Source: Mobula birostris
Lineage: Eukaryota
Direction: 5' to 3'
Assembly: GCF_030028105.1 (NCBI RefSeq)
Contig: NC_092370.1
Location: forward strand, 113,970,793 to 114,034,792
Length of the DNA: 64,000 bases
Numbering within the stretch: the first letter of the stretch is position 1; every line of letters begins with the position of its first letter. Under the pieces are notes generated by a model, which made no database searches, was not told the DNA's origin, and saw only the letters and a program-made list of their open reading frames with translations. Below are positions 1 through 64,000 of this stretch, piece by piece. The position numbers and the translations under genes are program-made.

Positions 1-169
1 CTTCAGATTCAGTCGACTCAACAGTCCATTTTCTCAGTCAAGGCGTAATGCAGAAAGCAAAGTATTGCTGTGTCCTGCGTTCAAGTCTCGTCAAAAACTA
101 CGACGGAACGAATGGTGTTAAATCCTATATTCACGAGCGCAATTGCCGAATCTGCTGTGCGCCGAATCC

Positions 170-368
170 ATGATTGTGACAAGGGTTTTGTCTACATGGA
201 CTTTAGCAAGGCCTTGTAGAATAATCCGCACGGTACACGGAATCCAGGGTGAGCGAGCCATAAGGATACCAAATTGCCTTGTAGTAGGACCTAGTGAATG
301 CCAATGGAAGGGTGTCTTGCAGACTACACAGAGGGATGTTTTGCAGATTGGAGGCTCGTGTACTTAGT
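170..368 (+). mobile_element. Degraded CR1-type LINE reverse-transcriptase fragment
   Basis: Frameshifted pieces read VYMDFSKA, HGIQGERA and a EGCFADWR-like segment, matching the CR1 ORF2 stretch VYMDFSKAFDKVPH...HGIQG...VEGCFSDW. Boundaries approximate. Confidence 0.6.
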
Positions 369-371
369 ATA

Positions 372-904
372 CAGTCGTGTGCAAAAGTTTCAGGCATGTA
401 TAGGGTGCTTTAGACTTTTGCACACCACTGTATTTGTCAACGAGGAGCGGAGAGTGAGTTTGTAAATCTGGCAGAAGCAACGGATGCTGGGAAAGGCGAG
501 GATGGAGCGCCGCGGAAGGGGCTTGGGGCAGGAGGCAGAGAAAGAATGCCAGGGGCGGAGGGAGGCGCTGGTGCAGACACACCCAGTCCTGAGACATCAG
601 GCAAATTCATTTGATTCCAAACAATCGGTTTATTGATCATTGCAACACGTCTCTCTGGTGCTCCCTGCTCCCTCCCTTTCTCCCTTCTCCTTTTCTCAAC
701 CACAATTCCCCTCTGCCTACCCACTTCCCACTCTCAGTCCAGAGACCCATATCAGAATCAAGTTTACCATCACTCACATATGGCATGAAATTGCTTTTTT
801 TTTTACGGCAGCAGTACAGAGCAGTACATAAAATTACACTACTGTGCTAAAGACTTAGGCACCCTAGCTATATACATAAGTTCCTAAGACTTTGCACAGT
901 ACTC
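372..904. mobile_element. Non-autonomous Tc1/mariner-like element (about 530 bp) with self-palindromic ends
   Basis: TA at 370-371 and 905-906. Left end 372-430 is a hairpin (CAGTCGTGTGCAAAAGT...ACTTTTGCACACCACTG). Right end 837-904 is a related hairpin (CACTACTGTGCTAAAGACTTAGG...CCTAAGACTTTGCACAGTACTC). Their loops are inverted relative to each other. No ORF of note inside. Confidence 0.6.
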
Positions 905-914
905 TATCTCGGAT

Positions 915-968
915 CCATAGATGCTGCCCAACCCGTGAGTTCCTCCAGCGTGTTGTGTGTGTTGCTCT
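915..968 (+). repeat. Short SINE-like repeat fragment
   Basis: CATAGATGCTGCCCAACCCGTGAGTTCCTCCAGCGTGTTGTGTGTGTTGCTC resembles the GATGCTGCCTGACCTGCTGAGTTCCTCCAGC motif I recall from elasmobranch short interspersed repeats; family not assignable here. Confidence 0.4.
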
Positions 969-1343
969 ATCTCGGGGTTTTGTGTTACTATGTCATATTT
1001 CTCTACAGAAAAAAATAAAATTACCTGTACCTGTAATAGCAGATTTAGCCTTGTTCATTCCATGGAACACCGCCCTTTACGTCTCTTCCACAATGGTTTG
1101 GTTATGAGAATGTGCAGCAAGTAAGGTTTTTAGGCTCCTGGCTCGTATTCATTCATGAAATTTGGATCCATGTTAATCGAAGCAGTTTTCTTCAACAAAG
1201 CTATAAAGTAATATGCAAATTGCACCGTGGTTAAAAACAACAGATAGCATTCGTTAAAGTTAGATAGTCGCGGAGATCATGAGGCACAACAGTTGCTATT
1301 TGGTCTGGAATCAGTGAACACCTTATGCACAAGGTACCCGTTG

Positions 1344-1382
1344 GGTTTATGTACTGGCTTCCCTTCGCATTTGGTCTGTTTG
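1344..1382 (-). other. Defective 23-RSS of the left V segment
   Basis: Minus strand: nonamer ACATAAACC (1352-1344, 8/9 to ACAAAAACC). At 23-bp spacing the heptamer position (1382-1376) reads CAAACAG rather than CACAGTG, so the essential CAC is lost. Confidence 0.75.
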
Positions 1383-1690
1383 TAGCCAGTAAGCGCAGTA
1401 GAAAGTGCCAGAATCATTCTCGCTTATGTTCGGCAAGAATAAAGTGCACGATTGAGTCTCAGGTACTTTGCTCGCAATTAATCGTTCGTCCGACACAGCC
1501 TTCTGAGTATCGGATGAATTCTTAAAATACAATAGCCGCTGCAGGCCTTCACCCGGCCTCTGCCGGTACCAATGTATAACAGCTTCCGCAAAATATATTT
1601 GTTGAACATCACAGTAAAAGTGCACAAATTTTGTCGGAATCCTGGTAATCGATAACCGAGTCTGTGTCAATATCTGAAGCGCCACTTTTC
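1383..1690 (-). pseudogene. TRGV: TCR gamma-type V exon, open frame but probably non-rearranging (pseudogene/ORF class)
   Basis: Phase-1 acceptor TTGTTTTCTCCCACAG|GA at 1691/1690. Translation ...LTQTRLSITR...FYC...IHWYRQRPGEGLQRLLYF...CTL...DSGTFYCAYW has both Cys, the Trp, and the CAxW end typical of TRGV. RSS defective; no minus-strand ATG between 1691 and 2101. Confidence 0.8.
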
Positions 1691-1878
1691 CTGTGGGAGA
1701 AAACAATACGTGATTGAATTATTCCACAGTGTGGTGACGAAGGGCGAAGGAAAACAGGGACTAAAATGCTAAACACTTGTTGGGGAGATAGAGCGGCGAG
1801 CTGATCCAGGTGACTGAGATCCTGCCGACCGCTTCACTCCTTCTCGAAGCCGCAAACTGCGGATTCCTTTTGGCGCGA

Positions 1879-1952
1879 TGACGTCACGACCTGACCTTTA
1901 CTATTCAGACTCGGCGCTGAATTTCAATCCGGATCTCACCCCCCCCCACGTG
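1879..1952. promoter_or_regulatory. Candidate V promoter elements: CRE palindrome TGACGTCA (1879-1886) and E-box CACGTG (1947-1952) in a CpG-rich patch
   Basis: Exact motifs about 190-260 bp upstream of the V-exon acceptor. CRE-like elements are known in TCR V promoters. Function not demonstrated. Confidence 0.45.
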
Positions 1953-2349
1953 GCCCAGAAGTCCAACCCAGCCACTGTGCGCAGGAAGCCGAGTGTGACC
2001 CCGAGGTGAATTCTTGTCCACGCACACCTGGCGTCTCTGCCTGAAGTCACCCGTCGCTGCAGCTTTCCGTTATGCCTCGGTGAGATCGACACTCAATTCT
2101 TCATTCCGACTACTCGCGGTAAACTTTCACGCTCTCGCTTGACTATAATTAATCTCCCTCTGCCTTCAAATTATTCAAAGACCCTGCTCACCCTAGAGCT
2201 CCCAGGAGTCACAGACTTTCGAGAGAAACCCCTCTCTTCATCTCTCTCGTTAATGGACAACCATTCAACACTGACTCCCATTCTAGGCTCTGGCACGAAT
2301 AGAAACACCCGCTACACGCCTCACTGTCTACATTCATCAGCGAACAGTA

Positions 2350-2570
2350 CGTTTTAATCAAGATCCCTTTTACTATTCAAAACTGCAGTAGATATGAGTC
2401 TGATCTGTCCATCCCCTTTTCATCGTTCCAATGAACCCTCTATGAACTGCTTCTAGATAATTGACATCCTTAAATGACCGGACCAATGCTGGATACGATA
2501 TTCCAGGTGTGGCTCCGTACACAGAGCATAACTTCGCTAACTTTGTAGTAAATTGCACTTATAATTAACA
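2350..2570 (-). mobile_element. Highly decayed CR1 3'-region fragment between the two V segments
   Basis: ATGAACCCTCTATGAACTGCTTCT...GACCAATGCTGGATACGATATTCCAGGTGTGG parallels the CR1 ORF2 C-terminal region also seen at 4130-4220. Confidence 0.45.
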
Positions 2571-2757
2571 ACTATCTCCCGTCAGCTGTTCTGAAGACCT
2601 GCCGCACCTGTGCACCACGTGCCGCTTCCCACTTCAGCCCTGGATCCCTGAAATGAATTACATTCCTTTTGTTTAGTGGGAACGCTGCCTCCATCTCCGG
2701 TCAATGACACGAAGTTTTCTTTCCCTGGTGAGACAGTCGAGCATTAGGAGAGACTGG

Positions 2758-2796
2758 GGTTTTTGTATCGCCCTTCTGCCGCCGCTTCACACTGTG
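2758..2796 (-). other. Canonical 23-RSS
   Basis: Minus strand: heptamer CACAGTG (2796-2790), 23-bp spacer (2789-2767), nonamer ACAAAAACC (2766-2758); perfect consensus. Confidence 0.97.
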
Positions 2797-3140
2797 CCGA
2801 CCCAGCGGGCACAGTAATAGATGGCGGCATCTGTCAGGACAATGTTGTCAATCACAAGAGAGAAGAAAGAGTCACTGCCCTCGGCTGAGAACTTGGCGGA
2901 CACTCCCGGATCCCGCTCCGTTCGACCTTTGCTAAAGCGCAGGATCCTTCTGGGTGCCTGGTTGGCGAGTTGCTGGTACCAGTGGATGTCATCGAGTGCC
3001 CTTACCTCGCACAGTATCTTCACCGTCGTCGTCTCGGGCTTCGTGATTGAAATGTGAGGCATCTTCAATTCCTGGGCCAGATATCCAGCTGCAAATAAAA
3101 TACACTGAAGCAACGCTGTCTTGAAGGAACAGAACGACAT
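2797..3140 (-). CDS. TRGV: TCR gamma-type V gene segment with in-frame leader, apparently functional
   Basis: ATG at 3140. MSFCSFKTALLQCILFAAGYLA (signal-peptide-like) continues without interruption into QELKMPHISITKPE...ILC...IHWYQQ...DAAIYYCARWVG, directly followed by the perfect 23-RSS. IHWY and YYCAxW are TRGV hallmarks. Confidence 0.92.
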
Positions 3141-3320
3141 GATGCAGTTTCCTAGGGGACTGCTCCTGTCATCGCCTCGTTCGAATTAAATAGCAAGTGC
3201 CCGGATACAGGCGGGTTGTTCGAGCGGCTGCGCAGTGTGTCCTTCACCGTCACCTTCATTTACACTTTCATTCGTCGGTCCTTTTCCTAGGAGAGAGGGA
3301 CGAACAGCTGTGGTTTCTGT
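3141..3320 (-). promoter_or_regulatory. Candidate promoter of the intact V segment
   Basis: TATA-like TATTTAA on the minus strand at 3192-3186 (about 46 nt upstream of the ATG). Overlapping E-box CAGCTG (3305-3310) and RUNX site TGTGGTT (3309-3315). CpG-rich. Confidence 0.45.
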
Positions 3321-4369
3321 CGCCAGTCTGCGGATGTAGAAATTTCGAATACATATGGTTCACATTAAAAGTTACGCAACCTCTGTCTCTCTTGCCTTCC
3401 TGGCCTCGCTCTGCCTCCGACATTTCTCTCGTATTATCCCGTTACTCAGTTTCATTAGTGCCGATTATTCAAAGCTCTGAAATCTCCAGAGCGAAGGGTA
3501 CTGATGCTTGACCCGCAGAGTGATTACAGCGTTCTCGCTTCAGATCTCGAGGGTTCAAGCAGCACGCCACAGAGATGAGAACAGAAAAGGAGGAGAAATG
3601 GGGAGAGATGAATATGTCCTTCGTCGTGCTCCTGGTTCATAAGGATCATAAGAACATATGTAATAGAAGCAGAATTAGGCTATTTTGCCCATCGGGTCTG
3701 CTTCCCATTCAATCATGGCTGAATCTTTTTACCCCTCCTCAACCCCATTTCCCGGCTTTCTCCCCGTAACCTTTGATGCCGTGTCCAATCAAGATCCTAT
3801 CAATCTCTGCCTTAAATACACCCAACGACGTGGCCTCCACAGCTGCCTGCTGTAACAAATTCCACAAATTTACCACCCTCTGGCTACAGAAATTTTCCCG
3901 CATCTCTGTTTTAAATGGACGCCCCTCTATCCTGAGGGTGTGCCCTTGTGTCCTAGACTCCCCCACCATGAGTAATATCCTTTCCACATCTACTCTGTCT
4001 AGGCCTTTCAAAATTCGAAAGGTTTCAATGAGAAACCGTCAAACACCCAACCTTCTAACTTAAAGCGATCAAACAATTACAGAGCCATCAAACGTTCCTC
4101 GTATGATCACTCTTTCATTCCAGGAATCATTCTTGTGAAACGCGTCTGGACCGTCTCCAATGCCAGCACATGTTTTCTTTAATTAGGAGACCAAAACTGT
4201 TCTCAACACTCAAGGTGCGGCCTGCTCTTGTATTCTTGACCTGTTGAAATGAATGCTGACATCGCATTTGCCTTCCTCACCACCGCCTCTACCTACAAGT
4301 TAACTATTAGAGTGTTCTGCACAAGGACTCCCAAGTTCCGTCGCTTCTCAGATTTATGGATTTTCTCCC

Positions 4370-4768
4370 TGTTGTTGCGTGAATAAAATCGCCAGAGGGA
4401 GTTACTGGTAGCTACAAAGCAGCTGCTTTATTCGACAAAACAATGTACAGCAAGCATCTTATGGAGACACTGTCGGTGGGAGGGTCTGCTGGCCCAACGT
4501 GGGGCTCGATATGTATGTGCTAAACACAAAGGACAATTACACATTTACAAAGTATATACAATGCTTTCTTTTGAAACTGCATACAAACTTCGCACCTTCT
4601 AATTCGCATCCATCCCGCAGACGCCAGAATCGAGTAGAGTGGGATACACAGCTTTTAGGAATCTATTGTTCCAAATTAAATCCACAATACGTTATCAAAG
4701 AACAGAAGACTGGTACCCAAAGCCATTTGCTAAATGTAAATGACCGAAACCCAAAAATCACACTAACG
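4370..4768 (-). mobile_element. Solo LTR (399 bp) inserted in the CR1
   Basis: CR1 sequence breaks at TTTTCTCCC and resumes at ...CCCGTTTAG. The insert starts TGTTG and ends CTAACG (TG...CA with one change). Flanks CTCCC/CTTCC are a 5-bp TSD with 1 mismatch. AATAAA lies on the minus strand about 60 nt from the left end. Confidence 0.65.
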
Positions 4769-6019
4769 CTTCCCGTTTAGAAAATAGTCTGCACATTTAT
4801 TTCTACCGCTAAAGTACTGACCATGCATTTTCCAACATTGTATTTTATTTGCCATATTCTTGCCCATTCTCCCGATCTATCTAAGTCCTGCAGCCTACCT
4901 GTTTCCTTAGCACTACCTCCCCCTCCACCAATCTTCGTATCATCTGTAAACTTGACAACGAATCCACAATTCCATCATCTAAATCTTTTATATACAGCAT
5001 ACAAATAAGTGGCCCCACCACCGGCCCCTGCGGAACACCACTCGTTTCTGGCAGCCAACTAGACAAGGATCCTTTTATTCCCATTCGCTGTCTCCTACCA
5101 AACAGCCAATGCTCTAACCATGTTATTAACTTTCCTGTAATATCATGAGCTCTTAACTTAGTAAGCAGTATCATGTGTGGCACCTTGGCAAAGGTCTTCT
5201 GAAAGTCCAAATATACAACATCTAATGCATCCTCTTTATCTACTCTACTTGTAACCTCCTCAAAGAATTCCAACAGGTTCGTCAGGTAAGATATTCCCTT
5301 AAGACAACCAAGCTGACTTTGTCCTATCTTGTCCTGTGCCACCAAATACTCCACAACCTCATCCTTAACAATTGACTCTAACTCTTCCCAACCACTGAGG
5401 TCAGGCTAACTGGTCTATAATTTCCTTTCTGCTACCTTCCTCCTTTCTTAAGGAGTGGAGTGACATTTGCAATTTCCAGTCCCCTAGCACTGTACCAAAG
5501 TCCAACGATTTTTGAAAGGTCACTGCTAATACTTCCACGATCTCTAGCGCTACCCCTTTCAGGACCCTAGAGTGCAGTTCATCTGGTTCAGGTGACTTAC
5601 GTATCCTTAGGTCTTTCAGGTTTTTGAGCATCTTCTCCCTTGTAATAGTAACTGCACTCACTTCTCTTATTTCACACACTGCAACACCTGGCACACTGCT
5701 AGTGTCTTCCACAGTGAAGACTGAAGAAAAATACTTATTTAGTTCATCTGCCATCTCCTTGTCCACCGTTATTATTTCTCCGGCCACATTTTCTAGCGGT
5801 CCCATACCCACTCTCATCTCCCTTTAATTTTTTTATATACTGGAAAAAGCTTTTACTTTCCATTTTGATATTGTTTGCTAGTTGCTCTCTTTAGGTTTTT
5901 AAAAGCTTTCCAATCTTCTATCTTCCCGCTAATTTTTGCTTTGTTGTATGTCCTCTATTTTGTTTTTACATGAACTTTGACTTCCCTTGTCAGCCACGGT
6001 AGTACTATTTTGCCATTTG

Positions 6020-6419
6020 TGTTGCACGGGGCGACTGAGGAGAAGCTAAGTGCGGGACGCCGGCACGTCGACTGAGTTAGGGATGCTGGCGTAGACGTGA
6101 ATGTAGAACAGAAAACCGGAGGAATCTTGACAAGGAGACGGGATCTACAGGGACTATCTTGAAACTAGAGCAGAACTTGGAACTAAACTTAGAACTAACG
6201 GTTCTAAGCGGACGAGGGAACGAAGTATCACACAAGAATAGACCAACAAAGTGGCAACCTGTGTAGTGACGCCATCGTACTTATTTCACAGTGTCTGATG
6301 CAAACCAGGTGTACCGTAATTAAGTAAACTAGCAGCAATTGGAAATCTAACGGATGAAATTAGGGCATAATCAGGGAGAAAGGAGCGTTAAATGGGAACA
6401 ACCAAACGGAACCATGACA
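6020..6419 (-). mobile_element. Solo LTR (400 bp) inserted in the CR1
   Basis: TGTTGCA...CATGACA termini with a perfect 5-bp TSD ATTTG (6015-6019 and 6420-6424). CR1 sequence is contiguous across the insert. The minus strand begins TGTCATGG. Confidence 0.8.
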
Positions 6420-7965
6420 ATTTGAGTATTTCTTCGTTTTTGGAATACATCTATACTGCGCCTTCCTCATTTCCCCCAGAAACTCACGCCATTGCTTCTC
6501 TGCTGTCATCCCTGTGAACAGCTCCTTTCAATCTACTTTGGCCAACTACTCTCTCATGCCACTGTAATTTCCCTTACTCCACTGAAATACTGCTACGTCC
6601 GACTTTACTTCCTCCTAGCCTGAGTCCCTTCATTCCGGTTCCCACCCCCTGCAAAATTAGCTTAACCCCCCCCCCCCAAAAAAAGCTATAACAAATCTGC
6701 CCGCGAGAATATTGGTCCCCCTCGGGTTCAGGTGCAACCCGCTCCTTTTGTACAGGTCATTCCTCACCCAGAACAGATCACAATGATCCAAGAACCTGAA
6801 CCCCTGCCCCTGAAGCAGCTCCTCAGCCACGTATTTATCTACCAAATCATCCTGTTTCTACCCTCACTAGCACGTGGCACGGGTAGCAATCATGAAATTA
6901 CTACCCTGGATGCTCTGCTTCTCAGCTTTCTGCCGAGCTCTCTAAGTTCTCTCTCCAGGACTGCATTGGTTTTCCTTCCTATGTCACTGGTACCAATATG
7001 TGCCAAGACATCTGGCTGCTCTCTCCCGTTCTGTAAAGTGTTGTGGACACGAGATGTCCCTGACCCTGGCACCTTGGAGGCAACATACCATCCAGGTTTC
7101 CCGTACATGTCCACAGAATCTCCTGTTTGTTCTTCTGACCATTGAGTCCTCTATCAATACCTCTGTCCTTTCTCCCTCTTTACTTTCTTCACCATGGCCC
7201 CATGCTCAGTGCCAGTAACTTGGGCTCCGTGGCATTCCCCCGGGAGGTCATCCCCCACAACAGTATCCAAACGTGTATACTTATTTTGGAGGGGAATGGC
7301 CACAGCGATGCTCTGCGCTAACTGGCTATTCACAATTCTATTTCTCATGGCAATCACCCAGCTACTCGCCTCCTCCAACATCGGGGTGACTACTTAACTC
7401 TAATCGATTATCTCCTCACTCTCCCGTATAAGCCGAAGGTCATTCGGCTGCTGCTTCAGACCCCTAACACGGTATTCAAGGAACTGTAGTTGGTTGCACT
7501 TCACGCAGATGTAGGTCCCTGGGAGACTCTGGGTCTCCCAGGACTCCAACATCCGGCATGAAGAAGACACACAACGGCCACCTACTACACTAAGGGAGAG
7601 GGAAAATGGAACCTCACCAGAAGCTTAACCACAGCCAACGCCTCTCCAGCCGAAGCCTCCTTTGACTCAAAGCCTGACACTCCTACTCTCACCACTAGCC
7701 CACTCCCAACAATGGCCGCCCGCTTGTCCCTCCTATACTTCTTGTTTAAATTCGCTGCGCTCTACTCCCGTCGCTGTTCGGGACTCCGAATGTCCGAACG
7801 CCCGCGAAGGGCTGCTTTTATACAAGCGTCGCCGACCAGCCAGAAACCTCGAAACTGTGTTCTGCTCCCGCCGCTGATTGGGGCTCCGGAATGATGGCTG
7901 ACCTTCAAGTCTGGCGCCACTTTCCCGTCTTTCGATATTCCTTATCTCCAAATAAATGCTCTGGG

Positions 7966-8345
7966 ATAGAGTCATAGACTAGTTGAATTCCACAACACAG
8001 AAACAGGCCCTTCTACACAACTCGTCCACGCTAACCGTAATGAACAGTAGAGGACCCAACATGATCCTTGTGGAACACCAATGACCAAAATCCACATCAC
8101 ACTTGGACTGTTAACATCAGGCTAAGCCTGTGTGCAAGTGGCTCGCCTATTCTTAATCGCATGTGAGTTGATCTTCAGGACCATTCTACCAAGCGGAATT
8201 TTGTTAAAATTTGCTAAAATGAATTGTGTCAATTTTAACCACCCTGCTCTCGTTGATCCTCTTGGTCACCTCTTCAAAAAAAATCAATTTCTTGACAGGA
8301 TATCCCACGTACAATATCATGCTGATTATCTAATGAGTCGTTTCA
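7966..8345 (-). mobile_element. Second, older CR1 remnant (3' tail plus RT scraps)
   Basis: ATAGAGTCATAGA tail followed by ACAGAAACAGGCCCTTC. Internal GATCCTCTTGGTCACCTCTTCAAAAAA parallels the RT region at 5230-5280. Confidence 0.55.
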
Positions 8346-8599
8346 ATCCCAATTGCTGGTTTATCTCAGATCTTGTTGTAAATTTCCCGCCGCCGATTTT
8401 AGGCTAGCCACCACCCCCACCCCCCCACCCCCCGTCCGCCGTAGTTCCCAAGTTTGTCCTTACACCACTTCTCAAAAAACACAACAGTAGCCACCTTACA
8501 CTCTTCTGTTACTTCGCCCGTGGTAACATTTACAGAAATATCTCTGCCCAACAATTTGCTTACAGCCATTCAGGCCACGTCGTGCAGCGATCCCCTGAT

Positions 8600-8762
8600 T
8601 TATTCATATCCTAATCACGAGACAACTTACAACGACCAATTCACCTACTAACCAGAAGATCTTTGAAATGTGGGAGGAAAGCTCCTTAGGGGTGCGACAG
8701 GATTTGAACCCCAGTCACTTGCACTGTAAAGCGTTGGGCTAGCTACTACGCTAAGGTGCCTC
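8600..8762 (-). mobile_element. tRNA-derived SINE, internally deleted
   Basis: Minus strand: A-box-like TAGCGTAGTAG near 8755-8745 and B-box GGTTCAAATCC (8710-8700), followed by the CCTCCCACATTTCAAAGA motif typical of shark/fish tRNA-SINEs. Confidence 0.65.
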
Positions 8763-8859
8763 TCTGTGTCATAGAATGCACTTGGTCTGGCCCCGGGACT
8801 GTATCCACCTTGACGAATTTTAAGACTGTCAGCACCTTCCCTTTTGTAGTGTGGATATA

Positions 8860-10551
<1,692 letters not shown>

Positions 10552-10599
10552 TATTTGAAGGCATCATTTTCTCTGCTATGAGCTTCTTAGCTTCCAGGT

Positions 10600-11185
10600 C
10601 TTCTCTACAGTAATTACAGATAATAAATATTCATTTAAGTTCTTGCCCTATCTCGTGTAACTCCACAATCGTTCTGGTTACCTTTTTCCTCTTGATATTC
10701 TTATAGAACACCTTAGGTTCCCCCTTTGCCTTATTTGTCAAAACGATTGGAAGAATTTGTCCTCCTGATTTTCCTCTTAAGTGTACTCCTATATCTTTTG
10801 TAAAGTTCAGGGGATTCACTTGATCACAACAGACAACACTTGACATATATTCTCCTTTTTCCCTGAAGAAACCCTCAATATCCCTCATCAACTATAATCC
10901 ATAATTCTGTCAGCCTTGGCTTTCAATATAACTGGGTATATTTAATGCAAAGATTGATAGGTTCTTGATTAGAAAGGGCATCAAAGGTTACTGGGAGGCC
11001 AGAAAAATGACATTGATAGGGGGTAATAAATCAATTATGATGGATTCGGGCAGACTCGATGGGCCAAATGGCCGAATTTCTACTCTTATGTCTTATGGTC
11101 TGAACCCTCCCTATTACACTTTCAGACGCCTGCCACTTCCCCTATCTGCAAACAGCTTCTCCCAATCAAATCTGCAAAATCCTGT
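10600..11185. mobile_element. Mixed-orientation CR1 fragments
   Basis: Minus-strand ORF2-like KGEPKVFYKNIKRKKVTR (10631-10891). Plus-strand CR1 3' end (about 10930-11100) ending GGGCCAAATGGCC...TCTTATGTCTTATGGTCT. Confidence 0.6.
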
Positions 11186-11760
11186 TGTCATGGTCCAGTC
11201 CGTGAAGACTGTAATCCGGTTCAAGGTGTGGTCCATCGACCCTTGCTCCAGGTTTTCCTGTCTACCCTGTTTCTGTTCATGTTGAGCTCTAATTGAGTCA
11301 GCTGATGCTCGTTGGGGCTGGCTGCATAAATACCTTCAGAGACCAGGGTGTGGCTGCTGGATTGTTCTTGTCCTTACTCCTTGCATCCCTTCCCCTGCCC
11401 TCTGTTTCCTCGCCTGAAGCCTTGCCGGTAACTCTTGCCTCGCCTCAAGTTCTCGTTTCGCCTTGCAATGCCTGAAGCCCTGCCTTGCCTTGCTGTCTTG
11501 TCCTGGAGCCAGCCCGTACCAGCTCCCTTCCTGTCTCTTGCCTCCGTCAGGTAAGCCAGGCCGTCTTACTGATACCTACAGTTGGTTCTGTCACTTCCTG
11601 TCCCTTGCCTCCATCGGGTGGAGTTCCGCGCCCTGCCCAGGAGGAGCTTCCAGTCTCCTGCCTCACCTCGCCTCAAGTCTCAAGTCCCCAGCCTGCGTCC
11701 AAGCCAGGCCTCAAGTCTCAAGTCTCCAGGCTCCTGTCAAGACTCGCCTCAAGTCTGAGG
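11186..11760 (+). mobile_element. LTR-like 5' end that grades into the satellite
   Basis: Starts TGTCATGG (same terminus as the minus strand of the solo LTR at 6020-6419). AP-1/E-box TGAGTCAGCTG (11294-11304), TATA-like CATAAATA (11325-11332), then increasingly repetitive GCCTCAAG/GCCTGAAG motifs. The 3' end (..CA + CCTGT TSD) is not in the window. Confidence 0.6.
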
Positions 11761-14700
11761 TCTCCAACCTCCTACAAAGCCTCGCTTCAAGTCTCTAGCC
11801 TCTAGCCTCTAGACTGAAGACTCCAGACTCCTGCCTAAGCTCAAGCCTGACGACTCCAACATCCCGCCTAACCACTAGCCTGAAGACTCGAGCCTCGTGC
11901 TTAGCCACTAGCCTGAAGAGTCCAGCCTCCTGCCTAGTCACAAGCCTTAAGACACCAGCCTCCTGCTTAGCCTCAAGCCTGGACTCTAGCCTCCTGCTTA
12001 ACTTCTAGCCTGAAGACTCCAGCCTCCTGCCTAGCCTCAAGCTTAAAGACCCCAGCCTCCTGCCAAGCCTCAAGCCTGAAGACTCCAGCTTCCTTCCTAT
12101 CCTGATGCCTGAAGACTCCAGCCTCCTGCCTAGCCTCAAGCCTGAAGACTCCAGCCTCCTGCCCAGCCTCGCCTCGTCTCAAGTCTCTAACCTCCTACAA
12201 AGCCTCGCTTCAAGTCTCTAGCCTCTAGCCTCTAGACTGAAGACTCCAGACTCCTGCCTAAGCTCAAGCCTGACGACTCCAACATCCCGCCTAACCACTA
12301 GCCTGAAGACTCGAGCCTCGTGCTTAGCCACTAGCCTGAAGAGTCCAGCCTCCTGCCTAGTCACAAGCCTTAAGACACCAGCCTCCTGCTTAGCCTCAAG
12401 CCTGAAGACTCCTGCATCCTGCCTAGCCTCACGCCTGAAGATTCCAGCCTCCTGCCTAGCCGCAATACTGAAGACTCCAGCCTCATGCCTAGCCTCGTCT
12501 CAAGTCACAAGTCTCCAGCCTCCTGCCAAGCCACAAGCCTGAAGACTCCAGGCTCCTGCCTAGCCTAAGCCTGAAGGCTCAAGCCTCCTGCCTAACTTCA
12601 AGTCCGAAGACTCCAGCCTCCTGCCTAGCCTCTATCCTGAAGACTTCAGCCTCCTGCCTCGCCTCAAGCCTGAAGACTCCAGTCTCCTGCCTAGCCTCAA
12701 GCCTGAAGATGCCAGACTCCTGCCTAGCCTCAGCCTCAATCCTAGTCTCAAGCCTGAAGACTCCAGCCTACTGCCTAGCCTCAAGCCTGAAGGCTCAAGC
12801 CTCCTGCTTAGCCTCAAGCCTGAAGACTCCAGCCTCCTGCTTGGCATCACGCCTGAAGACTCCAGCCTCCTGCCTAGCCTCAAGCTTGAAGACTCAAGCC
12901 TTCTGCCTAACCTCGTCTGAAGACTCCAGCCTCCTGCCTAGCCTCAAACCTGAAGAGTCCAGTCTCACGCCTAGCCTGAAGCCTAAAGACTCCAAACTCC
13001 TGCCTAGCCTCAAACCTAAACACTTCAGATTCCTGCCTACCCTCAAGCCTGAAGACTCCAGCTTCCTGCCTATCCTGATGCCTGAAGACTCCAGCCTCCT
13101 GCCTAGCCTCAAGCCTGAAGACTCCAGCCTCCTGCCTAGCCTCAATACTGAAAACTCCAGCCTCATGCCCAGCCTCGTCTCAAGTCACAAGTCTCCAGCC
13201 TCCTGCCAAGCCACAAGCCTAAAGACTCCAGGCTCCTGCCTAGCCTCAAGCCTGAAGACTCAAGCCTCCTGCCTACCCTCAAACTTGAAGACTCCATCCT
13301 CCTGCCTAACCTCAAGTCTGAAGACTCAAGCCTCCAGCCTTACTTCAAGCCTGAAGTCTCCAGCCTCCTGCCTAGATTCTAGACTGAAGACTCCAGCCTC
13401 CAGCCTAGCCTCTAGGGGCAAAACTCCAACCCCCTGCCTCACCTCTAACCTGAAGATTCCATCCTCCCGCCTAGCCTCAAGCCTGAATACGCCAGACTCC
13501 TGCCGAGCCTCAGCCTCAATCCTGACGACTCCAGCCTCCTGCTTAGTCTCAAGCCTGAAGACTCCAGCCTCCTGCCTAGCCTCAAGCCTGAAGACTCCAG
13601 TCTCCTGCCTAGCCTCAAGCCTGAAGACTCCAGACTCCTGCTTAGCCTCAGTCTCAATCCTGACGACTGCAGCCTCCTGCTTAGACTCAAGACTGAAGAC
13701 TCCAGCCTTCTGCCTAGCATCACGCCTGAAGACTCCAGCCTCCTGCCTAGCCTCAAACCTGAAGAGTCCAGTCTCCTTCCTAGCCTCAAGCGTAAAGACT
13801 CCAAACTCCTGCCTAGCCTCAAGCCTAAACACTCCAGATTCCTGCCTAGCCTGAAGCCTGAGGACTCCAGCTTCCTGCCTATCCTGATGCCTGAAGACTC
13901 CAGCCTCCTGCCTAGCCTCAAACCTGAAGACGACAGCCTCCTGCAGAGCCTCAAGCCTGAAGACTCAAACCTCCTGCCTAGCCTCAAGCCTGAAGACTCC
14001 AGCCTCCTGCCTAGCCTCAATACTGAAGACTCCAGCCTCATGCCTAGCCTCGTCTCAAGTCACAAGTCTCCAGCCTCCTGCCTAGCTTCTAGCCTGAAGA
14101 CTCCAGCCTCCAGCCTAGCCTCAAGTCTGAAGACTCCAGCCTTCTGCCTAGCCTCTAGTCGGAAAACTCCAACCCCCTGCCTCACCTCTAACCTGAAGAT
14201 TCCATCCTCCCGCCTAGCCTCAAGCCTGAATACTCCAAACTCCTGCCTAGCCTCAGCCTCAATCCTGACGACCCCAGCCTCCTGCTTAGTCTCAAGCCTG
14301 AAGACTCCAGCCTCCTGCCTAGCCTCAAGCCTGAAGGCTCAAGCCTCCTGCTTAGCCTCAAGCTTGAAGACTCGAGACTTCTGCCTAACCTCAAGTCTGA
14401 AGACTCCAGCCTCCTGCCTAGCCTCAAACCTGAAGGCTCAAGCCTCCTGCTTAGCCTCAAGCTTGAAGACTCGAGACTTCTGCCTAACCTCAAGTCTGAA
14501 GACTCCAGCCTCCTGCCTAGCCTCAAACCTGAAGACTCCAGCCTCCTGCCGAGCCTCTATCCTGAAGATTCCAGCCTCCTGCCTAGCCTCAAGCCTGAAG
14601 ACTCCAGTCTCCTGCCTAGGCTCAAGCCTAAACACTCCAGACTCCTGCCTATCCTCAAGCCTGAAGACTCTAGCCTCCTGCCTAGCTTCAGGACTGAAGA

Positions 14701-17700
14701 CTCCAGCCTCCTGCCTAGCTTCAGGACTGAAGACTCCAGCCTCCTGCCCAGCCTCAAGCCTGAAGATTCCAGCTTCCTGCCCAGCCTCAATTCTGAATAC
14801 ACCAGCCTCCTCCCTAGCCTCAAGACAGAAGATTCCAGCCTGCTGCCTAACCTCAAGCTTGACGACTCCAACATCCTGCCTAGCCTCTAGCCTGATGACT
14901 CCAGACTCCTGCCGAGCCTCGGCCTCAATCCTGACGACTCCAGCCTCCCGCTTAGTCTCCAGCCTGAAGACTCCAGCCTCTTGCCTAGCCTCACCCCTGA
15001 AGACTCCAGCCTCCTGCCTAGCCTCAAGCTTGAAGACTCAAGCCTCCTGCCTAACCTCAAGTCTGAAGACTCCAGCCTCCAGCCTAACTTCAAGCCTGAA
15101 GTCTCCAGCCTCCTGCCTAGATTCTAGCCTGAAGACTCCAGCCTCCAGCCTAGCCTCTAGGGGCAAAACTCCAACCTCCTGCCTCACCTCTAACCTGAAG
15201 ATTCCATCCTCCCACCTAGCCTCAAGCCTGAATACGCCAGACTCCTGCCGAGCCTCAGCCTCAATCCTGACGACTCCAGCCTCCTGCTTAGTCTCATGCC
15301 TGAAGACTCCAGCCTCCTGCCTAGCCTCAAGCCTGAAGACTCCAGTCTCCTGCCTAGCCTCAAGCCTGAAGACTCCAGACTCCTGCTTAGCCTCAGTCTC
15401 AATCCTGACGACTGCAGCCTCCTGCTTAGACTCAAGACTGAAGACTCCAGCCTCCTGCCTAGCATCACGCCTGAAGACTCAAGCCTTCTGCCGAACCTCA
15501 AGTCTGAAGACTCCAGCCTCCTGCCTAGCCTCAAACCTGAAGAGTCCAGTCTCCTCCCTAGCCTCAAGCGTAAAGACTCCAAATTCCTGCCTAGCCTCAA
15601 GCCTAAACACTCCAGATTTCTGCCTAGCCTGAAGCCTGAGGACTCCAGCTTCCTGCCTATCCTGATGCCTGAAGACTCCAGCCTCCTGCCTAGCCTCAAA
15701 CCTGAAGACGACAGCCTCCTGCAGAGCCTCAAGACTGAAGACTCAAGCCTCCTGCCAAGCCTCAAACCTGAAGACTCCAGCCTCCTGCCTAGCCTCAATA
15801 CTGAAGACTCCAGCCTCATGCCTAGCCTCGTCTCAAGTCACAAGTCTCCAGCCTCCTGCCTAGCTTCTAGCCTGAAGACTCCAGCCTCCAGCCTAGCCTC
15901 AAGTCTGAAGACTCCAGCCTTCTGCCTAGCCTCTAGCCAGAAAACTCCAACCCCCTGCCTCACCTCTAACCTGAAGATTCCATCCTCCCGCCTAACCTCA
16001 AGCCTGAATACTCCAAACTCCTGCCTAGCCTCAGCCTCAATCCTGACGACCCCAGCCTCCTGCTTAGTCTCAAGCCTGAAGACTCCAGCCTCCTGCCTAG
16101 CCTCAAGCCTGAAGGCTCAAGCCTCCTGCTTAGCCTCAAGCTTGAAGACTCGAGACTTCTGCCTAACCTCAAGTCTGAAGACTCCAGCCTCCTGCCTAGC
16201 CTCAAACCTGAAGAGTCTAGTCTCCTGCCTAGCCTAAACCCTGAAGACTCCAGCCACCTGCCTAGCCTCAAGCCTGAACACTCCAGAGTCCTGCCCAGCC
16301 TGATGCCTGAAGACACCAGCCTCCTGCCTAGCCTCAAGCCTAAAGACTCTAGCCTCCTGCCGAGCCTCAAGCCTGAAGACTCCAGCCTCCTGCCTATACT
16401 CAAGCCTGAAGACTCAAGCCTCCTGCCTAGCCTCAAGCCTGATGACTCCAGCCTCCTGCCTAGCCTCACGCCTGAAGACTCAAGCCTCCTGCCTAGCCTC
16501 AAGCTTGAAGACTCCAGCCTCCTGCCTAATCTCAAGTCTGAAGACTCCAACCTTCAGCCTAGCCTCAAACCTGAAGACTCCAGCCTCCTGCATAGCCTCA
16601 AGCCTCAGGACTCAAGCCTCCTGCTTAGCCTGAAGCCTAAAGACTCTAGCCTCCTGCCGAGCCTCAAGCCTGAAGACTTCAGCCTCCAGCCTAGCCTCAC
16701 GCCTGAAGACTCCAGCCTCCTGCCTAGCTTCTAGACTGAAGACTCCAGCCTCCAACCTAGCCTCAAGTCTGAAGACTCCAGCCTCCTGCCGAGCCTCTAT
16801 CCTGAAGATTCCAGCCTCCTGCCTAGCCTCAAGCCTGAAGACTCCAGTCTCCTGCCTAGCCTCAAGCCTAAACACTCCAGACTCCTGCCTATCCTCAAGC
16901 CTGAAGACTCTAGCCTCCTGCCTAGCTTCAGGACTGAAGACTCCAGCCTCCTGCCTAGCTTCAGGACTGAAGACTCCAGCCTCCTGCCCAGCCTCAAGCC
17001 TGAAGATTCCAGCTTCCTGCCCAGCCTCAATTCTGAATACACCAGCCTCCTCCCTAGCCTCAAGACAGAAGATTGCAGCCTGCTGCCTAACCTCAAGCTT
17101 GACGACTCCAACATCCTGCCTAGCCTCTAGCCTGATGACTCCAGACTCCTGCCGAGCCTCGGCCTCAATCCTGACGACTCCAGCCTCCCGCTTAGTCTCC
17201 AGCCTGAAGACTCCAGCCTCTTGCCTAGCCTCACCCCTGAAGACTCCAGCCTCCTGCCTAGCCTCAAGCTTGAAGACTAAAGCCTCCTGCCTAACCTCAA
17301 GTCTGAAGACTCCAGCCTCCAGCCTAACTTCAAGCCTGAAGTCTCCAGCCTCCTGCCTAGATTCTAGCCTGAAGACTCCAGCCTCCAGCCTAGCCTCTAG
17401 GGGCAAAACTCCAACCCCCTGCCTCACCTCTAACCTGAAGATTCCATCCTCCCGCCTAGCCTCAAGCCTGAATACGCCAGACTCCTGCCGAGCCTCAGCC
17501 TCAATCCTGACGACTCCAGCCTCCTGCTTAGTCTCAAGCCTGAAGACTCCAGCCTCCTGCCTAGCCTCAAGCCTGAAGACTCCAGTCTCCTGCCTAGCCT
17601 CAAGCCTGAAGAGTCCAGTCTCCTCCCTAGCCTCAAGCGTAAAGACTCCAAACTCCTGCCTAGCCTCAAGCCTAAATACTCCAGATTGCTGCCTAGCCTG

Positions 17701-20329
17701 AAGCCTGAGGACTCAAGCTTCCTGCCTATCCTGATGCCTGAAGACTCCAGCCTCCTGCCTAGCCTCAAACCTGAAGACGACAGCTTCCTGCAGAGCCTCA
17801 AGCCTGAAGACTCAAGCCTCCTGCCTAGCCTCAAGCCTGAAGACTCCAGCCTCCTGCCTAGCCTCAATACTGAAGACTCCAGCCTCATGCCTAGCCTCGT
17901 CTCAAGTCACAAGTCTCCAGCCTCCTGCCTAGCTTCTAGCCTGAAGACTCCAGCCTCCAGCCTAGCCTCAAGTCTGAAGACTCCAGCCTTCTGCCTAGCC
18001 TCTAGCCGGAAAACTCCAACCCCCTGCCTCACCTCTAACCTGAAGATTCCATCCTCCCGCCTAGCCTCAAGCCTGAATACGCCAGACTCCTGCCGAGCCT
18101 CAGCCTCAATCCTGACGACTCCAGCCTCCTGCTTAGTCTCAAGCCTGAAGACTCCAGCCTCCTGCTTAGCCTCAAGCCTGAAGACTCCAGTCTCCTGCCT
18201 AGCCTCAAGCCTGAAGACTCCAGACTCCTGCTTAGCCTCAGACTCAATCCTGACGACTGCAGCCTCCTGCTTAGACTCAAGACTGAAGACTCCAGCCTCC
18301 TGCCTAGCATCACGCCTGAAGACTCCAGCCTCCTGCCTAGCCTCAAGCTTGAAGACTCAAGCCTTCTGCCTAACCTCAAGTCTGAAGACTCCAGCCTCCT
18401 GCCTAGCCTCAAACCTGAAGAGTCCAGTCTCCTCCCTAGCCTCAAGCGTAAAGACTCCAAACTCCTGCCTAGCCTCAAGCCTAAATACTCCAGATTGCTG
18501 CCTAGCCTGAAGCCTGAGGACTCAAGCTTCCTGCCTATCCTGATGCCTGAAGACTCCAGCCTCCTGCCTAGCCTCAAACCTGAAGACGACAGCTTCCTGC
18601 AGAGCCTCAAGCCTGAAGACTCCAGCCTCCTGCCTAGCCTCAATACTGAAGACTCCAGCCTCATGCCTAGCCTCGTCTCAAGTCACAAGTCTCCAGCCTC
18701 CTGCCTAGCTTCTAGCCTGAAGACTCCAGCCTCCAGCCTAGCCTCAAGTCTGAAGACTCCAGCCTTCTGCCTAGCCTCTAGCCGGAAAACTCCAACCCCC
18801 TGCCTCACCTCTAACCTGAAGATTCCATCCTCCCGCCTAGCCTCAAGCCTGAATACTCCAAACTCCTGCCTAGCCTCAGCCTCAATCCTGACGACCCCAG
18901 CCTCCTGCTTAGTCTCAAGCCTGAAGACTCCAGCCTCCTGCCTAGCCTCAAGCCTGAAGGCTCAAGCCTCCTGCTTAGCCTCAAGCTTGAAGACTCGAGA
19001 CTTCTGCCTAACCTCAAGTCTGAAGACTCCAGCCTCCTGCCTAGCCTCAAACCTGGAGTCCAGTCTCCTGCCTAGCCTAAACCCTGAAGACTCCAGCCAC
19101 CTGCCTAGCCTCAAGCCTGAACACTCCAGAGTCCTGCCCAGCCTGATGCCTGAAGACACCAGCCTCCTGCCTAGCCTCAAGCTTAAAGACTCTAGCCTCC
19201 TGCCGAGCCTCAAGCCTGAAGACTCCAGCCTCCTGCCTATACTTAAGCCTGAAGACTCAAGCCTCCTGCCTAGCCTCAAGCCTGAAGACTCCAGCCTCCT
19301 GCCTAGCCTCACGCCTGAAGACTCTAGCCTCCTGCCTAGCCTCAAGCTTGAAGACTCCAGCCTCCTGCCTAATCTCAAGTCTGAAGACTCCAACCTCCAG
19401 CCTAGCCTCAAACCTGAAGACTCCAGCCTCCTGCATAGCCTCAAGCCTCAGGACTCAAGCCTCCTGCTTAGCCTGAAGCCTAAAGACTCTAGCCTCCTGC
19501 CGAGCCTCAAGCCTGAAGACTTCAGCCTCCAGCCTAACCTCACGCCTGAAGACTCCAGCCTCCTGCCTAGCTTCTAGACTGAAGACTCCAGCCTCCAACC
19601 TAGCCTCAAGTCTGAAGACTCCAGCCTCCTGCCGAGCCTCTATCCTGAAGATTCCAGCCTCCTGCCTAGCCTCAAGCCTGGAGACTCCAGTCTCCTGCCT
19701 AGCCTCAAGCCTAAACACTCCAGACTCCTGCCTATCCTCAAGCCTGAAGACGCTAGCCTCCTGCCTAGCTTCAGGACTGAAGACTCCAGCCTCCTGCCTA
19801 GCCACAAGCCTGAAGATTACAGCCTCCTGCCCAGCCGCAAGCCTGAAGATTCCAGCTTCCTGCCCAGCCTCAATTCTGAATACACCAGCCTCCTCCCTAG
19901 CCTCAAGACAGAAGATTCCAGCCTGCTGCCTAACCTCAAGCTTGACGACTCCAGCATCCTGCCTAGCCTCTAGCCTGATGACTCCAGCCTCCTGCCAAGC
20001 TCCAAGCCTGAAGTCTCCAGCCTCTTGCCAAGCTCCAAGCCTGAAGTCTCCAGCCTCCTGCCTAGCCTCAATCCTGACGACTCCAGCCTCCTTCATAGCC
20101 TCAAGCCTGAAGACTCCAGCCTCCTGCCAAGCCTCAAGCCTCAGGACTCAAGCCTCCTGGTTAGCCTGAAGCCTGAAGACTCCAGCCTCCAGCGTAGCCG
20201 CACACCTGAAGACTCCAACCTCCTGCCTAGCCTCTAGCCTGAAGTCTACAGCCTCCTGCCTAGCCTCTAGACTAAACACTCCAGCCTCCTGCCTAGCCTC
20301 AATCTTAAAGACACCAGCCTCCTGCCTAA

Positions 20330-23300
20330 CCTCAAACCTGAAGAGTCAAGTCTCCTACCTAGACTCAAGACTGAAGACTCCAGCCTCATGCCTAGCCTCG
20401 TCTCAAGTCTCAAATCTCCAGCCTCCTGCCAAGCCACAAGCCAAAAGATTCCCGGCTCATACCTAGCCTCAAGACTAAAGAGTCAAGCCTCCTTCTTAGC
20501 CTCAAGCTTGAAGACTCCAGCATCCTGCCTAACCTCAAGTCTGAAGATTCCAGTCTCCTGCCTAGCCTGACGCCTGAAGACTCCAGCCTCCTGCCTAGCC
20601 GCAATCCTGACGACTCCAGCCTCCTGCCTAGCCTCCAGTCTGAAGACTCCAGCCTCCTGCCTAGATTCTAGCCTGAATACTCAAGCCTACAGCCTAGCCG
20701 CACGTCTGAAGGTTCCAGCCTCCTGCCGAGCCTCTAGTCGGAAGACTCCAGCCTCCTGCTTCACCTCTAACCTGAAGACTCCAGCCTCCTGCCTAGCCTC
20801 AAACATGAAGAGTCCAGTCTCCTGCCTAGCCTCAAGCCTAAACACTCCAGCCTCCTGCCTAGCCTCAAGCCTGAAGACTCTAGCCTCCTGCCTAGATTCA
20901 GGCCTGAAGACCCTAGCCTCCTGCCTGGCCTCAAGCCTGAAGACTCCAGCCTCCTGCCTAGCCACAAACCTGAAGAATCCAGGCTCCTGCATAGACACCA
21001 GCCTGAAGACTCCAGCTACCTGCCTATCCTGATGCCTGAAAACACCAGCCTCCTGCCTAGCCTCTAGCCTGAAGACTCAAGCCTCCTGCTTAGCCTCAAG
21101 CCTGAAGACTCCAGCCTCCTGCCTAGCCTCACGCTTGAAGAATCAAACCTCCTGCTTACCCTCAAGCCTGAAGGCTCCAGCCTCCTGCCTAGCCTCAATC
21201 CTGAAGACCCCAGACTTCTGTTTTGTCACAAGCCTGAAGTCTCCATTCTCCTGCCAAGCCTCAATCAGGACGACTCCAACATCATGCCTAGTATCTAGCC
21301 TGAAGACTGCAGCCTCCTACCGAGCCTCCAGCCTGAAGACTCCAGCCTCCGGCCTAGCATCAGCCTCAATCCTGACGACTCCAGCTTCCTGCTTAGTTTC
21401 AGGCCTGAAGACTCCAACCTCCTGCCTAGCCTCTATCCTGAAGCCTACAGCCTCCTGCCTAGTGTCTAGCCTGAAGACTCCAGCATCAAGCCAGAAGGCT
21501 CCAGCCTCCTGCCTAGCCTCAATCCTAAAGACTCCAGCCTCCTCCCTAGCCTCAAGCCTGAAGACTCCAGCCTCCTCCCTAGCCTCTAGCCAGAAGACTC
21601 CAGCCTCCTGCCTAACCTCTAGCCTGAAGACTCCAAACTCCAGCCTAGCCTCAAGCCTGAAGACTCAAGACTCTTGCTTAGCCTCAAGCTGAAGGCTCCA
21701 GCCCCCTGCCTAGCCTCAAGCCTCCTGCTTAGGCTCAAGCCTAAAGACTCCAGCCTCCTGCCTCGACTCAAGCCAGAACACTCCAGATTCCTGCCCAGCC
21801 TGATGCCTGAAGACACCAGTCTCCTGCTTAACCTCAAGCCTGAAGACTCTAGCCTCCTGCCTAGCCTCTAGGCTGAAGAATCCAGACTCCTGCCTAGCCT
21901 CAATCCTGAATACTCCAGCCTCCTGCCTAGCCTCACGCCTGAAGACTCCAGCCTCTTGCGTAGCCTCAATCCTGAAGACTCCAGCCTCCTGCCTAGCCTC
22001 AAGCCTGAGGACTCAAGCCTCCTGCTTAGCCTCAAGCCTGAAGACTCCAGCCTCCTGCCTAGCCTCACGCCTGAAGACTCCAGCCTCCTGCGTAGCCTCA
22101 AGTTTGAAGACTCTAGCCTCCTGTCTAACCCCAAGTCTGAAGGCTCCAGCCTCCAGCCTATCCTCAAGCCTGAAAACTCCAGCCTTCTGCCTAGCTTCTA
22201 GCCTGAATACGCCAGCCTCCAGCCTAGCCTCAAGTCTGAAGACTCCAGCCTCCTGCCTAGCCTCTAGTCGGAAGACTCCAGCCTCCTGCTTCACCTCTAA
22301 CCTGAAGACTCTAGCCTCCTGCGTAGCCTCACGCCTGAAGGCGCCAGCCTCCTGCCTAGCCTCAATCCTGAATACTCCAGCCTCCTTCCTAGCCTAAAGC
22401 CTGAAGGCACCAGCCTCCTGCCCCGCCTCAATCCTGAAGACTACAGCCTCATGCCTACTCTCAAGTATGAAGACTCCAGCCTCCTGCCTAGCCTCAAGCC
22501 TGAGGACTCAACCCTCCTGCCTAGCTTCTAGCCTGAATACTCCAGCCTCCAGCCTAGCCTCAAGTCTGAAGACTACAGCCTCATGCCTAGTCTCAAGCCT
22601 GAAGACTCCAGCCTCCTGCCTAGCCTCACGCCTGAAGACTCCAGCCTCCCGCCTAGCTTCTAGCCTGAATACTCCAGCCTCCAGCCTAGCCTCAAGTCTG
22701 AAGACTACAGCCTCCTGCCTAGCCTCAAGCCTGAAGACTCTAGCCTCCTGCCTAGATTCAGGCCTGAAGACCCTAGCCTCCTGCCTAGCCTCAAGCCTGA
22801 AGACTCCAGCCTCCTGCCTAGCCACAAACCTGAAGAATCCAGCCTCCTGCATAGACACCAGCCTGAAGACTCCAGCTTCCTGCCTATCCTGATGCCTGAA
22901 AACACCAGCCTCCTGCCTAGCCTCTAGCCTGAAGATTCAAGCCTCCTGCTTAGCCTCAAGCCTGAACACTCCAGCATCCTGCCTAGCCTCACGCTTGAAG
23001 AATCAAACCTCCTACTTACCCTCAAGCCTGAAGGCTCCAGCCTCCTGCCTGGCCTAAATCCTGAAGACCCTAGACTCCTGCTTTGTCACAAGCCTGAAGT
23101 CTCCATCCTCCTGCCTTGCCTCAATCAGGACGACTCCAACATCATGCCTAGTATCTAGCCTGAAGACTGCAGACTCCTGCCTAGCCTCCAGCCTGAATAC
23201 TGCAGCCTCCTCCCTAGCCTCTAGCCAGAAGACTCCAGACTCCTGCCTAGCCTCAAGTCTGAAGACTCAAGCCTCTTGCTTAGCCTCAAGCTGAAGACTC

Positions 23301-26300
23301 CAGCCTCCTGCCTAACCTCAAGCCTCCTGCTTAGGCTCAAGCCTAAAGACTCCAGCCTCCTGCCTCGCTTCAAGCCAGAACACTCCATATTCCTGCCCAG
23401 CCTGATGCCTGAAGACATCAGTCTCCTGCCTAACCTCAAGACTGAAGACTCTAGCCTCCTGCCTAGCCTCACGCCTGAAGACTCCAGCCTCCTGCCTAGC
23501 CTCAATCCTGAATAATCCAGCCTCGTTCCTAGCCTAAGGCCTGAAGGCAGCAGCCTCCTGCCTAGCCTCAATCCTGAAGACTCCAGCCTCCTGCCTAGCC
23601 TCAAGCATGAAGACTCCAGCCTCCTGCCTAGCCTGAAGCCTGAGGACTCAAGCCTCCTGCTTAGCCTCAAGCCTGAAGACTCCAGCCTCCTGCCTAGCCT
23701 CACGCCTGAAGACTCCAGCCTCCTGCGTAGCCTCAAGTTTGCAGACTCTAGCCTCCTGTCTAACCTCAAGTCTGAAGGCTCCAGCCTCCAGCCTAGCCTC
23801 AAGCCTGAAAACTCCAGACCGCTGCCTAGCTTCTAGCCTGAATACGCCAGCCTCCAGCCTAGCCTCAAGTCTGGAGACTCCAGCCTCCTGCCTAGCCTCT
23901 AGTCGGAACACTCCAGCCTCCTGCTTCACCTCTAACTTGAAGACTCTAGCCTCCTGCGTAGCCTCACGCCTGAAGACTCCAGCCTCCTGCCTAGCCTCAA
24001 CCCTGAATATTCCAGCCTCCTTCATAGCCTAAAGCCTGAAGGCACCAGCCTCCTGCCTAGCCTCACGCCTGAAGACTCCAGCCTCCCGCCTAGCTTCTAG
24101 CCTGAATACTCCAGCCTCCAGCCTGGCCTCAAGTCTGAAGACTACAGCCTCCTGCCTAGCCTCTAGTCGGAAGACTCCAGCCTCCTGCTTCACCTGTAAC
24201 CTGAAGACTCCAGCCTCCTGCCTAGCCTCAATCCTGAAGACTCCAGCCTTCTGCCTACCCTCACGCCTGAAGACTCCAGCCTCTTGCGTAGCCTCAAGTT
24301 TGAAGACTCTAGCCTCCTGTCTAACCTCAAGTCTGAAGGCTCCAGCCTCCAGCCTAGCCTCAAGCCTGAAAACTCCAGCCTTCTGCCTAGCTTCTAGCCT
24401 GATTACGCCAGCCTCCAGCCTAGCCTCAAGTCTGAAGACTCCAGCCTCCTGCCTAGCCTCTAGTCGGAAGACTCCAGCCTCCTGCTTCACCTCTAACCTG
24501 AAGACTCTAACCTCCTGCCTATCTTCACGCCTGAAGGCTCCAGCCTCCTGCCTAGCCTCAATCCTGAATACTCCAGCCTCCTTCCTAGCCTAAAGCCTGA
24601 AGGTACCAGCCTCCTGCCCCGCCTCAATCCTGAAGACTACAGCCTCCTGCCTAGTCTCAAGCATGAAGACTCCAGCCTCCTGCCTAGCCTCAAGCCAGAG
24701 GACTCAACCCTCCTGCCTAGCCTCAAGCCTGAAGACTCCAGCCTCCTGCCTAGCCTCACGCCTGAAGACTCCAGCCTCCCGCCTAGCTTCTAGCCTAAAT
24801 ACTCCAGCCTCCAGCCTATCCTCAAGTCTGAAGACTACAGCCTCCTGCCTAGCCTCTAGTCGGAAGACTCCAGCCTCCTGCTTCACCTCTAACCTGAAGG
24901 GTCCATCCTCCTGCCTAGCCTCAAACCTGAAGACCCCAGTCTCCTGCCTAGCCTCAAGCCTAAACACTCCAGCCTCCTGCCTAGCATCAAGCCTGAAGAC
25001 TCTAGCCTCCTTCCTAGCCTAAAGCCTGAAGGCACCAGACTCCTGCCGAGCCTCAATCCTGAAGACTCCAGCCTTCTGCCTTGCCTCAAGCATGAAGACT
25101 CCAGCCTCCTGCCTAGGCTCAAGCCCGAGGACTTAAGCCTCCTGCTTAGCCTCAAGCCTGAAGACTCCAGCCTCCTGCCTAGCCTCACGCCTGAAGACTC
25201 CAGCCTCCTGCGTAGCCTCAACCCTGAAAACTCCAGCCTCCTGCCTAGATTCTAGCCTGAATACTCAAGCCTACAGCCTAGCCGCAAGTCTGAAGGCTCC
25301 AGCCTCCTGCCTAGCCTCTAGTCGGAAGGCTCCAGCCCCCTGCTTCACCTCTAACCTGAAGACTCCAGCCTCCTGCCTAGCCTGAAACCTGAAGACTCAA
25401 GCCTCCTGCCTAGCCTCAAGCTGAAGACTCTAGCCTCCTGCCTAGATTCAGGCCTGAAGACCCTAGCCTCCTGCCTGGCCTCAAGCCTGAAGACTCCAGC
25501 CTCCAGCCTAGCCACAAACCTGAAGAATCCTGCCTTCTGCATAGACACCAGCCTGAAGACTCCAGCTTCCTGCCTATCCTGATGCCTGAAGACTCCAGCC
25601 TCCTGCCTAGCCTCAATCCTGAATTTTTCCAGCCTCCTTCGTAGCCTAAAGCCTGAAGGCACCAGCCTCCTGCTTAGCCTCAAGCCTGAAGACTCCAGCC
25701 TCCTGCCTAGCCTCATGCCTGAAGGCTCCAGCCTCCTGCCTAGCCTCAATCCTGAATACTCCAGCCTCCTTCCTAGCCTAAAGCCTGAAGGCACCAGCCT
25801 CCTGCCCCGCCTTAATCCTGAAGACTACAGCCTCCTGCCTAGTCTCAAGCATGAAGACTCCAGCCTCCTGCCTAGCCTCAAGCCAGAGGACTCAACCCTC
25901 CTGCCTAGCCTCAAGACTGAAGACTCCAGCCTCCAGCCTAGCCTCAATCCTGAAGACTCCAGCCTTCAGCCTAGCCTCAATCATGAAGACTCCAGCCTCC
26001 TGCCTAGCCTCAAGCCTGAGGACTCAAGCCTCCTGCTTAGCCTCAAACCTGAAGACCCCAGTCTCCTGCCTAGCCTCAAGCCTAAACACTCCAGCCTCCT
26101 GCCTAGCATCAAGCCTGAAGACTCTAGCCTCCTTCCTAGCCTAAAGCATGAAGGCACCAGACTCCTGCCGAGCCTCAATCCTGAAGACTCCAGCCTTCTG
26201 CCTTGCCTCAGGCATGAAGACTCCAGCCTCCTGCCTAGGCTCAAGCCCGAGGACTTAAGCCTCCTGCTTAGCCTCAAGCCTGAAGACTCCAGCCTCCTGC

Positions 26301-29300
26301 CTAGCCTCACGCCTGAAGACTCCAGCCTCCTGCGTAGCCTCAACCCTGAAAACTCCAGCCTCCTGCCTAGATTCTAGCCTGAATACTCAAGCCTACAGCC
26401 TAGCCGCAAGTCTGAAGGCTCCAGCCTCCTGCCTAGCCTCTAGTCGGAAGACTCCAGCCCCCTGCTTCACCTCTAACCTGAAGACTCCAGCCTCCTGCCT
26501 AGCCTCAAACCTGAAGACTCAAGCCTCCTGCCTAGCCTCAAGCTGAAGACTCTAGCCTCCTGCCTAGATTCAGGCCTGAAGACCCTAGCCTCCTGCCTGG
26601 CCTCAAGCCTGAAGACTCCAGCCTCCTGCCTAGCCACAAACCTGAAGAATCCTGCCTCCTGCATAGACACCAGCCTGAAGACTCCAGCTTCCTGCCTATC
26701 CTGATGCCTGAAGACTCCAGCCTCCTGCCTAGCCTCAATCCTGAATTTTTCCAGCCTCCTTCGTAGCCTAAAGCCTGAAGGCACCAGCCTCCTGCTTAGC
26801 CTCAAGCCTGAAGACTCCAGCCTCCTGCCTAGCCTCATGCCTGAAGACTCCAGCCTCCTGCCTAGCCTCATGCCTGAAGGCTCCAGCCTCCTGCCTAGCC
26901 TCAATCCTGAATACTCCAGCCTCCTTCCTAGCCTAAAGCCTGAAGGCACCAGCCTCCTGCCCCGCCTTAATCCTGAAGACTACAGCCTCCTGCCTAGTCT
27001 CAAGCATGAAGACTCCAGCCTCCTGCCTAGCCTCAAACCTGAAGAGTCAAGTCTCCTACCTAGACTCAAGACTGAAGACTCCAGCCTCATGCCTAGCCTC
27101 GTCTCAAGTCTCAAATCTCCAGCCTCCTGCCAAGCCACAAGCCAAAAGATTCCCGGCTCATACCTAGCCTCAAGACTAAAGAGTCAAGCCTCCTTCTTAG
27201 CCTCAAGCTTGAAGACTCCAGCATCCTGCCTAACCTCAAGTCTGAAGATTCCAGTCTCCTGCCTAGCCTGACGCCTGAAGACTCCAGCCTCCTGCCTAGC
27301 CGCAATCCTGATGACTCCAGCCTCCTGCCTAGCCTCCAGTCTGAAGACTCCAGCCTCCTGCCTAGATTCTAGCCTGAATACTCAAGCCTACAGCCTAGCC
27401 GCACGTCTGAAGGTTCCAGCCTCCTGCCGAGCCTCTAGTCGGAAGACTCCAGCCTCCTGCTTCACCTCTAACCTGAAGACTCCAGCCTCCTGCCTAGCCT
27501 CAAACATGAAGAGTCCAGTCTCCTGCCTAGCCTCAAGCCTAAACACTCCAGCCTCCTGCCTAGCCTCAAGCCTGAAGACTCTAGCCTCCTGCCTAGATTC
27601 AGGCCTGAAGACCCTAGCCTCCTGCCTGGCCTCAAGCCTGAAGACTCCAGCCTCCTGCCTAGCCACAAACCTGAAGAATCCAGGCTCCTGCATAGACACC
27701 AGCCTGAAGACTCCAGCTACCTGCCTATCCTGATGCCTGAAAACACCAGCCTCCTGCCTAGCCTCTAGCCTGAAGACTCAAGCCTCCTGCTTAGCCTCAA
27801 GCCTGAAGACTCCAGCCTCCTGCCTAGCCTCACGCTTGAAGAATCAAACCTCCTGCTTACCCTCAAGCCTGAAGGCTCCAGCCTCCTGCCTAGCCTCAAT
27901 CCTGAAGACCCCAGACTTCTGTTTTGTCACAAGCCTGAAGTCTCCATTCTCCTGCCAAGCCTCAATCAGGACGACTCCAACATCATGCCTAGTATCTAGC
28001 CTGAAGACTGCAGCCTCCTACCGAGCCTCCAGCCTGAATACTGCAGCCTCCTGCCTAGCCTCCAGCCTGAAGACTCCAGCCTCCGGCCTAGCATCAGCCT
28101 CAATCCTGACGACTCCAGCTTCCTGCTTAGTTTCAGGCCTGAAGACTCCAACCTCCTGCCTAGCCTCTATCCTGAAGCCTACAGCCTCCTGCCTAGTGTC
28201 TAGCTTGAAGACTCCAGCATCAAGCCAGAAGGCTCCAGCCTCCTGCCTAGCCTCAATCCTAAAGACTCCAGCCTCCTCCCTAGCCTCAAGCCTGAAGACT
28301 CCAGCCTCCTCCCTAGCCTCTAGCCAGAAGACTCCAGCCTCCTGCCTAACCTCTAGCCTGAAGACTCCAAACTCCAGCCTAGCCTCAAGCCTGAAGACTC
28401 AAGACTCTTGCTTAGCCTCAAGCTGAAGGCTCCAGCCCCCTGCCTAGCCTCAAGCCTCCTGCTTAGGCTCAAGCCTAAAGACTCCAGCCTCCTGCCTCGA
28501 CTCAAGCCAGAACACTCCAGATTCCTGCCCAGCCTGATGCCTGAAGACACCAGTCTCCTGCTTAACCTCAAGCCTGAAGACTCTAGCCTCCTGCCTAGCC
28601 TCTAGGCTGAAGAATCCAGACTCCTGCCTAGCCTCAATCCTGAATACTCCAGCCTCCTGCCTAGCCTCACGCCTGAAGACTCCAGCCTCTTGCGTAGCCT
28701 CAATCCTGAAGACTCCAGCCTCCTGCCTAGCCTCAAGCCTGAGGACTCAAGCCTCCTGCTTAGCCTCAAGCCTGAAGACTCCAGCCTCCTGCCTAGCCTC
28801 ACGCCTGAAGACTCCAGCCTCCTGCGTAGCCTCAAGTTTGAAGACTCTAGCCTCCTGTCTAACCCCAAGTCTGAAGGCTCCAGCCTCCAGCCTATCCTCA
28901 AGCCTGAAAACTCCAGCCTTCTGCCTAGCTTCTAGCCTGAATACGCCAGCCTCCAGCCTAGCCTCAAGTCTGAAGACTCCAGCCTCCTGCCTAGCCTCTA
29001 GTCGGAAGACTCCAGCCTCCTGCTTCACCTCTAACCTGAAGACTCTAGCCTCCTGCGTAGCCTCACGCCTGAAGGCACCAGCCTCCTGCCTAGCCTCAAT
29101 CCTGAATACTCCAGCCTCCTTCCTAGCCTAAAGCCTGAAGGCACCAGCCTCCTGCCCCGCCTCAATCCTGAAGACTACAGCCTCATGCCTACTCTCAAGC
29201 ATGAAGACTCCAGCCTCCTGCCTAGCCTCAAGCCTGAGGACTCAACCCTCCTGCCTAGCTTCTAGCCTGAATACTCCAGCCTCCAGCCTAGCCTCAAGTC

Positions 29301-32300
29301 TGAAGACTACAGCCTCATGCCTAGTCTCAAGCCTGAAGACTCCAGCCTCCTGCCTAGCCTCACGCCTGAAGACTCCAGCCTCCCGCCTAGCTTCTAGCCT
29401 GAATACTCCAGCCTCCAGCCTAGCCTCAAGTCTGAAGACTACAGCCTCCTGCCTAGCCTCAAGCCTGAAGACTCTAGCCTCCTGCCTAGATTCAGGCCTG
29501 AAGACCCTAGCCTCCTGCCTAGCCTCAAGCCTGAAGACTCCAGCCTCCTGCCTAGCCACAAACCTGAAGAATCCAGCCTCCTGCATAGACACCAGCCTGA
29601 AGACTCCAGCTTCCTGCCTATCCTGATGCCTGAAAACACCAGCCTCCTGCCTAGCCTCTAGCCTGAAGATTCAAGCCTCCTGCTTAGCCTCAAGCCTGAA
29701 CACTCCAGCATCCTGCCTAGCCTCACGCTTGAAGAATCAAACCTCCTACTTACCCTCAAGCCTGAAGGCTCCAGCCTCCTGCCTGGCCTAAATCCTGAAG
29801 ACCCTAGACTCCTGCTTTGTCACAAGCCTGAAGTCTCCATCCTCCTGCCTTGCCTCAATCAGGACGACTCCAACATCATGCCTAGTATCTAGCCTGAAGA
29901 CTGCAGACTCCTGCCTAGCCTCCAGCCTGAATACTGCAGCCTCCTCCCTAGCCTCTAGCCAGAAGACTCCAGACTCCTGCCTAGCCTCAAGTCTGAAGAC
30001 TCAAGCCTCTTGCTTAGCCTCAAGCTGAAGACTCCAGCCTCCTGCCTAACCTCAAGCCTCCTGCTTAGGCTCAAGCCTAAAGACTCCAGCCTCCTGCCTC
30101 GCTTCAAGCGAGAACACTCCATATTCCTGCCCAGCCTGATGCCTGAAGACATCAGTCTCCTGCCTAACCTCAAGACTGAAGACTCTAGCCTCCTGCCTAG
30201 CCTCACGCCTGAAGACTCCAGCCTCCTGCCTAGCCTCAATCCTGAATAATCCAGCCTCGTTCCTAGCCTAAGGCCTGAAGGCAGCAGCCTCCTGCCTAGC
30301 CTCAATCCTGAAGACTCCAGCCTCCTGCCTAGCCTCAAGCATGAAGACTCCAGCCTCCTGCCTAGCCTGAAGCCTGAGGACTCAAGCCTCCTGCTTAGCC
30401 TCAAGCCTGAAGACTCCAGCCTCCTGCCTAGCCTCACGCCTGAAGACTCCAGCCTCCTGCGTAGCCTCAAGTTTGCAGACTCTAGCCTCCTGTCTAACCT
30501 CAAGTCTGAAGGCTCCAGCCTCCAGCCTAGCCTCAAGCCTGAAAACTCCAGACCGCTGCCTAGCTTCTAGCCTGAATACGCCAGCCTCCAGCCTAGCCTC
30601 AAGTCTGGAGACTCCAGCCTCCTGCCTAGCCTCTAGTCGGAACACTCCAGCCTCCTGCTTCACCTCTAACTTGAAGACTCTAGCCTCCTGCGTAGCCTCA
30701 CGCCTGAAGACTCCAGCCTCCTGCCTAGCCTCAACCCTGAATATTCCAGCCTCCTTCATAGCCTAAAGCCTGAAGGCACCAGCCTCCTGCCTAGCCTCAC
30801 GCCTGAAGACTCCAGCCTCCCGCCTAGCTTCTAGCCTGAATACTCCAGCCTCCAGCCTGGCCTCAAGTCTGAAGACTACAGCCTCCTGCCTAGCCTCTAG
30901 TCGGAAGACTCCAGCCTCCTGCTTCACCTGTAACCTGAAGACTCCAGCCTCCTGCCTAGCCTCAATCCTGAAGACTCCAGCCTTCTGCCTACCCTCACGC
31001 CTGAAGACTCCAGCCTCTTGCGTAGCCTCAAGTTTGAAGACTCTAGCCTCCTGTCTAACCTCAAGTCTGAAGGCTCCAGCCTCCAGCCTAGCCTCAAGCC
31101 TGAAAACTCCAGCCTTCTGCCTAGCTTCTAGCCTGATTACGCCAGCCTCCAGCCTAGCCTCAAGTCTGAAGACTCCAGCCTCCTGCCTAGCCTCTAGTCG
31201 GAAGACTCCAGCCTCCTGCTTCACCTCTAACCTGAAGACTCTAACCTCCTGCCTATCTTCACGCCTGAAGGCTCCAGCCTCCTGCCTAGCCTCAATCCTG
31301 AATACTCCAGCCTCCTTCCTAGCCTAAAGCCTGAAGGTACCAGCCTCCTGCCCCGCCTCAATCCTGAAGACTACAGCCTCCTGCCTAGTCTCAAGCATGA
31401 AGACTCCAGCCTCCTGCCTAGCCTCAAGCCAGAGGACTCAACCCTCCTGCCTAGCCTCAAGCCTGAAGACTCCAGCCTCCTGCCTAGCCTCACGCCTGAA
31501 GACTCCAGCCTCCCGCCTAGCTTCTAGCCTAAATACTCCAGCCTCCAGCCTATCCTCAAGTCTGAAGACTACAGCCTCCTGCCTAGCCTCTAGTCGGAAG
31601 ACTCCAGCCTCCTGCTTCACCTCTAACCTGAAGGGTCCATCCTCCTGCCTAGCCTCAAACCTGAAGACCCCAGTCTCCTGCCTAGCCTCAAGCCTAAACA
31701 CTCCAGCCTCCTGCCTAGCATCAAGCCTGAAGACTCTAGCCTCCTTCCTAGGCTCAAGCCTAAAGGCACCAGACTCCTGCCGAGCCTCAATCCTGAAGAC
31801 TCCAGCCTTCTGCCTTGCCTCAAGCATGAAGACTCCAGCCTCCTGCCTAGGCTCAAGCCCGAGGACTTAAGCCTCCTGCTTAGCCTCAAGCCTGAAGACT
31901 CCAGCCTCCTGCCTAGCCTCACGCCTGAAGACTCCAGCCTCCTGCGTAGCCTCAACCCTGAAAACTCCAGCCTCCTGCCTAGATTCTAGCCTGAATACTC
32001 AAGCCTACAGCCTAGCCGCAAGTCTGAAGGCTCCAGCCTCCTGCCTAGCCTCTAGTCGGAAGGCTCCAGCCCCCTGCTTCACCTCTAACCTGAAGACTCC
32101 AGCCTCCTGCCTAGCCTCAAGCTGAAGACTCTAGCCTCCTGCCTAGATTCAGGCCTGAAGACCCTAGCCTCCTGCCTGGCCTCAAGCCTGAAGACTCCAG
32201 CCTCCAGCCTAGCCACAAACCTGAAGAATCCTGCCTCCTGCATAGACACCAGCCTGAAGACTCCAGCTTCCTGCCTATCCTGATGCCTGAAGACTCCAGC

Positions 32301-33731
32301 CTCCTGCCTAGCCTCAATCCTGAATTTTTCCAGCCTCCTTCGTAGCCTAAAGCCTGAAGGCACCAGCCTCCTGCTTAGCCTCAAGCCTGAAGACTCCAGC
32401 CTCCTGCCTAGCCTCATGCCTGAAGGCTCCAGCCTCCTGCCTAGCCTCAATCCTGAATACTCCAGCCTCCTTCCTAGCCTAAAGCCTGAAGGCACCAGCC
32501 TCCTGCCCCGCCTTAATCCTGAAGACTACAGCCTCCTGCCTAGTCTCAAGCATGAAGACTCCAGCCTCCTGCCTAGCCTCAAGCCAGAGGACTCAACCCT
32601 CCTGCCTAGCCTCAAGACTGAAGACTCCAGCCTCCAGCCTAGCCTCAATCCTGAAGACTCCAGCCTTCAGCCTAGCCTCAATCATGAAGACTCCAGCCTC
32701 CTGCCTAGCCTCAAGCCTGAGGACTCAAGCCTCCTGCTTAGCCTCAAACCTGAAGACCCCAGTCTCCTGCCTAGCCTCAAGCCTAAACACTCCAGCCTCC
32801 TGCCTAGCATCAAGCCTGAAGACTCTAGCCTCCTTCCTAGCCTAAAGCATGAAGGCACCAGACTCCTGCCGAGCCTCAATCCTGAAGACTCCAGCCTTCT
32901 GCCTTGCCTCAGGCATGAAGACTCCAGCCTCCTGCCTAGGCTCAAGCCCGAGGACTTAAGCCTCCTGCTTAGCCTCAAGCCTGAAGACTCCAGCCTCCTG
33001 CCTAGCCTCACGCCTGAAGACTCCAGCCTCCTGCGTAGCCTCAACCCTGAAAACTCCAGCCTCCTGCCTAGATTCTAGCCTGAATACTCAAGCCTACAGC
33101 CTAGCCGCAAGTCTGAAGGCTCCAGCCTCCTGCCTAGCCTCTAGTCGGAAGACTCCAGCCCCCTGCTTCACCTCTAACCTGAAGACTCCAGCCTCCTGCC
33201 TAGCCTCAAACCTGAAGACTCAAGCCTCCTGCCTAGCCTCAAGCTGAAGACTCTAGCCTCCTGCCTAGATTCAGGCCTGAAGACCCTAGCCTCCTGCCTG
33301 GCCTCAAGCCTGAAGACTCCAGCCTCCTGCCTAGCCACAAACCTGAAGAATCCTGCCTCCTGCATAGACACCAGCCTGAAGACTCCAGCTTCCTGCCTAT
33401 CCTGATGCTTGAAGACTCCAGCCTCCTGCCTAGCCTCAAACCTGAATTTTTCCAGCCTCCTTCGTAGCCTAAAGCCTGAAGGCACCAGCCTCCTGCTTAG
33501 CCTCAAGCCTGAAGACTCCAGCCTCCTGCCTAGCCTCATGCCTGAAGACTCCAGCCTCCTGCCTAGCCTCATGCCTGAAGGCTCCAGCCTCCTGCCTAGC
33601 CTCAATCCTGAATACTCCAGCCTCCTTCCTAGCCTAAAGCCTGAAGGCACCAGCCTCCTGCCCCGCCTTAATCCTGAAGACTACAGCCTCCTGCCTAGTC
33701 TCAAGCATGAAGACTCCAGCCTCCTGCCTAG
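20330..33731. repeat. Two tandem copies of a 6701-bp higher-order repeat (about 203 monomers)
   Basis: Marker CCTCAAACCTGAAGAGTCAAGTCTCCTACCTAGACTC starts at 20330, 27031 and 33732. Identical ORFs recur at offsets of 6701/6734 (e.g. 21135/27836, 24029/30763, 25715/32416). Confidence 0.9.
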
Positions 33732-33769
33732 CCTCAAACCTGAAGAGTCAAGTCTCCTACCTAGACTCA

Positions 33770-36700
33770 AGACTGAAGGCTCCAGCCTCCAGCCTAGCCT
33801 CAAGCCTGAAAACTCCAGACCGCTGCCTAGCTTCTAGCCTGAATACGCCAGCCTCCAGCCTAGCCTCAAGTCTGGAGACTCCAGCCTCCTGCCTAGCCTC
33901 TAGTCGGAACACACCAGCCTCCTGCTTCACCTCTAACTTGAAGACTCTAGCCTCCTGCGTAGCCTCACGCCTGAAGACTCCAGCCTCCTGCCTAGCCTCA
34001 ACCCTGAATATTCCAGCCTCCTTCATAGCCTAAAGCCTGAAGGCACCAGCCTCCTGCCTAGCCTCACGCCTGAAGACTCCAGCCTCCCGCCTAGCTTCTA
34101 GCCTGAATACTCCAGCCTCCAGCCTGGCCTCAAGTCTGAAGACTACAGCCTCCTGCCTAGCCTCTAGTCGGAAGACTCCAGCCTCCTGCTTCACCTGTAA
34201 CCTGAAGACTCCAGCCTCCTGCCTAGCCTCAATCCTGAAGACTCCAGCCTTCTGCCTACCCTCACGCCTGAAGACTCCAGCCTCTTGCGTAGCCTCAAGT
34301 TTGAAGACTCTAGCCTCCTGTCTAACCTCAAGTCTGAAGGCTCCAGCCTCCAGCCTAGCCTCAAGCCTGAAAACTCCAGCCTTCTGCCTAGCTTCTAGCC
34401 TGATTACGCCAGCCTCCAGCCTAGCCTCAAGTCTGAAGACTCCAGCCTCCTGCCTAGCCTCTAGTCGGAAGACTCCAGCCTCCTGCTTCACCTCTAACCT
34501 GAAGACTCTAACCTCCTGCCTATCTTCACGCCTGAAGGCTCCAGCCTCCTGCCTAGCCTCAATCCTGAATACTCCAGCCTCCTTCCTAGCCTAAAGCCTG
34601 AAGGTACCAGCCTCCTGCCCCGCCTCAATCCTGAAGACTACAGCCTCCTGCCTAGTCTCAAGCATGAAGACTCCAGCCTCCTGCCTAGCCTCAAGCCAGA
34701 GGACTCAACCCTCCTGCCTAGCCTCAAGCCTGAAGACTCCAGTCTCCTGCCTAGCCTCAAGCCTAAACACTCCAGCCTCCTGCCTAGCATCAAGCCTGAA
34801 GACTCTAGCCTCCTTCCTAGGCTCAAGCCTAAAGGCACCAGACTCCTGCCGAGCCTCAATCCTGAAGACTCCAGCCTTCTGCCTTGCCTCAAGCATGAAG
34901 ACTCCAGCCTCCTGCCTAGGCTCAATCCCGAGGACTTAAGCCTCCTGCTTAGCCTCAAGCCTGAAGACTCCAGCCTCCTGCCTAGCCTCACGCCTGAAGA
35001 CTCCAGCCTCCTGCGTAGCCTCAACCCTGAAAACTCCAGCCTCCTGCCTAGATTCTAGCCTGAATACTCAAGCCTACAGCCTAGCCGCAAGTCTGAAGGC
35101 TCCAGCCTCCTGCCTAGCCTCTAGTCGGAAGGCTCCAGCCCCCTGCTTCACCTCTAACCTGAAGACTCCAGCCTCCTGCCTAGCCTGAAACCTGAAGACT
35201 CAAGCCTCCTGCCTAGCCTCAAGCTGAAGACTCTAGCCTCCTGCCTAGATTCAGGCCTGAAGACCCTAGCCTCCTGCCTGGCCTCAAGCCTGAAGACTCC
35301 AGCCTCCAGCCTAGCCACAAACCTGAAGAATCCTGCCTCCTGCATAGACACCAGCCTGAAGACTCCAGCTTCCTGCCTATCCTGATGCCTGAAGACTCCA
35401 GCCTCCTGCCTAGCCTCAATCCTGAATTTTTCCAGCCTCCTTCGTAGCCTAAAGCCTGAAGGCACCAGCCTCCTGCTTAGCCTCAAGCCTGAAGACTCCA
35501 GCCTCCTGCCTAGCCTCATGCCTGAAGGCTCCAGCCTCCTGCCTAGCCTCAATCCTGAATACTCCAGCCTCCTTCCTAGCCTAAAGCCTGAAGGCACCAG
35601 CCTCCTGCCCCGCCTTAATCCTGAAGACTACAGCCTCCTGCCTAGTCTCAAGCATGAAGACTCCAGCCTCCTGCCTAGCCTCAAGCCAGAGGACTCAACC
35701 CTCCTGCCTAGCCTCAAGACTGAAGACTCCAGCCTCCAGCCTAGCCTCAATCCTGAAGACTCCAGCCTTCAGCCTAGCCTCAATCATGAAGACTCCAGCC
35801 TCCTGCCTAGCCTCAAGCCTGAGGACTCAAGCCTCCTGCTTAGCCTCAAACCTGAAGACCCCAGTCTCCTGCCTAGCCTCAAGCCTAAACACTCCAGCCT
35901 CCTGCCTAGCATCAAGCCTGAAGACTCTAGCCTCCTTCCTAGCCTAAAGCATGAAGGCACCAGACTCCTGCCGAGCCTCAATCCTGAAGACTCCAGCCTT
36001 CTGCCTTGCCTCAGGCATGAAGACTCCAGCCTCCTGCCTAGGCTCAAGCCCGAGGACTTAAGCCTCCTGCTTAGCCTCAAGCCTGAAGACTCCAGCCTCC
36101 TGCCTAGCCTCACGCCTGAAGACTCCAGCCTCCTGCGTAGCCTCAACCCTGAAAACTCCAGCCTCCTGCCTAGATTCTAGCCTGAATACTCAAGCCTACA
36201 GCCTAGCCGCAAGTCTGAAGGCTCCAGCCTCCTGCCTAGCCTCTAGTCGGAAGACTCCAGCCCCCTGCTTCACCTCTAACCTGAAGACTCCAGCCTCCTG
36301 CCTAGCCTCAAACCTGAAGACTCAAGCCTCCTGCCTAGCCTCAAGCTGAAGACTCTAGCCTCCTGCCTAGATTCAGGCCTGAAGACCCTAGCCTCCTGCC
36401 TGGCCTCAAGCCTGAAGACTCCAGCCTCCTGCCTAGCCACAAACCTGAAGAATCCTGCCTCCTGCATAGACACCAGCCTGAAGACTCCAGCTTCCTGCCT
36501 ATCCTGATGCCTGAAGACTCCAGCCTCCTGCCTAGCCTCAATCCTGAATTTTTCCAGCCTCCTTCGTAGCCTAAAGCCTGAAGGCACCAGCCTCCTGCTT
36601 AGCCTCAAGCCTGAAGACTCCAGCCTCCTGCCTAGCCTCATGCCTGAAGACTCCAGCCTCCTGCCTAGCCTCAATCCTGAAGACTCCAGCCTCCTGCCTA

Positions 36701-38680
36701 GCCTCAAGCATGAAGACTCCAGCCTCCTGCCTAGCCTGAAGCCTGAGGACACAAGCCTCCTGCTTAGCCTCAAGCCTGAAGACTCCAGCCTCCTGCCTAG
36801 CCTCACGCCTGAAGACTCCAGCCTCCTGCGTAGCCTCAAGTTTGCAGACTCTAGCCTCCTGTCTAACCTCAAGTCTGAAGGCTCCAGCCTCCAGCCTAGC
36901 CTCAAGCCTGAAAACTCCAGACCGCTGCCTAGCTTCTAGCCTGAATACGCCAGCCTCCAGCCTAGCCTCAAGTCTGGAGACTCCAGCCTCCTGCCTAGCC
37001 TCTAGTCGGAACACTCCAGCCTCCTGCTTCACCTCTAACTTGAAGACTCTAGCCTCCTGCGTAGCCTCACGCCTGAAGACTCCAGCCTCCTGCCTAGCCT
37101 CAACCCTGAATATTCCAGCCTCCTTCATAGCCTAAAGCCTGAAGGCACCAGCCTCCTGCCTAGCCTCACGCCTGAAGACTCCAGCCTCCCGCCTAGCTTC
37201 TAGCCTGAATACTCCAGCCTCCAGCCTGGCCTCAAGTCTGAAGACTACAGCCTCCTGCCTAGCCTCTAGTCGGAAGACTCCAGCCTCCTGCTTCACCTGT
37301 AACCTGAAGACTCCAGCCTCCTGCCTAGCCTCAATCCTGAAGACTCCAGCCTTCTGCCTACCCTCACGCCTGAAGACTCCAGCCTCTTGCGTAGCCTCAA
37401 GTTTGAAGACTCTAGCCTCCTGTCTAACCTCAAGTCTGAAGGCTCCAGCCTCCAGCCTAGCCTCAAGCCTGAAAACTCCAGCCTTCTGCCTAGCTTCTAG
37501 CCTGATTACGCCAGCCTCCAGCCTAGCCTCAAGTCTGAAGACTCCAGCCTCCTGCCTAGCCTCTAGTCGGAAGACTCCAGCCTCCTGCTTCACCTCTAAC
37601 CTGAAGACTCTAACCTCCTGCCTATCTTCACGCCTGAAGGCTCCAGCCTCCTGCCTAGCCTCAATCCTGAATACTCCAGCCTCCTTCCTAGCCTAAAGCC
37701 TGAAGGTACCAGCCTCCTGCCCCGCCTCAATCCTGAAGACTACAGCCTCCTGCCTAGTCTCAAGCATGAAGACTCCAGCCTCCTGCCTAGCCTCAAGCCA
37801 GAGGACTCAACCCTCCTGCCTAGCCTCAAGCCTGAAGACTCCAGCCTCCTGCCTAGCCTCACGCCTGAAGACTCCAGCCTCCCGCCTAGCTTCTAGCCTA
37901 AATACTCCAGCCTCCAGCCTATCCTCAAGTCTGAAGACTCCAGCCTCCTGCCTAGCCTCTAGTCGGAAGACTCCAGACTGCTGCTTCACCTCTAACCTGA
38001 AGACTCCAGCCTCCTGCCTAGCCTCAAGCCTGAAGACTCCGGTCTCCTGCCTAGCCTCAAGCCTAAACACTCCAGCCTCCTGCCTAGCCTCAAGCCTGAA
38101 GACTCTAGCCTCCTACCTGGATTCAGGCCTGAAGACTCTATCCTCCTGCCAAGCCTCAAGCCTGAAGAGTCCAGCCTCCTGCCTAGCCTCAATCCTGAAG
38201 ACTCCAGCCTCCTGCCTAGCCTCAAGCCTGAGGACTCAAGCCTCCTGCTTAGCCTCAAGCCTGAAGACTCCAGCCTCCTGCCTAGCCTCACGCCTGAAGA
38301 CTCCAGCCTCCTGCGTAGCCTCAAGTTTGCAGACTCTAGCCTCCTGTCTAACCTCAAGTCTGAAGGCTCCAGCCTCCAGCCTAGCCTCAAGCCTGAAAAC
38401 TCCAGCCCGCTGCCTAGCTTCTAGCCTGAATACGCCAGCCTCCAGCCTAGCCTCAAGTCTGAAGACTACAGCCTCCTGCCTAGCCTCTAGTCGGAAGACT
38501 CCAGCCTCCTGCTTCACCTGTAACCTGAAGACTCCAGCCTCCTGCCTAGCCTCAAACCTGAAGACCCCAGTCTCCTGCCTAGCCTCAAGCCTAAACACTC
38601 CAGCCTCCTGCCTAGCATCAAGCCTGAAGACTCTAGCCTCCTTCCTAGCCTAAAGACTGAAGACTCCAGCCTCCTGCCTA
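33770..38680. repeat. 3102-bp (94-monomer) sub-HOR derived from the second half of the 6.7-kb unit
   Basis: Identical ORFs at 34030/37132, 34301/37403 and 32416/35518, all offset by 3102 = 94 x 33. Confidence 0.8.
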
Positions 38681-41600
38681 GCTTCTAGACTGAAGAATCC
38701 AGCCTCCAACCTAGCCTCAAGTCTGAAGACTCCAGCCTCCTGCCGAGCCTCTATCCTGAAGATTCCAGCCACCTGCCTGGCCTCAAGCCTGAACACTCCA
38801 GAGTCCTGCCCAGCCTGATGCCTGAAGACACCAGCCTCCTGCCTAGCCTCAAGCCTAAAGACTCTAGCCTCCTGCCGAGCCTCAAGCCTGAAGACTCCAG
38901 CCTCCTGCCTGGCCTCAAGCCTGAAGACTCAAGCCTCCTGCCTAGCCTCACGCCTGAAGACTCTAGCCTCCTGCCTAGCCTCAAGCTTGAAGACTCCAGC
39001 CTCCTGCCTAATCTCAAGTCTAAAGACTCCAACCTCCAGCCTAGCCTCAAACCTGAAGACTCCAGCCTCCTGCATAGCCTCACGCCTCAGGACTCAAGCC
39101 TCCTGCTTAGCCTGAAGCCTAAAGACTCTAGCCTCCTGCCGAGCCTCAAGCCTGAAGTCTTCAGCCTCCAGCCTAGCCTCACGCCTGAAGACTCCAGCCT
39201 CCTGCCTAGCTTCTAGACTGAAGACTCCAGCCTCCAACCTAGCCTCAAGTCTGAAGACTCCAGCCTCCTGCCTAGCCTCAAGCCTAAACACTCCAGACTC
39301 CTGCCTATCCTCAAGCCTGAAGATTCTAGCCTCCTGCCTAGCTTCAGGACTGAAGACTCCAGCCTCCTGCCTAGCCACAAGCCTGAAGATTACAGCCTCC
39401 TGCCCAGCCTCAAGCCTGAAGATTCCAGCTTCCTGCCCAGCCTCAATTCTGAATACACCAGCCTCCTCCCTAGCCTCAAGACAGAAGATTCCAGCCTGCT
39501 GCCTAACCTCAAGCTTGACGACTCCAGCATCCTGCCTAGCCTCTAGCCTGATGACTCCAGACTCCTGCCGAGCCTCGGCCTCAATCCTGACGACTCCAGC
39601 CTCCCGCTTAGTCTCCAGCCTGAAGACTCCAGCCTCTTGCCTAGCCTCACCCCTGAAGACTCCAGCCTCCTGCCTAGCCTCAAGCTTGAAGACTCAAGCC
39701 TCCTGCCTAACCTCAAGTCTGAAGACTCCAGCCTCCAGCCTAACTTCAAGCCTGAAGTCTCCAGCCTCCTGCCTAGATTCTAGCCTGAAGACTCCAGCCT
39801 CCAGCCTAGCCTCTAGGGGCAAAACTCCAACCTCCTGCCTCACCTCTAACCTGAAGATTCCATCCTCCCGCCTAGCCTCAAGCCTGAATACGCCAGACTC
39901 CTGCCGAGCCTCAGCCTCAATCCTGACGACTCCAGCCTCCTGCTTAGCCTCAAGCCTGAAGACTCCAGTCTCCTGCCTAGCCTCAAGCCTGAAGACTCCA
40001 GTCTCCTGCCTAGCCTCAAGCCTGAAGACTCCAGACTCCTGCTTAGCCTCAGTCTCAATCCTGACGACTGCAGCCTCCTGCTCAGACTCAAGACTGAAGA
40101 CTCCAGCTTCCTGCCTAGCATCACGCCTGAAGACTCAAGCCTTCTGCCTAACCTCAAGTCTGAAGACTCCAGCCTCCTGCCTAGCCTCAAGTCTGAAGAC
40201 TCCAGCCTTCAGCCTAGCCTCTAGCCAGAAAACTCCAACCCCCTGCCTCACCTCTAACCTGAAGATTCCATCCTCCCGCCTAGCCTCAAGCCTGAATACT
40301 CCAAACTCCTGCCTAGCCTCAGCCTCAATCCTGACGACCCCAGCCTCCTGCTTAGTCTCAAGCCTGAAGACTCCAGCCTCCTGCCTAGCTTCAGGACTGA
40401 AGACTCCAGCCTCCTGCCTAGCCACAAGCCTGAAGATTACAGCCTCCTGCCCAGCCTCAAGCCTGAAGATTCCAGCTTCCTGCCCAGCCTCAATTCTGAA
40501 TACACCAGCCTCCTCCCTAGCCTCAAGACAGAAGATTCCAGCCTGCTGCCTAACCTCAAGCTTGACGACTCCAGCATCCTGCCTAGCCTCTAGCCTGATG
40601 ACTCCAGACTCCTGCCGAGCCTCGGCCTCAATCCTGACGACTCCAGCCTCCCGCTTAGTCTCCAGCCTGAAGACTCCAGCCTCTTGCCTAGCCTCACCCC
40701 TGAAGACTCCAGCCTCCTGCCTAGCCTCAAGGTTGAAGACTCCAGCCTCCTGCCTAGCCTCACCCCTGAAGTCTCCAGCCTCCTGCCTAGATTCTAGCCT
40801 GAAGACTCAAGCCTGCAGCCTAGCCTCTAGGGGCAAAACTCCAACCTCCTGCCTCACCTCTAACCTGAAGATTCCATCCTCCCGCCTAGCCTGAAGCCTG
40901 AATACGCCAGACTCCTGCCGAGCCTCAGCCTCAATCCTGACGACTCCAGCCTCCTGCTTAGTCTCAAGCCTGAAGACTCCAGCCTCCTGCCTAGCCTCAA
41001 GCCTGAAGACTCCAGTCTCCTGCCTAGCCTCAAGCCTGAAGACTCCAGACTCCTGCTTAGCCTCAGTCTCAATCCTGACGACTGCAGCCTCCTGCTTAGA
41101 CTCAAGACTGAAGACTCCAGCTTCCTGCCTAGCATCACGCCTGAAGACTCAAGCCTTCTGCCTAACCTCAAGTCTGAAGACTCCAGCCTCCTGCCTAGCC
41201 TCAAGTCTGAAGACTCCAGCCTTCTGCCTAGCCTCTAGCCGGAAAACTGCAACCCCCTGCCTCACCTCTAACCTGAAGATTCCATCCTTCCGCCTAGCCT
41301 CAAGCCTGAATACTCCAAACTCCTGCCTAGCCTCAGCCTCAATCCTGACGACCCCAGCCTCCTGCTTAGTCTCAAGCTTGAAGACTCTAGACTTCTGCCT
41401 AACCTCAAGTCTGAAGACTCCAGCCTCCTGCCTAGCCTCAAGCCTGAAGACTCCAGTCTCCTGCCTAGCCTCAAGCCTGAAGACTCCAGACTCCTGCTTA
41501 GCCTCAGTCTCAATCCTGACGACTGCAGCCTCCTGCTTAGACTCAAGACAGAAGACTCCAGCCTCCTGCCTAGCATCACGCCTGAAGACTCAAGCCTTCT

Positions 41601-44600
41601 GCTTAACCTCAAGTCTGAAGACTCCAGCCTCCTGCCTAGCCTCAAACCTGAAGAGTCCAGTCTCCTCCCTAGCCTCAAGCGTAAAGACTCCAAATTCCTG
41701 CCTAGCCTCAAGCCTAAACACTCCAGATTCCTGCCTAGCCTCAAGCCTGAAGACTCCAGTCTCCTGCCTAGCCTCAAGCCTAAACACTCCAGACTCCTGC
41801 CTATCCTCAAGCCTGAAGACTCTAGCCTCCTGCCTAGCTTCAGGACTGAAGACTCCAGCCTCCTGCCTAGCCACAAGCCTGAAGATTACAGCCTCCTGCC
41901 CAGCCTCAAGCCTGAAGATTCCAGCTTCCTGCCCAGCCTCAATTCTGAATACACCAGCCTCCTCCCTAGCCTCAAGACAGAAGATTCCAGCCTGCTGCCT
42001 AACCTCAAGCTTGACGACTCCAGCATCCTGCCTAGCCTCTAGCCTGATGACTCCAGACTCCTGCCGAGCCTCGGCCTCAATCCTGACGACTCCAGCCTCC
42101 TGCTTAGACTCAAGACAGAAGACTCCAGCCTCCTCCCTAGCATCACGCCTGAAGACTCAAGCCTTCTGCTTAACCTCAAGTCTGAAGACTCCAGCCTCCT
42201 GCCTAGCCTCAAACCTGAAGAGTCCAGTCTCCTCCCTAGCCTCAAGCGTAAAGACTCCAAATTCCTGCCTAGCCTCAAGCCTAAACACTCCAGATTCCTG
42301 CCTAGCCTGAAGCCTGAGGACTCCAGCTTCCTGCCTATCCTGATGCCTGAAGACTCCAGCCTCCTGCCTAGCCTCAAACCTGAAGACGACAGCCTCCTGC
42401 AGAGCCTCAAGCCTGAAGACTCAAGCCTCCTGCCTAGCCTCAAGCCTGAAGACTCCAGCCTCCTGCCTAGCCTCAATACTGAAGACTCCAGCCTCATGCC
42501 TAGCCTCGTCTCAAGTCACAAGTCTCCAGCCTCCTGCCTAGCTTCTAGCCTGAAGACTCCAGCCTCCAGCCTAGCCTCAAGTCTGAAGACTCCAGCCTCC
42601 TGCCTAGCCTCAAGTCTGAAGACTCCAGCCTTCAGCCTAGCCTCTAGCCAGAAAACTCCAACCCCCTGCCTCACCTCTAACCTGAAGATTCCATCCTCCC
42701 GCCTAGCCTCAAGCCTGAATACTCCAAACTCCTGCCTAGCCTCAGCCTCAATCCTGACGACCCCAGCCTCCTGCTTAGTCTCAAGCCTGAAGACTCCAGC
42801 CTCCTGCCTAGCTTCAGGACTGAAGACTCCAGCCTCCTGCCTAGCCACAAGCCTGAAGATTACAGCCTCCTGCCCAGCCTCAAGCCTGAAGATTCCAGCT
42901 TCCTGCCCAGCCTCAATTCTGAATACACCAGCCTCCTCCCTAGCCTCAAGACAGAAGATTCCAGCCTGCTGCCTAACCTCAAGCTTGACGACTCCAGCAT
43001 CCTGCCTAGCCTCTAGCCTGATGACTCCAGACTCCTGCCGAGCCTCGGCCTCAATCCTGACGACTCCAGCCTCCCGCTTAGTCTCCAGCCTGAAGACTCC
43101 AGCCTCTTGCCTAGCCTCACCCCTGAAGACTCCAGCCTCCTGCCTAGCCTCAAGGTTGAAGACTCCAGCCTCCTGCCTAGCCTCACCCCTGAAGTCTCCA
43201 GCCTCCTGCCTAGATTCTAGCCTGAAGACTCAAGCCTGCAGCCTAGCCTCTAGGGGCAAAACTCCAACCTCCTGCCTCACCTCTAACCTGAAGATTCCAT
43301 CCTCCCGCCTAGCCTGAAGCCTGAATACGCCAGACTCCTGCCGAGCCTCAGCCTCAATCCTGACGACTCCAGCCTCCTGCTTAGTCTCAAGCCTGAAGAC
43401 TCCAGCCTCCTGCCTAGCCTCAAGCCTGAAGACTCCAGTCTCCTGCCTAGCCTCAAGCCTGAAGACTCCAGACTCCTGCTTAGCCTCAGTCTCAATCCTG
43501 ACGACTGCAGCCTCCTGCTTAGACTCAAGACTGAAGACTCCAGCTTCCTGCCTAGCATCACGCCTGAAGACTCAAGCCTTCTGCCTAACCTCAAGTCTGA
43601 AGACTCCAGCCTCCTGCCTAGCCTCAAGTCTGAAGACTCCAGCCTTCTGCCTAGCCTCTAGCCGGAAAACTGCAACCCCCTGCCTCACCTCTAACCTGAA
43701 GATTCCATCCTTCCGCCTAGCCTCAAGCCTGAATACTCCAAACTCCTGCCTAGCCTCAGCCTCAATCCTGACGACCCCAGCCTCCTGCTTAGTCTCAAGC
43801 TTGAAGACTCTAGACTTCTGCCTAACCTCAAGTCTGAAGACTCCAGCCTCCTGCCTAGCCTCAAGCCTGAAGACTCCAGTCTCCTGCCTAGCCTCAAGCC
43901 TGAAGACTCCAGACTCCTGCTTAGCCTCAGTCTCAATCCTGACGACTGCAGCCTCCTGCTTAGACTCAAGACAGAAGACTCCAGCCTCCTGCCTAGCATC
44001 ACGCCTGAAGACTCAAGCCTTCTGCTTAACCTCAAGTCTGAAGACTCCAGCCTCCTGCCTAGCCTCAAACCTGAAGAGTCCAGTCTCCTCCCTAGCCTCA
44101 AGCGTAAAGACTCCAAATTCCTGCCTAGCCTCAAGCCTAAACACTCCAGATTCCTGCCTAGCCTCAAGCCTGAAGACTCCAGTCTCCTGCCTAGCCTCAA
44201 GCCTAAACACTCCAGACTCCTGCCTATCCTCAAGCCTGAAGACTCTAGCCTCCTGCCTAGCTTCAGGACTGAAGACTCCAGCCTCCTGCCTAGCCACAAG
44301 CCTGAAGATTACAGCCTCCTGCCCAGCCTCAAGCCTGAAGATTCCAGCTTCCTGCCCAGCCTCAATTCTGAATACACCAGCCTCCTCCCTAGCCTCAAGA
44401 CAGAAGATTCCAGCCTGCTGCCTAACCTCAAGCTTGACGACTCCAGCATCCTGCCTAGCCTCTAGCCTGATGACTCCAGACTCCTGCCGAGCCTCGGCCT
44501 CAATCCTGACGACTCCAGCCTCCTGCTTAGACTCAAGACAGAAGACTCCAGCCTCCTCCCTAGCATCACGCCTGAAGACTCAAGCCTTCTGCTTAACCTC

Positions 44601-47600
44601 AAGTCTGAAGACTCCGGCCTCCTGCCTAGCCTCAAACCTGAAGAGTCCAGTCTCCTCCCTAGCCTCAAGCGTAAAGACTCCAAATTCCTGCCTAGCCTCA
44701 AGCCTAAACACTCCAGATTCCTGCCTAGCCTGAAGCCTGAGGACTCCAGCTTCCTGCCTATCCTGATGCCTGAAGACTCCAGCCTCCTGCCTAGCCTCAA
44801 ACCTGAAGACGACAGCCTCCTGCCGAGCCTCTATCCTGAAGATTCCAGCCTCCTGCCTAGCCTCAAGCCTGAAGACTCCAGTCTCCTGCCTAGGCTCAAG
44901 CCTAAACACTCCAGACTCCTGCCTATCCTCAAGCCTGAAGACTCTAGCCTCCTGCCTAGCTTCAGGACTGAAGACTCCAGCCTCCTGCCCAGCCTCAAGC
45001 CTGAAGATTCCAGCTTCCTGCCCAGCCTCAATTCTGAATACACCAGCCTCCTCCCTAGCCTCAAGACAGAAGATTCCAGCCTGCTGCCTAACCTCAAGCT
45101 TGACGACTCCAACATCCTGCCTAGCCTCTAGCCTGATGACTCCAGACTCTTGCCGAGCCTCGGCCTCAATCCTGACGACTCCAGCCTCCCGCTTAGTCTC
45201 CAGCCTGAAGACTCCAGCCTCTTGCCTACCCTCACCCCTGAAGACTCCAGCCTCCTGCCTAGCCTCAAACCTGAAGACGACAGCCTCCTGCAGAGCCTCA
45301 AGCCTGAAGACTCAAGCCTCCTGCCTAGCCTCAAGCCTGAAGACTCCAGCCTCCTGCCTAGCCTCAATACTGAAGACTCCAGCCTCATGCCTAGCCTCGT
45401 CTCAAGTCACAAGTCTCCAGCCTCCTGCCTAGCTTCTAGCCTGAAGACTCCAGCCTCCAGCCTAGCCTCAAGTCTGAAGACTCCAGCCTTCTGCCTAGCC
45501 TCTAGCCGGAAAACTCCAACCCCCTGCCTCACCTCTAACCTGAAGATTCCATCCTCCCGCCTAGCCTCAAGCCTGAATACTCCAAACTCCTGCCTAGCCT
45601 CAGCCTCAATCCTGACGACCCCAGCCTCCTGCTTAGTCTCAAGCCTGAAGACTCCAGCCTCCTGCCTAGCCTCAAACCTGAAGACTCCAGCCTCCTGCCG
45701 AGCCTCTATCCTGAAGATTCCAGCCTCCTGCCTAGCCTCAAGCCTGAAGACTCCAGTCTCCTGCCTAGGCTCAAGCCTAAACACTCCAGACTCCTGCCTA
45801 TCCTCAAGCCTGAAGACTCTAGCCTCCTGCCTAGCTTCAGGACTGAAGACTCCAGCCTCCTGCCCAGCCTCAAGCCTGAAGATTCCAGCTTCCTGCCCAG
45901 CCTCAATTCTGAATACACCAGCCTCCTCCCTAGCCTCAAGACAGAAGATTCCAGCCTGCTGCCTAACCTCAAGCTTGACGACTCCAACATCCTGCCTAGC
46001 CTCTAGCCTGATGACTCCAGACTCTTGCCGAGCCTCGGCCTCAATCCTGACGACTCCAGCCTCCCGCTTAGTCTCCAGCCTGAAGACTCCAGCCTCTTGC
46101 CTAACCTCACCCCTGAAGACTCCAGCCTCCTGCCTAGCCTCAAGCTTGAAGTCTCCAGCCTCCTGCCTAGATTCTAGCCTGGAGACTCCAGCCTCCCGCC
46201 TAGCCTCTAGGGGCAAAACTCCAACCTCCTGCCTCACCTCTAACCTGAAGATTCCATCCTCCCGCCTAGCCTCAAGCCTGAATACGCCAGACTCCTGCCG
46301 AGCCTCAGCCTCAATCCTGACGACTCCAGCCTCCTGCTTAGTCTCAAGCCTGAAGACTCCAGCCTCCTGCCTAGCTTCAGGACTGAAGACTCCAGCCTCC
46401 TGCCTAGCCACAAGCCTGAAGATTACAGCCTCCTGCCCAGCCTCAAGCCTGAAGACTCCAGCTTCCTGCCCAGCCTCAATTCTGAATACACCAGCCTCCT
46501 CCCTAGCCTCAAGACAGAAGATTCCAGCCTGCTGCCTAACCTCAAGCTTGACGACTCCAGCATCCTGCCTAGCCTCTAGCCTGATGACTCCAGACTCCTG
46601 CCGAGCCTCGGCCTCAATCCTGACGACTCCAGCCTCCCGCTTAGTCTCCAGCCTGAAGACTCCAGCCTCTTGCCTAGCCTCACCCCTGAAGACTCCAGCC
46701 TCCTGCCTAGCCTCAAGGTTGAAGACTCCAGCCTCCTGCCTAGCCTCACCCCTGAAGTCTCCAGCCTCCTGCCTAGATTCTAGCCTGAAGACTCAAGCCT
46801 GCAGCCTAGCCTCTAGGGGCAAAACTCCAACCTCCTGCCTCACCTCTAACCTGAAGATTCCATCCTCCCGCCTAGCCTGAAGCCTGAATACGCCAGACTC
46901 CTGCCGAGCCTCAGCCTCAATCCTGACGACTCCAGCCTCCTGCTTAGTCTCAAGCCTGAAGACTCCAGCCTCCTGCCTAGCCTCAAGCCTGAAGACTCCA
47001 GTCTCCTGCCTAGCCTCAAGCCTGAAGACTCCAGACTCCTGCTTAGCCTCAGTCTCAATCCTGACGACTGCAGCCTCCTGCTTAGACTCAAGACTGAAGA
47101 CTCCAGCTTCCTGCCTAGCATCACGCCTGAAGACTCAAGCCTTCTGCCTAACCTCAAGTCTGAAGACTCCAGCCTCCTGCCTAGCCTCAAGTCTGAAGAC
47201 TCCAGCCTTCTGCCTAGCCTCTAGCCGGAAAACTGCAACCCCCTGCCTCACCTCTAACCTGAAGATTCCATCCTTCCGCCTAGCCTCAAGCCTGAATACT
47301 CCAAACTCCTGCCTAGCCTCAGCCTCAATCCTGACGACCCCAGCCTCCTGCTTAGTCTCAAGCTTGAAGACTCTAGACTTCTGCCTAACCTCAAGTCTGA
47401 AGACTCCAGCCTCCTGCCTAGCCTCAAGCCTGAAGACTCCAGTCTCCTGCCTAGCCTCAAGCCTGAAGACTCCAGACTCCTGCTTAGCCTCAGTCTCAAC
47501 CCTGACGACTGCAGCCTCCTGCTTAGACTCAAGACAGAAGACTCCAGCCTCCTGCCTAGCATCACGCCTGAAGACTCAAGCCTTCTGCTTAACCTCAAGT

Positions 47601-50600
47601 CTGAAGACTCCAGCCTCCTGCCTAGCCTCAAACCTGAAGAGTCCAGTCTCCTCCCTAGCCTCAAGCGTAAAGACTCCAAATTCCTGCCTAGCCTCAAGCC
47701 TAAACACTCCAGATTCCTGCCTAGCCTCAAGCCTGAAGACTCCAGTCTCCTGCCTAGCCTCAAGCCTAAACACTCCAGACTCCTGCCTATCCTCAAGCCT
47801 GAAGACTCTAGCCTCCTGCCTAGCTTCAGGACTGAAGACTCCAGCCTCCTGCCTAGCCACAAGCCTGAAGATTACAGCCTCCTGCCCAGCCTCAAGCCTG
47901 AAGATTCCAGCTTCCTGCCCAGCCTCAATTCTGAATACACCAGCCTCCTCCCTAGCCTCAAGACAGAAGATTCCAGCCTGCTGCCTAACCTCAAGCTTGA
48001 CGACTCCAGCATCCTGCCTAGCCTCTAGCCTGATGACTCCAGACTCCTGCCGAGCCTCGGCCTCAATCCTGACGACTCCAGCCTCCTGCTTAGACTCAAG
48101 ACAGAAGACTCCAGCCTCCTCCCTAGCATCACGCCTGAAGACTCAAGCCTTCTGCTTAACCTCAAGTCTGAAGACTCCGGCCGCCTGCCTAGCCTCAAAC
48201 CTGAAAAGTCCAGTCTCCTCCCTAGCCTCAAGCGTAAAGACTCCAAATTCCTGCCTAGCCTCAAGCCTAAACACTCCAGATTCCTGCCTAGCCTGAAGCC
48301 TGAGGACTCCAGCTTCCTGCCTATCCTGATGCCTGAAGACTCCAGCCTCCTGCCTAGCCTCAAACCTGAAGACGACAGCCTCCTGCCGAGCCTCTATCCT
48401 GAAGATTCCAGCCTCCTGCCTAGCCTCAAGCCTGAAGACTCCAGTCTCCTGCCTAGGCTCAAGCCTAAACACTCCAGACTCCTGCCTATCCTCAAGCCTG
48501 AAGACTCTAGCCTCCTGCCTAGCTTCAGGACTGAAGACTCCAGCCTCCTGCCCAGCCTCAAGCCTGAAGATTCCAGCTTCCTGCCCAGCCTCAATTCTGA
48601 ATACACCAGCCTCCTCCCTAGCCTCAAGACAGAAGATTCCAGCCTGCTGCCTAACCTCAAGCTTGACGACTCCAACATCCTGCCTAGCCTCTAGCCTGAT
48701 GACTCCAGACTCTTGCCGAGCCTCGGCCTCAATCCTGACGACTCCAGCCTCCCGCTTAGTCTCCAGCCTGAAGACTCCAGCCTCTTGCCTACCCTCACCC
48801 CTGAAGACTCCAGCCTCCTGCCTAGCCTCAAGCTTGAAGTCTCCAGCCTCCTGCCTAGATTCTAGCCTGGAGACTCCAGCCTCCAGCCTAGCCTCTAGGG
48901 GCAAAACTCCAACCTCCTGCCTCACCTCTAACCTGAAGATTCCAGCCTCCTGCCTAGCATCACGCCTGAAGACTCAAGCCTTCTGCCTAACCTCAAGTCT
49001 GAAGACTCCAGCCTCCTGCCTAGCCTCAAACCTGAAGAGTCCAGTCTCCTCCCTAGCCTCAAGCGTAAAGACTCCAAATTCCTGCCTAGCCTCAAGCCTA
49101 AACACTCCAGATTCCTGCCTAGCCTGAAGCCTGAGGACTCCAGCTTCCTGCCTATCCTGATGCCTGAAGACTCCAGTCTCCTGCCTAGCCTCAAACCTGA
49201 AGACGACAGCCTCCTGCAGAGCCTCAAGCCTGAAGATTCAAGCCTCCTGCCTAGCCTCAAGCCTGAAGGCTCAAGCCTCCTGCTTAGCCTCAAGCTTGAA
49301 GACTCCAGAGTCCTGCCCAGCCTGATGCCTGAAGACACCAGCCTCCTGCCTAGCCTCAAGCCTAAAGACTCTAGCCTCCTGCCGAGCCTCAAGCCTGAAG
49401 ACTCCAGCCTCCTGCCTATACTCAAGCCTGAAGACTCAAGCCTCCTGCCTAGCCTCAAGCCTGAAGACTCCAGCCTCCTGCCTAGCCTCACGCCTGAAGA
49501 CTCTAGCCTCCTGCCTAGCCTCAAGCTTGAAGACTCCAGCCTCCTGCCTAATCTCAAGTCTGAAGACTCCAACCTCCAGCCTAGCCTCAAACCTGAAGAC
49601 TCCAGCCTCCAGCCTAGCCTCACGCCTGAAGACTCCAGCCTCCTGCCTAGCTTCTAGACTGAAGACTCCAGCCTCCAACCTAGCCTCAAGTCTGAAGACT
49701 CCAGCCTCCTGCCGAGCCTCTATCCTGAAGATTCCAGCCTCCTGCCTAGCCTCAAGCCTGAAGACTCCAGTCTCCTGCCTAGCCTCAAGCCTAAACACTC
49801 CAGACTCCTGCCTATCCTCAAGCCTGAAGACTCTAGCCTCCTGCCTAGCTTCAGGACTGAAGACTCCAGCCTCCTGCCTAGCCACAAGCCTGAAGATTAC
49901 AGCCTCCTGCCCAGCCTCAAGCCTGAAGATTCCAGCTTCCTGCCCAGCCTCAATTCTGAATACACCAGCCTCCTCCCTAGCCTCAAGACAGAAGATTCCA
50001 GCCTGCTGCCTAACCTCAAGCTTGACGACTCCAACATCCTGCCTAGCCTCTAGCCTGATGACTCCAGACTCCTGCCGAGCCTCGGCCTCAATCCTGACGA
50101 CTCCAGCCTCCCGCTTAGTCTCCAGCCTGAAGACTCCAGCCTCTTGCCTAGCCTCACCCCTGAAGACTCCAGCCTCCTGCCTAGCCTCAAGCTTGAAGAC
50201 TCAAGCCTCCTGCCTAACCTCAAGTCTGAAGACTCCAGCCTCCAACCTAACTTCAAGCCTGAAGTCTCCAGCCTCCTGCCTAGATTCTAGCCTGAAGACT
50301 CCAGCCTCCAGCCTAGCCTCTAGGGGCAAAACTCCAACCCCCTGCCTCACCTCTAACCTGAAGATTCCATCCTCCCGCCTAACCTCAAGCCTGAATACGC
50401 CAGACTCCTGCCGAGCCTCAGCCTCAATCCTGACGACTCCAGCCTCCTGCTTAGTCTCAAGCCTGAAGACTCCAGCCTCCTGCCTAGCCTCAAGCCTGAA
50501 GACTCCAGTCTCCTGCCTAGCCTCAAGCCTGAAGACTCCAGACTCCTGCTTAGCCTCAGTCTCAATCCTGACGACTGCAGCCTCCTGCTTAGACTCAAGA

Positions 50601-53600
50601 CTGAAGACTCCAGCCTCCTGCCTAGCATCACGCCTGAAGACTCCAGCCTCCTGCCTAGCCTCAAGCTTGAAGACTCAAGCCTTCTGCCTAACCTCAAGTC
50701 TGAAGACTCCAGCCTCCTGCCTAGCCTCAAACCTGAAGAGTCCAGTCTCCTCCCTAGCCTCAAGCGTAAAGACTCCAAACTCCTGCCTAGCCTCAAGCCT
50801 AAACACTCCAGATTCCTGCCTAGCCAGAAGCCTGAGGACTCAAGCTTCCTGCCTATCCTGATGCCTGAAGACTCCAGCCTCCTGCCTAGCCTCAAACCTG
50901 AAGACGACAGCTTCCTGCAGAGCCTCAAGCCTGAAGGCTCAAGCCTCCTGCCTAGCCTCAAGCCTGAAGACTCCAGCCTCCTGCCTAGCCTCAATACTGA
51001 AGATTCCAGCCTCATGCCTAGCCTCGTCTCAAGTCACAAGTCTCCAGCCTCCTGCCTAGCTTCTAGCCTGAAGACTCCAGCCTCCAGCCTAGCCTCAAGT
51101 CTGAAGACTCCAGCCTTCTGCCTAGCCTCTAGCCGGAAAACTCCAACCCCCTGCCTCACCTCTAACCTGAAGATTCCATCCTCCCGCCTAGCCTCAAGCC
51201 TGAATACTCCAAACTCCTGCCTAGCCTCAGCCTCAATTCTGACGACCCCAGCCTCCTGCTTAGTCTCAAGCCTGAAGACTCCAGCCTCCTGCCTAGCCTC
51301 AAGCCTGAAGGCTCAAGCCTCCTGCTTAGCCTCAAGCTTGAAGACTCGAGACTTCTGCCTAACCTCAAGTCTGAAGACTACAGCCTCCTGCCAGCCTCAA
51401 ACCTGAAGAGTCCAGTCTCCTGCCTAGCCTAAACCCTGAAGACTCCAGCCACCTGCCTAGCCTCAAGCCTGAACACTCCAGAGTCCTGCCCAGCCTGATG
51501 CCTGGAGACTCCAGTCTCCTGCCTAGCCTCAAGCCTAAACACTCCAGACTCCTGCCTATCCTCAAGCCTGAAGACTCTAGCCTCCTGCCTAGCTTCAGGA
51601 CTGAAGACTCCAGCCTCCTGCCTAGCCACATGCCTGAAGATTCCAGCTTCCTGCCCAGTCTCAATTCTGAATACACCAGCCTCCTCCCTAGCCTCAAGAC
51701 AGAAGATTCCAGCCTGCTGCCTAACCTCAAGCTTGACGACTCCAACATCCTGCCTAGCCTCTAGCCTGATGACTCCAGACTCCTGCCGAGCCTCGGCCTC
51801 AATCCTGACGACTCCAGCCTCCCGCTTAGTCTCCAGCCTGAAGACTCCAGCCTCTTGCCTAGCCTCACCCCTGAAGACTCCAGCCTCCTGCCTAGCCTCA
51901 AGCTTGAAGACTCAAGCCTCCTGCCTAACCTCAAGCCTGAAGTCTCCAGCCTCCTGCCTAGATTCTAGCCTCAAGACTCCAGCCTCCAGCCTAGCCTCTA
52001 GGGGCAAAACTCCAACCCCCTGCCTCACCTCTAACCTGAAGATTCCATCCTCCCGCCTAGCCTCAAGCCTGAATACGCCAGACTCCTGCCGAGCCTCAGC
52101 CTCAATCCTGACGACTCCAGCCTCCTGCTTAGTCTCAAGCCTGAAGGCTCCAGTCTCTTGCCTAGCCTCAAGCCTGAAGACTCCAGACTCCTGCTTAGCT
52201 TCAGTCTCAATCCTGACGACTGCAGCCTCCTGCTTAGACTCAAGACTGAAGACTCCAGCCTCCTGCCTAGCATCACGCCTGAAGACTCCAGCCTCCTGCC
52301 TAGCCTCAAGCTTGAAGACTCAAGCCTTCTGCCTAACCTCAAGTCTGAAGACTCCAGCCTCCTGCCTAGCCTCAAACCTGAAGAGTCCAGTCTCCTCCCT
52401 AGCCTCAAGCGTAAAGACTCCAAACTCCTGCCTAGCCTCAAGCCTAAACACTCCAGATTCCTGCCTAGCCTGAAGCCTGAGGACTCCAGCTTCCTGCCTA
52501 TCCTGATGCCTGAAGACTCCAGCCTCCTGCCTAGCCTCAAACCTGAAGACGACAGCCTCCTGCAGAGCCTCAAGCCTGAAGACTCAAGCCTCCTGCCTAG
52601 CCTCAAGCCTGAAGACTCCAGCCTCCTGCCTAGCCTCAATACTGAAGACTCCAGCCTCATGCCTAGCCTCGTCTCAAGTCACAAGTCTCCAGCCTCCTGC
52701 CTAGCTTCTAGCCTGAAGACTCCAGCCTCCAGCCTAGCCTCAAGTCTGAAGACTCCAGCCTTCTGCCTAGCCTCTAGCCGGAAAACTCCAACCCCCTGCC
52801 TCACCTCTAACCTGAAGATTCCATCCTCCCGCCTAGCCTCAAGCCTGAATACTCCAAACTCCTGCCTAGCCTCAGCCTCAATCCTGACGACCCCAGCCTC
52901 CTGCTTAGTCTCAAGCCTGAAGACTCCAGCCTCCTGCCTAGCCTCAAGCCTGAAGGCTCAAGCCTCCTGCTTAGCCTCAAGCTTGAAGACTCGAGACTTC
53001 TGCCTAACCTCAAGTCTGAAGACTCCAGCCTCCTGCCTAGCCTCAAACCTGAAGAGTCCAGTCTCCTGCCTAGCCTAAACCCTGAAGACTCCAGCCACCT
53101 GCCTAGCCTCAAGCCTGAACACTCCAGAGTCCTGCCCAGCCTGATGCCTGAAGACACCAGCCTCCTGCCTAGCCTCAAGCTTAAAGACTCTAGCCTCCTG
53201 CCTAGCCTCAAACCTGAAGAGTCCAGTCTCCTGCCTAGCCTAAGCCCTGAAGACTCCAGCCACCTGCCTAACCTCAAGCCTGAACACTCCAGAGTCCTGC
53301 CCAACCTGATGCCTGAAGACACCAGCCTCCTGCCTAGCCTCAAGCTTAAAGACTCTAGCCTCCTGCCGAGCCTCAAGCCTGAAGACTCCAGCCTCCTGCC
53401 TATACTCAAGCCTGAAGACTCAAGCCTCCTGCCTAGCCTCAAGCCTGAAGACTCCAGCCTCCTGCCTAGCCTCACGCCTGAAGACTCTAGCCTCCTGCCT
53501 AGCCTCAAGCTTGAAGACTCCAGCCTCCTGCCTAATCTCAAGTCTGAAGACTCCAACCTCCAGCCTAGCCTCAAACCTGAAGACTCCAGCCTCCTGCATA

Positions 53601-56600
53601 GCCTCAAGCCTCAGGACTCAAGCCTCCTGCTTAGCCTGAAGCCTAAAGACTCTAGCCTCCTGCCGAGCCTCAAGCCTGAAGACTTCAGCCTCCAGCCTAG
53701 CCTCACGCCTGAAGACTCCAGCCTCCTGCCTAGCTTCTAGACTGAAGACTCCAGCCTCCAACCTAGCCTCAAGTCTGAAGACTCCAGCCTCCTGCCGAGC
53801 CTCTATCCTGAAGATTCCAGCCTCCTGCCTAGCCTCAAGCCTGGAGACTCCAGTCTCCTGCCTAGCCTCAAGCCTAAACACTCCAGACTCCTGCCTATCC
53901 TCAAGCCTGAAGACTCTAGCCTCCTGCCTAGCTTCAGGACTGAAGACTCCAGCCTCCTGCCTAGCCACAAGCCTGAAGATTACACCCTCCTGCCCAGCCT
54001 CAAGCCTGAAGATTCCAGCTTCCTGCCCAGCCTCAATTCTGAATACACCAGCCTCCTCCCTAGCCTCAAGACAGAAGATTCCAGCCTGCTGCCTAACCTC
54101 AAGCTTGACGACTCCAACATCCTGCCTAGCCTCTAGCCTGATGACTCCAGACTCCTGCCGAGCCTCGGCCTCAATCCTGACGACTCCAGCCTCCCGCTTA
54201 GTCTCCAGCCTGAAGACTCCAGCCTCTTGCCTAGCCTCACCCCTGAAGACTCCAGCCTCCTGCCTAGCCTCAAGCCTGAAGACTCCAGTCTCCTGCCTAG
54301 CCTCAAGCCTAAACACTCCAGACTCCTGCCTATCCTCAAGCCTGAAGACTCTAGCCTCCTGCCTAGCTTCAGGACTGAAGACTCCAGCCTCCTGCCTAGC
54401 CACAAGCCTGAAGATTACAGCCTCCTGCCCAGCCTCAAGCCTGAAGATTCCAGCTTCCTGCCCAGCCTCAATTCTGAATACACCAGCCTCCTCCCTAGCC
54501 TCAAGACAGAAGATTCCAGCCTGCTGCCTAACCTCAAGCTTGACGACTCCAACATCCTGCCTAGCCTCTAGCCTGATGACTCCAGACTCCTGCCGAGCCT
54601 CGGCCTCAATCCTGACGACTCCAGCCTCCCGCTTAGTCTCCAGCCTGAAGACTCCAGCCTCTTGCCTAGCCTCACCCCTGAAGACTCCAGCCTCCTGCCT
54701 AGCCTCAAGCTTGAAGACTCAAGCCTCCTGCCTAACCTCAAGTCTGAAGACTCCAGCCTCCAGCCTAACTTCAAGCCTGAAGTCTCCAGCCTCCAGCCTA
54801 GCCTCTAGGGGCAAAACTCCAACCCCCTGCCTCACCTCTAACCTGAAGATTCCATCCTCCCGCCTAACCTCAAGCCTGAATACGCCAGACTCCTGCCGAG
54901 CCTCAGCCTCAATCCTGACGACTCCAGCCTCCTGCTTAGTCTCAAGCCTGAAGACTCCAGCCTCCTGCCTAGCCTCAAGCCTGAAGACTCCAGTCTCCTG
55001 CCTAGCCTCAAGCCTGAAGACTCCAGACTCCTGCTTAGCCTCAGTCTCAATCCTGACGACTGCAGCCTCCTGCTTAGACTCAAGACTGAAGACTCCAGCC
55101 TCCTGCCTAGCATCACGCCTGAAGACTCCAGCCTCCTGCCTAGCCTCAAGCTTGAAGACTCAAGCCTTCTGCCTAACCTCAAGTCTGAAGACTCCAGCCT
55201 CCTGCCTAGCCTCAAACCTGAAGAGTCCAGTCTCCTCCCTAGCCTCAAGCGTAAAGACTCCAAACTCCTGCCTAGCCTCAAGCCTAAACACTCCAGATTC
55301 CTGCCTAGCCAGAAGCCTGAGGACTCAAGCTTCCTGCCTATCCTGATGCCTGAAGACTCCAGCCTCCTGCCTAGCCTCAAACCTGAAGACGACAGCTTCC
55401 TGCAGAGCCTCAAGCCTGAAGGCTCAAGCCTCCTGCCTAGCCTCAAGCCTGAAGACTCCAGCCTCCTGCCTAGCCTCAATACTGAAGACTCCAGCCTCAT
55501 GCCTAGCCTCGTCTCAAGTCACAAGTCTCCAGCCTCCTGCCTAGCTTCTAGCCTGAAGACTCCAGCCTCCAGCCTAGCCTCAAGTCTGAAGACTCCAGCC
55601 TTCTGCCTAGCCTCTAGCCGGAAAACTCCAACCCCCTGCCTCACCTCTAACCTGAAGATTCCATCCTCCCGCCTAGCCTCAAGCCTGAATACTCCAAACT
55701 CCTGCCTAGCCTCAGCCTCAATCCTGACGACCCCAGCCTCCTGCTTAGTCTCAAGCCTGAAGACTCCAGCCTCCTGCCTAGCCTCAAGCCTGAAGGCTCA
55801 AGCCTCCTGCTTAGCCTCAAGCTTGAAGACTCGAGACTTCTGCCTAACCTCAAGTCTGAAGACTACAGCCTCCTGCCAGCCTCAAACCTGAAGAGTCCAG
55901 TCTCCTGCCTAGCCTAAACCCTGAAGACTCCAGCCACCTGCCTAGCCTCAAGCCTGAACACTCCAGAGTCCTGCCCAGCCTGATGCCTGGAGACTCCAGT
56001 CTCCTGCCTAGCCTCAAGCCTAAACACTCCAGACTCCTGCCTATCCTCAAGCCTGAAGACTCTAGCCTCCTGCCTAGCTTCAGGACTGAAGACTCCAGCC
56101 TCCTGCCTAGCCACATGCCTGAAGATTCCAGCTTCCTGCCCAGTCTCAATTCTGAATACACCAGCCTCCTCCCTAGCCTCAAGACAGAAGATTCCAGCCT
56201 GCTGCCTAACCTCAAGCTTGACGACTCCAACATCCTGCCTAGCCTCTAGCCTGATGACTCCAGACTCCTGCCGAGCCTCGGCCTCAATCCTGACGACTCC
56301 AGCCTCCCGCTTAGTCTCCAGCCTGAAGACTCCAGCCTCTTGCCTAGCCTCACCCCTGAAGACTCCAGCCTCCTGCCTAGCCTCAAGCTTGAAGACTCAA
56401 GCCTCCTGCCTAACCTCAAGCCTGAAGTCTCCAGCCTCCTGCCTAGATTCTAGCCTCAAGACTCCAGCCTCCAGCCTAGCCTCTAGGGGCAAAACTCCAA
56501 CCCCCTGCCTCACCTCTAACCTGAAGATTCCATCCTCCCGCCTAGCCTCAAGCCTGAATACGCCAGACTCCTGCCGAGCCTCAGCCTCAATCCTGACGAC

Positions 56601-59600
56601 TCCAGCCTCCTGCTTAGTCTCAAGCCTGAAGGCTCCAGTCTCTTGCCTAGCCTCAAGCCTGAAGACTCCAGACTCCTGCTTAGCTTCAGTCTCAATCCTG
56701 ACGACTGCAGCCTCCTGCTTAGACTCAAGACTGAAGACTCCAGCCTCCTGCCTAGCATCACGCCTGAAGACTCCAGCCTCCTGCCTAGCCTCAAGCTTGA
56801 AGACTCAAGCCTTCTGCCTAACCTCAAGTCTGAAGACTCCAGCCTCCTGCGTAGCCTCAAACCTGAAGAGTCCAGTCTCCTCCCTAGCCTCAAGCGTAAA
56901 GACTCCAAACTCCTGCCTAGCCTCAAGCCTAAACACTCCAGATTCCTGCCTAGCCAGAAGCCTGAGGACTCCAGCTTCCTGCCTATCCTGATGCCTGAAG
57001 ACTCCAGCCTCCTGCCTAGCCTCAAACCTGAAGACGACAGCCTCCTGCAGAGCCTCAAGCCTGAAGACTCAAGCCTCCTGCCTAGCCTCAAGCCTGAAGA
57101 CTCCAGCCTCCTGCCTAGCCTCAATACTGAAGACTCCAGCCTCATGCCTAGCCTCGTCTCAAGTCACAAGTCTCCAGCCTCCTGCCTAGCTTCTAGCCTG
57201 AAGACTCCAGCCTCCAGCCTAGCCTCAAGTCTGAAGACTCCAGCCTTCTGCCTAGCCTCTAGCCGGAAAACTCCAACCCCCTGCCTCACCTCTAACCTGA
57301 AGATTCCATCCTCCCGCCTAGCCTCAAGCCTGAATACTCCAAACTCCTGCCTAGCCTCAGCCTCAATCCTGACGACCCCAGCCTCCTGCTTAGTCTCAAG
57401 CCTGAAGACTCCAGCCTCCTGCCTAGCCTCAAGCCTGAAGGCTCAAGCCTCCTGCTTAGCCTCAAGCTTGAAGACTCGAGACTTCTGCCTAACCTCAAGT
57501 CTGAAGACTCCAGCCTCCTGCCTAGCCTCAAACCTGAAGAGTCCAGTCTCCTGCCTAGCCTAAACCCTGAAGACTCCAGCCACCTGCCTAGCCTCAAGCC
57601 TGAACACTCCAGAGTCCTGCCCAGCCTGATGCCTGAAGACACCAGCCTCCTGCCTAGCCTCAAGCTTAAAGACTCTAGCCTCCTGCCTAGCCTCAAACCT
57701 GAAGAGTCCAGTCTCCTGCCTAGCCTAAGCCCTGAAGACTCCAGCCACCTGCCTAACCTCAAGCCTGAACACTCCAGAGTCCTGCCCAGCCTGATGCCTG
57801 AAGACACCAGCCTCCTGCCTAGCCTCAAGCTTAAAGACTCTAGCCTCCTGCCGAGCCTCAAGCCTGAAGACTCCAGCCTCCTGCCTATACTCAAGCCTGA
57901 AGACTCAAGCCTCCTGCCTAGCCTCAAGCCTGAAGACTCCAGCCTCCTGCCTAGCCTCACGCCTGAAGACTCTAGCCTCCTGCCTAGCCTCAAGCTTGAA
58001 GACTCCAGCCTCCTGCCTAATCTCAAGTCTGAAGACTCCAACCTCCAGCCTAGCCTCAAACCTGAAGACTCCAGCCTCCAGCCTAGCCTCACGCCTGAAG
58101 ACTCCAGCCTCCTGCTTAGCCTCAGTCTCAATCCTGACGACTGCAGCCTCCTGCTTAGACTCAAGACTGAAGACTCCAGCCTCCTGCCTAGCATCACGCC
58201 TGAAGACTCCAGCCTCCTGCCTAGCCTCAAGCTTGAAGACTCAAGCCTTCTGCCTAACCTCAAGTCTGAAGACTCCAGCCTCCTGCCTAGCCTCAAACCT
58301 GAAGAGTCCAGTCTCCTCCCTAGCCTCAAGCGTAAAGACTCCAAACTCCTGCCTAGCCTCAAGCCTAAACACTCCAGATTCCTGCCTAGCCAGAAGCCTG
58401 AGGACTCAAGCTTCCTGCCTATCCTGATGCCTGAAGACTCCAGCCTCCTGCCTAGCCTCAAACCTGAAGACGACAGCTTCCTGCAGAGCCTCAAGCCTGA
58501 AGGCTCAAGCCTCCTGCCTAGCCTCAAGCCTGAAGACTCCAGCCTCCTGCCTAGCCTCAATACTGAAGACTCCAGCCTCATGCCTAGCCTCGTCTCAAGT
58601 CACAAGTCTCCAGCCTCCTGCCTAGCTTCTAGCCTGAAGACTCCAGCCTCCAGCCTAGCCTCAAGTCTGAAGACTCCAGCCTTCTGCCTAGCCTCTAGCC
58701 GGAAAACTCCAACCCCCTGCCTCACCTCTAACCTGAAGATTCCATCCTCCCGCCTAGCCTCAAGCCTGAATACTCCAAACTCCTGCCTAGCCTCAGCCTC
58801 AATCCTGACGACCCCAGACTCCTGCTTAGTCTCAAGCCTGAAGACTCCAGCCTCCTGCCTAGCCTCAAGCCTGAAGGCTCAAGCCTCCTGCTTAGCCTCA
58901 AGCTTGAAGACTCGAGACTTCTGCCTAACCTCAAGTCTGAAGACTACAGCCTCCTGCCAGCCTCAAACCTGAAGAGTCCAGTCTCCTGCCTAGCCTAAAC
59001 CCTGAAGACTCCAGCCACCTGCCTAGCCTCAAGCCTGAACACTCCAGAGTCCTGCCCAGCCTGATGCCTGGAGACTCCAGTCTCCTGCCTAGCCTCAAGC
59101 CTAAACACTCCAGACTCCTGCCTATCCTCAAGCCTGAAGACTCTAGCCTCCTGCCTAGCTTCAGGACTGAAGACTCCAGCCTCCTGCCTAGCCACATGCC
59201 TGAAGATTCCAGCTTCCTGCCCAGTCTCAATTCTGAATACACCAGCCTCCTCCCTAGCCTCAAGACAGAAGATTCCAGCCTGCTGCCTAACCTCAAGCTT
59301 GACGACTCCAACATCCTGCCTAGCCTCTAGCCTGATGACTCCAGACTCCTGCCGAGCCTCGGCCTCAATCCTGACGACTCCAGCCTCCCGCTTAGTCTCC
59401 AGCCTGAAGACTCCAGCCTCTTGCCTAGCCTCACCCCTGAAGACTCCAGCCTCCTGCCTAGCCTCAAGCTTGAAGACTCAAGCCTCCTGCCTAACCTCAA
59501 GCCTGAAGTCTCCAGCCTCCTGCCTAGATTCTAGCCTCAAGACTCCAGCCTCCAGCCTAGCCTCTAGGGGCAAAACTCCAACCCCCTGCCTCACCTCTAA

Positions 59601-61318
59601 CCTGAAGATTCCATCCTCCCGCCTAGCCTCAAGCCTGAATACGCCAGACTCCTGCCGAGCCTCAGCCTCAATCCTGACGACTCCAGCCTCCTGCTTAGTC
59701 TCAAGCCTGAAGGCTCCAGTCTCTTGCCTAGCCTCAAGCCTGAAGACTCCAGACTCCTGCTTAGCTTCAGTCTCAATCCTGACGACTGCAGCCTCCTGCT
59801 TAGACTCAAGACTGAAGACTCCAGCCTCCTGCCTAGCATCACGCCTGAAGACTCCAGCCTCCTGCCTAGCCTCAAGCTTGAAGACTCAAGCCTTCTGCCT
59901 AACCTCAAGTCTGAAGACTCCAGCCTCCTGCCTAGCCTCAAACCTGGAGTCCAGTCTCCTCCCTAGCCTCAAGCGTAAAGACTCCAAACTCCTGCCTAGC
60001 CTCAAGCCTAAACACTCCAGATTCCTGCCTAGCCTGAAGCCTGAGGACTCCAGCTTCCTGCCTATCCTGATGCCTGAAGACTCCAGCCTCCTGCCTAGCC
60101 TCAAACCTGAAGACGACAGCCTCCTGCAGAGCCTCAAGCCTGAAGACTCAAGCCTCCTGCCTAGCCTCAAGCCTGAAGACTCCAGCCTCCTGCCTAGCCT
60201 CAATACTGAAGACTCCAGCCTCATGCCTAGCCTCGTCTCAAGTCACAAGTCTCCAGCCTCCTGCCTAGCTTCTAGCCTGAAGACTCCAGCCTCCAGCCTA
60301 GCCTCAAGTCTGAAGACTCCAGCCTTCTGCCTAGCCTCTAGCCGGAAAACTCCAACCCCCTGCCTCACCTCTAACCTGAAGATTCCATCCTCCCGCCTAG
60401 CCTCAAGCCTGAATACTCCAAACTCCTGCCTAGCCTCAGCCTCAATCCTGACGACCCCAGCCTCCTGCTTAGTCTCAAGCCTGAAGACTCCAGCCTCCTG
60501 CCTAGCCTCAAGCCTGAAGGCTCAAGCCTCCTGCTTAGCCTCAAGCTTGAAGACTCGAGACTTCTGCCTAACCTCAAGTCTGAAGACTCCAGCCTCCTGC
60601 CTAGCCTCAAACCTGAAGAGTCCAGTCTCCTGCCTAGCCTAAACCCTGAAGACTCCAGCCACCTGCCTAGCCTCAAGCCTGAACACTCCAGAGTCCTGCC
60701 CAGCCTGATGCCTGAAGACACCAGCCTCCTGCCTAGCCTCAAGCTTAAAGACTCTAGCCTCCTGCCTAGCCTCAAACCTGAAGAGTCCAGTCTCCTGCCT
60801 AGCCTAAGCCCTGAAGACTCCAGCCACCTGCCTAACCTCAAGCCTGAACACTCCAGAGTCCTGCCCAGCCTGATGCCTGAAGACACCAGCCTCCTGCCTA
60901 GCCTCAAGCTTAAAGACTCTAGCCTCCTGCCGAGCCTCAAGCCTGAAGACTCCAGCCTCCTGCCTATACTCAAGCCTGAAGACTCAAGCCTCCTGCCTAG
61001 CCTCAAGCCTGAAGACTCCAGCCTCCTGCCTAGCCTCACGCCTGAAGACTCTAGCCTCCTGCCTAGCCTCAAGCTTGAAGACTCCAGCCTCCTGCCTAAT
61101 CTCAAGTCTGAAGACTCCAACCTCCAGCCTAGCCTCAAACCTGAAGACTCCAGCCTCCTGCATAGCCTCAAGCCTCAGGACTCAAGCCTCCTGCTTAGCC
61201 TGAAGCCTAAAGACTCTAGCCTCCTGCCGAGCCTCAAGCCTGAAGACTTCAGCCTCCAGCCTAGCCTCACGCCTGAAGACTCCAGCCTCCTGCCTAGCTT
61301 CTAGACTGAAGACTCCAG

Positions 61319-61331
61319 NNNNNNNNNNNNN
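61319..61331. other. Assembly gap (13 N)
   Basis: Run of 13 Ns. Confidence 1.
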
Positions 61332-64000
61332 CTGAAGACTCCAGCCTCCTGCCTAGCCTCTAGTCGGAAGACTCCAGCCTCCTGCCTTCACCTCTAACCT
61401 GAAGACTCTAACCTCCTGCCTATCTTCACGCCTGAAGGCTCCAGCCTCCTGCCTAGCCTCAATCCTGAATACTCCAGCCTCCTTCCTAGCCTAAAGCCTG
61501 AAGGTACCAGCCTCCTGCCCCGCCTCAATCCTGAAGACTACAGCCTCCTGCCTAGTCTCAAGCATGAAGACTCCAGCCTCCTGCCTAGCCTCAAGCCAGA
61601 GGACTCAACCCTCCTGCCTAGCCTCAAGCCTGAAGACTCCAGTCCTCCTGCCTAGCCTCAAGCCTAAACACTCCAGCCTCCTGCCTAGCATCAAGCCTGA
61701 AGACTCTAGCCTCCTTCCTAGGCTCAAGCCTAAAGGCACCAGACTCCTGCCGAGCCTCAATCCTGAAGACTCACAGCCTTCTGCCTTGCCTCAAGCATGA
61801 AGACTCCAGCCTCCTGCCTAGGCTCAATCCCGAGGACTTAAGCCTCCTGCTTAGCCTCAAGCCTGAAGACTCCAGCCTCCTGCCTAGCCTCACGCCTGAA
61901 GACTCCCAGCCTCCTGCGTAGCCTCAACCCTGAAAACTCCAGCCTCCTGCCTAGATTCTAGGCCTGAATACTCAAGCCTACAGCCTAGCCGCAAGTCTGA
62001 AGGCTCCAGCCCTCCTGCCTAGCCTCTAGTCGGAAGGCTCCAGCCCCCTGCTTCACCTCTAACCTGAAGACTCCAGCCTCCTGCCTAGCCTGAAACCTGA
62101 AGACTCAAGCCTCCTGCCTAGCCTCAAGCTGAAGACTCTAGCCTCCTGCCTAGATTCAGGCCTGAAGACCCTAGCCTCCTGCCTGGCCTCAAGCCTGAAG
62201 ACTCCAGCCTCCAGCCTAGCCACAAACCTGAAGAATCCTGCCTCCTGCATAGACACCAGCCTGAAGACTCCAGCTTCCTGCCTATCCTGATGCCTGAAGA
62301 CTCCAGCCTCCTGCCTAGCCTCAATCCTGAATTTTTCCAGCCTCCTTCGTAGCCTAAAGCCTGAAGGCACCAGCCTCCTGCTTAGCCTCAAGCCTGAAGA
62401 CTCCAGCCTCCTGCCTAGCCTCATGCCTGAAGGCTCCAGCCTCCTGCCTAGCCTCAATCCTGAATACTCCAGCCTCCTTCCTAGCCTAAAGCCTGAAGGC
62501 ACCAGCCTCCTGCCCCGCCTTAATCCTGAAGACTACAGCCTCCTGCCTAGTCTCAAGCATGAAGACTCCAGCCTCCTGCCTAGCCTCAAGCCAGAGGACT
62601 CAACCCTCCTGCCTAGCCTCAAGACTGAAGACTCCAGCCTCCAGCCTAGCCTCAATCCTGAAGACTCCAGCCTTCAGCCTAGCCTCAATCATGAAGACTC
62701 CAGCCTCCTGCCTAGCCTCAAGCCTGAGGACTCAAGCCTCCTGCTTAGCCTCAAACCTGAAGACCCCAGTCTCCTGCCTAGCCTCAAGCCTAAACACTCC
62801 AGCCTCCTGCCTAGCATCAAGCCTGAAGACTCTAGCCTCCTTCTAGCCTAAAGCATGAAGGCACCAGACTCCTGCCGAGCCTCAATCCTGAAGACTCCAG
62901 CCTTCTGCCTTGCCTCAGGCATGAAGACTCCAGCCTCCTGCCTAGGCTCAAGCCCGAGGACTTAAGCCTCCTGCTTAGCCTCAAGCCTGAAGACTCCAGC
63001 CTCCTGCCTAGCCTCACGCCTGAAGACTCCAGCCTCCTGCGTAGCCTCAACCCTGAAAACTCCAGCCCTCCTGCCTAGATTCTAGCCTGAATACTCAAGC
63101 CTACAGCCTAGCCGCAAGTCTGAAGGCTCCAGCCTCCTGCCTAGCCTCTAGTCGGAAGACTCCAGCCCCCTGCTTCACCCTCTAACCTGAAGACTCCAGC
63201 CTCCTGCCTAGCCTCAAACCTGAAGACTCAAGCCTCCTGCCTAGCCTCAAGCTGAAGACTCTAGCCTCCTGCCTAGATTCAGGCCTGAAGACCCTAGCCT
63301 CCTGCCTGGCCTCAAGCCTGAAGACTCCAGCCTCCTGCCTAGCCACAAACCTGAAGAATCCTGCCTCCTGCATAGACACCAGCCTGAAGACTCCAGCTTC
63401 CTGCCTATCCTGATGCCTGAAGACTCCAGCCTCCTGCCTAGCCTCAATCCTGAATTTTTCCAGCCTCCTTCGTAGCCTAAAGCCTGAAGGCACCAGCCTC
63501 CTGCTTAGCCTCAAGCCTGAAGACTCCAGCCTCCTGCCTAGCCTCATGCCTGAAGACTCCAGCCTCCTGCCTAGCCTCAATCCTGAAGACTCCAGCCTCC
63601 TGCCTAGCCTCAAGCATGAAGACTCCAGCCTCCTGCCTAGCCTGAAGCCTGAGGACACAAGCCTCCTGCTTAGCCCTCAAGCCCTGAAGACTCCAGCCTC
63701 CTGCCTAGCCTCACGCCTGAAGACTCCAGCCCTCCTGCGTAGCCTCAAGTTTGCAGACTCTAGCCTCCTGTCTAACCTCAAGTCTGAAGGCTCCAGCCTC
63801 CAGCCTAGCCTCAAGCCTGAAAAACTCCAGACCGCTGCCTAGCTTCTAGCCTGAATACGCCAGCCTCCAGCCTAGCCTCAAGTCTGGAGACTCCAGCCTC
63901 CTGCCTAGCCTCTAGTCGGAACACTCCAGCCTCCTGCTTCACCTCTAACTTGAAGACTCTAGCCTCCTGCGTAGCCTCACGCCTGAAGACTCCAGCCTCC

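Follow-up and report, generated by a model that had tools for sequence, protein, structure and literature searches.

A dispersed mobile element as the probable source of an adjoining satellite of more than 52 kb

The 64,000-nt stretch of DNA analysed here (henceforth referred to as the window) contains the junction between a dispersed, high-copy repeat element and a long array of 33-bp monomers. We consider it probable (at roughly 0.7) that positions 11186-11648 are the 5' part of one copy of an old, dispersed mobile-element family, and that the last module of this copy expanded into the array. Read in this way, the locus is a clean yet unsurprising example of how a mobile element can give rise to a satellite. 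The junction between a parent element and its array is rarely so clean, and the first unit, an unhomogenised edge and a young, still-growing interior are all found here in one stretch (Table 1).

Table 1. Features of the element, its modules and the array (positions in the window).
Feature	Position	Strand	Evidence
5' part of a dispersed high-copy repeat element, start TGTCATGG	11186..11648	+	depth jump and contig stops
Promoter-like motifs: TGAGTCA (11294), CAGCTG (11299), TATA-like CATAAATA (11325)	11294..11332	+	motif matches
Variable module, three degenerate ~30-bp units, each with GCCT[G/C]AAG	11402..11500	+	direct repeats D4 (spacing 30) and D6 (spacing 58)
67-bp module, 1.4 units in the window's copy	11524..11619	+	direct repeat D3, 86% identical, spacing 67
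~22-bp unit CGCGCCCTGCCCAGGAG..., single here, then anchor GGAGCTTCC	11620..11650	+	sibling loose-end consensus
Array edge: ancestral first unit, 38-bp variants (11667-11742), one 33-mer, 26-bp remnant	11649..11801	+	
33-bp satellite array, consensus CTAGCCTCAAGCCTGAAGACTCCAGCCTCCTGC, exits the window end	11802..64000	+	TRF: 1,570.9 copies, 79% matches, score 60,218

The window comes from a vertebrate host and includes antigen-receptor V segments and a LINE reverse-transcriptase fragment. We matched public contigs of several species (organisms A-H; runs X1, X5, X9, X10, X11 and X13, of which X10 is organism D, X11 organism E and X13 organism G) across the junction between the element and the array; depths are given as summed contig depth, which is not equivalent to true copy number. 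Relatives of the source species include a sister species at roughly 3% divergence and another at roughly 8-12%. Depth in X1 rises from ~140 (11116-11159) to 37,000-610,000 in the element, with comparable jumps in X5, X10 and X9, and the step at 11186, seen in four organisms, leads from single-copy level to 10^4-10^5. Three contigs (X1 record 4; X5 records 19 and 20), each longer than its own matched part, cease matching exactly at 11185/6. The element family therefore has its 5' boundary exactly at 11185/6 and comprises, judged from contig depth, roughly thousands of copies, the apparent number being thousands to tens of thousands. Contig matching confirmed the element in at least six organisms (A, B, C, D, E and G), and words of the 10700-11660 stretch are partly present in runs of A-G. 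The initial annotation had treated 11186-11650 as a repeat family, and the multi-copy, dispersed nature and sharp 5' end of this segment bear this out. A sharp boundary shared between copies together with multi-copy dispersal, as found for 11186-11648, is common to every class of mobile element. Within the 64-kb window neither a second copy of the element nor a second copy of its first 26 nt was found, and the sequence immediately upstream (11116-11185) is low-copy and lacks a purine tract; together with 10590-10890 it forms the unique sequence on this side of the element.

The same annotation had assigned the element to the long terminal repeats (LTRs) and placed the tandem tract in their R/U5 part. 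Under this assignment, the element would be a retroviral or retrotransposon LTR (U3, R, U5) in which an R/U5 tract expanded, with the remainder of the LTR and a CCTGT target-site duplication lying beyond the array; we regard this as possible but doubtful. Any 3' end, partner CCTGT or gag/pol region would fall outside the window. The TG start at the sharp family boundary (CCTGT stands immediately before it, at 11181-11185) and a TATA-like box in the head survived scrutiny, and depth across 11204-11423 stays roughly level, in a 2-3 fold range, in X5, X10 and X9, which suits a discrete unit and not a 5'-truncated LINE. On the other hand, the U3-R-U5 layout with promoter and polyadenylation signal was not found within 11100-11810, where AATAAA and ATTAAA are absent throughout and only the TATA-like box is seen. 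Nor was a TGG...-type primer-binding site seen after 11639-11650. A CA at 11638-11639 precedes the stop of many sibling matches, and the family extends beyond it. The AP-1, E-box and TATA-like motifs that had been pointed out are all present, although the T at 11298 on which the AP-1 match depends is a minority state: most sibling contigs have G, not T, at this position in all four runs examined, and hence the AP-1 match is private to the window's copy and differs from the family consensus. The TATA-like CATAAATA, by contrast, has no variant at 10% or more among the variants listed, and the box appears to be conserved in the family as far as contig alignments can tell. The absence of a tRNA-like head is compatible with an LTR: ARAGORN found none with A and B boxes in 10900-11800, and a tRNA-derived SINE head was rejected on this search together with Rfam, which at E <= 5 returned two chance-level matches and placed no part of 11100-11800 in a known RNA family. 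Non-autonomous or composite elements, too, typically combine several minisatellites with an apparent copy number of thousands to tens of thousands. We keep the LTR as one option for the class of the element and imply no cellular function.

The internal organisation of the family is best explained by a unique ~215-bp head followed by a chain of tandem-prone modules of ~30, 67, ~22 and ~30-38 bp. In the first of these modules, GCCTGAAG occurs at 11412 and 11470 and GCCTCAAG at 11442; sibling joints skip 49-199 bp across it, and X10 depth falls ~100-fold below that on both sides. The 10- to 12-mers of the array that are found in the element concentrate at 11436-11450. The GCCT[G/C]AAG units are a separate variable module and not the direct precursor of the satellite; the precursor unit lies right after the anchor at 11650. 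In the 67-bp module, contigs of X1, X11 and X13 return to 11581 after 11619, the two being separated by 28 letters (39 + 28 = 67), and sibling depth reaches its maximum of 0.8-1.8 million at 11594-11609. Behind 11641/11643, the loose-end consensus in X1, X10, X11 and X13 repeats ...CGCGCCCTGCCCAGGAGT..., indicating that siblings carry a second ~22-bp unit where the window's copy has one. No metagenome contig matched the 67-bp core in an exact-pattern scan.

The evidence that links the last module to the satellite comes from sibling copies of the element. In organisms D and G, siblings continue past the 11650 anchor (…GGAGCTTCC) with the consensus AAGACCCCAAGCCTCGAGCC... (12 and 22 contigs, respectively; agreement 0.83-0.84). 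Over all 30 nt, with one gap, the consensus from G is identical to the 33-mer consensus at 24 of 30 positions (p <= 0.0005 against shuffles); this proto-unit is a 30-letter consensus built from short contigs, in which about one unit is visible. Organism E shows the same continuation as depth, which stays at ~47,000 across 11650-11681 and then collapses, and by 11698-11705 matching depth in D, E and G is down to ~10-370 (<400 in E). Sibling elements thus hold about one unexpanded, monomer-like unit at the homologous position, also in organisms in which satellite words were not detected; a lack of such a proto-repeat in siblings had been named beforehand as the outcome that would speak against an origin of the satellite inside the element. 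Since siblings continue past the anchor with a monomer-like unit, the array appears to open with a unit inherited from the ancestral element, and the sibling data after the anchor point to growth of the array from a tandem-prone module of that element.

These data also bear on a chance abutment, in which an unrelated satellite would simply end beside the repeat and the shared motifs would reflect C/T-rich composition. Comparison of the two sequences leaves some room for it: 11186-11648 and the array have a moderate number of k-mers in common (17 shared 10-mers between the pre-array stretch and the array vs 3.9 ± 3.0 in dinucleotide shuffles, with a maximum of 19 and 1 of 300 shuffles above the observed count), and the flank, when force-aligned to the monomer, reaches an identity of 0.50-0.64, which is background level. 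Chance abutment, however, predicts neither the match of the post-anchor sibling consensus to the monomer nor the extension of the family in E by ~32 bp into the first unit of the array at high depth; it is thereby largely refuted, and we consider it very improbable. Element-specific 12-mers from upstream of 11648 are not found inside the array, save for those of the monomer-like 11436-11450 and one word at 11479, which indicates that only the monomer module was amplified.

The array is directly continuous with the element, as had been proposed: element sequence reaches 11648-11650, where the first unit joins it without an unrelated spacer. From its onset near 11649, the array extends for >52 kb (52.2 kb by TRF) to the window limit at 64000 as a long, homogeneous head-to-tail array with 13 N as its sole interruption, and its length and all the motifs listed for it in the initial annotation are confirmed. 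GC content is 0.56-0.57 and GC skew ~-0.39 along the whole array. TRF places 38-bp units at 11666-11809, ahead of the 33-bp array, and wrap-around alignment resolves 1,373 monomers of 33 bp, 80 of 38 bp and 80 of 34 bp, with 396 distinct sequences among 1,576 monomers. The edge adjoining the element is its most divergent part: the first 5-, 10- and 20-monomer windows have identities to the consensus of 0.68, 0.78 and 0.81 vs a median of 0.89, and are the most divergent among ~1,570 windows. The interior contains nested duplications of 1.8-4 kb, found by chaining exact 40-mers, that are 99.7-99.96% identical, and the high identity of these blocks shows that amplification was recent. Their offsets range from 1.1 to 6.7 kb, and in place of the higher-order repeats described earlier, no single regular higher-order repeat is present. 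The heptamer run TCTAGCC TCTAGCC TCTAGAC TGAAGAC TCCAGAC was found at 11794-11828. It had been read as a step in a gradient from heptamers to 33-mers, but it sits inside a locally duplicated block (11760-11980, repeated 423 bp downstream with 99.5% identity) and is not a developmental stage. Likewise, two pieces thought to be foreign to the monomer proved to be monomer variants, one of the 38-bp type and the other the CTCACCTC variant of the monomer junction, which departs from the consensus junction by 2 mismatches. Exact matching gave 14 copies of CCTCGTCTCAAGTCACAAGTCTCCAGCC (its version at 11666 has 47 matches at <=4 mismatches) and 8 of CTCCTGCCTCACCTC.

A reverse direction of derivation, in which an older satellite gave one monomer to a mobile element, which then spread it, and the array here is a long-established satellite locus next to which a copy of that element happens to lie, is improbable in our judgement. 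Satellite-like repeats in mobile elements are known, for example in the Helentrons of oyster (PMC7492417), and the distribution of the satellite among organisms gives the idea some latitude: the share of satellite words is 0.66 in A, 0.14 in B, 0.13 in H and 0.06-0.08 in C, and such words were not found in D, E, F and G, although these have part of 10700-11660. For D, E and G this absence is based on exact 31-mer sharing and the 38-mer edge only, and could miss a diverged satellite. Against the reverse direction, the array begins at the exact position of the sibling unit, after an identical anchor; there is no array upstream of the element within the window; satellite words occur in fewer organisms (A, B, C and H) than element words (A-G); and duplicates that are 99.7-99.96% identical reflect very recent growth. 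We therefore favour derivation in the direction from the element to the satellite.

We also considered whether a giant gene could encode the array as a protein repeat of 11 residues, with the TATA-like box as its promoter and a splice between CAG and GTAAGC (11551). The 33-bp unit does equal 11 codons, its consensus is open in 4 of 6 frames, and a TATA-like box and the donor-like GTAAGC lie upstream. Open frames do not exceed 581 aa; these short stretches are spread over several frames on both strands without ever joining into a continuous one, and the 34- and 38-bp monomers introduce ~160 frame breaks. Moreover, the supposed promoter and first exon are part of a repeat present in thousands of copies, only 0.02 of the sampled satellite words (and 0.02-0.05 of the words of 10700-11660) occur in RNA-labelled runs from the source species, and a protein database search with the reading frame across the junction gave 446 word-sharing candidates, none of them significant. 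This reading is scarcely credible, and the coding repeat was rejected for its lack of a continuous frame and its frame-shifting 34- and 38-bp monomers.

Expansion from the element would have proceeded in the lineage of the source species, where the last module (a ~30-38-bp unit) may have grown into the 33-bp satellite of >52 kb, presumably at this very locus. The likely mechanism is replication slippage and, after it, unequal exchange. Multi-kb duplications that arose later within the array could then have given it the appearance of a higher-order repeat, and edge monomers adjoining the element probably missed homogenisation and remained divergent. The pre-expansion state seems to be preserved in related species, and the locus could be used to date or model growth from about one to a few units to a satellite of >50 kb in a vertebrate. 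The case leaves the present understanding of how satellites originate unchanged.

More tentatively, the element family might be a repeated seeder of satellites, with lineages differing in which of its minisatellite modules expanded: in the source species and its nearest relatives the 33/38-bp module and, as contig depth suggests, perhaps the 67-bp module in other species. The ratio of depth in the 67-bp module to depth at 11538-11561 is 19-34x in other species vs ~9x in the source species, and head-to-tail 67-mers are present in contigs. If this were true, one transposon family would act as a portable library that gives related species different satellites.

Several known systems resemble the arrangement described here. 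The SVA and LAVA elements of hominoids are composite retroposons that bear VNTRs, with GC-rich repeats of ~30-70 bp whose number varies between copies; the VNTRs of SVA measure kilobases and not tens of kilobases. Like these, the family studied here is a dispersed, non-coding element with variable-number tandem repeats in its body; unlike them, it shows no Alu-like, SINE-R or poly(A) parts and has no sequence relationship to them. In the Pacific oyster, satellite-like arrays are described as dispersed cargo of non-autonomous Helentron elements (PMC7492417). The association of satellite-like repeats with a mobile element is shared; the oyster arrays stay short and move with the element, whereas here one copy bears >52 kb, and hallmarks of Helitrons were not seen in our element, which starts with TG and not TC. 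The origin of satellites from tandem repeats inside mobile elements is well documented (PMC7004042; reviewed in PMC12628747), and satellites derived from short tandem arrays in LTR retrotransposons are also attributed to Macas et al. 2009 (as cited in PMC12628747). In Lathyrus, 9 of 11 satellites derive from such short arrays inside LTR retrotransposons (PMC7004042). Compared with the Ogre-type elements of Lathyrus sativus (Vondrak et al. 2020, PMC7004042), our case differs in its vertebrate host and in that the LTR class is only a candidate; the tract follows a promoter-like head instead of being placed in a 3' untranslated region, and about one unit is visible in siblings where Ogre-type elements have short arrays. 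In both systems, a tandem-prone tract inside a dispersed element occasionally gives rise to a long array, the array is physically joined to the element, and sibling copies carry the short form.

Public contigs from four organisms were placed on positions 10500-11800 of the window. At 11186 summed depth rose from ~140 to 37,000-610,000 in the source species, with a similar rise in the other three organisms, and three contigs that are longer than their matched part cease to match exactly at 11185/6. This depth step and these contig breaks bear out the multi-copy family with a sharp 5' boundary expected from the initial annotation, and 11186-11648 (henceforth referred to as the element) belongs to a dispersed repeat family. 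Relative to the depth of single-copy contigs, these values would correspond to a copy number in the thousands to tens of thousands, an estimate that is rough because contig depth is not copy number. Since an X1 contig is identical to the window over 10531-10867, sequencing run X1 comes from the source species or individual; in the unique flank, run X5 differs from the window by ~3% and run X10 by ~8-12%. Family copies differ by whole modules within the element. In X10, the ~30-bp units had a depth ~100x below that of both sides; the 67-bp unit, which marks the peak depth of the whole element, runs head to tail in sibling contigs (other copies of the family) of three species and may make arrays of its own in related species; and a ~22-bp unit is present once in the window and twice in siblings. 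The 39-nt core of the 67-bp unit (11581-11619) had the top summed depth in all four runs compared (0.8 million in X1 and X10, 1.8 million in X11 and 57,000 in X13), which is 9-34x that of the adjoining 11538-11561.

Repeat units and open frames in the window
Feature	Position	Strand	Details
Immunoglobulin V-set open frame	1347-1706	-	Pfam E ~1e-9 to 1e-10
Immunoglobulin V-set open frame	2787-3140	-	Pfam E ~1e-9 to 1e-10
Three ~30-bp units	11402-11500		Often missing in siblings, joints 49-199 bp
67-bp unit	11524-11619		1.4 copies in window
38-bp units	11666-11809		TRF, n=3.8
33-bp satellite	11802-64000		TRF, 1,570.9 copies, 79% matches, consensus CTAGCCTCAAGCCTGAAGACTCCAGCCTCCTGC

All motifs reported for the element were found in place: its start, TGTCATGG, lies at 11186 directly after CCTGT, the promoter-like motifs TGAGTCA, CAGCTG and CATAAATA at 11294, 11299 and 11325, GCCTGAAG at 11412 and 11470, and GCCTCAAG at 11442. 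It is nevertheless doubtful that the element is an LTR. The TG start at a sharp family boundary, the TATA-like box, a rather uniform depth over 11204-11423 (three runs) and the failure to find a tRNA-like head would suit an LTR, whereas 11100-11810 contains neither AATAAA nor ATTAAA, no primer-binding-site-like sequence follows 11639-11650, and the base that completes the AP-1 site, T, is the less common one in 4/4 runs. Any 3' end, target-site duplication, partner LTR or gag/pol sequence would lie beyond the window. Searches of a protein database with the junction frame and of metagenome contigs with the 67-bp core recovered no sibling copies.

Upstream of the element lie two immunoglobulin V-set segments, a LINE reverse-transcriptase fragment and Tc1/mariner remains. 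Both V-set frames end with YYCA-type motifs and resemble V segments of antigen receptors, which places the satellite at ~8 kb from a receptor V cluster. Two Tc1/mariner-like fragments head to head form a large imperfect palindrome at 8857-10554, with several inverted-repeat arms 85-94% complementary and a DDE_3 match on one arm. The stretch 10896-11115, very abundant by contig depth, is read as a LINE 3' tail, and is followed by a low-copy spacer (11116-11159). The LINE 3' end occurs in two opposite copies, 3739-4011 (-) and 10933-11100 (+), with 65 nt 88% complementary; the latter stops ~90 bp short of the element, and by depth this tail outranks all other sequence of 10500-11800 in each of the four runs X1, X5, X9 and X10. 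Single contigs in X1, X5 and X10, at approximately single-copy depth, connect 10795 to 11148 and omit 352 bp including the LINE tail; this joint may stem from an empty-site paralogue or allele, or may be spurious, one side being anchored by 22 letters.

Downstream, a single tandem array spans ~11649 through the last base of the window, with flat base composition (GC 0.56-0.57, GC skew ~-0.39) and 13 N at 61319-61331 as its sole interruption; monomers of the less regular kind flank this run. Wrap-around alignment to the consensus gave monomer lengths of 33 bp (n=1,373), 38 bp (n=80), 34 bp (n=80) and a few odd ones, and 396 of the 1,576 monomers are distinct. Instead of a single regular higher-order repeat, exact 40-mer chaining revealed nested duplications of many offsets (including 6,734, 4,485, 3,563, 3,081, 2,423 and 1,645 bp). 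The largest duplicated blocks (1.8-4 kb) are 99.7-99.96% identical, so growth of the array interior is very recent. The proposed transition at the array edge is real, the first 5-, 10- and 20-monomer windows being the most divergent of ~1,570; however, the heptamer run taken as one of its stages (11794-11828) is no step in a series, and belongs to a segment (11760-11980) with a 99.5% identical copy 423 bp downstream. Likewise, two supposedly non-monomer pieces turned out to be monomer variants: one, of 28 nt, forms the core of the 38-bp monomer type (14 exact copies, 47 within 4 mismatches), and the other, CTCCTGCCTCACCTC, is a monomer-junction variant (8 exact copies). A coding array was rejected, as open stretches occur here and there in several frames of either strand, and monomers of 34 and 38 bp put the sequence out of frame. 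Observed/expected CpG was 0.16 in the array (11800-61000), against 0.43 for the element and 0.66 for the flank upstream of it; CpG is absent from the 33-mer consensus and present both in the 38-mers of the edge and in the sibling proto-unit (CTCGCC, CTCGAG).

We compared 11530-11740 with contigs of the source species and of organisms D, E and G (runs X10, X11 and X13), which contain part of the flank stretch and no detectable share of satellite words. In E, depth was ~47,000 across 11650-11681 and fell to <400 by 11698. In D and G, most copies diverge from the window immediately after the anchor GGAGCTTCC, which ends at 11650 just before the first array unit, and continue with the consensus AAGACCCCAAGCCTCGAGCC... 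(12 and 22 contigs, agreement 0.83-0.84). Over all 30 letters, the G consensus matches the 33-mer consensus at 24/30 positions with one gap (p ≤ 0.0005 vs shuffles). Siblings therefore bear approximately one monomer-like unit, the predicted proto-repeat, exactly where the array of the window begins, and the first array unit is part of the element family. The element and the array share 17 10-mers, vs 3.9 ± 3.0 in dinucleotide shuffles, a modest similarity concentrated in one 15-mer (11436-11450). Apart from this monomer-like stretch and one word at 11479, no element-specific words from before 11648 reappear within the array; the amplified part of the element is only the post-anchor module.

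Overall, derivation of the satellite from the element is supported, and this part of the initial proposal stands; the LTR identity of the element, the R/U5 position of the expanded tract and the birth of the satellite at this very locus are putative. We propose that a mobile element made of tandem-prone modules inserted at 11186, and that its last visible module would have expanded into the array and then been amplified in blocks, the presumed mechanism being slippage first and unequal exchange later; the monomers adjoining the element would have escaped homogenisation. The share of satellite words was 0.66 in the source species, 0.14 in the sister species and 0.06-0.13 in two other organisms, and none were found in organisms D, E, F and G (exact 31-mer sharing; in D, E and G also contigs compared at the 38-mer edge). 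This distribution would fit a satellite younger than the element, and is no proof of it because exact 31-mers vanish quickly with divergence.

Growth of short arrays within mobile elements into satellites is already established: in Lathyrus sativus, 9 of 11 major satellites arose from short arrays inside LTR retrotransposons (PMC7004042), and according to a 2025 review satellites can come from LTRs, from untranslated regions or from internal arrays of transposons (PMC12628747). The satellite in the window is therefore a further instance of a known process, and the value of the case lies in its intact element-array junction and in the cross-species view of the pre-expansion state.
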